Part shown: positions 1 through 64,000 of the stretch, in pieces
Layout of the letters: the number at the start of each line of letters is the position of its first letter
Numbering within the stretch: position 1 is the first letter of the stretch
Source of the DNA: Verrucomicrobiota bacterium
GTDB taxonomy: Bacteria > Verrucomicrobiota > Verrucomicrobiia > Limisphaerales > AAA164-E04
DNA length: 64,000 bases
Direction of reading: 5' to 3'
Assembly (NCBI GenBank): GCA_047947115.1
Contig: CP170459.1
Location: 3,200,001 to 3,264,000, forward strand
The notes under the pieces: generated by a model
Seen by the model: the letters and a program-made list of their open reading frames with translations, nothing else
Told to the model about the DNA's origin: nothing
Database searches by the model: none
Translations under genes and position numbers: made by a program

Positions 1-786
1 GTCTATCGTCCTTCGAGTGAAAAATCCCGCGATGTGGTGCTTGAGCGAGCCATTATCAAGGTGGATACCGTTAAGGACTTGTCTGGTGAGAATACCTTTG
101 AACTGGATGATTACAAAATTGGCTACGTCTGGTTGACCCAGTTCGGGGAGCAAACCGGTCGTGATTTGCGCCGCTCTCTTGACCGAATGTTGTCCGATGG
201 CATGCGTGGCCTGATTCTGGATCTTCGAGGGAACCCTGGCGGATTGCTGGATCAAGCTGTGGAAGTGTGTGAACAATTTCTTCCATCCGGTCAGCTCGTC
301 GTTTTCACTCAAGGACAAACGGAGCACATGCGCAGCGAACATTTTGCCGGTTCCAAAAATCCGATTCTGGATCTGCCGATCGTGGTTCTCGTGAACAACG
401 GCAGTGCCAGCGCTTCAGAAATTGTGTCCGGATGTCTGCAGGATCTGGGGCGTGCGGTCATTTTGGGAGAACAGACATTCGGGAAAGGTTCCGTGCAAAG
501 CATCTTTCCGGTATCCGGCGGATGGGCACTGCGATTGACGACAGCAAAATATTACACCCCCAGCGAGAAGGTGATTCATGGAAAGGGGATCACACCCGAC
601 ATCCTGGTCCCTGTCTCAAATGAAGATCTCGAAGCTCTCTTTTATAAGCGCACTCCAGGTGGTGTGGACGGATTGCTGCATCTCTCAGAAGAGGAGCGAG
701 AGCGCATTCGGTCCACCATGGACGTTCAACTGGAGCGTGCGCGTGATCTGTTGCGAGGTGTTTTCCTGATGGAAGACCGTTCATGA
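1..786 (+). CDS. ctpA: S41 family carboxyl-terminal processing protease (5'-truncated by window edge)
   Basis: Frame is open from base 1; motifs DLRGNPGGLL, SASASEIV, GEQTFGKGSVQ, LTTAKYYTP. Confidence 0.9.
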   Translation, partial: VYRPSSEKSRDVVLERAIIKVDTVKDLSGENTFELDDYKIGYVWLTQFGEQTGRDLRRSLDRMLSDGMRGLILDLRGNPGGLLDQAVEVCEQFLPSGQLVVFTQGQTEHMRSEHFAGSKNPILDLPIVVLVNNGSASASEIVSGCLQDLGRAVILGEQTFGKGSVQSIFPVSGGWALRLTTAKYYTPSEKVIHGKGITPDILVPVSNEDLEALFYKRTPGGVDGLLHLSEEERERIRSTMDVQLERARDLLRGVFLMEDRS

Positions 787-1823
787 ACATTTTGGGAATC
801 GAATCATCCTGTGATGAAACCGCCGCTGCTGTGGTTGCCAACGGTCGCATCCTGTCTGATCCGGTTGCTTCCCAAATAAAGCTACACGCCGAATATGGTG
901 GTGTCGTGCCCGAATTGGCTGCGCGGGAGCATTTGAGTCATGTCCTTCCCGTCGTGCGCCAGGCACTTGATGAAGCGGTGGTGCGAGCCGATGAGCTTGA
1001 CTGGATCGCTGCGACCCAAGGTCCGGGGCTTCCTCCTGCCTTGATGGTTGGTTATCATGTCGCCCAGAGTTTGGCGTTCGCACTGGATAAACCCTTTATC
1101 GGAGTCAATCACCATGAAGCACATCTTTATTCACCATGGATTGACCCGGAAGCAGGTTGCCTGGACACAACTGCCTTTGAGCCCAATGTCAGCCTGATCG
1201 TGAGCGGTGGACACACGATGTTGGTGCTGGTGGAAGAACCTTTGAAGCACCGCGTGCTTGGAGGGACGATTGATGATGCCGCCGGGGAATGTTTTGATAA
1301 GACAGCCAAATTGATCGGTTTGCCCTATCCAGGAGGTCCGGTGATGGATCGACTCGCGGCCAAGGGAAACCCGGCGGCGTATGAGTTCCCGCGTCCTTTG
1401 CTCAAAGACCCCGGGCTTGATTTCAGTTTCAGCGGACTCAAAACATCGGTACGATATTTCATTCAAAAACATCCGGAACTGGTTGAAGACTCATCCAAAC
1501 TGCAGGACCTGTGCGCTTCAGTGCAGGCCTCGATTGTGGAGGTGCTGGTTAAAAAGACCATTCGTGCGGCTTTGAAAACAGGTGTGAAAACCATCACCGC
1601 CTCGGGGGGAGTGTCCTGTAACCGGGGGCTGCGGCAGTCTTTGATGGAAGCCTGTGAATCCAAGGGGATGCAACTTCGCATTGCCCACGGAAGGTATTGC
1701 ACCGATAACGCCGCCATGGTGGCCATCCTGGCAGCATGGAAAATCCAAGCCGGAGCCTTGCCCCAAACAGAAGAGGAGGGCATTCGGGCAGGGTGGAGGT
1801 TGGAACAAGGCGTTACCGGATGA
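783..1823 (+). CDS. tsaD: tRNA N6-adenosine threonylcarbamoyltransferase
   Basis: ILGIESSCDETA, GGVVPELAAREH, NHHEAH, VSGGHT, DDAAGECFDK, FSFSGLKT, CTDNAAM; ATGA overlap with the ctpA stop. Confidence 0.97.
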   Translation: MNILGIESSCDETAAAVVANGRILSDPVASQIKLHAEYGGVVPELAAREHLSHVLPVVRQALDEAVVRADELDWIAATQGPGLPPALMVGYHVAQSLAFALDKPFIGVNHHEAHLYSPWIDPEAGCLDTTAFEPNVSLIVSGGHTMLVLVEEPLKHRVLGGTIDDAAGECFDKTAKLIGLPYPGGPVMDRLAAKGNPAAYEFPRPLLKDPGLDFSFSGLKTSVRYFIQKHPELVEDSSKLQDLCASVQASIVEVLVKKTIRAALKTGVKTITASGGVSCNRGLRQSLMEACESKGMQLRIAHGRYCTDNAAMVAILAAWKIQAGALPQTEEEGIRAGWRLEQGVTG

Positions 1824-2226
1824 GTTTAAGGTGAAACTCCAAAGCGATGAGATTAATATCGTGGTCGTTGTGAAGCTCTGCCGCCGCTATGAAAGGGTCT
1901 TCCACTTTCTTGATTGTCGGGCCTTTCATTTGCAGTAATCAATAGATATCGGCCGCATCCCAGGCGCAGACAGATCACCTTACCATTCGACGGTTCTTTC
2001 TGGTTCCATGATTTTACAGATGCGATGTCTTCTGAGAATTTCTCTTAACGCAAAGTCGCCGCTACACAGTAGGTTTGGATCCCATTACATTTTTTGACAT
2101 CGTCTACTCCCTCGTCATCTATGACAAAATCCGTTATCATCCCATGTGTATCATGTTTCCGAATGAGATACATGCCAACATTAGGAAAGAACCATGGTGG
2201 GATTTATCATTCTTTCCTTCAAAGGC

Positions 2227-3504
2227 CTACTTTTTCTTTTTCCCCTGGGATTTCGCCTTTTTCCTGGCTTTCTTTTTTTCGGCAGGGGCTTGGTGGACCT
2301 GTGCGGCCACTTTTAGGCGCAGACCGTTCAGTCGAATGAAGCCGGTGGCATCGTCCTGGTTGTAGGCCTGGGTTGGGTCGGCTTCCATGGTGGCAATGTC
2401 AGGGTTGTATAGGCTGACCGGTGATTTTCTTCCCGCGGTGATGATATTGCCCTTGTAAAGCTTGATCCGAACGGTGCCGGTCACGTTCTTCTGGCTTTCA
2501 GTGACCAGAGCCTGAAGGGCTTCACGTTCCGGCGCGTACCAGAATCCGTAGTAAACCAGTTCCGCATATTTGGGGATCAATGAATCGCGCAGGTGCATGA
2601 CTTCGCGATCCATGGTGAGACTTTCAATCTGGCGATGGGCGAAGAGCAGGATGCTGCCACCTGGGGTTTCATAAACACCACGCGATTTCATGCCCACGAA
2701 GCGGTTTTCCACGAGGTCGACCCTTCCAACACCATGTTTGCCTCCGAGCTTGTTGAGCTTCTTCATGACGCCAAGTGGTGTCATGCGCTTGCCATTGACG
2801 GCGACGCAGTTTCCCTGAACAAATTCCAGGTCGACATATTCCGGTTCGTCCGGAGCGTCTTCGGGGCTGACGCTGAGTTTATACATGTCCTTGTGCTCGG
2901 GTGCGGATGCGTCCAGCCACGGATCTTCCAGGATGCCGGCTTCGTAGGAAATATGGAGCAGGTTGCGATCCATGGAGTAGGGCTTCTTTGCGCTGGCTTC
3001 CACGGGGATGTTCTTTTCGGCGCAATAATCGATCATTTCTTTGCGGCCGGGGAAGGTGGCTCGAAATTCGGCGTCGCGCCACGGGGCAATGACATTAATT
3101 TCAGGAGCGAGTGCGGCCGCCGTCAATTCGAAACGAACCTGGTCGTTGCCTTTGCCGGTGGCCCCATGTGCTATGGCTTGCGCATTCTCTTTGCGGGCAA
3201 TTTCCACCATGCGTTTAGCGATCAGGGGGCGTGCAATACTGGTGCCCAGGAAATACTGGCCTTCGTAGATCGCGCCAGCCTGGATCATGGGAAAGATGAA
3301 GTCGCGCGCGAATTCTTCCTGCAGGTCGTCGATGTAAATTTTTGAGGAACCGGTCTTCTTGGCCTTTTTATCCAGACCATCTAATTCCTCCTCCTGTCCG
3401 ATGTCGGCACAGAAAGCAATGATCTTGGCCTGATATTTGTCTTTCAACCAGGAAACTAACACTGAGGTGTCCAAACCGCCCGAATATGCCAATACAATTT
3501 TCAC
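2227..3504 (-). CDS. argG: argininosuccinate synthase
   Basis: [47 protein letters not shown] start at 3504 preferred over the ORF-track start 3540. Confidence 0.97.
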
Positions 3505-3540
3505 CCCACCAGCATGCTCAAATCCGGGATTCGCTGCCAA
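3505..3540 (-). promoter_or_regulatory. putative sigma70 promoter, leaderless argG
   Basis: Minus strand TTGGCA-N18-CATGCT-N6-GTG. Confidence 0.4.
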
Positions 3541-3566
3541 GCTGAAAAATCGGGAATCGAAACACT

Positions 3567-4568
3567 TCAGCTTGTTGAGGTGTTGGCAAGGGTCCAGGAT
3601 TGTACCTTGTGGTGACCGACAGCCAGGATGTGATGATTCTTTGTGTCTAAGTGGAATCGATGGATATACATCGAAGATTCCGGTTCACTCACAGATTTTT
3701 GAGTCGAGCTGTCCAAGCAGATCCAAAATCCCTTACCGCTTCCCCCTGCGCTGATGAGGTGGGAACCGTCCTCCAGGTAGTGGAGGTCTTCGATCAATCC
3801 TTTGTGAGTATCACTTTCAAATTCACCGGCTTGTTTGCCGTTCTCCACGCTGAACCATTCGATGCGTGCTTTGCCTCCCAGACCATCCACGTTTTTCACA
3901 TGCCCCATGCCACCTGCCGCCAGGGTCGTTTGGTCGGGGGAAAAGCAAAGGGATCGGATGCCGCCGATGGAGCGCAGGCGTTGAACTTCATCCCAGGTAT
4001 ACATGATGGGAGCTTTCAGGTGATGCATGATTTTTCCGGTCCGGATTTCCCAGAGGATGATGTCCCCGATGCGGTCTGCCGTTGCCAGAAGTGAGCCATC
4101 GGATGAGAAGGCGCAGGTATACAGCATGGTGGAAAACCCCTGGGGGGTTTGCGGGGCGTGTCCTTTCAATTCTTTCAAAAGTTGACCGGACGCGGCATCC
4201 CAAATTCGGGCGATCATGTCATCGCCAACCGTGGCAAGCATCCGTCCATCGGGGGTGACTTGAATGTTTCGTATCCATTTCGCATGCGCTTTTCTGGAGG
4301 ATCGAAGTTGGCCGGAAGCGAGATCCCATTCATTGAGCAACCGGTCATATCCAACCGACCATAATCTGCCTTGAGCCACCGCTGCGCCTGTCACATAACT
4401 TTGGTGGGCCAACAACGGGGGTTGATCCGTTTGCGCACCGGAAGCATCCAGTCGGTGGATTCCGGCATCCGAACTTCCCGTATACCAGGTGTCATCGGAT
4501 GCCGAATGTGCCAGGCAGAAAAGGATGTCATCCCTTTCGTGGTCCTGGCCTGGTTTCAATTCAATCAT
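3567..4568 (-). CDS. WD40-repeat beta-propeller protein
   Basis: Repeated H..V/I..(S/T)PDG..LAT..D..WD/WE units; lies downstream of DUF1549/1553 and DUF1501 genes. Confidence 0.85.
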
Positions 4569-4612
4569 GTTTCGGAAATGTTTGTTCTACCCTGGAAGAA
4601 TGGATACCAGAC

Positions 4613-5938
4613 TCAACTTAACACCTGTCTGATTGGCTCAATGCCGTAATTGACCAACGGAACAGGCCGTGGACCGAAGTAATAGTTTTTGTCGTGGGGA
4701 ATTCCGACCGCATGCAGCATGGTGGCGAATAATTCGCCGGCTCCGACTTCGCCCTCTTTGACTTCTTTGCCGTCCTTGTCTGTTTCTCCGAAAATGGCAC
4801 CTTCCTGAATCCCGCATCCCGCCATCAGGGCGCTCCATGCCCTTGAGAAATGATCTCGTCCCAATTGGGCGTTGATCTCCGGTGTGCGTCCGAATTCTCC
4901 CATGACTACGACCAAGGTGTGATCGAGCATGCCACGCTGACGCAGGTCATCGAGGAGCGCTGAGAGGACACGATCGAGTTCAGGGACCATTTCCTGATGT
5001 GTTTCAAAGTTCTGGCCATGACTGTCCCACCACGCACGACCGACCCGCACGAAGGGCACTCCTGATTCGGCAAGCCGTCTTGCCAGGAGCATTTGTTTGC
5101 CAAACAATGTTGGACCGTATCGCTCACGAATGGAGACTGGCTCACGATCAATATCGAAGAGCTTTTCACTGCTCATCAATCCTTGAACGCGGGCATAGGC
5201 CGAAGCATGGCTCTTCACGAGTTCCGAATCCCTGCTGTGGGCGAATTGCCGGCTCAGCAATGCCTGCAGTTCGGCGCGCGCATGATGATCGATGTCGGAA
5301 AGGTGACTCAGACGTTTCAGGTTGGGCGGCGTCATTTGATCCGTCAATTGCATGGGAGCAAAACGAGCACCGAGAAAGCTGGGTGTGAGTTTGGAAAAGT
5401 GACGTCCTTCTGTTTGTGAGTAGAAGGAAACATAATCCGGCACTTCGCTGTCTGCGCGTGCCAGTTCCTTGGCAAGGATGGCTCCGATGTCCGGGTATTT
5501 CATTGCCGGTTCATCCTTTCGTCCGCGCATCATCAGGACAGATGCCGTGTCGTGACCGCTGTCCTTGGTGTTCAGTGAGCGGATCAGGCAGGTCTGATGC
5601 ATGCGCTTCGCCATCATCGGCATCAATTCGGAAACGTGGAGTCCTGGAATCGTGGTCGGTATGGTGCCGAAAGGGCCTCCTGTGGCGCGGCCGGGCTTGG
5701 GATCCCAGGTTTCAAACTGACTCGCCCCGCCTGCCAGCCAGACCAAAATAACGCTTCGTCCCCTGGCTTTGAGCTGGTGGTTGAGCTGTTCCTGGTCAAA
5801 CAGGTGTGCCGATCCGGCATTGCCGATCAAACCGCCCGCGCCGGCCATGCTGACCGCCAGACTGTTCATGAACAGTCGTCGGCTGATTTGATGTTCCGCA
5901 TTCTGGCATTCTCCCGGCTTTGTCTTTTCTGTAGGCAT
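4613..5938 (-). CDS. DUF1501 domain protein with Tat-like SRRLF N-terminus
   Basis: WLAGGASQFETWDPKP, ARRLAESGVPFV, WDSH, GEFGRTP, GRDH. Confidence 0.9.
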   Translation of the reverse strand: MPTEKTKPGECQNAEHQISRRLFMNSLAVSMAGAGGLIGNAGSAHLFDQEQLNHQLKARGRSVILVWLAGGASQFETWDPKPGRATGGPFGTIPTTIPGLHVSELMPMMAKRMHQTCLIRSLNTKDSGHDTASVLMMRGRKDEPAMKYPDIGAILAKELARADSEVPDYVSFYSQTEGRHFSKLTPSFLGARFAPMQLTDQMTPPNLKRLSHLSDIDHHARAELQALLSRQFAHSRDSELVKSHASAYARVQGLMSSEKLFDIDREPVSIRERYGPTLFGKQMLLARRLAESGVPFVRVGRAWWDSHGQNFETHQEMVPELDRVLSALLDDLRQRGMLDHTLVVVMGEFGRTPEINAQLGRDHFSRAWSALMAGCGIQEGAIFGETDKDGKEVKEGEVGAGELFATMLHAVGIPHDKNYYFGPRPVPLVNYGIEPIRQVLS

Positions 5939-5944
5939 GTTTTG

Positions 5945-7975
5945 CTAATGGTTCAAACGACATTCAGGACTGGTCAAAAGGACCCATATCATAGATTCCA
6001 ATTGGTTTTTTGCTTGGGTTCTTTCCAAGGACAGGAACCGGGTCATGGTTTCGGTTTCTGACTGTGTGGGTAACCGGTTCAGTATGTTGATGTATGCTTT
6101 TTCCACCTGCTTTTCGGTGTTCGGTTCTTCCAATAGTGTTGCGACCAAACCATCCGGCCGGTTTTCAAAGAGCAGTGAACGGATGTCTTTGCCGTTACTC
6201 AGTTGCAGCGCTTCGTCCACACTGAAATAAAATCCGTCACCGGGCCTTTCAAACCAGGAAGCTGTCTCATCCAGATGATTCAGCAGTATGCCAAGTTGTT
6301 CATGGTGCTTTTTGTCCGATGGTTCGCAACCATCGAAAACCTCGGGTGATGTTGCGCCGATCAGGAGATTGGCTGCATATTGACGTGGGGTTAATACACG
6401 TAAATTGGCTGTTGCGTAAGTGTCATTTGCGGGGCGATCGCTGGTGGTCCATGCACTGGACCGCTGATAGGCCTTGCTCAGTACAATGCCTTCAACCAGA
6501 CCATTCAGGTCGTAATCCGAACGCGCCAACCAGTCCGCCAACCAGAGCAGCAGTTCCGGGTGGCTGGGAGGATTGTCCCCGTGCATTTGATCCAGGGGTT
6601 CAACAAACCCGGCTCCCATGAATCGATACCAGACACGGTTGACCAGCGCCCGCGCGAAGTATCCCTGTTGATCCGCCGCCAATCCTTCCTGAACCAGTTT
6701 TGCTCGACGACTGTTGGGGGGCAGGGGAGCGGGTTTCTTTTCCTGCTTCAATGTTTCCAGTTGTTCCTTTTCGGCTTTGCGCTGTTCATCATTCCATTCA
6801 TCGGAATCATCCATGATCCGGTTGCCGTCAATGAATTGAAGAGGGGCATTGCGTGTGTCGCCCCGGGTGGTTTTATAGCTTACCTGACCGTACGCTCGTT
6901 CGGTCACAAACCCGCCGTTTTCGAACGTTCGACCAAAAAAGGATTTCATGCCGTAATAACTTGCCTGTGTCCAATCAGGCACGTTGGGGTGGTCATGACA
7001 TTGTGCACAACTGATGTTCACGCCGAAAAAACGCACGCTCACATCGTTGGTCAGTTGATCAATGTCACGCACTCGTTCTTTGATGAATTGCGGCGCCCCT
7101 TTTGCCGTTTCATCCTGATAATCGGCGACAATGATCTCCTTGAATATCCGATCCCAGGATCGGTTTTCTCCAAAAGCTGTTTCCAGATAGGTCTTCAGTT
7201 CGCCTTCCTTGCCATCCATGAGCAGCCAGTTGAATTCTTCCACTTGTTGTTCCTTGTAACATGGAGAATCGATGAGGTGGTGAACGTACTCTTCCAGACG
7301 CTGTGGGGATGAATTGAAAAGATAATCGTTGAATTCAGCCGGAGTCGGAGGGCGGCCAGCCAGATCCAGAGTAACGCGACGTACCAACTCCACATCGGTT
7401 GCCCGGGGGGCCGGGATGATCCGCCGCTTTTTCAAGGCGTTCAGTATGTAATGATCAATGGCCTGTTGCGGCGAGGTTTCAGGGGAGAGCAGGTCATCCC
7501 GGTTGACCGTTACCCACCAGGCCGGTTTTGCTTTGGGGAGCCCGTTTGCCGATTGTGGGAAAACGGCTCCGGATCGGATCCAAGTTTCAAAATGCCGGAT
7601 CTGCTCAGTTGAAAGTGGATCGTCAGGTGGCATCTGAAGGTCTTTGTCCTGATATCTGATAGCAGTGATTAAGAGGCTTTGGTCCGGGTGACCCTCAACC
7701 AGGGAAGGACCGGTGTCTCCACCTCGGAGCATGGCCTCCCGACTGTCCAGTTGTAGCCCTCCTTTAGATTTGTTCCGCGTCTGAGAGTGACATCCGTAAC
7801 AGGCCTCCGCAAGAATCGGGCGGATCTTGTTCTCAAAAAATGCAATGTCAGATTCTGTGGGACTGGTCTGAGCCTGTATGATCGGGCAGGCAAACACGCA
7901 AAGCAGCAAACACATACACATTTTTGTTGTAAAATGTTTCTCGATTCCGGGCATGTGATTTTGCCTGATGCTCAT
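5945..7975 (-). CDS. planctomycete-type cytochrome c + DUF1549/DUF1553 protein
   Basis: FFENKIRPILAEACYGCH, KGGLQLD, RRVTLDLAGRPPT, CAQCHDHP, NRVW, PPSHPELL; start uncertain (ORF extends to 8104). Confidence 0.88.
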   Translation of the reverse strand: MSIRQNHMPGIEKHFTTKMCMCLLLCVFACPIIQAQTSPTESDIAFFENKIRPILAEACYGCHSQTRNKSKGGLQLDSREAMLRGGDTGPSLVEGHPDQSLLITAIRYQDKDLQMPPDDPLSTEQIRHFETWIRSGAVFPQSANGLPKAKPAWWVTVNRDDLLSPETSPQQAIDHYILNALKKRRIIPAPRATDVELVRRVTLDLAGRPPTPAEFNDYLFNSSPQRLEEYVHHLIDSPCYKEQQVEEFNWLLMDGKEGELKTYLETAFGENRSWDRIFKEIIVADYQDETAKGAPQFIKERVRDIDQLTNDVSVRFFGVNISCAQCHDHPNVPDWTQASYYGMKSFFGRTFENGGFVTERAYGQVSYKTTRGDTRNAPLQFIDGNRIMDDSDEWNDEQRKAEKEQLETLKQEKKPAPLPPNSRRAKLVQEGLAADQQGYFARALVNRVWYRFMGAGFVEPLDQMHGDNPPSHPELLLWLADWLARSDYDLNGLVEGIVLSKAYQRSSAWTTSDRPANDTYATANLRVLTPRQYAANLLIGATSPEVFDGCEPSDKKHHEQLGILLNHLDETASWFERPGDGFYFSVDEALQLSNGKDIRSLLFENRPDGLVATLLEEPNTEKQVEKAYINILNRLPTQSETETMTRFLSLERTQAKNQLESMIWVLLTSPECRLNH

Positions 7976-8080
7976 GGTGGATTCGACGTATTCTAATATC
8001 GACATGATAAATCTCAAGCCAAACCTCCTTGATTTCAAAGGTTGCAAAAGTTGATGGAATGGGTTTTCTTGCCGTCCCTT

Positions 8081-8974
8081 ATGGAGTGCAACTCGAATCA
8101 ACAAACTCCGAATTGGAGAGCTTACCTCATCCTAGGTCGCATCTCCAATCTGCCGACCGTGTGGTCCAACTGTCTGGTGGGTTGGTTGATGGGGGACGGC
8201 ATGGGGATAGGTGGCGCTGTCGGTTGGGGTGTGCTCCTGTGGCTTTGCCTGGGAGGAACACTGCTTTACGTTGGTGGCATGTATCTGAATGATGCATTTG
8301 ATGCAGGTTTTGACCGGCAATTTCGCAAAGAGCGTCCTATTCCTGCCGGGCATGTGAAGGAAGAAACCGTCTGGTTGCTTGGGTGGGGGCAAATGGTATT
8401 GGGCTTTGCCTGCCTTGTATTCGGGTGCCAGGTGTCGTGGATCATTGCTTTGATGCTGGTGGGATCCATCATCCTTTACGACGCCGTTCACAAACACGTT
8501 CCCTTCTCTCCGGTCATCATGGCGGCTTGCCGGTTCTTTCTGGTTTTGGCAGCATTTGATGCCTCTGGAAATCCCTGGCAAGGTTACGCCTTATGGCCTG
8601 CTTTTGCACTGGCGGCCTATATCATTGGGCTTACCTATGTCGCCAAGCGCGAATCTACCGGTGGCGTCATTTCCTTCTGGCCCTGCCTGCTCATCGTTGC
8701 GCCCATCCTGCTATCCTATCTGGTGAACAACGGTCGTTACTTCTGGTTGGGCATCCTGACGAGTTTGGTGCTCGCGGCGTGGATCGTTTACTGCCTGCAA
8801 TTCGTTCTGCGCACCGACAAGGTCCAAATCTTCAAAACCGTATCCGGCTTACTGGCCGGCATCGCGTTGGTGGACATGGTGGCCATCGTTGGGCAGGATC
8901 CTTATTGGTTGGGGATCATGTTTCTCCTGTTCCTGTCTGCACTGCTATTCCAGCGGTTTGTGCCGGCGACCTAA
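8081..8974 (+). CDS. UbiA family prenyltransferase (EboC-like)
   Basis: LGRISNLPTVWSN, GMYLNDAFDAGFD..RKERPIPAG, YDAVHK; multiple TM helices; start uncertain. Confidence 0.85.
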   Translation: MECNSNQQTPNWRAYLILGRISNLPTVWSNCLVGWLMGDGMGIGGAVGWGVLLWLCLGGTLLYVGGMYLNDAFDAGFDRQFRKERPIPAGHVKEETVWLLGWGQMVLGFACLVFGCQVSWIIALMLVGSIILYDAVHKHVPFSPVIMAACRFFLVLAAFDASGNPWQGYALWPAFALAAYIIGLTYVAKRESTGGVISFWPCLLIVAPILLSYLVNNGRYFWLGILTSLVLAAWIVYCLQFVLRTDKVQIFKTVSGLLAGIALVDMVAIVGQDPYWLGIMFLLFLSALLFQRFVPAT

Positions 8975-9157
8975 GGGAATTGAAAGACGCCTTCCTTTCC
9001 ACTCCATTGATCATGGAGCAGAGGGCAATGGAATGGGTTCCCGTCATCCGAATTTTTCCGCAGCCCCTAATGAGTCGTGAGTGACAAGGTCAGTGTTTCC
9101 CGGATTTGTTTTCAATCCGAAAATTGCCCTTAACCCATCACAGCCCCCGGCTCCTGT

Positions 9158-10363
9158 TCAGTGTGCCAGGAATTCTTTCTTTGCTGCTTTTTCGTCCAGT
9201 TCCGAAAGTCTCAGTCGCACGCTGACGATGTATGGGGACTCGCCTTCGGTCCAGTGGCCGTAGGTGGTGGTGACGAAGGTGCCGTCGGGGAGGAGTTCGA
9301 CGCCTGGATAGGCACAGTCGGCTCCTTTGGTATTGTTCATGAGGCGCACTCGGTATTGACCTTCACGATTGTTCAAAATGTCCTCATAAGTTCCCACCCA
9401 GGCTACCCAGTCGCCTTTGGTCGGAGACTCGTGGGTTGTATCACGGAAGGAGATGAACAGTCTGCCGTCGGGTGCATACACGCCGGTATGGCGGTCACCG
9501 GTCAGGGAGGCAGGCAGTTCGCGTGGTTTGGACCAGGTTTGTGCCTCGTCGTTGCTGAAGATGACATGTGAGTTTTTTCGCCGGGCATTTTCCCGGAGGA
9601 GGACCGCCATTTGTTTGCCGTCCGGCGAACGCACCATGCCGGGTTCGCAAAGGTGAACGGCGCTGCTGGCGAAGATGGTATCAGGCTGAGACCACGTCAG
9701 GCCGCCATCTGATGAAAAGGTTTGATAGAGAGTCATGGTATCCACGCGCTTTCCGTTGGTACGGAAAAAGCGACCGTCATCGTGAAACATGGCCATGTAG
9801 TTGCCGGATTCTTTTCCGACGGGTGCGACGTAGCCCATGACAACAATCCCCCCCCAATCACCGGCCGGGTTCAGTTCACTCCAGGTCAATCCATCATCTT
9901 CGGAGACCGCCAGGCGAGCCGGGTAGAGTCCCGACCACATGATGATACGCTTCTTGCCATGGGCATCCACAACTCTGTGAAGCGTTGGAACTTCTTTGGA
10001 AGTTTCCCATGATTTGGGTGTAGGCAACCGGTTGGACCACGTTTTGCCTCCATCCATGCTGCGTTTGTAGACGATTCCACCGCGTCCGTGTCCCTTTGGA
10101 TAGACGCATAACATGGTCTTGCCATCTTCAAGGAGACAGGTGGTGGGGTGTCCAAGGTATTGTCCTTCCTCTCTGTCCACGATGACCTGTCTGTGTTTTT
10201 CACCCGAAAGGTCGATGATAGGGATGGAATAGCCACGGGGCATGGAGGAGGTGTCTGCCGCGGTGGCTGATGTGAGTGACACAACCATCATGAGTATTGT
10301 CAGCCATACTGCCTGTGGTGCTTGAAAGCGTGATAATTTGCGGGTTATCTGGATTGTGGTCAT
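9158..10363 (-). CDS. BNR/Asp-box sialidase-family glycoside hydrolase, secreted
   Basis: Signal peptide; Asp boxes SMDGGKTW, SEDDGLTW, SSDGGLTW, SNDEAQTW; DCAYP. Confidence 0.85.
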   Translation of the reverse strand: MTTIQITRKLSRFQAPQAVWLTILMMVVSLTSATAADTSSMPRGYSIPIIDLSGEKHRQVIVDREEGQYLGHPTTCLLEDGKTMLCVYPKGHGRGGIVYKRSMDGGKTWSNRLPTPKSWETSKEVPTLHRVVDAHGKKRIIMWSGLYPARLAVSEDDGLTWSELNPAGDWGGIVVMGYVAPVGKESGNYMAMFHDDGRFFRTNGKRVDTMTLYQTFSSDGGLTWSQPDTIFASSAVHLCEPGMVRSPDGKQMAVLLRENARRKNSHVIFSNDEAQTWSKPRELPASLTGDRHTGVYAPDGRLFISFRDTTHESPTKGDWVAWVGTYEDILNNREGQYRVRLMNNTKGADCAYPGVELLPDGTFVTTTYGHWTEGESPYIVSVRLRLSELDEKAAKKEFLAH

Positions 10364-10789
10364 GATTGGAAACAGCTATACCAAAGGCGACATGTAATCA
10401 AGGTAGTTCGGAAAACGGATCATCCATTGTCTCAAAGGATGGAAGTTCGAATGGATCGTTTAGAGCGGGCGGAGGATTTGGCCATGTCCGTATTACCCAT
10501 TCTGAAAGAGCTTTCTGCCAGACCGATCTGATGATGTATTTCGGATCCCGGCCCAGCTTGTAGCCACCACCATGCCGCTCTGGCGTCATCTTGAAAGAGC
10601 GAAAATACATGCCTCCGATGGTGCGCTTGATCCGTCGTGAGAGTTGCCCGCCTTGTCCCTGCAGCCTCAGAAAGTGGTATATCAAACGAAGTTCGGATCG
10701 CCATTTGCTGGCATTGTGATTGATGAGATTTCAATGATGACTGCTTTCGGGCTTGGAATTTGCGCGTTGAAGGGGTAGTTAGGGCGTTC

Positions 10790-12238
10790 ATGAAATGTAT
10801 CCCAACTCTTAGCTGTTCTGGCCTGCGTACATGGTCTGTCGGACCTTTCATGCTTCTTTCTTTATTGCTCCCTACGGCAGTTTCAGGGAAGGAAAACCCG
10901 TCACAAGGTCTCAAACCATGGTCTGAAAACCACTGGTATTGGGAGTATGATGGGGAACCTGTGCTCTTGGTCGGAGGGAGTGATGACGATAACTTGTTCC
11001 AGTGGCCAAAGGATCTCTTGATTGAGCAACTGGATCGTATTGCGTCGGCAGGAGGGAATCTGATCCGAAACACCATGAGTGATCGAAAAGACAAGGGATT
11101 TGAACTCTATCCTTTCAAGGAAATTACAAAAGGTCATTACGATCTGGATCAATGGAATGATGCATACTGGGACCGGTTTGATACTTTGCTCAAGGAAACG
11201 GCCAAGCGATCAATCATCGTGCAGATAGAAATTTGGGATCGGTTTGATTACACGGATTCGGGTGGTTCCAATCGTTGGCAAATCCATCCTTACAATCCAA
11301 AGAACAATGTGAACTATACCTATGCCACTTCCGGTTTTGCGGCGGAATATCCCGATCATCCGGTTGCCAACAAGCAGCCTTTCTTCTATACAACCCCTCA
11401 GCAGCGCAACAATGGCACGGTGTTGAAATATCAACGGAAATTTGTCGACAAAATGTTGGATATTTCACTGCAATTCGATCATGTGCTCTACTGCATGGAC
11501 AATGAAACCAAGGCACAACCGGAGTGGGGGGCTTACTGGGCGGGTATTGTGAAAACAAGGGCGCAACAGGATGGGAAACAGGTGTTTGTAACAGAAATGT
11601 GGGATGACTGGAATCTGAAGACGGAACGGCATCGCCAGACCTTTGATCACCCTGAACTCTACGACTTCGTGGATGTGTCTCAGAACAATCACAACAGTGG
11701 ACGTCAACATTGGGATAATTTTCTTTACGTCAAAAACTACCTTTCCAAACGTCCGCGTCCAATCAATACCACCAAAACATACGGCGCAACTGGTAACAAA
11801 TTTGGTCACACCGATCAGGACGCCATCGAACGGATCTGGCGGCACCTTTTGGCAGGTGCTGCTTCAGTGCGATTTCATCGTCCTGATTCTGGACTCGGTA
11901 TCAATGACAAAGCGGTCGCCTGCATCAAGGCAGTTCGTTTGGTTGAGAGCGAGGTGGGATTCTGGAGTTTGTCTCCGGCTATGGATCGTATCCATACTCA
12001 GGGAGACAACCATGCGTTTGCTGCAGCATCGGGCAATAGGACGCTGATTGTGTTTATTACGGGACAACACGAGGTTGAGTTGAGAGGCATGCGGCCATTA
12101 GCAACGCGAACTTTTCAGTGGTTTGATGTGGACTCAGGACTTGAGGATTCCTCTTATCTATACAAAGGGAGCATGATAAAATCCATCAAACCGCCGCGAA
12201 AAGGTAACTGGGTCGCGATCATTATCGATTTAGAATAG
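10790..12238 (+). CDS. putative secreted TIM-barrel glycoside hydrolase-like protein
   Basis: Signal peptide; ENHWYWEYDGEPVLL, YWDRFD..L, IVQIEIWD, MDNE (clan GH-A-like NE motif); family not resolved. Confidence 0.6.
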   Translation: MKCIPTLSCSGLRTWSVGPFMLLSLLLPTAVSGKENPSQGLKPWSENHWYWEYDGEPVLLVGGSDDDNLFQWPKDLLIEQLDRIASAGGNLIRNTMSDRKDKGFELYPFKEITKGHYDLDQWNDAYWDRFDTLLKETAKRSIIVQIEIWDRFDYTDSGGSNRWQIHPYNPKNNVNYTYATSGFAAEYPDHPVANKQPFFYTTPQQRNNGTVLKYQRKFVDKMLDISLQFDHVLYCMDNETKAQPEWGAYWAGIVKTRAQQDGKQVFVTEMWDDWNLKTERHRQTFDHPELYDFVDVSQNNHNSGRQHWDNFLYVKNYLSKRPRPINTTKTYGATGNKFGHTDQDAIERIWRHLLAGAASVRFHRPDSGLGINDKAVACIKAVRLVESEVGFWSLSPAMDRIHTQGDNHAFAAASGNRTLIVFITGQHEVELRGMRPLATRTFQWFDVDSGLEDSSYLYKGSMIKSIKPPRKGNWVAIIIDLE

Positions 12239-12348
12239 TAACATTCTGCTCAAAAAGCTGTTGGACAGCACATCACGAACCAGCAGGATAGAGCTGAAGC
12301 TGGAGCCTATGGGCGCGCATGATAATGGTTAATCAACGGGTGTTGAAC

Positions 12349-13899
12349 TCAGGCCATTTTGTTGTCGGCCACATGGTAGTTGGGATCCTCCATGATATTG
12401 ACCTCCACGATGTCCGCTGCTTTATCCAGCAGGTTCAGACAATCTTTGCTCAGATGGCGTAAGTGGAGTTTGGTGCCGTGATTCAGGTAACGTTCGGTGA
12501 GCGTGTTGATGGCTTCAATTCCCGAGTGATCACAGACCCTGGAATCCTTGAAATCAATGATCACATCTTCCGGATCCTCGCTTGGGTTGAACTTTTCCTG
12601 AAACTCTTTTACCGAAGCAAAGAACAACGGACCTTCCAGTAGATACATTTTGGTTCCGTGATCATTGATGGTTTCAGTGACGTGAATATGTTTGGCAGAC
12701 TTCCACGCGAACACCAGAGCGGAAACCAGCACGCCGACCAAAACAGCCAGGGCCAGGTCGGTGAAAACGGTTACGACTGAAACAAGGATGACCACAAATA
12801 AATCCTCCTTGGGAACGCGGCCATAGAGACGCAGCGAAGCCCATTCGAATGTCCCCAAAACCACCATCATCATGACACCGGTCAAGGCCGCCAGGGGAAT
12901 CATTTCGATATAACGGGAACCAACCAGGATGAAAGAAAGGAGAAAGATGGATGCCGAAATGCCCGACAGGCGTCCCCGTCCGCCCGACCTGATATTGATC
13001 ATGCTTTGACCGATCATCGCGCAACCTCCCATGCCGCCGAAGAAACCGGTCAGGATGTTGGCAGCGCCTTGTCCGATGCATTCCTTGTTGCCACGTCCAC
13101 GGGTTTCAGTCAGTTCATCAATCAGGGACATCGTCATGAGAGATTCGATCAATCCCACGGCAGCCATGATGGCTGAATATTTCCAGATGATATTCAGGGT
13201 TTCCAGGTTCATGGGAACTGTGAACCATTTCCAGGTTGGCAATCCTCCCCCGATACCGGCCAGGTCCCCCACGGTTTGGGAGTGAAAACCAGAAGTGGAT
13301 TCGATCAGGATGGTGATGCCGGTCACAGTCAGAATAGCCGCTAGAGAAGAGGGGATCGCCTTGGTGAATCTGGGAAGGAAATGGATGATCAACATGGTTA
13401 ATCCGACCAGACCAAGCATCAGGTAGAGGTCTTTGCCTGATTTCCAGGCAGCGTCAGGTGCAGTGGGATCCACGGTGAACTGCGGGATCTGAGCGAGGAA
13501 AATCACAATGGCAAGGCCGTTGACAAAACCCAGCATGACCGGATGCGGAACAAGCCGGATGAATTTCCCCAACCTGAGCAGACCAACAGCCACCTGAATC
13601 AAGCCCATGAGCACAACCGTTGGGAACAGATACTCCACCCCATGCTGCGCGACCAATGAGACGCAAACGACCGCCAGAGCGCCGGTGGCTCCGGAAATCA
13701 TGCCCGGGCGGCCGCCAAAAATGGCCGTGATCAAGCCTACGATAAACGCGGCATAAAGTCCCACCAAAGGTGCGACGCCGGCGACAAACGCAAACGCCAC
13801 AGCCTCGGGAACCAAGGCCAATGCCACGGTCAAACCGGACAACAAATCATCTTTCGCACGGAAACGCTTTCCGTACTTTCGGTATATCAAATCAAACAT
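12349..13899 (-). CDS. SulP/SLC26 anion permease with C-terminal STAS domain
   Basis: [54 protein letters not shown]. Confidence 0.93.
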
Positions 13900-14083
13900 G
13901 GATATAAACTGCGAACTTACGTTGGAAGTCGAACAGAAGTTCCTTCGGGTTTGGAAGGGAGGGAGACCGTATGAAACCTGGCTCCGGAGGTCAATGGCAA
14001 TCCATGTGAAAATACCGTGACGGTTACCGCGTCATCCTCATATGATTCACAACGTGATGTAAGTTCAAGGGAAATTTTGTGGA

Positions 14084-14121
14084 ATGACAATTATTTTTCG
14101 AAGTCGAAGAATAATTGTCAT
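14084..14121. repeat. 38-bp near-perfect inverted repeat at the vapC 3' end
   Basis: ATGACAATTATTtTTCGA-AG-TCGAAgAATAATTGTCAT: 18-bp arms, one mismatch. Confidence 0.8.
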
Positions 14122-14555
14122 AGACCAGAAATTAATGGATTCCAAACTTTCGCGAATCCTAATTGACGGAAATCTTTGACATTCGCAGTGGCGAAATGAG
14201 TGACACCATGTTCCTGCAATGTATATGCCAATCGCACATCAAACAGTCGTCTTCTGGCGAAATGCTTTTCCCCGGCCTTCTTCCATACTTGATTCATGAC
14301 GCTGGCTTTTTCCACCACCGACCACTTGGGATTTGCTCGAAAGGCTTGAACTACCTGGGTAGCTTCCTTGGCCTCAACTTCTCGTCCCATCAAAATTGGG
14401 CTGCGTAACAACTGATACAGTTCCATCAGTACGAGTTCTGCAATCACAATTTCGGTTGAATCAGACCAATTCGCCAGGATTGTCTTTGCTTTGGTATGTT
14501 CTTCCATCCCTGTATGTAGGGCGTAAAATAACAGATTTGTATCTACTCCAATCAT
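14118..14555 (-). CDS. vapC: VapC family PIN-domain toxin
   Basis: MIGVDTNLL, LMELY, LFDVRLA, TANVKDF acidic PIN tetrad; starts 2 nt after the antitoxin stop. Confidence 0.88.
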   Translation of the reverse strand: MIGVDTNLLFYALHTGMEEHTKAKTILANWSDSTEIVIAELVLMELYQLLRSPILMGREVEAKEATQVVQAFRANPKWSVVEKASVMNQVWKKAGEKHFARRRLFDVRLAYTLQEHGVTHFATANVKDFRQLGFAKVWNPLISGL

Positions 14556-14557
14556 TT

Positions 14558-14821
14558 TCAGGCTTTCAGTTTGGATAGCAAGAATTCGTCTCTCATGTCG
14601 TTCTGGAAGTTTTTTAATTCCTCGGCACTTATGGGAGGTGTATTGCCGCATGCAATCTCGGGTACACTCCAACTTTCTTGACGGATGGGATTTGTGTGTG
14701 TCTCTGCCATGTATTCTAATCCACGTCTAAAGACTTCCGCCAAGGACCATTCCTTGGCTTTGGCAATCTCTTTTGCCTTGTGGTATAGCTCATCGGGAAC
14801 GGTGATTTGGGTTTTAATCAT
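14558..14821 (-). CDS. ribbon-helix-helix antitoxin (VapB-like)
   Basis: MIKTQITVPDELYHKAKEIA..SLAEVFRRGLE RHH pattern, directly upstream of the PIN gene. Confidence 0.85.
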   Translation of the reverse strand: MIKTQITVPDELYHKAKEIAKAKEWSLAEVFRRGLEYMAETHTNPIRQESWSVPEIACGNTPPISAEELKNFQNDMRDEFLLSKLKA

Positions 14822-14855
14822 GATGGCAATTTGCCACATGGTGTTTATTGGTCAA
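14822..14855 (-). promoter_or_regulatory. TA promoter with overlapping palindromic operator
   Basis: Minus strand TTGACC-N16-(TGn)CAAATT-N6-ATG; palindrome TGGCAA-n-TTGCCA (14824-14836) covers the -10 box. Confidence 0.6.
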
Positions 14856-14914
14856 GATTGATGTTCAATAATTGATTTTCGACTACGCTCACCAAACGGT
14901 GCACTGTGAGGGAC

Positions 14915-14947
14915 AAAAAAAGCCCTTTCCTGTGAAGGAAAGGGCTT
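14915..14947 (-). terminator. intrinsic terminator of fusA
   Basis: 12-bp stem AAGCCCTTTCCT/AGGAAAGGGCTT, 4-nt loop, followed by a T-tract on the minus strand. Confidence 0.9.
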
Positions 14948-14972
14948 CTGTAAAACAGGAATGCCTGAAAGA

Positions 14973-17051
14973 TTATTTCTTTTCCTTGCTGCGTTCAGCG
15001 ATGATCGCCTCGGAAACGGAATTGGGGCACTCTGAATAGTGCGAGAATTCCATGGAGAACTGGCCACGACCCGAGGTCATGGAGCGCAGGTCGCCGATGT
15101 AACCGAACATTTCGCTCAGGGGAGCTTCGGCTTTGACGCGCACACCGGTTGGTCCGTTGTCCTGACCCTGAATCATCCCGCGACGTCGGCTCAAGTCACC
15201 GATCACGTCACCCACATTGTCGTCCGGAGTGAACACGTCGATCTTCATGATCGGTTCAAGCAGCACCGGGCTCGCTTTGGGGATGGACTGACGATAGGCT
15301 GATTTGGCTGCGATTTCGAAGGCGATGGCCGATGAGTCGACTGCGTGATAAGCACCGTCCTTAAGGATAAAGCGAACATCCACCAACGGGAACTTGGCAA
15401 GGACGCCTTGGGTGATGGACAATTTGAATCCTTTTTCCACGGCAGGCCAGTATTCTCTGGGAACGTTCCCACCAACCACTTTGGATTCGAAGAAGAATCC
15501 GCTTCCGGGTTCGCCTGGTTCGATGGTGTAATCCACACGACCGAACTGACCGGAACCACCGGATTGTTTCTTGTGGGTGTAGGTGTCGTTGACTGATTTG
15601 CGAATGGTTTCGCGGTAGGCCACTTGGGGTTTGCCAACGATTACTTCCACACCATAGGTGCGCTTGAGGATGTCGACTTTAATGTCCAAGTGAAGCTCGC
15701 CCATGCCCTTCAGAATGGTTTCACCGGAATCGATATCGGTTTCCACGCGGAAAGAAGGATCTTCTGCCACCATTTTACCGAGCGCGGTGCTCAGCTTGTC
15801 GATCTGACCTTTCTCCTTGGGTTCAATGGCGATGGAAATAACCGGGTCCGGAAATACCATGGGCTCCAATGTGGCTGGATCGTCCGGATCGCACAGAGTA
15901 TGACCCGTGTGGGTGTTTTTCATACCCAGTAGAGCAACGATGTCACCTGCGCTTGCACTGTCCAGCTCTTCACGGCTGTTTGCATGCATCAACACAATTC
16001 GGCTGATTCGTTCTTCTTTGCCGGTAAAGGTGTTCAGAATGTTTTGCCCCTTCGTCATCTTGCCTGAATAGAGGCGCACAAAGGTCAGGGCACCGTATCG
16101 GTCATCCATGATTTTGAATGCCAGGGCACGCAAAGGTTTGTTGGCATCCACAATGGCGTATTTGCCGGTTTCGTTACCTTCCAGATCCACTTCAGGCTGA
16201 GGTTTGACTTCGGTTGGGCTGGGGAGGTAGTCAACCACAGCATCCAAGACCAGCTGAACACCCTTGTTCTTGAAAGACGAACCGCAATAGGTCGGGAAGA
16301 AATCCAGATTGATTGTACCCTTGCGGATGCATTTCTTGATCGTTTCGACGTCGGGTTCATTGCCTTCCAAATAGGCTTCCATGACCTCTTCATCCATTTC
16401 GACAGCCGTTTCAATCAACTCGGCGCGATATTGTTCAACCTTGTCCACCATGTCAGCAGGGACATCTTCGATCTTGTAGTGCATCGGATCGCCGGTGTTA
16501 TCCCACTTCCAAGCCTTACGGGTCAGAAGGTCAACAACCCCTTCAAATTTATCCTGTTCACCGATGGGCAGCACCATGACCAGAGGCTTGGCTGCCAGGA
16601 TGTTTTTCACCTGGTCGACGACGCGGAAGAAGTTTGCGCCGACACGGTCCAGTTTGTTGACATAAATGATTCGGGAAACTTCCGAGTCATTGGCGTAGCG
16701 CCAATTGGTTTCGGACTGGGGTTCCACACCACCAGAGCCGCAAAATACCCCGATACCTCCGTCCAATACTTTCAGAGAACGGTAAACTTCAATAGTGAAG
16801 TCCACGTGACCTGGGGTGTCGATGATGTTCAGCGTGTGGTCATTCCATATGCAAGAGGTGGCGGCTGACTGGATGGTGATGCCACGCTCTTTTTCTTGAT
16901 CCATGAAGTCAGTGGTCGCGGCGCCGTCGTGCACCTCACCGAGTTTATGGATTTTGCCGGTTAATTTGAGGATACGTTCGGTCGTCGTGGTCTTTCCGGC
17001 GTCCACGTGGGCGAAAATACCGATATTTCTGTATCGGGAGAGGTTTTGCAT
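14973..17051 (-). CDS. fusA: elongation factor G (stand-alone copy)
   Basis: [57 protein letters not shown]; start 17051 (MQNLSRY). Confidence 0.96.
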
Positions 17052-17545
17052 TTTTATCTTTCTGTTTCCTAAGTCCAGCGACATATAGTGTCGCAAGCGG
17101 ACCTTGGTATAGATTATTCAGGATTTTGCAATGTTAGATTTACTTTTTTTCCGTTTTTTTCAATCCCTACCCCGTTTTTTTCACGACCTCACGTGAGGAG
17201 GAATGTGGCCGGAAATAGATCCGGTGAACCATTTCGTAAACAGCAATTAGAAAAATCCGATGAATGGTTTCTGAAATGTGGCTGGACTCCTGTGATTCAG
17301 CATGAGGAAAGGTTCGGGCTTTGCTGCATTGAGAACAGGAACATCGATAAATTTAATCCTCACCCGATGACACGGAGCAACAAGCGGGATGTCAGAAAAT
17401 AAAGAAAGGACAAAGCATCATGAATTCACAGGAAATATTGATTCAAGCCTGGAGCTCGGAAATCTTTTACCAGTCTGAAAATGGAGAATCTTCCCCAAAC
17501 TTTGGTGTAGACCCAGTGTGTTTTGTAACTTGTTGAAAAAGAAAA

Positions 17546-17623
17546 TGGTCGGAGCGACAGGATTCGAACCTGCGACATCCAGCTCCCAAAGCTGGCGCTC
17601 TAGCCAAGCTGAGCTACGCTCCG
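17546..17623 (-). tRNA. tRNA-Pro (anticodon TGG)
   Basis: CGGAGCG acceptor stem, D-arm TAGCTCAGCTTGGCTAGAGC, anticodon arm CCAGC-TTTGGGA-GCTGG, GTTCGAATCC, encoded CCA. Confidence 0.97.
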
Positions 17624-17761
17624 AACCAGAGCAGGTGGCTATATGAGGGCAAAACCGGTCGCTTGCAAAGGTTTTTTTTACTTTTTCTTTCTCTTTTTTT
17701 ATTCGACTCGAAATTTGGCTTTTTTAAGGTCCTGGTGTATGGTGGTCGAGTTCAAATTCTC

Positions 17762-18421
17762 ATGATGCGTTGGTTTCCATTACTGGTATTGCTGGTCCTG
17801 GTCGGAATGATGGGGTATTTCGTGATCCCGTTCCGTCCCGAGGCCCTGGATACGCATCGTTATGACTCTCTTTTCGCCGAGGTCGGCAAGAAGTATGAGG
17901 TGGATCCCGCCCTGGTCAAGGCGGTCGCCTGGCAGGAGAGTCATCTGAATCCAGATGCCAAGGGCGGTGTGGGGGAGTTGGGACTGATGCAACTCACCGA
18001 TATGGCTTCTTTCGAGTGGGCCGATTCCGAGGGCATCAAGACCTTTACTCCGGCTCATTTGACCCATCCGCGCACCAATGCCCTTGCGGGCGCTTTTTAT
18101 CTCTCCAAGATGCTGAAGAGATACCAGGACAAGGATCGTCCTGTGGTTTATGCTTTAGCGGATTATAATGCCGGTCGTAAGGCGGTGCTGGGTTGGATGG
18201 AGGAGGCCGGCGCCACCAATAGTGTTGTCTTTCTTGAACAGATGGATTACCCCGGCACGAAGGCTTACATCCGGTCCATTCTCGAATATCACCAGGATTT
18301 TCATAGTGATTTCAATGAGATGCCTCCCCGTCCGCTTGAGCAAAGTGTTTCATCCGATTCGCTGGCTTCTCTGGACGGCCAAGTGAATCGGCCCAATGCT
18401 GCTGTGGTTTCTGCTGAGTAG
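17762..18421 (+). CDS. SLT-domain lytic transglycosylase
   Basis: N-terminal TM; VDPALVKAVAWQES, GLMQL, GAFYL, ADYNAG. Confidence 0.9.
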   Translation: MMRWFPLLVLLVLVGMMGYFVIPFRPEALDTHRYDSLFAEVGKKYEVDPALVKAVAWQESHLNPDAKGGVGELGLMQLTDMASFEWADSEGIKTFTPAHLTHPRTNALAGAFYLSKMLKRYQDKDRPVVYALADYNAGRKAVLGWMEEAGATNSVVFLEQMDYPGTKAYIRSILEYHQDFHSDFNEMPPRPLEQSVSSDSLASLDGQVNRPNAAVVSAE

Positions 18422-18683
18422 AGCGGGGTTCAAAGCGGAACCCGGTCTTGAAGGGGGGGCTTCCATCAATTTAAAATGCGCCAAGCGCAAATGACGTATC
18501 AGCCGACCATGCCGACATCGGAATTAAGCTCTCTTCATTGATGTTGAAACGCATCTTATCCCATTCAAATTCAAGTTCATATTGATCGTGGAATATGAAA
18601 CAGCCCGCTTCCCGTTGAACACGCTGGCCGATCTTGATTTTCCGTGAAAGGGACACGGTCTCGTATCCACGCATGCCAAAGTG

Positions 18684-20078
18684 TTATCGTTCCTTGACAG
18701 GCCAATGTTCCGATGGGGTGCGTTCGTGGTCCAGGAAGCGGGTTAGTTTGGCGGCTACTTCCGGGTATTGTTTGGCTAGGTTATACTGTTCTCCGGAGTC
18801 TCCTGTGAGATGAAAGAGTTGAAGGGGATCTTTCGTGCCAAGTCGAACTCCTTTCCAGTTGCCCCAGCGCACGGCTTGTTTGAAACCGCGTTCGTGGAAT
18901 TCCCAGTAGAGCATGCGATCGGATAGGTCTTGCGTCTGTCCCATGAGCGTGGGCTTTATGCTGATTCCATCCAGTGCGGCGGGTGCGTCGATGCCTGCCA
19001 GGTCTGCGGCGGTTGGGAGGAAGTCTGCGAAATACCATGCCGTGTCGTTGACCGTGCCGGCACGGATCTGATGCGGCCATCGAACGATCATGGGAACTCG
19101 TATGCCGCCGTCGTGCATGGAGCGTTTGATGCCCTGCAAGGGGCCGTTCGAATCGTTGTAGTCAGGATCGTTGCCGCCTTCCCGATGAGGACCATTGTCC
19201 GAGGTGAAGAAGACGATGGTGTGGTCGTCGATGTTTAGCTCCTCCAAAAGAGCAAATATGCGACCAATGTCTCCGTCCATGCGACTGATCATTGCCCCGT
19301 GGCCTTTCTGTGGTTCGGGCCAGTCGAGATCGCTGTAATCACCCATGTCAGGCACTTCCATACCTCTGTTCCTGGCTTCGTTGTTGGCGTGCGGAATGGT
19401 GAATGCGAGATAGAGGAAGAAGGGGTGATCCGCATTGTCACGTATGTAGGCCAAGGCTTCTTCCGCCATTAGGTCATGGCTGTAATCCACTTTATTGTCT
19501 GAGACACCGCCGCCGACCTCGTCCTCATTCGGGACGATATTGCGGAGCAAAACTTTTTTTTCATTTCGCCATAGGTGTGTCGGGTAATAATTGTGAGCGT
19601 GACGTTGATTGAGGTAACCAAAGAAGTAATCGAATCCTTGTTGATTGGGATGCCCGGTTGTCTCCGGCTCGCCCAGGCCCCATTTTCCAATGAGGGCAGT
19701 GCGGTAGTCTTTTTGTTTCAAAACTTCGGCAACGGTCACATCCTCAGGGAGCAGCGGAACCCTGGCATTGCCTCGCACACGGGTGTGTCCCGTGTGGAGT
19801 CCGGTCATCAGCACCGACCGCGATGGGGCGCAGACGGTTGATCCGGCGTAAACCTGCGTGAAGCGCATGCCCTCTGAGGCCATGGTGTCCAGATTGGGGG
19901 TGTGAATGCGCTTCTGACCGTAACAGCCCAGGTCACCCCAGCCCAGATCATCCGCCATGATGTAGATAATATTGGGGCGGTCGCTGACGGTTGCGGCCTT
20001 GGATGGGCAAACGCTGGCAACCGTCAAAATGATAGCTGCCAATGCATACGATTGCCTGATCAATTTAGCGGAGAACAT
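18684..20078 (-). CDS. arylsulfatase (formylglycine-dependent S1)
   Basis: PNIIYIMADDLG, CAPSRSVLMTG, GKWGLG, FTSDNG; signal peptide. Confidence 0.95.
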   Translation of the reverse strand: MFSAKLIRQSYALAAIILTVASVCPSKAATVSDRPNIIYIMADDLGWGDLGCYGQKRIHTPNLDTMASEGMRFTQVYAGSTVCAPSRSVLMTGLHTGHTRVRGNARVPLLPEDVTVAEVLKQKDYRTALIGKWGLGEPETTGHPNQQGFDYFFGYLNQRHAHNYYPTHLWRNEKKVLLRNIVPNEDEVGGGVSDNKVDYSHDLMAEEALAYIRDNADHPFFLYLAFTIPHANNEARNRGMEVPDMGDYSDLDWPEPQKGHGAMISRMDGDIGRIFALLEELNIDDHTIVFFTSDNGPHREGGNDPDYNDSNGPLQGIKRSMHDGGIRVPMIVRWPHQIRAGTVNDTAWYFADFLPTAADLAGIDAPAALDGISIKPTLMGQTQDLSDRMLYWEFHERGFKQAVRWGNWKGVRLGTKDPLQLFHLTGDSGEQYNLAKQYPEVAAKLTRFLDHERTPSEHWPVKER

Positions 20079-20113
20079 GAAGTCAGTGTAATCACTGCTT
20101 CAGCCAAAAACAA
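20079..20113 (-). promoter_or_regulatory. putative sigma70 promoter, leaderless sulfatase
   Basis: Minus strand TTGTTT-N17-TACACT-N6-ATG. Confidence 0.45.
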
Positions 20114-20133
20114 CCCAAGACTGGGGGGCGACC

Positions 20134-20160
20134 GGAGGGACGAGTGGCATCTCGTTCCCT
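20134..20160. repeat. REP-like intergenic hairpin
   Basis: GGAGGGACGAG-TGGCAT-CTCGTTCCCT imperfect palindrome; single copy in the window. Confidence 0.4.
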
Positions 20161-20302
20161 CAATGTCTCCTTCTGGTCTGCTGTGAAGAGGGGATGGACC
20201 GCGGGACGCCAAAGTGATTCGGCAGGCTGGGCATCTCCAGGACAGCAGGGTTTTAAAAACCAATGCTTTTTGATTGGAGCGGGGATCGCTCCCGAATTTT
20301 CG

Positions 20303-21070
20303 CTATTTACCGGCGCTCCATCCACCGTCGATGAGGAAAGGTGTGCCGGTGACAAACGATGATTCATCGCACGCCAGGTAAAGCGCTGCGGATGCGATTT
20401 CTTCCGGTTTGGCCATTCTTCCGAGTGCCTGGGTGGATGCCATTTCCTTGTAGGCTTTTTCCGGATCAGGGTATTCTTTCAGCCTGGCGGATACGAAGGG
20501 AGTTTCCACGCGACCAGGGCAGATGCAGTTGCAGCGGATGCCTTCGGCTGCGTGATCCAGGGCAATGCACTTGGTGAACCCCACAACCGCAAATTTGGTG
20601 GTGCAATAGGCAAGGCGATCTTTGACTGCCACCACTCCTCCGATGGAGGCCAGATTGATGATGTTGCCCTTTCCGCTGCCGATCATGTCTGTCAGGACCG
20701 CTTTGGTCATGTTGAACACACCCCGCACATTGACCGAATACATGCGGTCCAGATCTTCACCTTCAGTTTCAAGGAGGGTGCCCACGTGACCGATGCCGGC
20801 GTTGTTGACCAGCACGTCGATGTGACCGAATTCCTCTTGAACAGATTCGGAGACCTCGATGCATCCTTCTTCATCGGTGACATCCAGATGAATGGCCTTG
20901 GACTGTCCCCCATTTTCGATGATGGTCCCGGCTGTTTTTTGAGCCGCCGCCTCGTCCCGGTCGATGACACCCACAAAAGCACCCGCTTTGGCAAACAGAA
21001 TGGCAATGGCTTCGCCTATACCGGATCCGGCTCCGGTGACCAATGTGATCTTGTTGTCCAGACGAAACAT
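20303..21070 (-). CDS. SDR family NAD(P)-dependent oxidoreductase
   Basis: TGAGSGIG, NNAG, YCTTK, CPG.VET, DGG. Confidence 0.95.
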   Translation of the reverse strand: MFRLDNKITLVTGAGSGIGEAIAILFAKAGAFVGVIDRDEAAAQKTAGTIIENGGQSKAIHLDVTDEEGCIEVSESVQEEFGHIDVLVNNAGIGHVGTLLETEGEDLDRMYSVNVRGVFNMTKAVLTDMIGSGKGNIINLASIGGVVAVKDRLAYCTTKFAVVGFTKCIALDHAAEGIRCNCICPGRVETPFVSARLKEYPDPEKAYKEMASTQALGRMAKPEEIASAALYLACDESSFVTGTPFLIDGGWSAGK

Positions 21071-21071
21071 A

Positions 21072-23648
21072 TCAGTTGAACTTTAGGAGTTCCTCTACGG
21101 TCCACATGTCTTCACGACCGGGGTATTGATCCCGGATGGCTTTGATTTCCTCTGGTTCAACCGGACTGGCAGTGTGTCCCCATTCACGGCGGACGTAAGT
21201 CATGATGGAAGCCAGTTGTTCGTCATCAAAAACAGCCAATCCTGGCATCACGAGTTCCCATTGTTTTCCTTGTATTTCGATGGGGCCTTGCAAACCGTGA
21301 AGCACGATGCGGATCATGCGTTCTTTGGATCCGGTTGACCAATCGGAGTCCTTCAGCGGCGGGGCCAACCCTTCCTGTCCCATGCCATGAGGTTGGTGGC
21401 AAGCGCCGCAACTGATCAGGAACAGATCACGCCCGGTATCAAAGCGCTTTTGTTGTTCCGCCGTAAGTGGTGCCACTACTGCGGTGTTGATGACCAGGTC
21501 CGCTTTGCCTGGCCAGCTGAACGCATCATAGAGCGCTTTGGCCAGTTCGGAAAGTTTCGCATCGGGCGAAGATGCCAAGGTGGTGAGAGAGTGAAGCGGG
21601 GAGTCCAAACGAATGGGGGCACCCGCGGGAACCCACTCACCTTGGGAACGTTTGAAGGCTGCATCGCGGAATCCGGTCAACAGGCTGGTGGCTTCATGTG
21701 TTTTCAACTCAGTAGCGGTTTCAAAGGTGGATTTGATGGATGAAACGTCGCGGGACCGCATGATGCAGCTGGCCAATTCCGTCAGGATGGTGGTGGCGGC
21801 TTCCGGATTTTTCTGACTCCACCAGGGTGACTGGGCAAGCACACAGTTCAGTAATGCCGCTTCTTTACCTTCGACTCCGGAGAGAACGGCGCTTCGGATG
21901 TATTCATTGGTGGCGTTACGTGTCAAGATCGACGCCAGGGCTTCCAATGCATCTTTGCTGTCGGTCTCGCCAAGGGTCAATGCCAACTGCATTTGAACTT
22001 CCGGCACGTCAAACTGGTGACTCAGCAATTGTTCGATGACCACCGGTTGTTGGGAGCTGGTAAGGTGTTTTTCGGACAAACGAATCGCGGCCGAACGGAC
22101 CTTTGGGTGACTTGATTGAAGGGCATCCTTCAACACAACCCAGTCAAGGCCGCCCATGCCATCCAGTGTCCACAGAGCATGCAGTTGAGCCAGCGGATTG
22201 CGGCTTGATTTCGCCATTTCCGACAGGAGAGGGATGAGGTTGGCGTCGCTTTTCTCGACCAGCAATCGTTGAGCCGTGCTGCGGGTCCATCCGTTGGGGT
22301 GATTGAATTGTTGTGCCAGATCGGAGGCGGACATTTTGGATAATTTCGCGCCTGGGGCGACATCCTTGCCTTTGTAGACCACCTTGTAGATGCGTCCCAG
22401 TCCGATGGGTTCATAAAGCCCTCGATCTTCAATCTGCTGGCGCAGGAAAGAGGTGAGGTAAAAACGGTGTTGGATCAGCCCGCGATAAAAGTCCACAATA
22501 TAGAGTGCTCCATCGGGTCCGTTGTAGGCATTGACCGGTCGAAAACGTTCGTCGGTGGAGGTTAAAAACTCCATTTCATGGTAAGCATTGTTGGAGGCCA
22601 GGATGCCGTTGGATTCGGTCAGTATGTTGCGCCGGACCAAATTCCCGGCCGGTTCAGAGACAAAAGCGTTGCCAACGTATTCGGAAGGAAACTGGCTGCC
22701 TCGGTAAATGACCGGGCCGCAGGCCGCGGTGTATTTGGCGAGTGTGCCATCTTCGCGCAAGGTTCCACGGCGATAGCCGCGGTTGACTCCCGGGTTGATG
22801 CGTGAGGGCCAGACGGTCTGATCTTTTGCAATCCGAACGCTTGCTCCTTTTGCGCCCCGGTAATTGCTGTTTCTACCGAGATAAGCTGCGGGCAGGAGAT
22901 CTCCCCGGAGTTGATCGCTGTTGGAGTTGTAAATGATGCGGCCGAAATTGTCCTGACTGATGCCCCATTGTCCGCGTGAGTGTGTTTCTTCACGCAGCCA
23001 TTCACCGTCCTTGTAACGGAACCGAGTGGTGTGATTTGCGCTGTATATCCAATTGTCCAAAGCCCACATCAGACCGTTGGATGCGTGTTCGGGATTAGAA
23101 CGCATGCCGTGTTTGGGGTCGTTTTGTGTGGCATAATCGTTGGCGATTTCGGTGCGTTTATCGCATTTCAGGTCGCCGTCCAAGTCTTTGCAATACCAGA
23201 GGCGGGGAGGTTCGGCCACCACAAGGCCTCCGTCGATCAGTGCTATGGCACGCGGCATGACCAAACCATCCAGAAAGACGGTTGATTTGTCCATTTTACC
23301 GTCCTGATCGGTGTCTTCCAGTACAACGATGCGTCCGACCGGTTCGGACTCGTTTGTGCCTTCGATATTCGGCATGTATCCGCGCATCTCCACCACCCAG
23401 ATGCGTCCGTCCTGGTCGAATTCCATGGCGACAGGATCGCCAACAAGAGGTTCGGAAGCAACTAATTGGATATCGAATTCCGGTGGGAGCTTGAATGAGG
23501 CAAGAGCATCCTCCGGTGTCAGGGGAGGGGACGGCGGCAATTTGAGGTGATCCGGCAGTGGAGCCTGGTTTTCACCGGCTTTGTCTCCGTTCTGGGCCAT
23601 GGCGATCCATGGCAACGCGCTGATCAAAGTGATGGCAATAAACTTCAT
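21072..23648 (-). CDS. PVC-type membrane-bound dehydrogenase-like protein (beta-propeller + HEAT repeats + cytochrome c)
   Basis: Signal peptide; LVASEPLVGDPVAMEFD.DGRIWVVEM, EFLTSTDERFRPV..GPDGALYIVD; C-terminal CGACH..LAPPL..MP. Confidence 0.85.
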   Translation of the reverse strand: MKFIAITLISALPWIAMAQNGDKAGENQAPLPDHLKLPPSPPLTPEDALASFKLPPEFDIQLVASEPLVGDPVAMEFDQDGRIWVVEMRGYMPNIEGTNESEPVGRIVVLEDTDQDGKMDKSTVFLDGLVMPRAIALIDGGLVVAEPPRLWYCKDLDGDLKCDKRTEIANDYATQNDPKHGMRSNPEHASNGLMWALDNWIYSANHTTRFRYKDGEWLREETHSRGQWGISQDNFGRIIYNSNSDQLRGDLLPAAYLGRNSNYRGAKGASVRIAKDQTVWPSRINPGVNRGYRRGTLREDGTLAKYTAACGPVIYRGSQFPSEYVGNAFVSEPAGNLVRRNILTESNGILASNNAYHEMEFLTSTDERFRPVNAYNGPDGALYIVDFYRGLIQHRFYLTSFLRQQIEDRGLYEPIGLGRIYKVVYKGKDVAPGAKLSKMSASDLAQQFNHPNGWTRSTAQRLLVEKSDANLIPLLSEMAKSSRNPLAQLHALWTLDGMGGLDWVVLKDALQSSHPKVRSAAIRLSEKHLTSSQQPVVIEQLLSHQFDVPEVQMQLALTLGETDSKDALEALASILTRNATNEYIRSAVLSGVEGKEAALLNCVLAQSPWWSQKNPEAATTILTELASCIMRSRDVSSIKSTFETATELKTHEATSLLTGFRDAAFKRSQGEWVPAGAPIRLDSPLHSLTTLASSPDAKLSELAKALYDAFSWPGKADLVINTAVVAPLTAEQQKRFDTGRDLFLISCGACHQPHGMGQEGLAPPLKDSDWSTGSKERMIRIVLHGLQGPIEIQGKQWELVMPGLAVFDDEQLASIMTYVRREWGHTASPVEPEEIKAIRDQYPGREDMWTVEELLKFN

Positions 23649-23749
23649 GATGAACTAAGATTGGACGTAACCTAACGGTCTCCATTCACCATGGCAATCC
23701 TAAGGAACGAACAAATTGTGTCCACGGCCCATTTGCTTTAAAAAAAACG

Positions 23750-23776
23750 GGAATATTTGGGCCATCAGGAATCTCT
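23750..23776 (+). promoter_or_regulatory. possible ECF-type autoregulatory promoter
   Basis: GGAATA-N17-CTCT upstream of the ECF sigma gene, preceded by an A-tract. Confidence 0.3.
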
Positions 23777-23861
23777 GGTTCTGTGTTGTCAGGTGTAAAG
23801 AGGCTTGATGAGGGGCGATCTTACACAACATGGGCCATGAACCCCAAATAAACCACTAGGA

Positions 23862-24443
23862 ATGACTGCAGCAATCAAATCGGAAAAGACATTTGAAGAG
23901 ATTGTGCAACAACACTATGAGGCCTTGTATCGATTTGCCCACAGTTTGTCGCGTAATGCAAACGATGCGTGTGATTTAACGCAGCAGACCTTCTTCCTGT
24001 GGGCGAGCAAGGGACATCAGTTGCGGGACAAAAGCAAGGTGAAATCCTGGCTTTTTACCACACTTTACCGTGAATTTCTCGGTATCCGGCGCAAGCAAAC
24101 GCGGTTTCCCCAGGTCGAAGTGGAGCAGGTGGAGCACGTGATGCCGAGCATTTCACCGAACATGGTGAACGAACTGGATGGGGACACGATTGTTGATTTG
24201 CTTCACAGTATTGAGGAGACCTACCGGGTGCCTCTCACGTTGTTTTACTTGCAGCAGCATTCCTATCTTGAGATTGCCGGAATCCTGAATATACCGATTG
24301 GAACGGTGATGTCTCGACTTTCCAGAGGTAAATCCCAGTTGCGCACACTCATACGATCCCATGACTCAGGGGGGATTAAAAAAAAGATTGTTCCCATGAA
24401 TCCTGAAGCCCCGGGAAATATGAAAACGGGGAACGGACATTAA
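23862..24443 (+). CDS. ECF RNA polymerase sigma factor
   Basis: DACDLTQQTF, KSWLFTTLYRE, SYLEIAGILNIPIGTVMSRLSRGK. Confidence 0.93.
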   Translation: MTAAIKSEKTFEEIVQQHYEALYRFAHSLSRNANDACDLTQQTFFLWASKGHQLRDKSKVKSWLFTTLYREFLGIRRKQTRFPQVEVEQVEHVMPSISPNMVNELDGDTIVDLLHSIEETYRVPLTLFYLQQHSYLEIAGILNIPIGTVMSRLSRGKSQLRTLIRSHDSGGIKKKIVPMNPEAPGNMKTGNGH

Positions 24444-24461
24444 CTTTACCAGATCACGAAG

Positions 24462-25199
24462 ATGACACGCGAAGAAGCCAAGTTTCTTTTAAGGGCGTAC
24501 CGCCCAGACGGACAAGATGCCGGACTTCCGGAATTTGCCAGGGCGCTGGAATGGGTGGATCAGGATCCTGAACTCAAACAGTGGTTCGAATCGGAAAACG
24601 CGTTTGACCGGGCCATGGTGACAAAGGTGAATCAGGAGAAGGTTCCCGAGGATCTGTTGGCCAGCATTCTTGTAGCCAACAAAGTGGCCCGACCGCCCCG
24701 CACTGCCTGGACCCTGGGGGGGGTGAAGTGGGCTGTAGCTGTGGTGTTTGCCGGTGCCATTCTCATGACCGCTCTCAAAGGGCGTGGGAATGATGATCTG
24801 GCGCCTTTTCGCAGTGATGTGATGGCGCACCTCAAGGTTCCCGGGCATCAGTTTGATTTTGAAGCAAAGAATTTTTCAGAACTGAAATCCTGGATGGATG
24901 CCCGGGACATTAAAATGGATGTGGGGCCCATTGATCATCTGACCTCTCTTCCGACACATGGCTGCAAGATCATGGACTGGGGGGGGCAGATCGTCACGTT
25001 GATCTGTTTTGAACTGCCTGATCGCCGAAACGTCCATCTTTTTGTGTTCCATGAAATGCAGATGGCCGATCCCAAAGGCCTGGAGGAACCGCTGTGGCAG
25101 GAAGAAGAAGGTTGGACAACCGTGGGTTGGACGACAGGTTCTGATCTCTTCATGTTGGCTGGACAGATTCCAAAGCAGGATTTGCGGCAATACCTTTGA
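24462..25199 (+). CDS. putative membrane-anchored anti-sigma factor
   Basis: Directly downstream of the sigma gene; single central TM, extracytoplasmic domain with GC..W..V.LICF..VHLFV. Confidence 0.7.
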   Translation: MTREEAKFLLRAYRPDGQDAGLPEFARALEWVDQDPELKQWFESENAFDRAMVTKVNQEKVPEDLLASILVANKVARPPRTAWTLGGVKWAVAVVFAGAILMTALKGRGNDDLAPFRSDVMAHLKVPGHQFDFEAKNFSELKSWMDARDIKMDVGPIDHLTSLPTHGCKIMDWGGQIVTLICFELPDRRNVHLFVFHEMQMADPKGLEEPLWQEEEGWTTVGWTTGSDLFMLAGQIPKQDLRQYL

Positions 25200-25212
25200 C
25201 GTTTTCGCTGTG

Positions 25213-25248
25213 TTGACGGTTGGGGGTGGGGTGGCATAGGTTGCTTGC
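25213..25248 (+). promoter_or_regulatory. putative sigma70 promoter, leaderless uvrB
   Basis: TTGACG-N18-TAGGTT-N6-ATG. Confidence 0.5.
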
Positions 25249-27324
25249 ATGTTTGATTTGGAGGCACCTTTTCCACCTGCGGGTGATCAGCCGGAAGCGA
25301 TTCGGAAGCTGAGCGGAGGATTGCGGAGCGGTAACCGGCATCAGGTGCTCCTGGGAGTGACCGGTTCGGGCAAGACCTATACCATTGCCAATGTCATCGC
25401 CGAAATACAGCGTCCGACGCTGATCATTTCTCATAACAAAACATTGGCAGCCCAATTGTATTCCGAATTCAAAGGATTCTTCCCCCGGAATGCCGTTGAG
25501 TATTTTGTCAGTTACTTTGATTACTACCAGCCCGAGGCATACCTGCCTCAGACCGACACGTTCATCGAGAAAGATTCAAGCATCAATGACGAGATCGAGA
25601 GGCTGCGTTTGTCGACCACCAGTTCGCTTGTCTCCCGACGTGACGTCATTGTGGTGGCGAGTGTGTCCTGCATCTACGGATTGGGAAGCAAGGAGGATTA
25701 CGAGGCCATGATGATTCCCTTGAAGGTGGGTGATGATCTGACGCGGGAACAGTTTCTCCACCGACTGGTGGATCTCCAATACGAACGGAATGACGTGGCT
25801 CTGACGCCCGGCAAGTTTCGTGTCAGAGGTGACACGGTCGAAGTCGCACCGGCCTATATGGAAGAGGGGATTCGACTGGAATTTTTCGGTGATGAATTGG
25901 ATCGGATGACGCAATTCGAAGTTCTGACCGGCCATCGCATTGATTCTCTGGAATACGTCACCATTTATCCGAGTAAGCAGTTCGTCACACCACGCGAAAA
26001 AATGAAGCGCGCCATTTTGTCCATTCGGGAAGAATTGACGGGGCGTATCGCCGAGTTTGAAAAGGACGGGAAGTTGCTGGAAGCGCAGCGCATCAAGATG
26101 CGCACCGAGTATGACCTGGAGATGATGGAGGAGATGGGATTCTGCTCCGGAATTGAGAACTATTCCAGACACATATCCGGGCGTCCTCCTGGATCCAAAC
26201 CTTATACGTTGCTGGATTTCTTTCCCGAAGATTACCTGTTGGTCATTGATGAATCACATGCAACGGTTCCGCAGATCGGTGGTATGTATGCGGGGGACCG
26301 TTCGCGTAAAACAGTGTTGGTGGAACATGGGTTTCGGCTGCCCAGCGCTTTGGACAACCGGCCTCTGAATTTTGACGAATTCCAGGATCATCAACATCAG
26401 ACCATTTATGTCAGCGCCACTCCAGCCGGTCGTGAATTGGAATGGGCCAGGAACCAGGTGGTCGAACAAATCGTTCGACCGACCGGCCTCGTGGACCCGG
26501 AGATCGTTGTTCGCCCGCTGCAAGGGCAGATTGATGACCTGATCGAGGAGGCTCGCAAGCGGGTGGAACTCAAGGAGCGTGTGCTGGTGACCACCCTGAC
26601 CAAACGGACGGCTGAGGAACTGACCGATTATCTGAATGAAATCGGTATTGAAGTACGCTATCTCCACAGTGAAATCGACGCTATTGAGCGAGTGGAAATT
26701 CTCAGGGCGTTACGAAGGGGAGAGTTTGATGTATTGGTGGGGATCAATCTTTTGAGGGAGGGATTGGATCTGCCGGAGGTTTCCATGGTAGCCATTCTGG
26801 ATGCAGACAAAGAGGGATACCTGCGTTCAACGACCAGTCTGGTTCAGACAGCAGGACGAGCCGCACGTCATCTGAATGGCAAGGTGTATCTTTATGCCGA
26901 CGTGATGACCAAAAGCATTCGCGAATTCCTTGCGATCTCGAAATATCGCCGGGAAAAGCAACTGGAACACAATCAAAAGCACGGCATTACTCCCAAGAGT
27001 GTCTCCCGCGCGGTGGAAGATGGCTTGTCCTATCAACTGCGAGGGCGCAAAGAGGCGGATATGGTTCTTCGGGAGACGGCTGAAAACCAGGATGTCACCG
27101 ACACCATCAAGGAACTCGAATCCGAAATGCAGGAGGCTTCATCCCGACTGGAGTTTGAAAAAGCCGCTTTGATACGGGATCAGATTCGAGAATTGAAACG
27201 GAGCGCGGGCATGGAAGTTGCCCCGCGCAAGAAGGCCGCTCCAACCAAAGTCAGCTACCAGACAAAAAACAAAAAGCGGCGATCCGTTCAGCTCAAGAAA
27301 ACCACTCGAAATACCGAAAAATGA
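25249..27324 (+). CDS. uvrB: excinuclease ABC subunit B
   Basis: PAGDQP, GVTGSGKT, SYFDYYQPEAY, DESH, GFRLPSALDNRPL, GINLLREGLD, C-terminal UVR motif. Confidence 0.98.
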   Translation: MFDLEAPFPPAGDQPEAIRKLSGGLRSGNRHQVLLGVTGSGKTYTIANVIAEIQRPTLIISHNKTLAAQLYSEFKGFFPRNAVEYFVSYFDYYQPEAYLPQTDTFIEKDSSINDEIERLRLSTTSSLVSRRDVIVVASVSCIYGLGSKEDYEAMMIPLKVGDDLTREQFLHRLVDLQYERNDVALTPGKFRVRGDTVEVAPAYMEEGIRLEFFGDELDRMTQFEVLTGHRIDSLEYVTIYPSKQFVTPREKMKRAILSIREELTGRIAEFEKDGKLLEAQRIKMRTEYDLEMMEEMGFCSGIENYSRHISGRPPGSKPYTLLDFFPEDYLLVIDESHATVPQIGGMYAGDRSRKTVLVEHGFRLPSALDNRPLNFDEFQDHQHQTIYVSATPAGRELEWARNQVVEQIVRPTGLVDPEIVVRPLQGQIDDLIEEARKRVELKERVLVTTLTKRTAEELTDYLNEIGIEVRYLHSEIDAIERVEILRALRRGEFDVLVGINLLREGLDLPEVSMVAILDADKEGYLRSTTSLVQTAGRAARHLNGKVYLYADVMTKSIREFLAISKYRREKQLEHNQKHGITPKSVSRAVEDGLSYQLRGRKEADMVLRETAENQDVTDTIKELESEMQEASSRLEFEKAALIRDQIRELKRSAGMEVAPRKKAAPTKVSYQTKNKKRRSVQLKKTTRNTEK

Positions 27325-27328
27325 CTGG

Positions 27329-27453
27329 TTATAACGTTTGCCAAAAGTAATTTCAGAAAAAACTCTGAGTCACTGCGTCCCTAGCGCAGCGGGCGTGAGA
27401 ATAAGAAGCATCAGCGAGCCCTTATGCTCAAATACTTTTGGCAATCAGTATAA
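27329..27453. mobile_element. MITE-like non-autonomous element (~125 bp)
   Basis: Terminal inverted repeats TTATAACGTTTGCCAAAAGTAATT / reverse complement TTATACTGATTGCCAAAAGTATTT (20/24 identical); no transposase. Confidence 0.55.
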
Positions 27454-27614
27454 TCAAAACTGGTTGAGTGTGGTTCTCAAGGAAGTGGGCATATTGCGAG
27501 GCAAAGACTCATCGGTCCGAGATGATTCAAACCGTGGAATCCGGTCAGATCAGCAATCAACGTGTGTTCGAGAACGACGGACTGGATCATGTTTGGCGAG
27601 ATCAGTGCTGCCGG

Positions 27615-30600
27615 TCACGCCTTTGGCGGCTCCACATTCAGTCCGTTCATTCCTGAGATCACCGAGCGGATATGCAGGTCACGTTGGGGGAAGGGGATTT
27701 CGATCCCTTCCATGTTGAAGCGTTCATGAATCTGGGTGTGTATCTCATGGATGGTTGCCAGTCGTTTGTCGAGGTTGGGAAGGTAACATCGCAGCACGAT
27801 ATTGAGCGAGCTGTCTCCAAACTGGTCGAATGCTGCGAATGGTGCCGGATCATCCATGACCTCGGGATGGTTGTTGGCGATTTCCAAAAGCAGATTCTTG
27901 GCTTTCTCGGTGTCGGAACCATAGGCCACTCCCACGGTAATCGTGATACGGTTGACAGTGTTGGTCAGGGTCCAGTTAAGTATTCTTCCGGTAATGAATT
28001 CCTTGTTGGGGACGATGAATTCCTGGCGATCCCAGTTCATGATGGTGGTGGCTCTGATCTGGATACGTGTGACCATGCCGGAAACATCCGATACGGTGAC
28101 AATATCACCAACCCGTATGGGGCGTTCGATGAACAGCAGGATTCCGCAGACAAAATTGGCAACGATTTCCTGAAGGCCGAAACCCAGACCCACACTCAGC
28201 GCGGCAAGAATCCATCCGAACTGGCTCCATTCAATACCGAAGAAACTCAATGCCCAAAGAACGCCTATGGATACAATGAGGTATTGGCAGATGGTGGTGA
28301 TGGCGTAGCGGTTTCCTGATTGTAGGGGGAGGTTTTGGAGGATGGCTATTTCGAGCACGCCCGGAATGTTTCTGGCAGCGGCGATGGTCAGCAGGCTGAC
28401 AATCAAAAACTGAATCAGATTGAGCAATGTGGTTGTATGAATGGTTTTGGTTCCGTCGACCACTACTTCGGAATCCCATACGACAAAGGTGTTGAGAAAG
28501 TTCAAAGCAGGCACAACTCCCGACCAAACCATCCAAAAACTGGCCAGAATGAGGCAGCCAACCAGAGTGCCCAAAAGTCTGCGGGGCTGTTCTTTCACAG
28601 CCGACAAATCCACATCGGGATCTTCCACGGCAGGCAGCGCCATTTCGTCCTGGGACACAGGAGATTCCTGTTGTGCGGTGCGTCTTTTTTCCAGGGCTTG
28701 TTCCAGGGCAATTTTTCGCTCTTGCACGTAAAAGTAGCGCAACCCCCAATCGTGGAGAACCATCGTGAATATCACCAGGCCGAAAGAAGCCAGCAAGCGC
28801 ATGCCCAGATGAACGGCGGCATAGTAGTATCCCAATATGGCGAGCAGTATCAGGGAAAGTGGAATCGCCAAGGTCAGTTTGATCCAGAAACCCGAGGTGC
28901 GCGCCAGCCATGATTTTGGATTGTCCTCAATAACTTTTGCGAACATGCCTGTGTTCGGGTGTAGGATGCTCCTCAGAAACAAGGTGGTGGCCCCCATGGA
29001 AACGATGAATGCCAGTCTTCCCATTGAATCCTTATAGGAGGGTTCCGCCTGATACTCCATCATGACCGTGATCCAACCTGTCAGGCTTGCCAGACTTACG
29101 AACCAGACCATGTGACGGCGGATCAACTTGATGGTCGCTTCCTTCCACCTGAAGTGAACCTCGGCGATTCCTTTTGGCCTGCATAGTTCCATCAGGAACA
29201 ACAGGGCGAACAAGTTGCAGCTGACAAAGAGCAGACTGGCCCCAAGCGCCTGGGAAAACTCAAGTTCCAGCGCCGTTTGGGTGAGTGCCTTGCCGACGAA
29301 TGCCACTGGCAGTGAGATAATGAGTGATTGCAGGAGCACCGTCACCATGAACAGGCTGGTGTGCCAGAAGGAGTCAGTGGAAATGCGCCTTGTCAACAGG
29401 GACCAGGTTTCCGCTTTTTTTCGGATACGTCGCCGCAAAACGAGCATGCTTCCCGAAAATAAAAGTACCATTGCCGACTGAAACGGCGTTTCTTGGGTGA
29501 CTTCTTTAATGGCAGAGCCCGCTTCCTTCCAGTGGTCCGGGCGAAACAACCATTTTGCGGCGTCCATCCATGGAGCTTTGATCCATCCCAGAACGGAAGT
29601 CGAAGTCGGAACCCACATCAGTTTTGCATCGAGAAAATCACGATAGTTTTTAACCGAAAGGATATAGCTTTCGTAGTCTGAATGGTACTTGCCCAGCCTG
29701 TCGATGAGGGAGCCATAATTTTCGCTCAACTGATTGAGGTAACCGCGTTGTTGAGTGAGCAGCTTTTCGGTTTCCATCAACAGATCGGAATATTGGTCGC
29801 TGTTCTGGATGTCCGTGTCCCCTGCGGTCAACAAGGCTTCGGGTGTGCTCAGGCTGTCCAGGTCTTCATCCGTTTGGAAGTCTTTCAGCCGGTATTCCCT
29901 GATGGTAGATTCCAGAACACTGTTTGTTTTTTCAAGTGCATTGATTGTGGGGAGTCGCCTGCGCTGGACAAGTAACAGGTCGACCAGTGTGCGATCGATT
30001 CCCAGAACTTCTATCTTTTTGCTAATGTCGGTAAATACTCCCCCGATACTGGTCAGTTTTTGTGTCAAGACCTCCTGTTCGGGAGTGAGTTCTCCCAATC
30101 GTTCTGCCACTTGAGAAATCTCGGTGGTTAATTTCGAATTGGTTTCGGCGATGAATTTGATGACTTCGTGTTTGTTGATCGCTTCCCTTTTGATGCGGTC
30201 TGCTTCTCGTTTCGCTTCGGCGGCTTCTTCCTGTCTGCGTTGGTTGACTCTTTCTTCCAGCGCCTTGACTTTGGCATCCAGCAAGGCAACGCGGCGCTGA
30301 TTCAAATCCTTGATCGCTCGGCGGAGATTAAGGCGGGTGTCATGACTGAGTGACTCCTGTTCCAGCCGCGTGATTTCATTCGATCGGGCTTGTCTCCGGG
30401 CTTCCAGCACCGCCAGTCGCGCTTTGGCTTCCAGAGGAGTTTCCTGCTCGGGAGGCGCTGCAGTCAGAGCGCTTGTGGTTTCTGCCAGCTTCTTCCTGGC
30501 CTCCTCCATTTCGACACGGTTTTTCTCCGGGCGAGTGGATTGTGTCTGGATTTCCGCATCCACCTTGTTGAGTTCGTTCTTGAGATCGGCAAGGCGGGCC

Positions 30601-31070
30601 TTCTCGGTGGTCAGAATTTGCTCAAGATCTTTGGAGCTTGCCGAGGGACTGATGTCTGCGAGGTGATTGGTTTGAGCGTTTGAACCACTGATTGCCGGCA
30701 ACGCTTCCAGTTGGGTTTTCAATGATTTGATCTCATCCGGTCCAGAGCTGATCAAGTTGCGAAACTGATCCGCCTCGCTTTTGAACGTGGCCGCTTGGGC
30801 AAACCGCTCCTGGGCCAGCTTGAATTGATCCGTGAGATTCTTTTTCAAGGTTTCGTCCAGATCCTGATTTGTCTCCAGCTGACTTAATTCCGATTTGATC
30901 TGATCGACGTTCCATGATGCAGACGAGCTCTGTGTTCCGCCATCTGTGGCTGTTACCGGGGTCTGTGCTTTCAGGAAACATGTTCCCAGTGCAAGGGCGA
31001 TTGCGATACCCAGGTAGGCTCTTTGTAAGAATTGCATGAAATGTGATGGTGGAATGCTTCCTTGTGGCAT
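27615..31070 (-). CDS. large MscS-family mechanosensitive channel (MscK/MscM-like)
   Basis: Long periplasmic coiled coil, multiple TMs, VGLGFGLQEIVANFVCG..ERPIRVGD, IVPNKEF, GVAYGSD, IEIPFPQRD. Confidence 0.92.
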   Translation of the reverse strand: MPQGSIPPSHFMQFLQRAYLGIAIALALGTCFLKAQTPVTATDGGTQSSSASWNVDQIKSELSQLETNQDLDETLKKNLTDQFKLAQERFAQAATFKSEADQFRNLISSGPDEIKSLKTQLEALPAISGSNAQTNHLADISPSASSKDLEQILTTEKARLADLKNELNKVDAEIQTQSTRPEKNRVEMEEARKKLAETTSALTAAPPEQETPLEAKARLAVLEARRQARSNEITRLEQESLSHDTRLNLRRAIKDLNQRRVALLDAKVKALEERVNQRRQEEAAEAKREADRIKREAINKHEVIKFIAETNSKLTTEISQVAERLGELTPEQEVLTQKLTSIGGVFTDISKKIEVLGIDRTLVDLLLVQRRRLPTINALEKTNSVLESTIREYRLKDFQTDEDLDSLSTPEALLTAGDTDIQNSDQYSDLLMETEKLLTQQRGYLNQLSENYGSLIDRLGKYHSDYESYILSVKNYRDFLDAKLMWVPTSTSVLGWIKAPWMDAAKWLFRPDHWKEAGSAIKEVTQETPFQSAMVLLFSGSMLVLRRRIRKKAETWSLLTRRISTDSFWHTSLFMVTVLLQSLIISLPVAFVGKALTQTALELEFSQALGASLLFVSCNLFALLFLMELCRPKGIAEVHFRWKEATIKLIRRHMVWFVSLASLTGWITVMMEYQAEPSYKDSMGRLAFIVSMGATTLFLRSILHPNTGMFAKVIEDNPKSWLARTSGFWIKLTLAIPLSLILLAILGYYYAAVHLGMRLLASFGLVIFTMVLHDWGLRYFYVQERKIALEQALEKRRTAQQESPVSQDEMALPAVEDPDVDLSAVKEQPRRLLGTLVGCLILASFWMVWSGVVPALNFLNTFVVWDSEVVVDGTKTIHTTTLLNLIQFLIVSLLTIAAARNIPGVLEIAILQNLPLQSGNRYAITTICQYLIVSIGVLWALSFFGIEWSQFGWILAALSVGLGFGLQEIVANFVCGILLFIERPIRVGDIVTVSDVSGMVTRIQIRATTIMNWDRQEFIVPNKEFITGRILNWTLTNTVNRITITVGVAYGSDTEKAKNLLLEIANNHPEVMDDPAPFAAFDQFGDSSLNIVLRCYLPNLDKRLATIHEIHTQIHERFNMEGIEIPFPQRDLHIRSVISGMNGLNVEPPKA

Positions 31071-31152
31071 CCTTGATTATTTCCGATTCACTCGGATCAA
31101 GCCCCAATATTCTTCATCCCCTCGAAACTGCATGTCGGAATTATCAAAGAGA

Positions 31153-32199
31153 TCAGCCTTCGAAGTATTTCAGCTTTCCCTGCGATGCGGCCGACCAGCA
31201 GCAGAGTTTGTAGAGAACTCTCGCCCCGACATTGGCGTCCCATTCATCGTTGCCGGGAGCCACTTCATTGAGGTCAAAACCGATGATTGTTCGACCGCTT
31301 TTGACCACCTCCCGAATCAGGCTGACCGCTTCATGAAACGCCAGTCCACCGGGCACAGGAGTTCCGGTATGCGGACACAGCTTGGGATCCAGTCCGTCTA
31401 TGTCAAAGCTGATATACACTTTGTCGGGTAATGTTTCCACAATGCGCTGGATGGTTGCTTTCCAAGGTTGGCCTTCATGATTCCCTTCCTTCAGTTGAGC
31501 GTCGAAAAAGGTTTGTATGCGATTGGGTTGTGATCGGATCAGATCCAGCTCCTGCTGACACAGGTCGCGAATGCCCACTTGAACCAAACGCGTAATCTCC
31601 ATGATTTTTAATGCATTCCACATGATGCTGGCATGTGAGAATTCAAAACCTTCATAGGACGGTCGCAGATCCGCATGTGCATCGATCTGAAGAATGCCGA
31701 ACGAGCCATGATGCTCCGCCAAGGCTTCCATCAATCCCAGGGGGGTGCTATGGTCTCCGCCGACCAGACCAACGAGCTTGCCCGACTTCAGGTGATTCAG
31801 GGCTTCCTTTTTTAACGAAGTTTTGAGTTGGTCGGCTGCCTGGTTTGCTTCCTTGACCGCTGGATCATTCGGATCCGGCGCACGTCCTTCCTCCAGTGAA
31901 GAAATGTAATCAGTGGTTGTCTTTCTGAGATTCGTGCTGGTTGATTGAATGGATGGATCCCATTCCCTGAGGACATAACCTGCTTCCCAGGCACAATCAA
32001 ATTCCGGATCCGCCAAATCCAGCTGGGCGGAAGCGTCCAGAATGGCTGCGGGCCCCAACGCCGTTCCCGCTCCATAGGATACGGTGACTTCCCATGGCAC
32101 GGGTAGCAGTATGACTGATGCGCTTTGTTCCTCTGCCGGCAGGCCGAACAAAGTTCCTTTGATGCCAACGCCGTTGGGGTCAAATGATAAGGATGACAT
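31153..32199 (-). CDS. agmatinase/ureohydrolase family protein
   Basis: GGDHS, DAHAD, SFDIDGLDP, TGTPVPGG, DLNE. Confidence 0.9.
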   Translation of the reverse strand: MSSLSFDPNGVGIKGTLFGLPAEEQSASVILLPVPWEVTVSYGAGTALGPAAILDASAQLDLADPEFDCAWEAGYVLREWDPSIQSTSTNLRKTTTDYISSLEEGRAPDPNDPAVKEANQAADQLKTSLKKEALNHLKSGKLVGLVGGDHSTPLGLMEALAEHHGSFGILQIDAHADLRPSYEGFEFSHASIMWNALKIMEITRLVQVGIRDLCQQELDLIRSQPNRIQTFFDAQLKEGNHEGQPWKATIQRIVETLPDKVYISFDIDGLDPKLCPHTGTPVPGGLAFHEAVSLIREVVKSGRTIIGFDLNEVAPGNDEWDANVGARVLYKLCCWSAASQGKLKYFEG

Positions 32200-32238
32200 A
32201 TATAAACTGAATGATGTTGAGTGTTGGGTGAACGGCCT

Positions 32239-33237
32239 TTATGGGAGTCGGCTGCCCAATGCCGCCTCGGTGAGTCGATACCAGTGGTCCCGTGATAATT
32301 CAATCTGTGAAGCCTGCATTGCCTTGCGAATACGTTCCGGCTGAATGGAGCCAATGACCGGCATGATTCCTGCCGGATGTTTCAATAACCATGCCAATGC
32401 AAGGCCGCTTCGATTTGTCTCAATTTCACCGGCTATCTCATCCATCGTCTCCAGCAGGCTGGAACCGGTCTCCGAAGTCTGATGCTCGAAGTCGGGACGC
32501 AGTCCGTCTCCGAGGAACCCTCTCGAAAGGGGGCTCCAAGCCATGGGGGTGATATGATGTTGGATGCATTGATCCAGTCGGCCATCCGAAACGGCTTGGT
32601 GGGCCACCAGGCTGATTTCGATCTGGTGGACCGCTATCTTGACTCCCGCCCGATGATACATTTCAATTTGAGAAAGGGAAAAATTGCTGGCCCCGAACAG
32701 CCGGATCATTCCCCTGGATTGAAGATGCCCGACGGCTTCCGCCACTTCATATGGGTGGCCCAGAAAGTCCGGCCGATGCAGCATGAGAATGTCCAGGTGG
32801 TCGGTTCCTAATCGCTTAAGAGATCCTTCGCAGGACCGAATGATATGGTCTTTTGAAAAATCGTAACGATAAGGGGATTGCGGATCAGGTTTGCCGGCAA
32901 ATCGGATGCCGCATTTGCTTGCGAGTATGATTTTTTCTCTAAGGGATGGTTGTTTTTTTAGCGTATCACCGAACAATTGCTCCGCTTCGCCATCGCAATA
33001 GATGTCAGCATGATCAAATACGGTAAATCCGGCATCAATCGCTGTCATGACGGCTGTTTCCGCCTGCTTTCTTCTCTCATCATCTATCGCCGCAGCATTC
33101 CAGGTGCCTGCCAGTCGCCAGCACCCATAAGCCAATTTGCCAGGGGGGACGGGCAGTTGGTCCAGTGGGTTGCGTGTTTGATCTTGAGATAATGCCGGCG
33201 GCTCCATGACGAAATCGTGTGGACTTGTCTCGGACAA
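32239..33237 (-). CDS. aldo/keto reductase (YdhF-like)
   Basis: YGCWRL, FDHADIY, SKCGI, SLKRLGTDHLD..LHRPD, GASNF, AWSPL. Confidence 0.92.
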   Translation of the reverse strand: MSETSPHDFVMEPPALSQDQTRNPLDQLPVPPGKLAYGCWRLAGTWNAAAIDDERRKQAETAVMTAIDAGFTVFDHADIYCDGEAEQLFGDTLKKQPSLREKIILASKCGIRFAGKPDPQSPYRYDFSKDHIIRSCEGSLKRLGTDHLDILMLHRPDFLGHPYEVAEAVGHLQSRGMIRLFGASNFSLSQIEMYHRAGVKIAVHQIEISLVAHQAVSDGRLDQCIQHHITPMAWSPLSRGFLGDGLRPDFEHQTSETGSSLLETMDEIAGEIETNRSGLALAWLLKHPAGIMPVIGSIQPERIRKAMQASQIELSRDHWYRLTEAALGSRLP

Positions 33238-33259
33238 ATCAAGTCAGATCGACATCGAA

Positions 33260-34990
33260 TCAATAACCGACCGCACAACCGTCCTTGCGTGGATCGGAAC
33301 CTCCGAAATATCTGAGAGGGTCATCCATTCGCCAGATGCTTTGGTAGCCGCCAAAAGCACCCGTTCCGCTGCGTAAGTTGTGGCCCATGGCTGTAAGCTT
33401 TTCTTTGACAGAATCATCAATCAGATTCTCGCAGCCCACCGATCCGGGGCCGGTGGATCGTTCGCCTTTTGGGGTTGAACTCTCGAAATGGGCGACGCGT
33501 GGTTGTTCGCCAGCTTGTTGGGGAGACATGTTGAAATCAATCATGTTCATCAATACCTGGGCATGGCCTTGCGGTTGAAAATCGCCTCCCATCACTCCGA
33601 AAGACATTACGGGTTCCTTGTCCTTTGTCAGGAATCCCGGAATGATGGTGTGGAAAGGCCGTTTCTTGGGTTCGAGTTTGTTCAGGTCCTCCTCGTTCAG
33701 TGAGAACAATTCGCCTCTATTCTGAAGCGCAAAGCCCATGCCGTCTGGAACCCATTTCGAACCCCATCCATGGTAGATGCTTTGGATGAACGATATCATG
33801 TTGCCATCCCGGTCGGCCGCAGTGAGGTAAACAGTGTCGGAAGGTCCGGTTAATCTGCCTGCCGCAACTTGTTGAGCCGCAGTGGTAGGGTTGATGCTTT
33901 TGACGCGTTCCGCTGCGTATTCCTTTGAAATGAGTTGCTGCAGGGGAACCTTGGCAAAATCCATGTCAGCGTAATAGATGGCTCGATCTTCAAAGGCCAG
34001 TTTCTTTGCTTCGATGAACAAATGCAGGTGTTCGGCCGAATTGGGCTCCATGGAAGCGATGTCAAAATGTTCCAACAAGTTGAGTATCTGCAATGCGGCA
34101 ATGCCCTGACCGTTGGGGGGCAGTTCCCAGACGTCATATCCACGATAATGGGTCGACACCGGATCAACCCAGTTGCACGTATGGTGTTTGAAATCTTCCA
34201 GAGAAAAACGTCCTCCTACTCTGTCCGAATAGGCAACCATACGTTCGGCCAATTCACCTTCGTAAAAAGCCCGGGGACCTTGTAGGGCAAGGGTCTTGAA
34301 AAAGTCGGCGAGATCGGGGTTTTTGATCCAGTCACCAAATTGCGGTTTTCTCCCTTCCGGACAGAAGGTCTTGTATAGGTTTTTGAAAGAAGAAGAGGAA
34401 GGTCCAATCCAACCGTCGGCAATGATGGGCGACAGCGGCCAACCTTCCTTGGCATAATAAATGGCTGGTTCCATCAATACATCAAATTTCAAATCTCCAA
34501 ATCGCCGGGAAAGCGCTTCCCATCCGCTGACGCAACCAGGGATGCTCCATGAGAGAGGGGAGTAGGGATCAATGCTATTCAATCCCAGCTCTCTGGCAGC
34601 GTTCAGGTTCCAGTTTGCGGGGGATCTACCACTGGCATTCAATCCGTGAAGTTGCTTCTCTTTTTGATCCCAATAAATGGCAAACAAATCCCCGCCGGGA
34701 CCGTTGCTCATGGGTTCGACGACACTGAGTACCGCATTGGCGGTGATGGCGGCATCGATTGCGTTGCCCCCTTTCTTCAATATGTCCAGTCCCGCTTGAG
34801 CGGCCAGAGGTTGACTGGTTGCCACCAACCCTTGTGAACAGGCTAGAGTGGAACGGTTTTGATTCCGTGTCCCTATGCCGCGCTTTTGAAAGGGGACTTG
34901 TTGATGGGCGTTCAGTTGCATTGATGCGGTGGACATGCAGCCGGCCGATACCACTGATCCAAATTTGAGAAATTCTCTGCGATCCATCAT
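33260..34990 (-). CDS. ggt: gamma-glutamyltransferase with Tat signal
   Basis: MMDRREFLK, GGNAIDAA, LPPNGQG, DTVYLTAAD (Thr nucleophile), RPFHTIIP, GVMGG, DPRKDG. Confidence 0.92.
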   Translation of the reverse strand: MMDRREFLKFGSVVSAGCMSTASMQLNAHQQVPFQKRGIGTRNQNRSTLACSQGLVATSQPLAAQAGLDILKKGGNAIDAAITANAVLSVVEPMSNGPGGDLFAIYWDQKEKQLHGLNASGRSPANWNLNAARELGLNSIDPYSPLSWSIPGCVSGWEALSRRFGDLKFDVLMEPAIYYAKEGWPLSPIIADGWIGPSSSSFKNLYKTFCPEGRKPQFGDWIKNPDLADFFKTLALQGPRAFYEGELAERMVAYSDRVGGRFSLEDFKHHTCNWVDPVSTHYRGYDVWELPPNGQGIAALQILNLLEHFDIASMEPNSAEHLHLFIEAKKLAFEDRAIYYADMDFAKVPLQQLISKEYAAERVKSINPTTAAQQVAAGRLTGPSDTVYLTAADRDGNMISFIQSIYHGWGSKWVPDGMGFALQNRGELFSLNEEDLNKLEPKKRPFHTIIPGFLTKDKEPVMSFGVMGGDFQPQGHAQVLMNMIDFNMSPQQAGEQPRVAHFESSTPKGERSTGPGSVGCENLIDDSVKEKLTAMGHNLRSGTGAFGGYQSIWRMDDPLRYFGGSDPRKDGCAVGY

Positions 34991-35055
34991 CTGGCTATTG
35001 AATCCTGTGTCATCCGGAATCGCAAGCAAGGATGTTTGTTGTGTCGGGGGGCGGG

Positions 35056-35091
35056 AAAAAACAAGACGGGCCTGTCGCCAGGCCCGCTTTT
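35056..35091 (-). terminator. intrinsic terminator after the small basic protein gene
   Basis: Minus strand CGGGCCTG-GCGA-CAGGCCCG-TCTTGTTTTTT. Confidence 0.8.
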
Positions 35092-35122
35092 ATTCATCTT
35101 GGTTGCTTGGTTGAAGGGATGC

Positions 35123-35530
35123 CTAGTTCTTTTTGTTGCGGACGGCTTTCTTCTTTGGCTTGGCCGCTTTGCTGGCCGCTGTTCCCTTGAGAGAGTACAT
35201 CTGTCCGTCCTTGATGAACTGCTTGTTGGTGTATAGCGCCGCAGACAAGGAGTTTAACGGGTTATTTGTCGAAAACTGGTAACCCATTCCCCGTACCGCT
35301 TCCAGAATCTCGTGACGGCTCTTGGGACCATCTTCAAGTGATTTGCTGATTGCCTGTTTCAAGTTGATTTCATTCTTGGGTCGGCGACGCTTTTGTCCGA
35401 TCACGAAGGTAGGAGGAGCCCCTGCATTGCCCAGTAACTGGTCAATTTCACGGATTTTCTCCACAATCTTGGCTCGCGTTTGAAGCAGACTGTCCCGCTT
35501 CTCCAAAAAGATTTTCAGTTTTTCTTCCAT
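35123..35530 (-). CDS. small basic protein, coiled coil + putative winged helix; candidate nucleoid-associated protein
   Basis: Heptad N-terminus, KRRRPK linker, LKQAISKSL..GPKSRHEILEAV..GY..LNSLSAALY..F..Y.L, Lys-rich tail; has its own terminator. Confidence 0.65.
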   Translation of the reverse strand: MEEKLKIFLEKRDSLLQTRAKIVEKIREIDQLLGNAGAPPTFVIGQKRRRPKNEINLKQAISKSLEDGPKSRHEILEAVRGMGYQFSTNNPLNSLSAALYTNKQFIKDGQMYSLKGTAASKAAKPKKKAVRNKKN

Positions 35531-35813
35531 AATATTCGATTCGAGTTGGTTTACTCAAAGTGCATACAAATACTAAACAGGAAACTTTGATTTGCAAACA
35601 AAAACAGTGCGCCTATAGCTTTGATGTTCTGTTTTTTGAATTGTCATTTTTTTGTCATGTTTTGTTTTGTGAATTTTTATGTAAAAACAGATAATAACCA
35701 TATTACTAATTGGTAATGGAATGTTAGAATTAGTTTTTACTCTTTTAAATATTTAGGTTTCATTCGTTCTTGATGAAGTTTTTTTTGGCATATTAATCTG
35801 TTTCAACCTTGTT

Positions 35814-38800
35814 CTAATTCTGGGGCGTTGGAGTGATGCTTTCTAGTTCCAGTTGGTTGGCGTTTTCATTTTTGGTTTCAGCTGTCAGGTCCATGGCAAA
35901 CAAGATCTTGCGCACAACTCGCTCCAGTGCTGGATCGTGAAATGTTGCATCCGGGCCAATGTAGCGGGCCTGCACGGCTTGTATGCAGATGTCTCGCGCC
36001 CGGTCCAGTTGCCCTCGGCGCCACCAGTATTCGGCCATCAGGGAGAGTGTGCGGTGGGGGGCCAACGGATCGGCTGAAAAGTCTGCCGGACCGAACAAGG
36101 TTTCATCCGGGTCAAAGGCTTCCTTGCTATACTGTTGAAAGGATGCGTCATCTTGCTTGTCCCATGCCAATTCCACCAGATTCATACGATATACGCGCTG
36201 GTTGGCCGGATCCGCCTCGATCAGGTGCTGCAGCATGGCAGAAAGAAGTTCGGTGTTCGGTTGGTGAAAGATGGTTCTTTGTCCCCGATAGGCCATCAAT
36301 ACCTGATAGGTCGTCTGTTTGATCAGGTCCAGAGGAGGTTGCTCCTCTGCGGAAAAAGTTCGAATATAAGACCTTAGCCGAGCCGCTTCAAATGCCCATT
36401 CACTTTCGGCGTTTGAGGTGGAGGCGGACAACAGGTGCAGGGCTGTTTCTTCGGGTGATGATTCCAGCCATCGGCGGACAATGGAGCGGAATACGGCCGG
36501 CTCAAAAAATTGCTGATCCATCTGGAGCAGGCTCAAAGCCCGCATTTGATCCATAGACCAATCCGCATGGCGGGAGTACTCCGATAGCAACAGGGGAGGA
36601 TTTGCCTGAAACTGCTCGTTTGCGTCTTCAAAGAACAACGGCTTGTCGGGAGCCGGATGAGCCCTGGTCGCGGTGACTCGAAGTGATGGGAACTCGATTG
36701 AATGCATGATGGATTCGTCCGGCACGAGATGAAATCCGTTTTCGAACGAGGTGATTTGAGTGGTCAGCAACATCGGCCATATTTCCAGTCCCTGTGTTTG
36801 CAGGACGCTTTGTACCTCCGGTTGCTGGATGCGTTGTTGCAGGGTTTCCATGGGCCAGGACCGGGGGGTGGCGGTACCAATCAGGATATGTTCGCCATGC
36901 CCGATATTCCAGATCGAAGTTTGCGGGAAGACTGAGCCAAAAGTGGCCACCACGGTTTCAATGGTTGGATCATCCAGATGGGATAACTGCAGGTTTTGGA
37001 TCATCAAACCATCTTCACCCAAGTGATCTCGGCATTGTTCGTAAAATTCCAAGGTGAACGTCGAGACATCCATGGATCTCCATGGTCTGGCGTATTGATT
37101 GATGATGACGTCGTATGAGGCAGAGTTGGCGCGAAGGAAGTTAACCGGAGTCACCGGATGATACCGAAAATTCGTTCGCTCCAGCAACTTTCCGTTGGAT
37201 GCAGAAAAAGAGGCAATGACTTCGCGCAGGGAGGTTCGAGGTTCGATGCCGTCCAACTGTTGCACCGTAGGCATGGACGCAAATATTCCGGCTGTCATTC
37301 CTGCTCGAAGTCCAAAAATGGCAACTTGTTGCGGGCGGCCATGAAGCACGTAGGGGATCATGGTGTTCAGGACAGGTTTGATCTGGTGCACGTAGCCGCG
37401 TTCGATCACTTCGCCGTTGATGCGCAATTCCAGTTGCGAGTCCTCGGGGTAATCATAGGAGTGAATGGCCACCGTGCCTTGCGGATCTTCCCGATAGTAG
37501 ATCTGATCCGATCGATATGCCCATTGCATGGAGTGTTCTTTGGTTCTGAAGAATCCGGTGGACAAATCGTCGGCCTGACTGAATGCCAGTCTCCAGGCAT
37601 GTTCAAATTTGGATCCCGCATAGGAAACAATCAGCACGAACAGGATCGAACTTGCGAGCCGGCTCATGCCCGCCCATTTGGGCCTTTGCTGAAGCAGGAG
37701 AAACACCGCGAGCGCCAATGTGGATGCCGCCGGAATGACAGCCATTCTTGACAGCCCCAGGCCGGGTATGAGGACATGGCGAAGCATGATCCAGGCTATG
37801 CTGCCGGTTATCAGGAGGCGGACGAAATGTGAGCGAATCATTTTCCTGGGTCCCACATGCTGAGCCAGGCATCCCAATCCATACATCGGGATGAAGATGA
37901 TTCCACCGAAAAGGCTGATGTATAAAAAGGCATGAACGGTGAAGCCTCCCGTGGAACCGGTCAGTTTCTGTTTCAGATCCACCAGCCAAAAGGGAATCGG
38001 TTCGTAAAAATACAAAAGTGCAAAAGTCAACAAACCATAGATGCCCAGACCCCATACGGTGCCATTGGATTGGGGTTGTTTTGTGCCGGACGGAAAGAGG
38101 AAGCCCAGTCCGATCGCGGTCAAAGCGAGGCAGGACCAGCACACGTGCCAGAAAACAATGTCCCCCCACACCCAATCAGAAAACCGCAACCAGACCGTCA
38201 ATGCACTTGCTCCCATGATGCCAAGATACAGCCACATCCTGTCCTGTTGCCCGGATGCGGATGCTGTGTCCGCACTGGTTTCCGGATCGCTGCTCAGCCT
38301 GTCTCCCAGGATGCTGCCGGCTTTTGCAATCAATCCACCCGCTCCCGTGAGCAGCCACACCAGGGCGGTCATCGGGACACTGAATTCCAAACCAAAAAAA
38401 GGATGGAAAAAGAGATATGCCGCCCCAAATCCGGAGGAAGCAGTCACCAGGACCCATCCCAAACGACCGTGATGACGGTTGTCATGGTCGTGTTGCGGTC
38501 TGTTCGATGGTGACAGGGGAGAGTGACAGCCAGCCCCGCAGGCTGTCCCTGCAAACAGCCCGGGAATGGCACCGAGAGTCAAGGAGGTGGCTGCCGCCGC
38601 CATCAACCATCCAAAGGGTGCTGATGTGGATGTGACCCAGAGCCCATCCATAAAAGTTGCGAGCATGGGTTGCAGCCATGCCTGGATTCCGGTGACCAGC
38701 CCGGCCCATCCCAACAATCCCCAACGATGGATGCGGCCGGATTGGATCCATCGGTCGGACCAGAGCAATCCCAGGCATGCTCCAATCATGAACGCCGCCG

Positions 38801-38969
38801 GCAACCATGAACTTATCAAGTGCGAGGAACCGGATGCTTTATTCCCGAAATGAAGGCAAAGCGCCAACAACATGCCGGAGCCAAGTCCTGAGACCAGGAC
38901 AGCTGGCAAGTCGCCGATCCGGGGTCGTTTGCTTTTCGATGATGTAATGGGTGTGGATGTCCAACTCAT
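35814..38969 (-). CDS. multi-TM membrane protein fused to a spermidine-synthase-like (class I SAM fold) domain
   Basis: Many TMs, then YYRED..GTVAI, LRINGE, IFGLRAGMTAG, YDVIINQ..PW, FTLEFY, LGEDGLMIQ, TFGSVFP; start uncertain (ORF extends to 39050). Confidence 0.75.
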   Translation of the reverse strand: MSWTSTPITSSKSKRPRIGDLPAVLVSGLGSGMLLALCLHFGNKASGSSHLISSWLPAAFMIGACLGLLWSDRWIQSGRIHRWGLLGWAGLVTGIQAWLQPMLATFMDGLWVTSTSAPFGWLMAAAATSLTLGAIPGLFAGTACGAGCHSPLSPSNRPQHDHDNRHHGRLGWVLVTASSGFGAAYLFFHPFFGLEFSVPMTALVWLLTGAGGLIAKAGSILGDRLSSDPETSADTASASGQQDRMWLYLGIMGASALTVWLRFSDWVWGDIVFWHVCWSCLALTAIGLGFLFPSGTKQPQSNGTVWGLGIYGLLTFALLYFYEPIPFWLVDLKQKLTGSTGGFTVHAFLYISLFGGIIFIPMYGLGCLAQHVGPRKMIRSHFVRLLITGSIAWIMLRHVLIPGLGLSRMAVIPAASTLALAVFLLLQQRPKWAGMSRLASSILFVLIVSYAGSKFEHAWRLAFSQADDLSTGFFRTKEHSMQWAYRSDQIYYREDPQGTVAIHSYDYPEDSQLELRINGEVIERGYVHQIKPVLNTMIPYVLHGRPQQVAIFGLRAGMTAGIFASMPTVQQLDGIEPRTSLREVIASFSASNGKLLERTNFRYHPVTPVNFLRANSASYDVIINQYARPWRSMDVSTFTLEFYEQCRDHLGEDGLMIQNLQLSHLDDPTIETVVATFGSVFPQTSIWNIGHGEHILIGTATPRSWPMETLQQRIQQPEVQSVLQTQGLEIWPMLLTTQITSFENGFHLVPDESIMHSIEFPSLRVTATRAHPAPDKPLFFEDANEQFQANPPLLLSEYSRHADWSMDQMRALSLLQMDQQFFEPAVFRSIVRRWLESSPEETALHLLSASTSNAESEWAFEAARLRSYIRTFSAEEQPPLDLIKQTTYQVLMAYRGQRTIFHQPNTELLSAMLQHLIEADPANQRVYRMNLVELAWDKQDDASFQQYSKEAFDPDETLFGPADFSADPLAPHRTLSLMAEYWWRRGQLDRARDICIQAVQARYIGPDATFHDPALERVVRKILFAMDLTAETKNENANQLELESITPTPQN

Positions 38970-39060
38970 GGATTCAATGGGTTTTGCCTTAACAAGGCTT
39001 GAATAATTGACTGCCAAAAGACTCCATGAATTCCATCGAGTCGCAAGCAAATCTTCCTAA

Positions 39061-41130
39061 TTAATTGGCCAGTGGGAGCCAAACCGACATCGCGGACGGA
39101 CCGCGGTTGGCCCACGCGTAATACGGAATGAATCGTGTGGTGATTCTTTGTTCGTCCCTCTTTTCCAGGGGACGGTAAAGCACGCCTTCCCAATCCGAAG
39201 GCGATTCGATGATGATTTCACCCCGCAATGTGCCGACTCCGTTCAGCAGTTGTGGCAGGTATTCCACACTTGAATGAAAATCGGAGGGTATCTTGACGGA
39301 ATGGATGCTGACGTCCTTGGGGAGATCCGGTGATTCCAGACAATAAACAATCGGGCCCCGTTTCAAGGCAACCTGTCCCCGGGTTTCTTCCACCAGGGGA
39401 TGCGAAGTCATCAATTGCGGGGTCATTTCAAATTGGAGTTCAATGATGTCTCCCGTTTTCCAGTCTCGTTGCAGCGTCAGGTATTGGCCGGGTTGTGCCG
39501 GTTCCTCTGTCGCATGTCCGTTGATGTTGACTTGCGCTGATCGGGTCCATCCGGGTATGCGGCATTTGAGTGAAAAAGGGATTGTGGGGCACACCTTCCA
39601 TTCCAGACGCACCCCGCTGGCCCAGGGATAAAGAGTGGTTTGTTCGAGATGGATGTCGCCGTTTGCGGGAAGTTTGGTTTGGAGTTCGCTGGATCCATAC
39701 AGATTCACCCAGAGCGTTTTGTCCGAAAGAGCGTATGCGTATTGAGGTGTGCGTGCAATGGTGCGCACCAGGTTAGGGGGGCAGCAGAACGAAGTCACGA
39801 AAGGTACTCGGGTGCGTGACCAGCGCAGGTCGACGGGAAGGGGATCCACGTTGCGCAGCGGGTTCACGTAAAAGAAGTCTGTTCCATCCAGACTGACTCC
39901 GGACAAGACACTGTTGTACAGCGCCAGCTCCAGCACATCGATGTATGCGGCATCGCCTGATGCCTGGAACATGCGCCAGTTCCACAGCACATTGCCGATG
40001 TTGGCGCAGGTTTCGTTGTGAGCCGTTAAGTTGGGTAATTGGTAATTGCGTCCGTATGCCTGATGAACGCGTGTAATAATCCGCTGTTGAGTTGAGCCGT
40101 CCGGTGCAGCCCCGTCATAGAGTGCTCCACATCCTCCCGTGATGTAGAGCTTTTTCTCAACAAGGTTTTGCCATGTGGCCTGCAATGGAGGCCAAAGGGA
40201 TTCATCCTTGGTTTCCAGGAACAAATCGGCGACTCCTGAGTAGAGATAATTGGCTCTCACTGCATGCCCGTGGATTTCCTGATGATTCCTTAAAGGTAGC
40301 CGATCCTGATTGTCATCGCCTCCATCCTCCACCAGATCACGCATGTCGATCAAATGCTTAGCCAACAACAACCAATCCGGATTGTTTGTCGTGCGGTACA
40401 AATCGATCAATCCCATGTAATGCGACGGGCACACGGAATTTCTGGCCAGTTCGGGCGTGGGATTTCGAAATGCTTCTTTGAGAAAGGAGGCCGCCTTGAT
40501 GGCTACGTTCAGGAAAGTGTCCTTTCCGGCGACTTGATGGTGTGTCACGGCAGCGGTCATCAAATGCCCCATGTTATACATTTCGAAATTGAATCGATCC
40601 TGAAAAGGGCGGGCGGTGGTGTCACCATTCCGAACTTTTACCAGAACCGGTGTGTGAATGTATCCGTCCGTTCGTTGGGCCAGTGCAATGGTTGCGATGA
40701 TCTCGTCCAGCAGTTCATCCCAGTCCGGATCGAAATGAATCGACTGGGCCAGGCAGAGAGCTTCCATCCATTTGTAAAAATCGCCGTCATTCCATTGGGC
40801 GCCATGATAGCCCCCCTCTTCCAGACCTGCCGCGATGCGGAAATGTTGATAGAAGGGTTTGTAGCGGTAGCCTTTCATCAAATCCCACATCTGAGGAATC
40901 ATGGATGTGCGGCAATTTTCCCATCGATCTTTCCAGAATCCGTTCAGCCATTGAGCGTCACCGGATGGGGTCTCATGAATGGCATGCTCAAGTCTTTGGG
41001 GCTCTTTGGATGCTGCCTGGAGGTGGGGCATTGCCAAATACATCAACCATCCTGTCAAAATGAAAAACAATCCGGGGCGGGCGGTGATCCTCAAGAGGTA
41101 TCCTGTCGTTGGTGTCTGTTTTGTCTGCAT
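39061..41130 (-). CDS. GH127 family glycoside hydrolase (beta-L-arabinofuranosidase-like)
   Basis: DGDFYKWME, EMYNMGH, GHAVRANY, HNETCA, FFYVNPL, CCPPN, RGPIVYCLE, PYYAWANRG. Confidence 0.93.
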   Translation of the reverse strand: MQTKQTPTTGYLLRITARPGLFFILTGWLMYLAMPHLQAASKEPQRLEHAIHETPSGDAQWLNGFWKDRWENCRTSMIPQMWDLMKGYRYKPFYQHFRIAAGLEEGGYHGAQWNDGDFYKWMEALCLAQSIHFDPDWDELLDEIIATIALAQRTDGYIHTPVLVKVRNGDTTARPFQDRFNFEMYNMGHLMTAAVTHHQVAGKDTFLNVAIKAASFLKEAFRNPTPELARNSVCPSHYMGLIDLYRTTNNPDWLLLAKHLIDMRDLVEDGGDDNQDRLPLRNHQEIHGHAVRANYLYSGVADLFLETKDESLWPPLQATWQNLVEKKLYITGGCGALYDGAAPDGSTQQRIITRVHQAYGRNYQLPNLTAHNETCANIGNVLWNWRMFQASGDAAYIDVLELALYNSVLSGVSLDGTDFFYVNPLRNVDPLPVDLRWSRTRVPFVTSFCCPPNLVRTIARTPQYAYALSDKTLWVNLYGSSELQTKLPANGDIHLEQTTLYPWASGVRLEWKVCPTIPFSLKCRIPGWTRSAQVNINGHATEEPAQPGQYLTLQRDWKTGDIIELQFEMTPQLMTSHPLVEETRGQVALKRGPIVYCLESPDLPKDVSIHSVKIPSDFHSSVEYLPQLLNGVGTLRGEIIIESPSDWEGVLYRPLEKRDEQRITTRFIPYYAWANRGPSAMSVWLPLAN

Positions 41131-41232
41131 GTATCAATGAGGATGCTGTTTTTGTTTTATTCAATGGATTACGACTTGTCCAGTGCTGTCGTTTTGGCAT
41201 GATGAAGGGACCATGAACCACGCGACAGAGCT

Positions 41233-42708
41233 ATGAAAAAGCACATCACCCAGCGCTTGTGTTCCAGGAGGCATTTTCTTGCTTCCTCGGCGTTTTCCTT
41301 GAGCACGGTAGCCACGCCTTGGTTGTTGAGGCAGGATGGCCTGCTGGCGGCTGAAAAAAAAGCCCTGGCCAAACCCGTGACGCCTCCGGAATCGTTTGAC
41401 CTTCTCCCCAAACAACCCATTGGACCTCCAAGGGCGAAGGCCATGATTTCCATGTTCATGCTGGGAGGGCCGAGTCAGATTGATTTGTTTGATCCCAAGC
41501 CGGAGCTTTACAAATGGCACGGCAAAAACTTTGAGGGCGACATCAAATTTGACAATGCTGCCCAGGCCAGTCGTGAGATCATGGCACCCTTGTGGAAATT
41601 CAAGGCGCATGGTCAATGTGGCATGGAGTTGTCGGAATTGGTTCCGCATCTGGGAAGCATTGCCGATGAAATCACCCTGATTCGCTCGATGCACACCGGA
41701 GTGAACAATCATCTTCCTTCCAATTATGCCATGAACACCGGACAACATCGGGGTGGACGAGCGGTGTTGGGGAGTTGGTTGTTGAATGCTCTGGGCAGCG
41801 AGACCCAGGAATTGCCGGCCTATGTTGCCTTGACCGATCCAAGGGGACTTCCTCTGTTGGGCGGGGAGAACTGGAGCAATGGCCCGCTGCCCTCGATATT
41901 TCAAGGAACATTGGTGCGGCCCACCAACCCGCGCATATTCAATCTGGAAGCTCCCCAACATCTTCGTGGTGACGTGCAAAAAGCTCAATTGAAATTGTTG
42001 CATGAACTCAACCGCAGGCATCTGGAAGAACACCCGGGCGAAAACGACCTGCAGGCACGCATGGCCAGCTACGGGCTCGCCGCGCGCATGCAATCCGCAG
42101 CCAAGGAGGCTTTTGACATTTCCGGTGAATCCGAGACCACTCGAAAAATGTACGGGATTGATCAGGAAGTCACCAGAGACTATGGAACGCGATGCCTGAT
42201 TGCACGACGTTTGGTGGAGCGCGGGGTGCGGTTTGTTCAAATTCTTTGCAATGGTCAGATTTGGGATCACCATGGTTCCATCAAAACCGACTTGCCACAA
42301 CGGTGTGCTGAAATTGATCAACCTGCTGCCGCGCTGGTCAAGGATCTGAAACAACGCGGTCTGCTTGATTCTACCTTGGTTCATTGGGGAGGAGAGATGG
42401 GGCGCCTTCCCGTGATCCAGTTCCGTGAAGGTTTGGATAAACGCGACAAGGTCGGGCGTGATCACAATACCTACGGATTCAGTATGTGGGTTGCGGGTGG
42501 CGGCATGAAGAAGGGGTATGTGCACGGCCAGACCGATGAGTTTTCGCACTATGCTGTGGACGGAATCGTACATCATTATGATTGGTTGGCAACGGTGCTT
42601 CATTTGTTCGGGTTGAACCATCAGGAGTTGGTCTATCAAAATGGTCCACGTAAGTATCAATTGGTGGAACAACCTGAGGCCAGGATCGTTCGGGAGTTAT
42701 TGGGATGA
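41233..42708 (+). CDS. DUF1501 domain protein with Tat-like SRRHFL N-terminus
   Basis: FMLGGPSQIDLFDPKP, CLIARRLVERGVRFVQ, WDHH, WGGEMGRLP, GRDHN. Confidence 0.92.
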   Translation: MKKHITQRLCSRRHFLASSAFSLSTVATPWLLRQDGLLAAEKKALAKPVTPPESFDLLPKQPIGPPRAKAMISMFMLGGPSQIDLFDPKPELYKWHGKNFEGDIKFDNAAQASREIMAPLWKFKAHGQCGMELSELVPHLGSIADEITLIRSMHTGVNNHLPSNYAMNTGQHRGGRAVLGSWLLNALGSETQELPAYVALTDPRGLPLLGGENWSNGPLPSIFQGTLVRPTNPRIFNLEAPQHLRGDVQKAQLKLLHELNRRHLEEHPGENDLQARMASYGLAARMQSAAKEAFDISGESETTRKMYGIDQEVTRDYGTRCLIARRLVERGVRFVQILCNGQIWDHHGSIKTDLPQRCAEIDQPAAALVKDLKQRGLLDSTLVHWGGEMGRLPVIQFREGLDKRDKVGRDHNTYGFSMWVAGGGMKKGYVHGQTDEFSHYAVDGIVHHYDWLATVLHLFGLNHQELVYQNGPRKYQLVEQPEARIVRELLG

Positions 42709-45029
42709 CACTATTATTGACACGTTTTTTTTACATGGGAGATGGGCCTTCATTGCTTCGGGGTTCAAAAGGTTATTCGATATGCTTGGGTGTCTTACTA
42801 TCGATTGTTTCGATGGGTTGTCCGCCTGTTTACGCTGAACCTTTTTCTCCAGGATTAGTTCAGACAGATGGACTCGCATCGCACGTGCGTGGAAAAGTAT
42901 GGATCGATGCGCTTGGCTGTGAGGCCTGTCACGATGATGGATCACTTGATAAGCCTCAGGAATTTGGACCTGATTTAACCCATGTTGGCGATCGGGTGCG
43001 TCCGGAGTGGTTGGTGTCCTATTTGTCTGATCCGCACACGTTCAAACCAGGCACACTGATGCCCGATCTGGTTGCTGCTTTGCCATCCAATGAAAGAACG
43101 GAAACGGTAGAGGCGTTGGTTCATTTTCTGATGGCTCAGAAAGCTGCGGATGAGCAGTCAGTAAAGCAAACAAGCGGATCGGTCGAGAACGGGCAGCGGT
43201 TGTTTCATTCCATCGGTTGTTTTGCATGCCACCCTTATGGGGAGGATTTGAAATCTTCCGGTTGGCTTGAAAACCTGCAATCCAAGTACACACCAGACGG
43301 ATTGGTGTCATTCCTGAAAGATCCTCTCAGTGTGCATCCCAACGGGATCATGCCCGACCTGGGCCTGTCGCATGATGAAGCATCGGATCTGGCCTCTTTC
43401 CTGATGGGGCAAAGTTCATCAGCCAAAAGTTCATTTCAGTTAATCAACAACAAGATTGAACGTGGACAGAGTTTGTTTGGCGGGCTTGGCTGTGTTCAGT
43501 GCCACTCAGCATTGACAACGCGAAGGCTTGGAGCCGGCAACAAAGCGAAGTTGACGGCTCCAAGCCTTCGCGTTGTCAACCCTTCGAAAGGATGTCTTTC
43601 CCATGAAGAAGGTTCCTGGCCGGATTATGATTTATCAGATCTACAGATACGGGATATCACAGCGGCTTTCGATTCTCTGGAGCACTTGTCGGAATCGGAA
43701 CTGATTCAATCCCATCTGGTGCGATTCAATTGTATCGCCTGTCATGAACGGGAAGGGGTGGGAGGCGTCAGTGAATCACTGGATGCCTTGTTCACAGTCA
43801 CCGACCTCAATCTCGGTGAGCAGGGAAGGGTGCCGCCTTCTCTGAATGGTGTCGGAGCCAAGTTGAATCCGGTGTGGTTGCGCAAGGTGCTGGTCCAAGG
43901 CGCCGTTGCTCGGCCTTATCTCAATGTGCGGATGCCGCGTTTTGGCTCAGCGGTGGCGGATCTTGTGGTGGGTTTGTTTGTGCATGCAGATGTATTGCCT
44001 CCTGTGGGTGTCATTGAAATGCCCAATCAAAATGACAGTCGGCGCGCGGGACGTGATCTGGCGGGTGTCGATGGGATGGCGTGTATCACCTGTCACACTT
44101 TCAAAGGAACCAAAACCGGCGCAATGGGAGCGATGGATTTAACCTTGCCCGGGCAGCGGCTGACGCGCGATTGGTTTCATCATTACATGCTCCAGCCCCA
44201 ACGATTCCGTCCGGGCACTTTGATGCCGGACTTCTGGCCTGAAGGACATTCTTCCAAACCGGACATCCTGGAAGGGAATGCCTCTCAACAAATCGAAGCC
44301 TTATGGGTGTTTCTTTCCGATGGATTCAGCATTGATACGCCCAAGGGGGTTCATCGAGAACCCATGCGATTGTTGGCCACGGACGCCGAGGCTGTGATGT
44401 TGCGTCGTTCCTATCCGGGCATCGGTAAACGCGGTATTGGTGTCGGTTACCCAAAAGGAGTCAATTTGGTGTTCAATGCTGAACAACTTTGTCTGGCCAT
44501 GATTTGGAAAGGTGAATTTGCTGATCCAGCCGGCGTTTGGCTGAGTCAGGGGCACGGCAATGTGCGCCCCATGGCACGCCAACAAATTCGGTTTCCCAAC
44601 ACGCCGCAGGTGCAGTTGCTTCAAGATGCCCTTTCCCCCTGGCCTGATTCAGGCGAACGTTCGGCTGTCCACGCTTTCAAAGGGTATCGGCTGGATTCCC
44701 AACGGCGACCGACCTTTTTATATGAAGTTGAGGGCGTCCTGTTTGAAGACACGTTTCGCGATGAGACCAAAGGTGATTCCGTATGGCTTCGCCGGGAAAT
44801 CAAAACCAACACATTCGAAAACGCCGGATCCTACATCATTCGAGCAGCCCTCGGTGAGGCGATCATCGATCAGGGAGATGGTCGTTTCCGCGTGGATAAG
44901 GATTTGACTATCGAAGTGCCGGAAGGAGCCGAAGCATGGGTGGTGAACGGAAACGAAGGTCAGGAACTGCGCGTTCGAATACCGGATAGTGGAGATGGCA
45001 AAGCATTGAATCTGAATTATGGATTTTAA
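42705..45029 (+). CDS. pentaheme c-type cytochrome
   Basis: Five CxxCH motifs (CEACH, CFACH, CVQCH, CIACH, CITCH) and four distal MP motifs; signal/anchor; ATGA overlap with DUF1501. Confidence 0.88.
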   Translation: MTLLLTRFFYMGDGPSLLRGSKGYSICLGVLLSIVSMGCPPVYAEPFSPGLVQTDGLASHVRGKVWIDALGCEACHDDGSLDKPQEFGPDLTHVGDRVRPEWLVSYLSDPHTFKPGTLMPDLVAALPSNERTETVEALVHFLMAQKAADEQSVKQTSGSVENGQRLFHSIGCFACHPYGEDLKSSGWLENLQSKYTPDGLVSFLKDPLSVHPNGIMPDLGLSHDEASDLASFLMGQSSSAKSSFQLINNKIERGQSLFGGLGCVQCHSALTTRRLGAGNKAKLTAPSLRVVNPSKGCLSHEEGSWPDYDLSDLQIRDITAAFDSLEHLSESELIQSHLVRFNCIACHEREGVGGVSESLDALFTVTDLNLGEQGRVPPSLNGVGAKLNPVWLRKVLVQGAVARPYLNVRMPRFGSAVADLVVGLFVHADVLPPVGVIEMPNQNDSRRAGRDLAGVDGMACITCHTFKGTKTGAMGAMDLTLPGQRLTRDWFHHYMLQPQRFRPGTLMPDFWPEGHSSKPDILEGNASQQIEALWVFLSDGFSIDTPKGVHREPMRLLATDAEAVMLRRSYPGIGKRGIGVGYPKGVNLVFNAEQLCLAMIWKGEFADPAGVWLSQGHGNVRPMARQQIRFPNTPQVQLLQDALSPWPDSGERSAVHAFKGYRLDSQRRPTFLYEVEGVLFEDTFRDETKGDSVWLRREIKTNTFENAGSYIIRAALGEAIIDQGDGRFRVDKDLTIEVPEGAEAWVVNGNEGQELRVRIPDSGDGKALNLNYGF

Positions 45030-46536
45030 AAAGACGATAGCTTTTCGAAAGACCGTTTGCTGGATGGTTGTGGGGTGTGGATGTCTGGCTGCGCAGGTGC
45101 AGGCGGAGAAATTGGCGAGTTTTTGGGGCACTTCCGAACAGGAATCGCCTTACTACCGGATTGTGGATGTGCCGGTGCCGGATGAGATTGTGCTTGAGGC
45201 CGGCAGCTTTGATTTACTTCCGGATGGGCGTTTGGGGATAGGCACCCGGCGGGGTGATATTTACCTCGTGGAAGGCGCTTTCGATGATCCGCCCAATCCT
45301 CGGTATCATCGGTTTGCGAGTGGACTGGATGAAGTCACCAGCCTGTCCTGGCACAATGGTTCTTTCTACATCACTCAACAAACCGAAGTGACCAAAGTTA
45401 CCGACCTGAATGGTGACGAGCGGGCTGACGAATTTTTGACCTTGAGTGACGTCTGGGGTTTTGCGAACTACCACGAATTTGGATTCGGTTCCAAAGTGGA
45501 TCCCGATGGAAATATTTGGGTCGCCCTTTGCCTGTCCAGATCCTATGAGTCGCTGGTTCCATTCCGCGGCTGGTCATTGAAAGTATCCATTGATGGAGAA
45601 ACATCACCCGTTGCCAGCGGTATTCGAAGTCCTTGTGGCGTGGGCCCCAATGCTCAAGGAGTCATGTTTTATGCCGAAAGTCAGGGACCCTGGAATGGTT
45701 CGTGTTCCTTGAAACAACTAAAACAGGGAGGGTTCATGGGACATCCGGTCAGCTTCAACTGGTATGATCTGGCTCCCGAAATGGGGCCGGCTCCGGTGGA
45801 ACCCTATACCCGATCAAGAATGGAAATGGAACGTGAACGCGTCAAAGAGCTGGTTCCTTATGCGGTGGTGTTTCCCTATCGACGCATGGGACAGCAGTTG
45901 TCCGGTTTTTCACTGGACACCACCAAGGGTGCTTTTGGGCCTTTTGATGATCAAATTTTCATCGGGGACTATACACTGAGTATTTTGATGCGGGCCACCA
46001 CCGAAGAAGTCAACGGCGTCTGGCAGGGGGCCTGCTATCCATTTCGGGAAGGATTTGCGACCGGTTTGCTGGCGAATCAGTTTACGCCCAAAGGACAATT
46101 GATTGTTGGCGGAACCAACCGTGGTTGGCCCGTGCGCGGCCCCAAACCATTTGCCTTGGAACGCGTCGAATGGACGGGTGAAACGCCTTTTGAAATCAAG
46201 GAAATCAACGCCAGACCGGATGGGTTTCTGGTGACTTTCACCAAGCCGGTAGATGCGGATTCCGCAGACACTGCTGAAACATTCCAACTCGAGACCTTCA
46301 CGCATGTTTACCAACAGGGATATGGCAGTCCCGAAGTGGATCAAACCAACCCCAAGGTCACATCCGTTACCCTGTCTTCCGACAAAACCAGCGCGCTCCT
46401 TTCGGTGAGCGGTTTGGTCAAAGGACACGTGCATTCATTTGATTTATCCAACCTCAAGTCCGCAGATGGAGAAGCGCTGGTGCATGCTCATGCCTACTAC
46501 ACACTAAACGAAATTCCAGAGCACACTCACAGGTAG
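45019..46536 (+). CDS. secreted beta-propeller protein (sugar-dehydrogenase-like) with C-terminal beta domain
   Basis: Signal peptide; LPDGRLGIGTRRGDIY, DLNGDERAD, NYHEF.FG, ASGIRSPCG, ESQGPW, VWQGACYPF, YGSPE. Confidence 0.7.
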   Translation: MDFKKTIAFRKTVCWMVVGCGCLAAQVQAEKLASFWGTSEQESPYYRIVDVPVPDEIVLEAGSFDLLPDGRLGIGTRRGDIYLVEGAFDDPPNPRYHRFASGLDEVTSLSWHNGSFYITQQTEVTKVTDLNGDERADEFLTLSDVWGFANYHEFGFGSKVDPDGNIWVALCLSRSYESLVPFRGWSLKVSIDGETSPVASGIRSPCGVGPNAQGVMFYAESQGPWNGSCSLKQLKQGGFMGHPVSFNWYDLAPEMGPAPVEPYTRSRMEMERERVKELVPYAVVFPYRRMGQQLSGFSLDTTKGAFGPFDDQIFIGDYTLSILMRATTEEVNGVWQGACYPFREGFATGLLANQFTPKGQLIVGGTNRGWPVRGPKPFALERVEWTGETPFEIKEINARPDGFLVTFTKPVDADSADTAETFQLETFTHVYQQGYGSPEVDQTNPKVTSVTLSSDKTSALLSVSGLVKGHVHSFDLSNLKSADGEALVHAHAYYTLNEIPEHTHR

Positions 46537-46678
46537 ATCCGAATGTTTCGTTCCGCCCGCGGACGAAGCGTGCGGGCGTGAGAAGATCGAATGCCGGAGA
46601 TTTGCAAAACCTTTGGCAAACGAGCCCACGGAGAGATGACGCTTCGGGCTTGGCCAAAGCGCGTCCTCTCAACTCATG

Positions 46679-46706
46679 AAAAAGGGCACACCTTGGTGTG
46701 CCCTTC
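46679..46706. terminator. hairpin terminator between convergent genes
   Basis: AAGGGCACACC-TT-GGTGTGCCCTT with an A-tract on the left (T-tract on the minus strand). Confidence 0.75.
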
Positions 46707-46727
46707 GTTGCTTGATAGATCGTGAAA

Positions 46728-49376
46728 TCAGTTTTTAAACACGGCGTCTGTCTTGTCGCCTCCGCTCAGGATGTAGGCACAAAGGTCCAGGATTTCCTCC
46801 TTGGTCAACGCTGCCAACAATCCCTGCGGCATGGGGGAGACATCGGAAACCTCGATGCTGGATACCTTTCTGCGGTCAATGTTGGTGCGTTGGTTTGGAT
46901 TGGTCAAGTCGGTGTTGATCGAGACTGAATCCCCGTTCAGATTGACCACTATGCCCGTTACAGTGTCACCATCTTCCATGGTTACCACAATCGGGACAAA
47001 TTGATCGCTGATGACTTTGCTCGGGTTCAGAATGTTATCGAGCAGATCGTGCGGATTAAACTTGCCGGCCGCGGCGGTGAGATCAGGTCCGTTCATGCCG
47101 CCCGCATTGCCGAATCGGTGACAGGCAAAACAGGCTGCTGCGGAAAACATTTTACGTCCGTTTTCAAAATTACGATGCTTGAGTCCGGTTTTTGTCGCGG
47201 CGCTGAGTTCTTCCAGCGTCCACATTTTAGGGGTGCGTCCCGCAAACATTTCGCCGAGGTTTTCGATCACGGATTTTTGTTCCGGTTCCCGGGCGATCAA
47301 CTCGGCGTGTTCTTTCAACTCTGCTTCGGTGAAGGTGGCCAGGCTGTCCTGTTTGATGAAACTGATGAACCGTTCGAAGCTGGCGCCTCCTCGATAGTTG
47401 GCTGCTTTGAGAAACCATTCCAATTGTTGTTTCCTCAGTTCGGAGGTCCAGCCGGTCTTCAGGAAACGCAGGCTTCGTGCATATTGCATCTGGGGTTCCT
47501 GGCTTTCTGCTTCCGCGATCAGGGCCATTCCTTTTGCTGCTGTGTTTGGGGACTGGAGGTATGCGAGTGTCTCGCAAAGGAGCCAGTTCAATTCAAAGGT
47601 GGCAGCCGGAAATGCCGGATCGAGTTTGGCAATAATGGCGTTGACCTTGTCCTGAGATGGTTCATCAAAACGGATCAGCATTATCTGCATTGTGCGGACA
47701 TAATCCATTTTTTCCGTTTGGGATAGTGCGTTGAAGTTCAAATCCAGCAGCGAATTCAACAGCTTGTTGCGCATGCCGGTGTCCACGGTGTAACCGGTTT
47801 CAGGTCGATGACTCGGGCTGACTCCGGTTGTTCGCGCCAGGGCCAGCAGCGCAGGGATCCTCTTGCCGGCGGTAGGTTCTGATAAAGCTTTTGAAGCCCA
47901 TCGATCGACGGGCTGATGTTCAAGGACGACTCTTGCGGCAGCTCGGATGAATCGGTCGGCGTGATCCAGATGCGGCCACGCGGCGTCGATGGCTTTTGAA
48001 TCTTGTTTTCCATGATATGCCTCCAGTGAATGCCGCAGTTTTCTCAATGGCGTGATGTGCGGAGTCATGTCCGCCGGAGTCGTGTTTTCTTTCCCTGTGT
48101 AGCGGACACGGTAGAGGCCGGACTGAACCCGGCGACCGCCGATTGCAAAATACATGGCGCCATCCCTGGGGTGGATGATGACATCGGTGACGGGCAACGG
48201 GGCTCCGGTCACAAATTCTTCCTTGGTTCCTTTATAGCTTGCCCCGTCCTCTTCAAGGTGCACGGCGTAAATTTTACCCCAGCTCCAGTCGAGAATGTAA
48301 AACGCTTCCTGATACTTTCGAGGGAATTTGGCTCCATAACCGAATCGAGTCCCCGTCGGAGAACCCGGTCCGATGTTGATCGGGGCAGGCAGGGTTTCGG
48401 CATAGAAGTCAGGGTATTTGCCTGCGCCATTGCGCCATCCGAATTCTGCGCCGCTGACCACATGATTCACGCGTGTCGGACGATACCAGGGAGTGTTGAA
48501 ATCGTACTCCATGTCGGCGTCATACGCGAAAAGTTCACCGTCTTTGTTGATACCTCCGCCATAGATGTTGCGGAAACCGGATGCGTAGATTTCGAACTCT
48601 TTGCCGTCTCTCGACACGCGGTACACGATTCCGCCCGGAGCAAGCACGTCCCGGTTGTGTCCCCGTCCATCTGGCATGCGTGAAAGCAGATGATCGTCGC
48701 CCCATATTTTGGCCACTGGGGATTGATCCGATGTGGCTTCTTTATATCCGGGTGAAATGATCGCGTTGTTGCCCGTGATCAGATAGAAGTATTTTCCATC
48801 GGGTGTGGGAAGAACGGCATGCACGCCATGATCCCCACGTGATTCGAAAGCCTGAAGCAGATCCGCTTTATCGAGTTCGCCGTCTCCATCCGAATCGGTG
48901 ATACGGTAAAGACCGCTTTGTATTTTGCGTTCGTAATCATTGACACCGGCGTAGAGCACGTCGTCGACAAAAATCATGCCGTTAATGGCGCGAATGTCTA
49001 CCGGGACTTTTTGGATGTCTTCTCGAGAGAGCGTTTTCCCCGGGGCAGGTGTGTCGAATCTGTAAAGAGCGCCATATTGATCGCTGGCATAGATGGTGCC
49101 TCTGCTGTTGGCTGCCAATGCCACCCACGAACCCAAATCGCTGTTGGGGACGGAATAAAGCAGTTCGACCTCAAAGCCGGGAAGGACCTTGATCCGATCC
49201 ACGGGAGTGGCCTTGTTTTCTCCAATGGCTGCGCCTCGGTTCGGGTCGGGACCTCTGCCTCTTTGGGCGTTCACGGGGAGACTTGCCAGAACGGCTGCCG
49301 CAATCGTTGTCAGCATCCGGAGACGAAGCATTCCGGAACGTACGCGTGGATGATGTTCTTTTCGCATGACGATCAA
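46728..49376 (-). CDS. PVC-type heme-binding protein (beta-propeller + HEAT + CxxCH)
   Basis: PGFEVELLYSVP..GSWV, GDHGVH, SGFRN, YDADMEYD..PWYRPTR, GPGSPTG; CFACHRF..GPDLT..SPMPQGL; start uncertain. Confidence 0.85.
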   Translation of the reverse strand: MIVMRKEHHPRVRSGMLRLRMLTTIAAAVLASLPVNAQRGRGPDPNRGAAIGENKATPVDRIKVLPGFEVELLYSVPNSDLGSWVALAANSRGTIYASDQYGALYRFDTPAPGKTLSREDIQKVPVDIRAINGMIFVDDVLYAGVNDYERKIQSGLYRITDSDGDGELDKADLLQAFESRGDHGVHAVLPTPDGKYFYLITGNNAIISPGYKEATSDQSPVAKIWGDDHLLSRMPDGRGHNRDVLAPGGIVYRVSRDGKEFEIYASGFRNIYGGGINKDGELFAYDADMEYDFNTPWYRPTRVNHVVSGAEFGWRNGAGKYPDFYAETLPAPINIGPGSPTGTRFGYGAKFPRKYQEAFYILDWSWGKIYAVHLEEDGASYKGTKEEFVTGAPLPVTDVIIHPRDGAMYFAIGGRRVQSGLYRVRYTGKENTTPADMTPHITPLRKLRHSLEAYHGKQDSKAIDAAWPHLDHADRFIRAAARVVLEHQPVDRWASKALSEPTAGKRIPALLALARTTGVSPSHRPETGYTVDTGMRNKLLNSLLDLNFNALSQTEKMDYVRTMQIMLIRFDEPSQDKVNAIIAKLDPAFPAATFELNWLLCETLAYLQSPNTAAKGMALIAEAESQEPQMQYARSLRFLKTGWTSELRKQQLEWFLKAANYRGGASFERFISFIKQDSLATFTEAELKEHAELIAREPEQKSVIENLGEMFAGRTPKMWTLEELSAATKTGLKHRNFENGRKMFSAAACFACHRFGNAGGMNGPDLTAAAGKFNPHDLLDNILNPSKVISDQFVPIVVTMEDGDTVTGIVVNLNGDSVSINTDLTNPNQRTNIDRRKVSSIEVSDVSPMPQGLLAALTKEEILDLCAYILSGGDKTDAVFKN

Positions 49377-49501
49377 TGATTATATTTCAAGGAATTGGTT
49401 GCGGGAATCATCACGTTCGTTGCGGAAGAATTCAACACTCAATTCAAAAAGGTGGTAAAATCAACCTTCGGAGTATAGTCTTTCCCAAAGATTCAGATAC
49501 G

Positions 49502-50417
49502 ATGCAGTCCTTTAAATTCATTTGTCCAGATTGCGGCGCACACATCGAGGATGAGCCTTCTTCAGTCGGATGCCTGATTGAATGTCCCCAATGCTCGGAA
49601 GAACTCGTAGTTCCTGCCTATAATCCATCAGCCATGTCCATGCCGATTGCCAAACATTCCAGGCATTTTCCGGCACATGCGCGTCATGAAGAACAGGCAA
49701 ATGCGGATACGCGCCAGGCCCCCCCCCTCAAAACATGAGAAGGCGGTTTCCTCAACATCCTTGAACTACGTAGAGCAGGATGTACCTGCTGTTCCCGACC
49801 ATGAAGGGAAAGTGGCTCATGTGGGTGTGCTGACTCCAGCTGTAAAGTTGGATGTGGTCAGGTGGGCTTTTCGAAGAATTGAAAATTCTGCGGTATGGTT
49901 GCCTCATGAACGCAATGGGCATCATTACATTTATGCTCAACGCAGGAATGCGAACGGATATGAACCGGTGAGTTACGATCACCCCGAAGCGCGGAGGTAT
50001 TCATTGTTGGGCGCCGTCTTGCTGGAGCTGAAGATACAACATGCTTCCGTTACAGCTGAAGGTCGTGAGGCGTTTCTGGATCACGAAATTGTGGCTGCTG
50101 CCGAGAAGGTGCTGGCAGAGGTGTCCGAGAAGGTCGGAGAAGGTGAAGACCCTTTGTCGAAACTGGATCACGCCCAAACCTTGTCCGCATTACGCTTGTT
50201 GGAAAGTAAATACCTGGCTGATTGCGAACATTTGGATGATTTGGTAGAATCTGCACGGATTCCCGGAGTGACCATGACGGAGCTGATCCGGCGGGCGGAA
50301 AAAGGTGGACTGGTCACCAGTAACGAAGTGCTCAGTGTGCTCTACCATGAAGTGCATCTTTTAAATCGACGCGTGGAAGAACTGGAAGATGTCATCAAGA
50401 CTCGGTCGCTCCAATGA
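49502..50417 (+). pseudogene. zinc-ribbon-containing protein frameshifted at a C9 homopolymer
   Basis: ORF1 (CPDC..CPQC) stops at 49738; ORF2 continues in the +1 frame; C9 at 49719-49727, and C8 would give one 304-aa ORF. Confidence 0.7.
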
Positions 50418-50476
50418 CCTTGTTTCCTGAACGAATTCAGGTGTTGGTTCCTGTCTCCCTGTTCTTTACAGACCAT

Positions 50477-51976
50477 TCAGGATGCAAACGCCTCCATGAA
50501 TCTGGCCAGCAGAGTTCCGGGAAACACTCCCAGCAGTATGGTGATGAGTGCCGTGGTAATGATCAGACTGATCTGGTAGCCATTGGCTTCAATGGTTCCG
50601 GTTTGGGTGGCGTCTTTGCAGAACGCTGCCTTCAACATGCCCAGATAGTAATACAGTGAGACGGCACTGGCTCCCAATGCCAAGGCAACCAGCAGAATTA
50701 AACCGAGCGGATTTCCCGAGGTTTTCAGCGCCGAGATAAACAAATTGAATTTTCCCAGGAACCCGATCAATGGGGGAATGCCGGCCATGGACAGAACCAA
50801 CAGCATGAAACAAGCCGCCAACCAGGGAGATCGATGGCGCAAACCTTCCAGTGCCCGCCAATCGGATGCCTGCCCATTCTGGCTCAGTACGTGCAACAAT
50901 CCGAACACGCCAATAATCGAAACCCCGTAGGTGATCATGTAAAACGCCGCCGAAGCGGGACCGCTTGATGATGGTGACAGGATGCCCAGCAAGGCGTAAC
51001 CCGAATGAGCCACGGCGGAATAGGCCAACAACCTTCTGATGTTGGATTGTTTCAGCGCTGCGAGATTGCCGATGATCATCGACAAACAGGCCGGTAATCC
51101 AAGGACGACCATCCATCCGGCACTCCAATGCCATCCATGGATCGAGCCTTCAAATCCACCAAATCCGCCCCATAAGAATCGGCCAAGCACGAAAAAACCA
51201 GCCACTTTGGAAGCGGAGGCGATCAAACTGGCAACTGGCGTGGGGGCCACCTGATACACATCGGGCGCCCACATGTGGAAAGGCGCGGCGGCAATCTTGA
51301 ATCCAAAACCAATCAAGGACATGACAAGCCCCATGGCCAACAGGGGATCCGTTGGCTTGCCGGTCAAGGCCACTTGAATGTCGGACAGACTGAGATATCC
51401 GGTCATTCCATAGATCAAGCTGAATCCATACAGCACAAAGGCGGCCGAGACGCCTCCGATCAAAAAGTATTTGAGAGCCGTTTGAGTGGCCACAGGTTTT
51501 GATTTTTCAAAACCTGTCAGGATATACAGAGAAAGCGCCGTCAACTCCAGGGCCACAAAAATCATCAGCAGATGATCGGCTCCCACCAGCAAGAACATGC
51601 CTACCATGGCAAGCAGCAGCAAGGCATGGAATTCGCCCTGATGTGGGAAGGGGCGTTGATTGCCCATGTGCAGCCAGATGGAAGCAGCCCCAAGCGCTGC
51701 GATACCGAGTTTGACCATACGGCAGGCGTCATTGGTATAAAAAAGACCTCCCAGCATGTCGCCCGCAGGTTGGTTGAACAGAAGCACTCCACTGGCAAGG
51801 CCAAGGCCCAGTATGGACAACCAACTCAAAGTCCTGCTTAAGCGCAATGCTTCCATACGTCCGTTGAAAGCAAACGAAACGGCCAGTGCGACCAGCGCTG
51901 TGACCACCAGAATACATTCCGGCGCCGTGAGCTTCAGGATGTCTCCGTGGGTGGCTGCTTGTATCAACTGGTTCAT
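50477..51976 (-). CDS. nuoN: complex I subunit N
   Basis: FVALEL, KYFLIG, GFKIAAAPFHMWAPDVY, ASKVAG, RLLAYS..AHSGY, AGIPP..GF.GKF, YYY; start 51976 (MNQL). Confidence 0.95.
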   Translation of the reverse strand: MNQLIQAATHGDILKLTAPECILVVTALVALAVSFAFNGRMEALRLSRTLSWLSILGLGLASGVLLFNQPAGDMLGGLFYTNDACRMVKLGIAALGAASIWLHMGNQRPFPHQGEFHALLLLAMVGMFLLVGADHLLMIFVALELTALSLYILTGFEKSKPVATQTALKYFLIGGVSAAFVLYGFSLIYGMTGYLSLSDIQVALTGKPTDPLLAMGLVMSLIGFGFKIAAAPFHMWAPDVYQVAPTPVASLIASASKVAGFFVLGRFLWGGFGGFEGSIHGWHWSAGWMVVLGLPACLSMIIGNLAALKQSNIRRLLAYSAVAHSGYALLGILSPSSSGPASAAFYMITYGVSIIGVFGLLHVLSQNGQASDWRALEGLRHRSPWLAACFMLLVLSMAGIPPLIGFLGKFNLFISALKTSGNPLGLILLVALALGASAVSLYYYLGMLKAAFCKDATQTGTIEANGYQISLIITTALITILLGVFPGTLLARFMEAFAS

Positions 51977-51995
51977 ATTTCTATCGCTGAAATGA

Positions 51996-53492
51996 TCATT
52001 GTGTTCCCGCAACACTGCCGATGAGAGGTTCCAGCAATGGTGAATGAAGACTGGGAACAACCAGATCGAGAATGAGTCTTGGGTAAATGCCAATGATCAA
52101 ACTCGTTCCAATTAAAAGGACGGATCCAATTTTTTCCTGTGCGGTGATGGCCGGAAGAGGTTCATGCCTCAGGGGGGGACATCCTTGATTGGACGGCCAG
52201 AACACCGTCAACAACGCCCGCAAGGAATAAGCAACACCGATGACAATTCCGATGCCTGCCATGATGGCTGTGTAGGAAAAACTGCTCCAAGCTCCCGTGA
52301 TAACATGCAGTTCCGCGACAAATCCGCTAAAGCCCGGCAATCCCACCGATGCCAGCGCTGCGATCAGAAACACCGTTGCAGCAAAGGGAAGCTTTCTGCC
52401 AAGATCCATTCCATCCAGCTGACTCAGTTCACGCGTATGGGTTCGTGCGTAAACCATGCGGCCTACCACCGCAAACAGCAGCCCTGCCAGAATGCCATGT
52501 GAAAACATCTGCAACACGGCACCGCTCAGACCCGTCTCTGTAGTCGCCAGCAGACCCAGCAGAACAAAGCCCATATGACTGACACTGGAATACCCAATGA
52601 TGAACTTGAAATCACTTTGTACCAGCGCGACAAGGGCTCCAGCGACAATGCTGATAGCGGCCAGCAAGGCCAATTCTTCACGCCACATTGTGGCTCCCAT
52701 TGGAAACAAGGTCATGGGAACACGTAAAGCCCCGTATGCTCCGAGCTTCATCACAACCCCCGCCAGTAACATGGAAGCGCCCGTCGGTGCGGCGACATGA
52801 CCCGTCGGAGCCCAGGTGTGAAACGGCCACATACCTGCCAGAATGACAAACCCGATAAAAGTCACTGGAAAGGCCCACCGTTGAAACTCGGGTGTGTAGG
52901 GGTGCTGGATCAATTGCTGCAGTTCGAAGGAATGTGCTCCCGATACCACGAATGCGGCCATGATCCCGATCAGCGCCAGCGCACTGCCGATAAAACTGTA
53001 GAGCACGATCTTCATTGCTCCATACGATTTTCGGGTGGAACCCCAGATGGCAATCAGAAAGTATTTGGGGATGATTGCGATTTCATAGAAAACAAAGAGC
53101 AGAAACAGGTCAAAGCTGATGAATACTCCGTAAACGCCGCCTATCAAAGTCAGGAAGAAGCCGAAAAATTCGTTGGCACGGTCTTCGATGTTCCACGAGA
53201 AGAGCACGGCAGCCACTGAAGCGATTCCCGTTAGGACTACCATTACCACACTGATGCCATCGGCTGCCAGGTAGTATTGGATGCCCAAAGAGGGGATCCA
53301 TGAAGCCTTCACCGTATCGACGATGGGGTTGCCATCCACCGGGGCGTACAAAATGGCGCAAATCAAACCCACCACCGCAGCCGCGATCGTGCCGGCCAAT
53401 GCCAGGCGGCGACTGAGATCGGGCCTTTCCTTGGGAACAAGGAAACATCCCAGAGCACTCAAAAAGGAAATGTAAACAGTCCAGGCCAACAT
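51996..53492 (-). CDS. nuoM: complex I subunit M, second copy (atypical)
   Basis: WIPSLGIQY..DGIS, FVFYE, PFHTWAP, MKLGAYG, YSSVSHMG, QMFSHG, GLPGFSGFVAE. Confidence 0.92.
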   Translation of the reverse strand: MLAWTVYISFLSALGCFLVPKERPDLSRRLALAGTIAAAVVGLICAILYAPVDGNPIVDTVKASWIPSLGIQYYLAADGISVVMVVLTGIASVAAVLFSWNIEDRANEFFGFFLTLIGGVYGVFISFDLFLLFVFYEIAIIPKYFLIAIWGSTRKSYGAMKIVLYSFIGSALALIGIMAAFVVSGAHSFELQQLIQHPYTPEFQRWAFPVTFIGFVILAGMWPFHTWAPTGHVAAPTGASMLLAGVVMKLGAYGALRVPMTLFPMGATMWREELALLAAISIVAGALVALVQSDFKFIIGYSSVSHMGFVLLGLLATTETGLSGAVLQMFSHGILAGLLFAVVGRMVYARTHTRELSQLDGMDLGRKLPFAATVFLIAALASVGLPGFSGFVAELHVITGAWSSFSYTAIMAGIGIVIGVAYSLRALLTVFWPSNQGCPPLRHEPLPAITAQEKIGSVLLIGTSLIIGIYPRLILDLVVPSLHSPLLEPLIGSVAGTQ

Positions 53493-53494
53493 AT

Positions 53495-55051
53495 CTAAAA
53501 CCGCATTGCGCTGATGAGTTCGTTAATAACAGGATTCAATCCGTCGAGAATGAAGTGAGGGAAGAACCCCAGCACCACCATCAAGATGACAAAGGGTGCC
53601 ACCAGGATGGCGTCCAGCAGGGACAAATCGTGAAATCCTTTTGCCGATTGACCTGCCGGACCGTGAAATAATTTTTGAAGCAACCCGAGCAGAAAAACTG
53701 CTGTGATCAACAGAGCCGGAATGGCAAGAACCGCCGCCCAGGGAACCAGTCCAAACACACCCTTGAAGATCAGGAATTCTCCAATGAAACCGTTCAAGCC
53801 TGGCAACCCGACCGATGCGAAAACGGCCAGCCCCATCGTTCCGGCCAGCAGAGGTGCCACATGACGCAACCCTCCATGTTCATCGATCATGACTTTGCCT
53901 CCTGTTCTCACTTCCAGGATGCTGGCAAAATAGAACAACACCGAGGCAATGATTCCGTGTGCAAACATTTGAAGCATGACCCCCCCCAGCGCGGACGTTT
54001 TTTGGATGGCCAGTTTCATTTCACCATTCGTGGCGAGTCCCAGGACCAGCAATCCCAAGAGGCAATAACCCAGATGGTTGATGGAGGAGTAGGCGAGCAT
54101 ACGCTTGAGGTTGCGTTGTCCCATGGCCGCAAACGCAGAATAAACAATACCGAAAACGGTGATGACGAGCAGCGGCGTCAGTAGTTTGCCGAGAGCGTAG
54201 GGGAACATGGGGATCCCCATCCGGATGAGGCCGTAAAGGCCCATTTTGGACATCAGACCGGTCAGGATCATGGTGACCGGTGTCGGCGCATGGTCATAGG
54301 TGTCCGGCAACCAGGCGTGAAATGGGATCATGGGCACCTTGATTGCAAGGCCGAAAAAAATCAGAGCAAAAATGATCGCAGTGAGCCACCCGAGATGCAT
54401 GTCATACCATCCCAGATTGGAACCAATGACGGAGAGCAGTGAGCCATTGGCGGAAAGCTCCGCAATGTCGGCAAATTCAAACGTTCCCGCTGCTGCCGCC
54501 AGCGCCAGGAAACCAACCAGCAGTGAGATGCTGCCTACCATTGAATAGAGCAAAAACCTCAAGGAAGACTGATCTTTGCCAGGTGAACCCCACAGGCGAA
54601 CCAGGAAGAAAGCGGGAATCAGACTGATTTCATAGAAAAAGAACCACAAGAAAAAATTGGTCGCTGTAAAAACACCCGCCAGACTCCCTTGGATGATCAA
54701 TAAACATCCGAAATACTTGGGTTCATCGTGATCGATCCTCCACGATGCGGCATAAGCGAAAGGCATGATCAAAGAAGTCAGCAAAACCATCAGGCCACTC
54801 AATCCATCCATGCCCAGCGAATAACGAACACCTAACGTGGGAATCCAATCAAACTGTTCGGAAACCGCCTCTCCCGAACCTGAATAACGGGTCGCTAGCC
54901 ACAGGATGATGCCGATGGCAGAGGTCAACAGGCTGACACCCATCCCAAAATGCCGTGTTTGCTTGTGGCCGGGGCCATTCAGGAACACCAGGCGGATGCC
55001 GGCCAGCAGGGGCATCCATATCATCAAACTGATCCACGGAATCGATGTCAT
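53495..55051 (-). CDS. nuoM: complex I subunit M, first copy
   Basis: WIPTLGVRYSLGMDGLS, FFFYE, AIKVPMIPFHAWLP, SKMGLYG, YSSINHLG, GLPGLNGFIGE; ATGA overlap with nuoL. Confidence 0.93.
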   Translation of the reverse strand: MTSIPWISLMIWMPLLAGIRLVFLNGPGHKQTRHFGMGVSLLTSAIGIILWLATRYSGSGEAVSEQFDWIPTLGVRYSLGMDGLSGLMVLLTSLIMPFAYAASWRIDHDEPKYFGCLLIIQGSLAGVFTATNFFLWFFFYEISLIPAFFLVRLWGSPGKDQSSLRFLLYSMVGSISLLVGFLALAAAAGTFEFADIAELSANGSLLSVIGSNLGWYDMHLGWLTAIIFALIFFGLAIKVPMIPFHAWLPDTYDHAPTPVTMILTGLMSKMGLYGLIRMGIPMFPYALGKLLTPLLVITVFGIVYSAFAAMGQRNLKRMLAYSSINHLGYCLLGLLVLGLATNGEMKLAIQKTSALGGVMLQMFAHGIIASVLFYFASILEVRTGGKVMIDEHGGLRHVAPLLAGTMGLAVFASVGLPGLNGFIGEFLIFKGVFGLVPWAAVLAIPALLITAVFLLGLLQKLFHGPAGQSAKGFHDLSLLDAILVAPFVILMVVLGFFPHFILDGLNPVINELISAMRF

Positions 55052-57111
55052 CGTCCACCTCCCCAAATCCAGATGATTGTCAAAACCACAAACCCTAATG
55101 CAACGACCTGCAGGTAAAGTTGAATGCGGCCGGTGTGTGCGTTCGAGACCCGTTCAGCTTGGTTTTGAATACCTTTGCAACCACGATCGAAACCGGCGTT
55201 GATCACCCATTCATCCCAGAAACGGCTGATCCACGAAACGACGCGTGTGCCCAAAGCAACCACTTGCATCATGGGAATCATGAAGTGACGTTCAAACCAT
55301 GCGGCTCCATTGGCGAGCAAACGCGCGCCCTCAATGACTGTTGATTCATAAAATTCGTCCAGATAAAACTTAGCTCGCAAGGTGCTGAACCAACCTGAAG
55401 GTAGTTTTTCGTCCAATGGATCCTGGTCTCGTAGGGGATCAAATACCAGGCTGCTGTAAAACCACCAACCTGTAACCAAACCGCCGATTACCAGAGCGGA
55501 AGAGCCGACCAGTAATCCAAAGGTGGAACCATGGAACAAAGCCGTCCAATGCCAATCGAGGACTCCTCCTTCCAGAAAAGTCCGGAACCATGGGGAAATG
55601 GGAGTGCCCACAAAGCCTGCGACGATCGCCAGCCCCGCCAAGATTCTCAAGGGTATCAGCATGGAAGCCGGGCTTTCATGCGGAATGACAGGATGTTCTC
55701 CAGTGGCATTCTCACGTTGTTGCAACCTGTTTTTGCCGAAAAATACGTGGCACATCTGGCGTGTCATGTAGAACGCGGTCAGAAAAGCACCGGCAAGGGC
55801 CATGAGAAATGGAGCCGGATGACCGTGCCAATGGGCTGCTGCATGCAAGATTTCGTCCTTGCTCCAGAATCCAGAGGTAACCAGCGGAAAACCGGCCAGC
55901 GCCAACATCCCTATACCATACGTGACGAAGGTAACGGGCATGGCTTTTCTCAGTCCGCCCATATAACGGATGTCCTGTTCATCGTGGCAACCGTGAATGA
56001 CTGATCCCGCCCCGAGGAATAAAAGGGCTTTGAAAAACGCGTGAGTGATCAGGTGAAACATGGCCACCGCCACTCCGCCGGTACCCAAGCCCAGCATCAT
56101 GTAACCCAGTTGCGAAATAGTGGAAAAAGCGAGAATGCGTTTCAGATCATTCTGGGCGCATGCAACCAGGGCGCCGATCAAAGCCGTAATGGCTCCAACC
56201 CACGTGATCAAGGACAGTGCCTGCGTTCCCGTGCCGGAATAGGCGAGCAGCGGGTGTACACGAGCCATCAGGAACACCCCGGCGGCTACCATGGTCGCAG
56301 CGTGAATCAAAGCGCTGACCGGCGTGGGACCCTCCATGGCATCCGGCAGCCACACGTGCAGTGGAAATTGACCGGATTTGCCCATGGCACCGAAAAACAA
56401 CAGACAGCCGATGGTTGCGGCGGCGGTCATTCCTGCCATGCCGGGCGCAGAAGCAATCCAGCGAAGTGAGGATGCTTCCAGGCAGCCTTGTCCGGCATCA
56501 TAGAAAAGCAGGGAACCTGCCTCGCCGTAGAGCCAGACCATGCCAATAAAAAGCCCAAGATCCCCAATACGTGTGGTGATGAAGGCCTTCTTGCAGGCGG
56601 CGGCGGCTGATGGCTTTTGAAACCAGAAACCAATCAAAAGATATGAAGCCAGGCCCACCACTTCCCAGCACATGAACAGGATCAGGAGGTGATTGGCAAT
56701 CAGCAGACCGAGCATGGCCCCGGCAAACAATGACAGGAAGGCGTAAAACCGCACAAATCGCGGGTCTTTTTCCATGTAGCCCATGCTGTAAATAAATACC
56801 AGTAAGGAGACAAAGGTCACCATGACGAGCATGACGACGTTGAGCGGATCCAGAATCCAGCCGATACGCATGGAGGTGGTTCCCACATCGAACCAGTTGA
56901 AGTTATGCACCAACCTCGTCACCGCCCCTTCTTCCGCTGATCGAGGCACGGCTCCAAATGCGAAAAGGGACATCACAAAACTCAAGGCCATGGCTACGAT
57001 CGCCAGCCAGGAAGCGCCTTGACGCTTGTCAACCGGCCAGAAAGTCAGCGCCAGAGCCGCCAGGATAGGGAGTCCGGGGATCAACCAAATGTAAGAAATC
57101 AAATCGTTCAT
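55048..57111 (-). CDS. nuoL: complex I subunit L
   Basis: WEVVGLASY, RIGD, GKSGQFPLHVWLPDAMEGPTPVSALIHAATMV, HAFFKALLF, GFWSKD. Confidence 0.96.
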   Translation of the reverse strand: MNDLISYIWLIPGLPILAALALTFWPVDKRQGASWLAIVAMALSFVMSLFAFGAVPRSAEEGAVTRLVHNFNWFDVGTTSMRIGWILDPLNVVMLVMVTFVSLLVFIYSMGYMEKDPRFVRFYAFLSLFAGAMLGLLIANHLLILFMCWEVVGLASYLLIGFWFQKPSAAAACKKAFITTRIGDLGLFIGMVWLYGEAGSLLFYDAGQGCLEASSLRWIASAPGMAGMTAAATIGCLLFFGAMGKSGQFPLHVWLPDAMEGPTPVSALIHAATMVAAGVFLMARVHPLLAYSGTGTQALSLITWVGAITALIGALVACAQNDLKRILAFSTISQLGYMMLGLGTGGVAVAMFHLITHAFFKALLFLGAGSVIHGCHDEQDIRYMGGLRKAMPVTFVTYGIGMLALAGFPLVTSGFWSKDEILHAAAHWHGHPAPFLMALAGAFLTAFYMTRQMCHVFFGKNRLQQRENATGEHPVIPHESPASMLIPLRILAGLAIVAGFVGTPISPWFRTFLEGGVLDWHWTALFHGSTFGLLVGSSALVIGGLVTGWWFYSSLVFDPLRDQDPLDEKLPSGWFSTLRAKFYLDEFYESTVIEGARLLANGAAWFERHFMIPMMQVVALGTRVVSWISRFWDEWVINAGFDRGCKGIQNQAERVSNAHTGRIQLYLQVVALGFVVLTIIWIWGGGR

Positions 57112-57419
57112 CCCTTCAGATCCTCCAGTATTTCGGGGTCGGTGTTTCGGTAGTGGCGGAAAATTGAAATCACCAGGGCCAAACCAACCGCCGCTTCGGC
57201 TGCTGCAATGGCAATGGCAAACAAGACCATGACCAGTCCCGACATGTCATCCGCACTCGGGTGGAAACGCCAGAAGGCGACAAAATTGATGTTGGCGGCA
57301 TTTAACATCAGTTCCACACCAGCCAGAATCAGGATCGCATTACGACGCAGCATGACACCCGTCAAACCGACGCAGAACAATCCGGCGCTGAAAAGGAGAT
57401 AGGGAGTCAGGGTATCCAT
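57108..57419 (-). CDS. nuoK: complex I subunit K
   Basis: RRNAI..GVELMLNAANIN, AAAEAAVGLA. Confidence 0.95.
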   Translation of the reverse strand: MDTLTPYLLFSAGLFCVGLTGVMLRRNAILILAGVELMLNAANINFVAFWRFHPSADDMSGLVMVLFAIAIAAAEAAVGLALVISIFRHYRNTDPEILEDLKG

Positions 57420-57420
57420 G

Positions 57421-57969
57421 TTAATGGGTTGGATCTCCTTTGGTTTGCGGTTTTGCCCCCGGTACTGCAGATACTTCTCTGCGTTCAGGCATCGCCAGTA
57501 ACGCGGCTCCGATCAATGCAACAGTCAGCAGGATTGCGAGCGCTTCGAGGGGAAGCACGTACTCGTTCAGCAGGGATTCGCCGATAGTTTTCACGCTTTC
57601 GGTTTTTGATTCTGGCGCGGCGGTTTGTGCCGGTGAAGATTTGACAATGCCGGCCACCATCACGGCAAATGTGAGCAGTCCGGTAACCCATCCCAATAAC
57701 GAGTTCATTGGGTTCCAGTTGCGCAGGTTCAATTCGTTGCCTCCCCGGGTCATCAATAACGCGAAAATCACCAGCACGGATACAGCGCCAATATAAACCA
57801 TAACCTGTGAGAACCCGACAAATTGGGCGCTGAGTTGCAGGTAGGTCATGGCAATTCCTGCGAAGGTCACAGTGAGGCAGAGCACGCAATGAACCAGATT
57901 ACGCAGACACATCGCCGCGATGGCGGATCCCAGCGTGATCAATGCGATGATGGCAAAGACGAGGTTCAT
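57421..57969 (-). CDS. nuoJ: complex I subunit J
   Basis: RNLVH, L.AQFVG..QVMVYIGAVSVL, YVLPLE..LLTVALIGA. Confidence 0.93.
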   Translation of the reverse strand: MNLVFAIIALITLGSAIAAMCLRNLVHCVLCLTVTFAGIAMTYLQLSAQFVGFSQVMVYIGAVSVLVIFALLMTRGGNELNLRNWNPMNSLLGWVTGLLTFAVMVAGIVKSSPAQTAAPESKTESVKTIGESLLNEYVLPLEALAILLTVALIGAALLAMPERREVSAVPGAKPQTKGDPTH

Positions 57970-59144
57970 ACAGTTGCTTTGGTTTCTTCGGCGTAGCGGT
58001 ACACCCTGGGTTTAATTCTGGAATTCCGGCTGAGCAGTCTGCTCCATCCAAAGTAGCCGCCGGTGTTCATCACAGTCCCGACAATCCAGGCGAATACACC
58101 TCCTCCGAGACTGATCCAAACCCCTGTGGTGATCAGATTCATCACGGACATGGGCAGCATGAACTTCCATGCGAACTCCATGAGCTGATCCGCCCGGAGG
58201 CGGGGCATCGTGCCTCGGATCCAGATAAAGAGCAAGACAAGCAGGATTAATTTTGCAAATAACCAGAAAGGACCGGGAATGAAATCCAAAATAGGAAGCG
58301 GCGCGTGGAACCCACCTAAAAACAAAGTGGCCGTCAGGGCACACATGGCAAACATTGCCACAAATTCAGCTAGAAAAAAGATGGCGTACTTGAAACCGGA
58401 ATACTCGGTCATGTGACCCGCAATCAATTCCGATTCCGCTTCGGGAATGTCGAAAGGGGATCGGTTAACCTCTGCCAGAGTGGAAATCAGAAACAGGATG
58501 CAACCCAGAAAACCCCATGGAGTCCAGATGAACCATGCTTGGATTCCGCCTTCCTGCGCTTGTACAATTTCCGGGAGGGAAAGTGTTCCGGCGGCCATCA
58601 ACACGGCGACGCTGGAAAGTATCAGCGGGATTTCATAGCTGATCATCTGTGCGATGGCTCTTAATGCTCCCAGCAAGGCGTATTTGTTGCGACTGGCCCA
58701 ACCAGCCATGAACACCGCCAGTTCGGCCGCCCCTCCGATGGCAAAGAAAAAGAGAATGCCCGCCTCGAATTCCACCGCCACCAATTTGTGACCAAAAGGA
58801 ATGACCGCCAGTCCGAGCATGGCTGTCACCAGCAGGAACAGGGGAGCGAGCAGATGCAAAAATTGATCGGCACTGAATGGGATGATATCCTCCTTGGTGA
58901 GCATCTTGACCCCGTCCGCGATGGGCTGAAAGATACCGCCGGGACCAACACGGTTTGGACCGAAACGATTCTGAATGCGCCCCAGCATCTTACGTTCCAC
59001 CAGTGTTGCAACGGCAAAAAGCCCTCCAAATGCACTTATGATGGGGATGCAGGACAGCATGGCGGAAAGCACCGGACGCAGATTCTCCGGAGCGATCATG
59101 ACGATCTGCTGTTTCAGTGCAATGAGGAGATCTTCAAACCACAT
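57966..59144 (-). CDS. nuoH: complex I subunit H
   Basis: ERKMLGRIQNRFGPNRVGP, QPIADGVK..KED, SYEIP, AEVNRSPFDIPEAESEL, TEYSG, PRLRADQ. Confidence 0.97.
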   Translation of the reverse strand: MWFEDLLIALKQQIVMIAPENLRPVLSAMLSCIPIISAFGGLFAVATLVERKMLGRIQNRFGPNRVGPGGIFQPIADGVKMLTKEDIIPFSADQFLHLLAPLFLLVTAMLGLAVIPFGHKLVAVEFEAGILFFFAIGGAAELAVFMAGWASRNKYALLGALRAIAQMISYEIPLILSSVAVLMAAGTLSLPEIVQAQEGGIQAWFIWTPWGFLGCILFLISTLAEVNRSPFDIPEAESELIAGHMTEYSGFKYAIFFLAEFVAMFAMCALTATLFLGGFHAPLPILDFIPGPFWLFAKLILLVLLFIWIRGTMPRLRADQLMEFAWKFMLPMSVMNLITTGVWISLGGGVFAWIVGTVMNTGGYFGWSRLLSRNSRIKPRVYRYAEETKATV

Positions 59145-59149
59145 AACGG

Positions 59150-59788
59150 CTATTTGGCTAACATCTGCTGTTCTTCTTTGTCTGCCTGATCCGCAGCCGC
59201 TTTTTCAGCGGCGGCTTGTTTCGCCTGAGCGGCTTTTTCAGCTTTGGCGCGTTCCTTGGCCAAGTGATCCTGACGTTTTTGTTCCCGAACGGCATCCGTT
59301 TCAGTGGCTTCAGTGGGATGGATGTCGTGGTAGTAGGAGTCGGATTTGGCCAGGTCTTCCTTGTGCAATATCAGGCGGCTGAAACGGTTTTCACCGGCGT
59401 ATTCGAATTCCCGGTCCATGCGGATGGATTCAAAGGGGCAAACTTCCACACAGATCTGGCACCCCATGCAAACCGAGATGTCGATGTCGAACACCTTGGG
59501 CTTGAATTGGGCCTTCCCAAGGAAATCAGGTTTCTTCTCGGTGTCTTTTTCGATGTAGATGCACTGCGGGGGGCATTCCTTTTCGCAAATCTGGCACGCG
59601 ACACAGCGCAGACCGGATTCCCAGTCTTCTCCGTCAAAGATCAGCATCGGAAAATTGCGGGCCGATTCCTTGGCGGGAATCTTTTGTTCGGGATACTCCA
59701 CTGTGACCATTCGCTCCGGATCATGAAAACTACCCACCATGTTGCGGGCTGTTTCCACCATTCCTTTGAGTATGCCTTTGCCAATCAT
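59150..59788 (-). CDS. nuoI: complex I subunit I (2x[4Fe-4S])
   Basis: TVEYPE, CVACQICEKECP, CMGCQICVEVCP; start 59788 (MIGKG); Ala/Lys/Glu-rich tail. Confidence 0.93.
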   Translation of the reverse strand: MIGKGILKGMVETARNMVGSFHDPERMVTVEYPEQKIPAKESARNFPMLIFDGEDWESGLRCVACQICEKECPPQCIYIEKDTEKKPDFLGKAQFKPKVFDIDISVCMGCQICVEVCPFESIRMDREFEYAGENRFSRLILHKEDLAKSDSYYHDIHPTEATETDAVREQKRQDHLAKERAKAEKAAQAKQAAAEKAAADQADKEEQQMLAK

Positions 59789-59810
59789 ATTTCTTTCAAC
59801 TCTCCTTTTC

Positions 59811-60992
59811 TTATCGGTCGACTTCTCCCAATACAATATCCACACTGCCCAAAATAATCACCGAATCCGCAATCGTGTGCCCAAGACACATGTCCTCCAG
59901 AATCGTCAGATTGATCAAGCTGGGAGGACGCACCCTGAAACGATAGGGTTGCGGTGATTTGTCGCTGATCAGATAAAAACCAAGCTCTCCCTTGGGCGCT
60001 TCAATACGTCCGTAAGCTTCTCCGGCAGGAGGTCTCAATCCGCGTGACTTGGCCTTGGGGTGAACGAAATTACCCTCCGGAATATCTCTGAGGGCTTGTC
60101 GCAAGATTTTGACAGACTCACGCATTTCCAGAATGCGCATCATGTAACGGTCATAGGTGTCACCATGATCACCCAACGGGACCCTGAAGTCGAAACGATC
60201 ATAGATGCCGTAACCATCCACTTTTCGAATGTCATAATTCACCCCTGATGCTCTCAGGATCGGCCCCGTCACCCCCGCATCAATGGCCAGGTCCTTCGGA
60301 AGAACGCCCACTTCCTGTGAACGGGACATCAATACTTCATTTTCCGAAAGGAGCGCTTCGAATTCATCAAGAAACTTCGGGAACGCTTCGACGACTTGAT
60401 GGGCTTGTTCGATCCAACCCTGTGGAAAATCGCATCGACACCCTCCAAAACGCATGTAGTTGCACATCATGCGCGCTCCACTCAATGATTCGAAGAGGTC
60501 CAGGATGCGCTCGCGCTCGCGAAAAGCATACATCAACGGAGTGCCAAGCGCCCCCATGTCCTGAACCAGAAATCCGATCAGGCAAACATGATTCTGCAAA
60601 CGGCTGAGTTCTGCCGTGATCACCCGCATGTATTCGGCTCTCTCGGGAACTTCGATGCCCGCCAATGTCTCAACACTCAAGGCATAAGCCCAGTTGTTGG
60701 TCATGGAATTGAAATAATCCAGGCGGTCGGTGTAGGGCATGGAGCCCAGATAGGAGGTGCCTTCGGCAATCTTCTCGTGATTGCGGTGCAGGTAACCAAA
60801 GACCGGTTTGAGTTTGGTGATCGTTTCACCGTCCAGTTCCACATCCATACGAAACACACCGTGAGTGGATGGATGATGCGGTCCCATTGACACTTCCATA
60901 CGTTCCGTACCTTCGGGACTGTGCTCGCTGGAGGCAGTCAGTTCATATTGAGGGCCTGTCCCCATCATGGGATCATTCAACATCTCACTCAC
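59811..60992 (-). CDS. nuoD: complex I subunit D
   Basis: [37 protein letters not shown]; no Ni-binding CxxC. Confidence 0.96.
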
Positions 60993-61618
60993 TGGTCGCC
61001 TCCTTTTGCCGGTGGATTCTGATGTGCGGCTGACTTTTTCAGCACATCCGCATGGGGCGTGGGTTCGTACTCATAATCGTCCGGTTCCACATAGTCTTTC
61101 CGCATGGGATGTCCTTTGAAGGAGTCCCACATCATAAGGCGTCGCAAATCCGGATGTCCTTTAAAGTGAATGCCATACAGATCGAAAATTTCCCTTTCCT
61201 GCAGTTCGGCGCTTCGCCAGACCGGTGTCATGGAGGGGAGGGAAACATCGTCACTTCGATTCCCCGTGCGGGTGCGGAAAACCAATGGGCCAACCGGGGC
61301 TTCCATGGAATAAAGGTGGTAAACAGATTCCAGAAAACCCCTGGTTTCCTCGGGTTCCGCGTCCTTGCCGAACTTTACCTTCAGGGCATCCTCGGTCCAG
61401 TCGATCCCGGTGACATTGGACAGATAATCCAGCTTCCATGGAGACTCCTGCTTCAGCCATCGGGCACAAGCCACTGCGTGCTCGTTTTGAAAGAGCAGGG
61501 AATGCTGTCCTGATGGATTCTCGTTCTCGATAACGAGTACACCTGCGCCGGCGATAGCGTCGTTGATCGCATCCGCGACAGATTGTATTTCCGGTATATT
61601 AACTGACATGTTCTCCAT
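60989..61618 (-). CDS. nuoC: complex I subunit C
   Basis: [42 protein letters not shown]; start uncertain (61609-61648). Confidence 0.93.
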
Positions 61619-61651
61619 ATGGGGACTTGCTGGTAAGCGATGCTCCAAATG

Positions 61652-62260
61652 TCAGCCTCTTATAACGGGTTCAGGGTTCCAGATCTTTGCATTTTTTGGC
61701 GGTTGCAGGTCATGAACGCCACATTCTGGGATGGGAAGATCCGCCATGAGTTCCTCTTCCTCTGCCTTTCGGCGATCCCAGTGAAGACTGTCCCCTGCAA
61801 TTTTTCGCTGGAGGGTCATGATGGCATGCAACAATGCTTCCGGCCGTGGAGGACATCCTGGAATATGGATGTCCACCGGGATAAAACGGTCAATGCCTTT
61901 CAGGACGTTATATCCATGTTTGAACGGGCCGCCGGAAATGGCGCAAGCTCCCATGGCAATAACGTATTTGGGGGATGGCATCTGTTTGTAAAGGCGCACC
62001 ACCTGGGGGGCCATTTTCTTGGTCACTGTTCCAGAGACAATCATGAGATCCGCCTGACGGGGAGATGGCCGGAAGACTTCGGCGCCGAATCGCGCCAAAT
62101 CGTAGCGTGACATGGAGGTGGCGATCATCTCGATGGCACAGCACGCTAATCCGAATTGTAACGGCCACAATGAATTGCGACGTCCCCAATTGTAGATTTC
62201 GCTCAGGGTTGTCGTGAAGATGCCGGCTTTTTGCAGTTCGCTTTTCAGACCTTCGTCCAT
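61652..62260 (-). CDS. nuoB: complex I subunit B
   Basis: [27 protein letters not shown]. Confidence 0.96.
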
Positions 62261-62312
62261 AGATTGTTTGCTCGATTCCTTTTTCCCTCTGCTTGGTTGA
62301 AGGCCCGTTGGA

Positions 62313-62720
62313 TCAACGGCCTTTTTGTATCGGCGTGAACTGCCACTTGAGAAGCCCCTTTGCCCACGCCCAGGCCAACCCTTCCATCAATAAAAAGACA
62401 AAAAGGATCAAGGCTCCAACCGCTCCCCATGGCAGATCCCGATAAACCGATGCAATGGGAAGTAAAAATAAAATCTCCACGTCAAAAACCAGGAAAATGA
62501 TGCCGTACACGTAGTATTCGGCTTTGAGCGGCATCCATTGCGTGTCTCCTGTTTCCAGGCCGCACTCATACACCGCATTTTTTACTTCATCAGGCCGGGC
62601 GGTGCCCACCCAACGCGTCCAGATGCGCGCCAGCAAAACAGGAACCAGACCCATCAACAGTGCTGAAACAGTAAACACACCCAATAACAGATAGGGAGGA
62701 TAGGCAGTGCTGGATTCCAT
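62313..62720 (-). CDS. nuoA: complex I subunit A
   Basis: [22 protein letters not shown]. Confidence 0.94.
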
Positions 62721-62765
62721 TGGTTGAAGTGACGGTCTTGCTGTGTTTCCGGGTTTCGTTGTTGC

Positions 62766-63044
62766 TCAATTGTCTTTGGGCGGTGCCTGCGGGATCAGAC
62801 CTACAGAATGGGCGATGTCGGCAAATTCTTCTCTGGAAACATTGTCCAGGTTCTTTCCTCTTTTGGACAGCCTCTCATTGATCTTGACGGCTTTTTCCAC
62901 CATGCAATCGTGCGTTTCCGCTGACCCACCCACCAGGGCGAAGTTTTCACCTTTGGTAATTCGCTTATGGCCATCGGAATCCAATCCGACACCCAGCATC
63001 ATTGTCTTGCCGTTTCTCTTGCTGTTGTTTGGTATGTTGGCCAT
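62766..63044 (-). CDS. small hypothetical protein upstream of nuoA
   Basis: 92 aa, protein-like sequence (LGVGLDSDGHKRITKGENFALVGGSAETH), co-oriented, 45 bp before nuoA. Confidence 0.7.
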   Translation of the reverse strand: MANIPNNSKRNGKTMMLGVGLDSDGHKRITKGENFALVGGSAETHDCMVEKAVKINERLSKRGKNLDNVSREEFADIAHSVGLIPQAPPKDN

Positions 63045-63166
63045 ACGGTTTTCAAAGTAATCGCTTCAACCAAATGTGCAATGATGAACTGAATAAAAGT
63101 AAAGTTTCTACCTCCGAAACGGCTCGGAGATTGACATTGTGCAAGGTTCCTCTTCTATTGGATGGT

Positions 63167-64000
63167 ATGATGAAATCGTACGTCAGATTCTTCGCCGTTA
63201 TTGGCGGATACATCATGGGCTGGACAGTGGGGGTGAACGCCGCCCAAACCGGCGTGATCAATGCCGAACGTGTGAATGTGAGAACCCAGCCTTCCATTGT
63301 CAGTGAAGTGGTCGCTCAGGTGAACACCGGTGATAAGGTGCAGGTGCTGGAATTCATTACCTTGAACGACACTATTCCCGGTAATCCCGCTGAATGGTAC
63401 CGCATTGCCGTGCCGGAAGGCGCCAAGTTCTGGGTTTCGGGAGATTACATTGATAGCGGAGATGATACAGTCACCGCCAGCCAACTGAATGTGCGAGCCG
63501 GTCCGGGACAATCTTATACGGTTATGGCCCGGTTGAACCGGGGGGAAAAAGTGGAGCGTATTCTCGAGTCAGACGGATGGGTCTCCATCAAGCCTCCAGC
63601 CGAAGCTTTCGCATATGTCGCAACAAGTCTGGTGGATCTGGACGATGCAGTCGCGGAGGAAACCAAATCTCAAGAACCTCCGCCGGTTGTGATCCTGGAT
63701 GATCCCAGTTCCGGTCACACAACCATTCTCAAATCAACCGTTGAAGGCAATCAAGCCGATGAAACTGTTTCCGAAGAGTCAACTCAACCAACGGAACCTG
63801 AAAAATCCCGGGAAGAGGAGGAGGTTGTAAAGGAAGTGGAATCGATTCCTCCTGCTGAAGTCAGCACTCAGGAGGAAATGGCAGAAATCAAACCTCAAGA
63901 CGAACAGGCGACCCCGATCACCGAAGAGAACACAGCGACCGAAGTGCAGGAATCCGGACTCAGGCCCATTGATGTGCCTGTTCCCATGATTCCTTCCGAC
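63167..64000 (+). CDS. secreted protein with two SH3b domains and an acidic Pro/Glu-rich linker (3'-truncated; absent from ORF track)
   Basis: Manual translation: MMKSYVRFFAV..VNVRTQPS..GDKVQVL..EWYRI..WVSGDY..LNVRAGPG..GEKV..GWVSI..AYVA; TTGACA at 63131. Confidence 0.85.
   Translation, partial: MMKSYVRFFAVIGGYIMGWTVGVNAAQTGVINAERVNVRTQPSIVSEVVAQVNTGDKVQVLEFITLNDTIPGNPAEWYRIAVPEGAKFWVSGDYIDSGDDTVTASQLNVRAGPGQSYTVMARLNRGEKVERILESDGWVSIKPPAEAFAYVATSLVDLDDAVAEETKSQEPPPVVILDDPSSGHTTILKSTVEGNQADETVSEESTQPTEPEKSREEEEVVKEVESIPPAEVSTQEEMAEIKPQDEQATPITEENTATEVQESGLRPIDVPVPMIPSD

What the first reader, a model, noticed from the sequence alone, without database searches (positions are those of the whole stretch)
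50477..62720. Complex I-like operon with two NuoM subunits ('2M') and no NADH-input module
Seen: twelve contiguous, tightly coupled genes nuoA-B-C-D-I-H-J-K-L-M-M-N, bounded by non-nuo genes. There are four antiporter-like subunits instead of three, no nuoE/F/G, and nuoI precedes nuoH. NuoD keeps the quinone-site His/Tyr motifs and lacks Ni ligands, so this is not a hydrogenase. Known: 2M complexes have been described (Chadwick et al. 2018) and proposed to move an extra proton. Inference: the enzyme uses a non-NADH donor or acceptor (ferredoxin/flavodoxin-like) or runs reverse electron transport; its role in this apparent heterotroph is unknown to me.
Basis: partly seen in the sequence, partly recalled or inferred. 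Interest (0 to 1): 0.78.

Follow-up and report, generated by a model that had tools for sequence, protein, structure and literature searches.

The report
Headless four-pump complex I operon
This 12-gene operon encodes a known but never purified form of respiratory complex I, with four pump-type subunits and no NADH-binding head, which likely takes electrons from ferredoxin and passes them to menaquinone while pumping protons.

Summary
The operon is nuoA-B-C-D-I-H-J-K-L-M1-M2-N, with no nuoEFG, and the NuoL strap helix is 25 residues longer than in the genome's second, canonical 14-subunit complex I. It is a '2M' complex I (Chadwick 2018, known to me only through citing papers). It is no misassembly: M1 orthologues occur in 45 of 60 relatives, and the same gene order occurs in Acidobacteriota. 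This scan has reported the type before on other DNA.

Three additions:
(1) M1 and M2 come from different NuoM lineages, not from a duplication.
(2) M2 lacks the TM7 ion-pair lysine (E. coli K234) but has a lysine six residues after the TM5 glutamate (79 of 79). Among 145 distant NuoMs this lysine occurs only where K234 is lost.
(3) In other lineages, ferredoxin and 2-oxoacid:ferredoxin oxidoreductase genes flank this operon. This genome has these enzymes elsewhere, and no SucA, RuBisCO, NiFe-hydrogenase or nitrogenase was found.

Best reading: a forward ferredoxin:menaquinone proton pump for heterotrophic carbon oxidation. The donor, the direction and the proton count (4 or 5) are inferred, not shown.

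The parts
62313..62720 (-). nuoA (135 aa)
   Evidence: NCBIfam best match NuoA, below cut-off; E. coli D79 and E81 equivalents kept
61652..62260 (-). nuoB, carries cluster N2 (202 aa)
   Evidence: TIGR01957 over cut-off; Cys 40, 41, 106, 136
60989..61648 (-). nuoC (separate from D; start uncertain)
   Evidence: TIGR01961 best match, below cut-off
59811..60992 (-). nuoD, quinone site (393 aa), no Ni ligands
   Evidence: NF004739 over cut-off; His and Tyr motifs, no CxxC; 2M NuoDs form their own clade apart from the canonical NuoD
59150..59788 (-). nuoI, two [4Fe-4S] motifs (212 aa); likely entry point for electrons
   Evidence: start from ribosome-binding site and homologue starts
57966..59144 (-). 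nuoH (392 aa), after nuoI
   Evidence: NF004741 over cut-off; nine tested acidic E-channel residues kept
57421..57969 (-). nuoJ (182 aa)
   Evidence: Y59 kept
57108..57419 (-). nuoK (103 aa)
   Evidence: E36 and E72 kept
55048..57111 (-). nuoL (687 aa) with all tested charged pump residues
   Evidence: TIGR01974 over cut-off; residues kept
55129..55359 (-). Lengthened lateral (strap) helix HL of NuoL, D585-G661: 77 residues, against 52 in the genome's canonical NuoL and 48 in E. coli
   Evidence: predicted as one continuous helix 582-658 (mean pLDDT 76); 77 residues in 64 of 65 and 22 of 22 homologues
53495..55051 (-). nuoM1, the copy next to L; keeps E144, K234, K265 and E407 (E. coli numbering)
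   Evidence: TIGR01972 over cut-off; falls among K234-bearing NuoMs in the tree
51996..53492 (-). nuoM2, the copy next to N; keeps E144, K265 and E407; Leu at K234; Lys at position 150
   Evidence: full NuoM fold (pLDDT 96.7; TM-score 0.92 to E. coli NuoM)
53064..53066 (-). Codon for M2 Lys143 (E. coli position 150, six residues after the TM5 Glu137)
52839..52841 (-). Codon for M2 Leu218, where E. coli NuoM has the ion-pair Lys234
50477..51976 (-). nuoN (499 aa) with E133, K217, K247 and K395
   Evidence: TIGR01770 over cut-off; start
62766..63044 (-). Conserved 92-aa gene of no known family just upstream of nuoA; a neighbour, probably not a subunit
   Evidence: upstream of nuoA in 17 loci, some from the same genomes; single copy in 57 of 61 genomes, including ones without the operon; no Pfam or NCBIfam match

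Best explanation
The operon encodes a 12-subunit '2M' complex I without an NADH head, with four antiporter-type subunits (L, M1, M2, N) and a strap helix 25 residues longer than in the canonical complex, and it likely works as a ferredoxin:menaquinone oxidoreductase that pumps protons. Inferred steps: (1) 2-oxoglutarate:ferredoxin oxidoreductase (G000:C1:2555276-2558044) and the two single-chain pyruvate:ferredoxin oxidoreductase-like enzymes reduce a small acidic ferredoxin (best candidate C1:2860846-2861079). (2) The ferredoxin docks at NuoI, and electrons pass through the NuoI clusters and N2 to menaquinone at NuoD/NuoH. (3) The larger energy drop than from NADH pays for a fourth pump module held by the longer helix. 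(4) In M2 the lysine at position 150 likely replaces the lost TM7 lysine as partner of the TM5 glutamate, so M2 would stay coupled and the enzyme would move up to 5 H+ per 2 electrons. NADH goes to the separate canonical complex I. Shown: genes, order, residues, helix length, distribution, neighbourhoods. Not shown: donor, direction, assembly, stoichiometry.
For: Neighbourhoods: a ferredoxin-korA-korB cassette lies beside the orthologous operon in 7 of 44 operon-bearing genomes of family f44. PFOR-like genes lie head-to-head with nuoA in 7, and korAB follows nuoN in 2, of 29 acidobacterial loci (5 of 5 tested confirmed). The cassette ferredoxins are 44-48% identical to G000's ferredoxin. In f44, the KorA-type family is found in 35 of 44 genomes with the operon and 22 of 57 without (Fisher p 4.5e-5, overstated because kin are not independent). 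G000: no SucA found and KorAB present, so each TCA turn would reduce ferredoxin. Two MqnC/E-type radical SAM genes and no menB point to menaquinone by the futalosine route. Energetics: five protons are affordable from ferredoxin (136-168 mV) but not from NADH (96 mV). At least five operon-bearing relatives of 95% completeness or more (G035, G042, G046, G055, G058) have a single NuoF-family match, so no spare head is conserved. Lys150 occurs in 23 of 48 K234-less NuoMs and 0 of 97 K234-bearing ones, with three separate gains on the tree. The same PFOR-ferredoxin model is proposed for the headless enzyme of Desulfitobacterium (PMC11238625, passages).
Against: In the window's own order, no 2-oxoacid:ferredoxin oxidoreductase gene was found next to the operon: 0 of 20 relative loci, and 1 of 51 non-acidobacterial loci had one about 8 kb away. 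POR_N-family genes occur in 60 of 61 relatives with or without the operon. SucA loss does not track the operon (SucA in 12 of 45 with, 7 of 15 without; p 0.20), and 40 of 44 operon-bearing f44 genomes keep SucA. The ferredoxin orthologue also follows the canonical nuoN in 3 of 3 loci checked. In 4 of the 7 f44 cases the cassette also precedes a second nuo operon, headless in the 3 read in full. G000 has Rnf as another ferredoxin sink. NuoI shows no basic patch in its inter-cluster loop. 25 of 48 K234-less NuoMs have no Lys150, including the genome's canonical NuoM and two Bacteroidales NuoMs, so the lysine is not required for such a subunit to persist. Whether Lys143 can reach Glu137 was not measured.
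Confidence: 0.6

Rival explanations
1. Same enzyme and donor, but M2 is a non-pumping or weakly coupled relay. The K234-less lineage, which includes the canonical NuoM here, would pump one proton fewer to suit menaquinone. Adding M1 would then restore 4 H+ rather than give 5.
For: M2 and the canonical NuoM both lack K234, the lysine of the E144/K234 ion pair in current pumping models (PMC9271201 and PMC5938582, passages). NADH to menaquinone pays for only 3 H+ at 160 mV. M1 is an import from the K234-bearing lineage.
Against: M2 keeps E144, K265, E407 and four histidines in 79 of 79 homologues. It is more conserved than M1 across relatives (57-93% against 41-94% identity to the window's copies). 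It has gained an invariant buried lysine that arises only where K234 is missing.
Confidence: 0.25
2. The complex runs in reverse: it uses the proton motive force to move electrons from menaquinol to ferredoxin for biosynthesis, as proposed for the Nitrospira 2M enzyme.
For: This is the published hypothesis for Nitrospira (PMC6606698, section 22; PMC9040806, passages). The link to ferredoxin and 2-oxoacid oxidoreductases fits either direction. Five inward protons at about 170 mV could reach -500 mV.
Against: No RuBisCO, NiFe-hydrogenase or NifH was found in this 95.8% complete genome. SucA was not found, so KorAB is needed in the oxidative direction. Rnf could make reduced ferredoxin from NADH. 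The ATP citrate lyase search was uninformative, since its control did not ring.
Confidence: 0.15
3. The headless arm borrows an NADH or formate module encoded elsewhere: the canonical NuoEFG, the NuoE-F fusion plus NuoG-like gene at C1:3461083-3463808, or the NuoE-F fusion at C1:5998302-6000707.
For: Such modules exist in G000, and several family members have a second NuoF-family gene.
Against: Well-assembled operon-bearing relatives have only one NuoF-family gene. No nuoE/F/G lies inside any of 80 orthologous loci; the one nuoE-like ORF is at the far end of L105. NADH cannot drive five protons to menaquinone above about 96 mV.
Confidence: 0.12
4. The second nuoM is an assembly artefact or a decaying duplicate.
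For: None found. In 3 of 20 relative loci M2 and N are not next to M1, so the operon can be split.
Against: The copies are 28% identical; a single clade of M1 and M2 is rejected (p-AU 4e-5); both copies are intact and conserved across two phyla; contigs from other runs bridge them.
Confidence: 0.01

Closest known systems
2M complex I (Chadwick, Hemp, Fischer and Orphan 2018, ISME J 12:2668; not held; known here through PMC6606698, PMC9040806, PMC7300363, PMC7117926)
   Same: A second NuoM and a NuoL strap helix lengthened by about one pump width (25 residues here, 26 described). No NADH head, as in the thaumarchaeal clade 2 form. It coexists with a canonical 14-subunit complex.
   Different: Unlike Nitrospira clade 3 as described in PMC6606698 (enlarged nuoG; nuoE, F and H missing), this operon has nuoH and no nuoG. 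Unlike the Anaerolineae form in PMC7117926, nuoC and nuoD are separate and nuoBCDI lie in the operon. The clade number could not be tested.
Duplicated-nuoM complex I of Acidobacterium capsulatum 161 (PMC11636273, passages)
   Same: A heterotroph with a canonical and a 2M complex, both transcribed. The Acidobacteriaceae loci found here (Granulicella, Edaphobacter) share gene order and residues and group with the window's NuoD, M1 and M2.
   Different: I did not compare the A. capsulatum sequence itself. The paper calls it an NADH dehydrogenase and does not mention ferredoxin (0 occurrences in the main text).
11-subunit headless complex I (cyanobacterial NDH-1, PDB 6HUM; Desulfitobacterium, PMC11238625; Bacteroidales)
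   Same: No NuoEFG; ferredoxin is the known (cyanobacteria, as cited in PMC11238625) or proposed donor. NdhF of 6HUM is the closest solved relative of this NuoL. Bacteroidales NuoMs belong to the same K234-less type as M2.
   Different: Three pump subunits and a short strap (52 residues in Prevotella nigrescens, counted). Bacteroidales NuoM has no Lys150. The candidate ferredoxin here is a single-cluster bacterial type.
Canonical 14-subunit complex I (E. coli Nuo; second operon of this genome)
   Same: The same core subunits, quinone-site motifs, Fe-S motifs and E-channel residues.
   Different: It has NuoEFG, one NuoM, a strap of 48-52 residues, and nuoH before nuoI. The window's subunits are only 27-58% identical to the genome's canonical copies.

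Membership tests
2M complex I | Second nuoM gene in the operon, giving four antiporter-type subunits | tested here: met
   both copies pass TIGR01972; order L-M-M-N
2M complex I | NuoL amphipathic helix lengthened by about 26 residues | tested here: met
   +25 against the genome's canonical NuoL, +29 against E. coli; one continuous predicted helix
2M complex I | Placement in one of the three published clades | not testable with these tools
   The defining paper is not held, and no named Nitrospira or Chloroflexota reference sequences were obtained. Gene content does not match clade 3 as described in PMC6606698.
2M complex I | Both NuoM built into one complex that pumps an extra proton | not testable with these tools
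   Needs purification and pumping assays. The citing papers I read call it a hypothesis for the family too.
Complex I / quinone-reducing Nuo family | NuoD quinone-site His and Tyr, N2 cysteines in NuoB, two [4Fe-4S] motifs in NuoI | tested here: met
Complex I / quinone-reducing Nuo family | TM5 Glu, TM7 Lys, TM8 Lys/His and TM12 Lys/Glu in every antiporter-type subunit | tested here: not met
   Met in L, M1 and N; M2 has Leu for the TM7 Lys, with a Lys at position 150 instead
14-subunit NADH:quinone oxidoreductase | NuoE, F and G encoded with the complex | tested here: not met
   Absent from the operon and from 80 orthologous loci; present only in the second operon
Group 4 [NiFe]-hydrogenase | Two CxxC Ni-binding motifs in the large subunit | tested here: not met
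   No CxxC in NuoD; no NiFe-hydrogenase match in the genome
Ferredoxin-dependent headless complex I | Ferredoxin binds and donates electrons | tested here: inconclusive
   Gene neighbourhood supports it in two other lineages but not in the window's order; no binding or activity data

The most novel reading that the evidence does not exclude
This widespread Verrucomicrobiota-Acidobacteriota 2M clade is a chimera of two NuoM lineages that serves as the dedicated, high-yield respiratory exit for ferredoxin reduced by 2-oxoglutarate and pyruvate oxidation in oxygen-respiring heterotrophs. Its M2 subunit has rebuilt the Glu/Lys ion pair with a lysine on the same helix as the glutamate, a solution reached at least three times among K234-less NuoMs. 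That makes it a natural test of whether the TM5/TM7 ion pair is needed for pumping.
Probability: 0.35. Interest if true: 0.62.

Novelty: new member of a known kind. Interest (0 to 1): 0.36.

Why it matters
The operon type itself is described and common, so the locus alone is not a discovery. What is useful is that two open questions become testable. First, the donor of headless 2M complexes in heterotrophs: repeated physical linkage to ferredoxin and 2-oxoacid:ferredoxin oxidoreductase genes names a candidate carrier and points to a forward role in abundant marine and soil bacteria. Second, the pumping mechanism of complex I: a large natural NuoM lineage has lost the TM7 ion-pair lysine, and part of it has gained one on TM5. 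This gives natural variants for testing ion-pair models, and it means the assumed five protons should not be taken for granted in this clade.

Tried and rejected
The Chadwick 2018 paper could not be read under three identifiers, so the clade number stays open. Term look-ups in PMC4758237, PMC12361115 and PMC3144371 and the first part of PMC8235220 gave nothing on this operon.

Co-occurrence tests that did not discriminate: POR_N (60 of 61 genomes); SucA against the operon in the window's order (p 0.20 over all 60; p 0.50 outside the family); the ferredoxin itself (61 of 61). The 92-aa upstream gene was considered as an accessory subunit and rejected, because it also occurs in genomes without the operon; the protein atlas gave only hypothetical proteins. 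No free-standing flavodoxin was found; the one match lies in a 619-aa frame. A basic ferredoxin-binding patch in the NuoI loop was looked for and not found. An internal 25-26-residue repeat in the strap helix gave no clear signal. Promoter and terminator scans were at chance level. The ATP citrate lyase search is uninformative, as its control did not ring.

Expression: contigs from three RNA runs cover the operon, with depth falling from nuoA to nuoN while the DNA run is flat. Contig depth cannot rank genes, the flanking genes are covered too, and no silent-stretch control was obtained, so this is only a weak hint. A complex prediction of ferredoxin with NuoI and NuoB was not available, so there is no result either way. 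The M2 model came without coordinates, so the Lys143-Glu137 distance could not be measured.
Full report
1. Observation. The window lies at G000:C1:3200001-3264000 in a single-contig, 6.08-Mb genome, 95.8% complete. The nearest named homologues are titled Verrucomicrobiota or Pedosphaera sp., so the host is inferred to belong to that group. Twelve minus-strand ORFs run from 62720 to 50477 as nuoA-B-C-D-I-H-J-K-L-M1-M2-N. NuoD keeps the quinone-site His and Tyr motifs and has no CxxC; NuoB has the N2 cysteines; NuoI has two [4Fe-4S] motifs. M1 and M2 both pass the NuoM cut-off and are 28-29% identical. A DNA contig of run X1 spans N to L in one piece, and contigs of RNA runs X13 and X16 bridge the M1-M2 junction.

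2. Genome context. A second operon, nuoB-N with E, F and G, lies at C1:2313278-2327137; its nuoA is at C1:6015962. The other three NuoF-family matches are RnfC and two NuoE-F fusions. The genome has KorAB, two single-chain PFOR-like genes (one in an Rnf cluster) and two small ferredoxins. It has one E1-alpha gene, and no SucA was found. Two radical SAM genes of the TIGR00423 family and no menB suggest menaquinone by the futalosine route; that link is established knowledge, recalled. No RuBisCO, NiFe-hydrogenase or NifH was found.

3. Distribution. An M1 orthologue (40% identity or more) was found in 45 of 60 relatives, including 19 of 21 in the family. Of 20 fetched loci, 12 show the whole order, 17 have M1, M2 and N together, and 3 have the operon split after M1. 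The best 80 of 590 confirmed matches in the species collection are mostly titled Verrucomicrobiota or Acidobacteriota; they keep the same order as far as each locus reaches, and none has nuoE/F/G inside (several are the same genomes as). In a phylum sample, 15 of 300 other genomes had an M2 orthologue, in two families (only five candidates were scored per genome). In one of these families, f44, 44 of 101 genomes carry M1. The 2M NuoDs form one clade apart from the canonical NuoD (long branches flagged).

4. The strap helix. Between two conserved anchors NuoL has 77 residues, against 52 in the canonical copy and 48 in E. coli. The length is 77 in 18 of 19, 64 of 65 and 22 of 22 homologues in three partly overlapping sets. 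The model shows one helix from 582 to 658 followed by the last membrane helix. The extra 25 residues add about 37 angstrom. This matches the 26-residue insertion described for 2M enzymes (PMC9040806, passages). Earlier notes of this scan say long straps also occur beside a single nuoM, so the helix alone does not prove a fourth subunit; I did not test that broadly, and the two Bacteroidales single-M complexes I read have short straps.

5. The two NuoM. L, M1 and N keep all tested charged residues. M2 keeps E144, K265, E407 and the histidines, but has Leu at K234 and Lys at position 150 (17 of 17, 79 of 79 and 24 of 24; these sets were chosen by likeness to M2). K234 is the lysine of the E144/K234 ion pair in current models (PMC9271201 and PMC5938582, passages). 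The canonical NuoM of this genome and of three relatives also lacks K234 and has Thr at 150, and two Bacteroidales NuoMs lack K234 with Met at 150. Among the 150 best representatives at 50% clustering, 145 cover both sites: 97 have K234 and none of these has K150; 48 lack K234 and 23 of these have K150 (fragments and frameshifted rows included). A 59-row tree without the trait columns (25 full-length K234-less rows, 18 drawn at random from 88 K234 rows, 16 reference rows) needs one change for K234 and three for K150. One clade of M1 plus M2 is rejected (p-AU 4e-5), and one clade of K150 rows is rejected (p-AU 0.005; that group was tested after a first tree was seen, and four rows have odd composition). 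So the pair did not arise by duplication in place, and K150 appears repeatedly and only after K234 loss. That it compensates is inference. M2 has a full NuoM fold.

6. The donor. In f44, a ferredoxin-korA-korB cassette lies beside the operon in 7 of 44 genomes: directly after nuoN on the same strand in 4, divergent from nuoA in 2, and divergent with two genes between in 1. In the first 4 it also precedes a second nuo operon, headless in the 3 read in full. Among 29 acidobacterial loci, 7 have a PFOR-like gene head-to-head with nuoA and 2 have korAB right after nuoN. Only 22 loci reach nuoA, with at most 1.1 kb upstream, so this is a lower bound. Five of five tested were confirmed, with gaps of about 150-230 nt in three. 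The cassette ferredoxins are 44-48% identical to the 77-aa acidic ferredoxin at C1:2860846-2861079. In f44 the KorA-type family is found in 35 of 44 genomes with the operon and 22 of 57 without (counted by hand). Against: there is no such linkage in the window's own order; the ferredoxin orthologue also follows the canonical nuoN in 3 of 3 loci checked; POR_N is nearly universal there; SucA loss does not track the operon; and G000 has Rnf, which is rare in its family (strong matches in G000 and G001 only).

7. Energetics. With NADH at -320 mV and menaquinone at -80 mV (PMC5938582), and ferredoxin at -500 mV (abstract of PMC9304861 in the listing) or -420 mV (recalled), five protons are affordable up to 96 mV from NADH and up to 136-168 mV from ferredoxin. 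A four-module pump therefore suits ferredoxin, not NADH.

8. Mechanism. Most likely (0.6), ferredoxin reduced by KorAB and PFOR is oxidised at NuoI, menaquinone is reduced at NuoD/H, and four antiporter modules plus the E-channel pump up to five protons. Rivals: M2 as a non-pumping relay with four protons (0.25, same donor), reverse electron flow (0.15), a borrowed head (0.12), artefact (0.01). The rivals on stoichiometry and on direction are not exclusive of each other.

9. What is known. The defining paper (Chadwick 2018) is not held; I saw none of it. I read passages of PMC7117926, PMC9040806, PMC7300363, PMC7419157, PMC9271201, PMC11238625, PMC5938582, PMC11636273 and PMC8004040, and passages plus section 22 of PMC6606698; no supplements were opened. 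They describe 2M complexes in Nitrospira, Chloroflexota, Thaumarchaeota and Acidobacterium capsulatum, where the duplicated-nuoM operon is transcribed. Searches for the lysine change and for this clade with ferredoxin oxidoreductases found no paper describing either, but the unread 2018 paper and subscription journals may. This scan has reported the same type on other DNA several times.

10. Verdict. The feature is real and is a new member of a known kind. The two-lineage origin, the lysine swap and the ferredoxin-enzyme neighbourhoods make the donor and the proton count testable. Interest 0.36.

Noticed in passing
G000:C1:2313278-2327137 and C1:6015962-6016417: The canonical nuo operon starts at nuoB; its nuoA lies 3.7 Mb away. 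A relative's locus (L192) also shows no nuoA match upstream of nuoB within the stretch read.
   Followed up: partly
G000:C1:2314747-2316312: The canonical NuoM lacks the TM7 lysine (Leu at E. coli K234), has no Lys150, and has His just before the TM5 Glu; the same holds in three relatives. The main complex I of this lineage may pump fewer than four protons.
   Followed up: partly
G000:C1:2327648-2338956: A cluster that looks like alternative complex III followed by cbb3-type oxidase-like genes starts divergently from the canonical nuoB (judged by eye, no family scan).
   Followed up: no
G000:C1:4696761-4708002: An Rnf cluster has a 1640-aa single-chain PFOR-like gene, with a C-terminal ferredoxin-like domain, inserted between rnfB and rnfC, and an FNR-like gene at its end. 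Strong RnfC matches of this type occur only in G000, G001 and G050 among 61 genomes.
   Followed up: partly
G000:C1:5996743-6007220: An 801-aa NuoE-F fusion and a 520-aa 2Fe-2S/FAD protein lie downstream of beta-propeller (PQQ_2) and polyferredoxin genes; function unexplained.
   Followed up: no
G000:C1:3461083-3465008: A NuoE-F fusion is followed by a 366-aa NuoG/formate dehydrogenase-like ORF whose molybdopterin domain breaks off early; it may be frameshifted or split.
   Followed up: no
L187, L188, L189 (G375, G105, G399): A second headless nuo operon (A-B-C-D-H-I-J and further membrane genes with four antiporter-type matches) follows the ferredoxin-korAB cassette, so two four-pump complexes flank one ferredoxin module.
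   Followed up: partly
G011:C1:3183284-3186069 and G014:C1:2968362-2970436: Tandem arrays of seven and about five copies of the small ferredoxin; these two genomes also have the 2M operon split after nuoM1.
   Followed up: no
G391:C1:1974000-2006000: Two tandem copies of the 2M operon with several frameshift-like breaks; duplication or assembly artefact not resolved.
   Followed up: no
window 62766-63044 (-): A conserved single-copy 92-aa gene of no known family, found in 57 of 61 genomes and often just upstream of the 2M nuoA.
   Followed up: partly
window 42705-49376: Large genes with CxxCH heme motifs; the one at 46728-49376 matches the PVC-type heme-binding family.
   Followed up: no
window 63002-64000 (+): An SH3-domain protein cut by the window end; only weak, below-cut-off family matches.
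   Followed up: no

Follow-up and report, generated by a model that had tools for sequence, protein, structure and literature searches.

The window, the whole stretch of 64,000 nucleotides analysed here (C1:3200001-3264000), comes from a single-contig genome of 6.08 Mb, and its closest named relatives are Verrucomicrobiota, including MAGs labelled Pedosphaera. A nuo operon runs on its minus strand from 62720 to 50477 in the order nuoA-B-C-D-I-H-J-K-L-M1-M2-N, with no nuoEFG (Table 1), and includes two distinct nuoM genes whose products share 31% identity. This is the arrangement of 2M complex I (Chadwick, Hemp, Fischer & Orphan 2018, ISME J 12:2668; via PMC9040806 and PMC7117926), with two nuoM genes, the order L-M-M-N and a NuoL longer by ~25 residues; it differs in lacking nuoEFG and in placing nuoI before nuoH. 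An insertion of ~26 residues in the NuoL amphipathic helix has been described for 2M complexes (PMC9040806), and between the positions of E. coli L530 and L590 we count 89 residues in 7 of 7 2M NuoLs, as against 64 in six single-M NuoLs and 61 in E. coli. Among 80 GTDB 2M loci, M1 lies directly upstream of M2 in 79 (the remaining contig starts inside M2) and N lies downstream of M2 in 78, the exceptions being contig ends. Rather than a new system, NuoM2 represents a variant within a complex I type already known.

Table 1. Genes of the 2M operon and residues of NuoM2, in window coordinates
Feature	Position	Strand	Remarks
nuoA-B-C-D-I-H-J-K	57108..62720	-	remainder of 2M operon; nuoE/F/G absent between D and I; ORFs and NCBIfam best matches
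nuoL	55048..57111	-	687 aa; ~25 extra residues in amphipathic-helix region; E150, S156, D184, K245, H270, K361, K418 intact
nuoM1	53495..55066	-	canonical TM5 Glu/TM7 Lys pair, TM8 Lys, TM12 Glu
nuoM2	51996..53492	-	498 aa; NuoM without TM7 Lys; TIGR01972 420.6 bits, cut-off 263.8
nuoN	50477..52093	-	ORF; start probably near 51976; E144, K227, K257, K409 intact
Glu137, conserved TM5 glutamate	53082..53084	-	E. coli M-E144
Lys143, new TM5 lysine, Glu+6	53064..53066	-	E. coli M-M150; L-S150
Leu218, at TM7 lysine site	52839..52841	-	E. coli M-K234; P. denitrificans K232
Ala228, at gating-Leu site of Leu-His-Trp triad	52809..52811	-	P. denitrificans Nqo13 L242; 8qby_M alignment; codon counted from gene start
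Leu243, TM8; His here in sister lineages without Lys143	52764..52766	-	E. coli M-L259
Lys249, central TM8 lysine, kept	52746..52748	-	E. coli M-K265
Glu394, terminal TM12 glutamate, kept	52311..52313	-	E. coli M-E407

The genome has a second nuo operon (C1:2.313-2.327 Mb) with one NuoM and with NuoF and NuoG domains. Elsewhere than in these two operons, the genome has three more NuoF-like (Complex1_51K) genes, at C1:4701313, 5999106 and 3461617; they are candidates for feeding electrons into the EFG-less 2M complex, or may belong to formate dehydrogenases or hydrogenases. Convergent with nuoN is a 256-aa ORF (49647-50417, plus strand) that has no NCBIfam match. Contigs assembled from RNA libraries span the 2M operon in 2 of 4 runs (all bins), but they span its flank as well and so give no evidence of transcription. 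One 2M cluster (L152, G048:C1:270000-286000) is split, with nuoABCDI and nuoHJKLM1M2N running divergently from adjacent positions.

When mapped to E. coli, NuoM1, NuoN and NuoL are all canonical at the TM5 Glu, at the TM7 Lys and further along the axis; helix numbers follow PMC9040806, PMC9568556, PMC10212512, PMC13073174, PMC3144371, PMC7117926, PMC9271201, PMC8357420, PMC9802314, PMC10396290, PMC13358369 and PMC3046159. NuoM1 reads FYEISLIPAF and, at TM7, AIKVPMIPFHAWLP, as an earlier sequence-only reading of this DNA had noted. The translation of 51999-53492 (minus strand), NuoM2, instead reads FYEIAIIPKYF (E137, K143) and FVILAGMWPFHTWAP (L218, G220), followed by K249 and E394. Pairwise alignment with E. 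coli NuoM (NC_000913.3) gives the correspondences of Table 1 and sets G220 against P236; phmmer alignments with PDB entries 3rko_M and 8qby_M return the same mapping, with both motifs free of gaps. The same reading had claimed that NuoM2 lacks the TM7 lysine, has Gly in place of the adjoining Pro, has gained a lysine near the TM5 glutamate and keeps the TM8 lysine and TM12 glutamate, and in all of this the alignments bear it out. A lysine displaced by a few residues within TM7 can be ruled out, since positions 212-233 are free of lysine in all 120 closest rows (the query and 119 homologs), and no alignment put a lysine at the canonical TM7 site.

NuoM2 scores above the NuoM cut-off, is predicted to have the NuoM fold, and carries the TM5 Glu (E137), the TM8 Lys (K249) and a Glu, not a Lys, at TM12 (E394). 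It is no MrpD, scoring 144 bits against a cut-off of 692 for TIGR00944 and having nuo genes as neighbours. The canonical charge axis, with a TM7 Lys paired to the TM5 Glu, is absent; because L218 occupies the lysine site in 120 of 120 rows, NuoM2 is a variant and not a canonical NuoM. With canonical NuoM/Nqo13/ND4 (E. coli 3rko, P. denitrificans 8qby) it shares the fold, TM5 Glu, TM8 Lys, the TM10/TM11 His pair (H306, H332), the TM7b His and the TM12 Glu, and it departs from them in TM7 Lys to Leu, Pro236 to Gly, the gating Leu to Ala, Asp246 to Thr and Met150 to Lys. An AF2 model (second run; pLDDT 96.8) places K143 within a continuous helix, 129-150, seven residues before the end of TM5, predicts that helices are broken at 217-226 and 383-388, and matches E. 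coli NuoM (3rko_C) with Z 54.0 and an rmsd of 1.7 Å over 488 residues, consistent with a 14-TM antiporter-like fold with broken TM7 and TM12. An earlier AF2 model, built from close homologs, was poor around TM5-TM8, and among the solved structures matched the nearest is ~35% identical to NuoM2.

K143 together with L218 is found in 120 of the 120 closest rows and at all 80 GTDB loci, whose titles are mostly Verrucomicrobiota or Acidobacteriota; the pairing is therefore neither chance nor a sequencing error, an annotation artefact is likewise ruled out, and the lysine is conserved among orthologs. His232, Lys249, His306, His332 and Glu394 are also kept in all 120 rows. At the same 80 loci every M1 that could be read (77 of 77) has K218. 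When the phylum was sampled evenly, 16 of 301 genomes, the source genome counted, had a NuoM2 ortholog at ≥53% identity. A second K143 group, unrelated to the 2M clade, belongs to Bacteroidota (named members are Sphingobacteriales) and shows K143/F218/L243 in 176 of 176 readable rows out of 185. Several contigs (L005, L010, L012, L014, L016-L018 and L025) carry nuo genes 62-65% identical to this M2 under titles such as Klebsiella, Bifidobacteriaceae and Akkermansia muciniphila, and look like mislabelled MAGs.

The sequence-only reading had treated the oddity as a property of an "extra" module, and this did not hold up: loss of the TM7 Lys predates 2M complexes and extends beyond them, and it is not the mark of a spare subunit, since a NuoM of this kind is the sole NuoM of many complexes. 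Among 150 cluster representatives K143 and K218 never occur together, and many K218-less proteins without K143 have a TM8 His at 243. A profile of these His243 proteins listed 120 proteins, the named ones being Clostridium, Moorella, other Bacillota and Chloroflexota; 119 are M143/L218/H243 and one (P0345), which has a duplicated segment, is K143/L218/L243, a state shared by its relative P0180. A His243 query found 65 metagenome loci; L218/H243 could be read in 60 of them, 47 had the order L-M-N with a single M and none had two M genes. Prevotella nigrescens, Bacteroides finegoldii and Phocaeicola massiliensis have one NuoM each, of the His243 type in all three operons. In the present genome, the NuoM of the main, NuoEFG-containing complex I (C1:2314750-2316318, L154) is T143/L218/H243 with Lys-Lys at 248-249; an enzyme with an NADH module would thus, if active, run on a NuoM without the TM7 lysine. 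This T143/L218/H243/K248-K249 type accounts for 32 of 50 Verrucomicrobiota loci, the others being seven 2M K143, seven canonical, one His247, two with none of the four bases considered below and one unreadable. The His243-type single-M NuoMs (Bacteroides/Prevotella, Clostridium/Moorella, Chloroflexota and the main complex I of Verrucomicrobiia) share with NuoM2 their clade, the loss of the TM7 Lys and a remodelled pocket; they differ in having His243 with Met or Thr at 143 (Verrucomicrobiia add Lys248), where NuoM2 has Lys143 with Leu243. That NuoM2 is a degenerate spare was unsupported; its similarity to the window copy exceeds that of M1 in 75 of 76 loci (median 60.6% vs 44.3%), a comparison of little weight because the loci were chosen via M2. 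As the odd M2 descends from a lineage of sole NuoMs, the canonical-looking M1 may be the subunit that was added in 2M complexes.

The distribution of bases across these proteins is close to exclusive. We aligned 827 NuoMs, taken from the top-match lists of four queries and so not an even census, of which 813 were readable at all key sites (the 14 unreadable ones, and cluster members from P0534 onward, were left out). Exactly one of Lys218, Lys143, His243 and His247 was present in 807 of the 813: 213 had K218, 353 K143, 237 H243 and four H247, six had none, and not one had two. K143 is absent from all 213 rows with K218. Clustering at 70% identity left 186 representatives, 106 canonical and 80 without K218; the latter comprise 17 with K143, 56 with H243, three with H247 and four with none. 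His243 is found in 0 of the 17 with K143 as against 56 of the 63 without it, and the column that best covaries with K143 among the K218-less representatives is 243. The sequence-only reading had called for a test of covariation between the K143 and L218 positions; here the new lysine never accompanies Lys218. Of the six rows with none of the four bases, three have Lys248 and one Glu218. Four such NuoMs are L186 (G176:C63), L187 (G026:C42), P0178 and P0154; L186 and L187 carry Lys248 and Gln249 as well as an additional Glu close to TM5, and in P0154 the TM7 Lys site holds a Glu. A small clade (L153/L150 (G026:C33), P0139 and P0176) has its His at 247 instead of 243, with an Asn preceding the TM5 Glu, and is possibly a fourth solution.

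The history of these exchanges was followed on a 69-row IQ-TREE phylogeny (quick search, LG+C20, trait columns removed, SH-aLRT support from the quick search) that omitted 13 near-redundant His243 metagenome rows and most canonical rows. The loss of K218 is one change (SH-aLRT 99, starred), with 55 rows on one side of the branch, and the clade without the TM7 Lys shares this loss together with changes at 162, 166, 220, 228 and 231. K143 requires four changes, and starred branches force every one: the 2M K143 clade has the His243-bearing P0295 as its sister (97, starred), the Bacteroidota K143 group is sister to the Bacteroidales His243 proteins (98, starred), P0345 is sister to P0366 (99, starred), and the fourth origin is P0167. 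An AU test rejected a single K143 clade (p-AU 4.7e-6), and a FastTree phylogeny of 171 rows recovered the same four groups, with the 2M clade nearer the base. With four pairs the statistics for independence are weak (sign test p 0.125; a rough branch-length estimate gives ~0.013), and three K143 rows on the tree have an odd amino-acid composition. On these sequences K143 appears to have arisen four times, every time without His243. The exchange partner of K143 is thus the TM8 His243, because the four origins lie within the His243-bearing lineage and the loss of K218 came earlier. The simplest reading of the order is Lys (TM7) to His (TM8) to Lys (TM5), although the change counts do not separate gain from loss.

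Loss of the TM7 Lys was accompanied by a remodelled pocket. Comparing the 106 canonical with the 80 K218-less representatives, the canonical residue is found in 104 vs 1 at F162, 101 vs 1 at T166, 104 vs 3 at P220, 103 vs 2 at L228 and 100 vs 12 at A231. Position 228, which corresponds to L242 of P. denitrificans in the 8qby_M alignment, is without Leu in 78 of the 80 and is S, A or V in 76. In P. denitrificans NuoM, either K232Q or L242A is enough to stop catalysis, and none of the variants was uncoupled (PMC9802314), so that plain loss of the TM7 Lys should stall the enzyme; with L218 and A228, NuoM2 is changed at two sites each of which is fatal there.

Where Lys143 points can be judged from paralogues. 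Its aligned counterparts are Ser150 in E. coli NuoL, Ser156 in the NuoL of the window and Ser146 in MrpA. In the 2.2 Å Mrp structure MrpA Ser146 (Glu140+6) hydrogen-bonds His248 in one conformation, and waters W66-W68 link to Glu140/Lys223 (PMC9568556), while in E. coli NuoL His254 forms a hydrogen bond with Ser150 in its orientation towards the Lys-Glu pair (PMC13358369). Position 243 aligns with NuoL His254 or the preceding residue, the register being uncertain by one. Thus, by analogy with NuoL and MrpA, the three exchangeable sites (TM7, TM8 243 and TM5 143) would line one pocket, and K143 is likely to lie in it because the aligned Ser does so in published structures, which is evidence transferred from paralogues. 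The analogy is limited in that TM5 of NuoL and MrpA, unlike that of M2, has no Pro at 142, and Glu+6 would not fall exactly on the helix face of the Glu. The histidine switch of NuoL and MrpA (His254/Ser150/Lys229; His248/Ser146/Lys223) uses the same TM5 Glu+6, TM8 bulge and TM7 positions as the NuoM lineage, but NuoL has the TM7 Lys, the His and the Ser together, where the NuoM lineage has one base replacing the TM7 Lys. In formate hydrogenlyase a His is supplied by a neighbouring helix (PMC13358369, Figure S7 legend). Glu-Lys pairs in mouse complex I are 5-6 Å apart and bridged by water, not tight salt bridges (PMC10396290), and a relocated amine is therefore plausible.

We therefore favour, as probable, the reading that Lys143 is a stand-in base and that M2 functions as a coupled module in a complex I with four antiporter-like subunits. 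M2 would adjoin NuoN, as gene order suggests, and Glu137 would then receive the charge signal from NuoN Lys409 if spatial order follows gene order; Lys143, reaching the same buried pocket, would serve as the proton-binding partner of Glu137 in the role of the TM7 lysine, and the signal would reach the canonical pair of M1 by way of Lys249, His306/His332 and Glu394. The sequence-only reading had proposed a compensatory swap from TM7 to TM5. Its compensatory part is likely, because K143 is invariant, never accompanies the TM7 Lys and occupies a site that lies in the central pocket of NuoL and MrpA; its direct move did not survive the single earlier loss of K218 (SH-aLRT 99) and the four later origins of K143. 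We infer that exactly one titratable base is required per pocket and may be supplied by TM7, TM8 or TM5. More tentatively, and as a claim we would call slightly more apt to fail than to stand, the "invariant" Glu/Lys ion pair of NuoM may be a one-base pocket filled from three helices, to which TM7 has contributed a Lys, TM8 a His and TM5 a Lys, His having given way to Lys independently at least four times, such that gut Bacteroidales, clostridia and most Verrucomicrobiia would run complex I on a NuoM with two substitutions lethal in P. denitrificans.

The strongest alternative, though an unlikely one, is that K143 does sit in the pocket but that M2 is a sideways charge or proton relay, a conduit of the NuoN type that pumps no proton of its own. 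Lack of the gating Leu at 228 would suit such a role, as the window's NuoN also has Ala at the equivalent site, and single-exit models treat the subunits as conduits (PMC10396290). However, the remainder of the axis is intact in all 120 rows, NuoL has the 25-residue extension expected for a fourth module, and the domino model assigns each antiporter-like subunit one pumped proton (PMC10212512). Somewhat less credible still is the view that the remodelled pocket needs no base, with K143 structural (snorkelling, or contacting lipid or another subunit) and the exclusion of His243 steric or historical. E. coli NuoN K217A still pumps, two methods giving 68% and 109% of wild type (PMC13073174), so the site might need no base in a subunit that has been remodelled; the six rows with none of the four bases, the nearness of K143 to the end of TM5 and the non-significant sign test fit this view as well. 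Against it, a lysine at a buried site is invariant in two unrelated lineages, the 2M and Bacteroidota groups, and never occurs beside K218, and the equivalent Ser of NuoL and MrpA faces inward (PMC9568556, PMC13358369).

Very improbable is a one-step swap, a special 2M adaptation in which acquisition of the second NuoM came with a direct transfer of the lysine from TM7 to TM5: the fixed states of M1 and M2 at the 80 2M loci and the near-basal K143 clade of the FastTree phylogeny fit it, but the better model makes that clade sister to His243-bearing P0295, there are three other origins, including that in Bacteroidota, the AU test rejects a single clade, and single-M operons lack the TM7 Lys as well. 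Antiporter-like subunits derive from Mrp Na+/H+ antiporters and the organism's DNA is present in estuary and marine libraries, and the sequence-only reading had raised altered ion specificity; that M2 moves, for example, Na+ is nonetheless just as improbable as the one-step swap, as we found no evidence for it, no new acidic residue is seen, the K143/L218 motif also occurs in soil Acidobacteriaceae (by record titles), the Mrp Na+ site is assigned to MrpA's C-terminal domain and not to this pocket (PMC9568556), and isolated canonical modules conducted no Na+ (PMC13220270).

If Lys143 is a stand-in base, the variants bear on how protons are moved, since all the rival pumping models for complex I depend on the TM5 Glu/TM7 Lys pair, taken either as an opening and closing salt bridge or as a switch for storing protons. 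Strongly conserved natural NuoMs without the TM7 lysine offer natural second-site suppressors and hence a natural test, and they name the suppressors to be made: E. coli NuoM M150K or L259H on K234L, with L244A/S and P236G. Should M150K or L259H rescue K234 mutants, the position of charge, and not a TM5-TM7 salt bridge or movement of TM7, would drive coupling, and any base in the pocket would suffice; failure would suggest that a very large lineage of bacteria uses another mechanism. Neither Met150 nor Leu259 is mentioned in the available part of PMC8357420, and the 2M accounts, in the parts available (PMC9040806, PMC7117926), mention neither the absence of the TM7 Lys nor the new TM5 Lys. A literature search that left most subscription journals outside its reach found nothing on the TM7-Lys-less NuoM lineage or the TM5 lysine; the original 2M paper and its supplements may mention the substitution.

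Other gene arrangements were seen among His243-type loci. In four from the Acidobacteriota phylum (L203-L206; G423, G441, G306 and G461) the NuoM lies in open frames of ~990-1160 aa, which suggests fusion to a neighbouring subunit or long read-through, and L203 has the gene order M-L-N. At L105 a His243-type nuoM heads the operon (M-A-B-C-D-H-I-J-K-L-N). One further NuoM match, at L199 (G070:C3), contains eight in-frame TGA codons, which suggests that TGA is translated as an amino acid in that genome.
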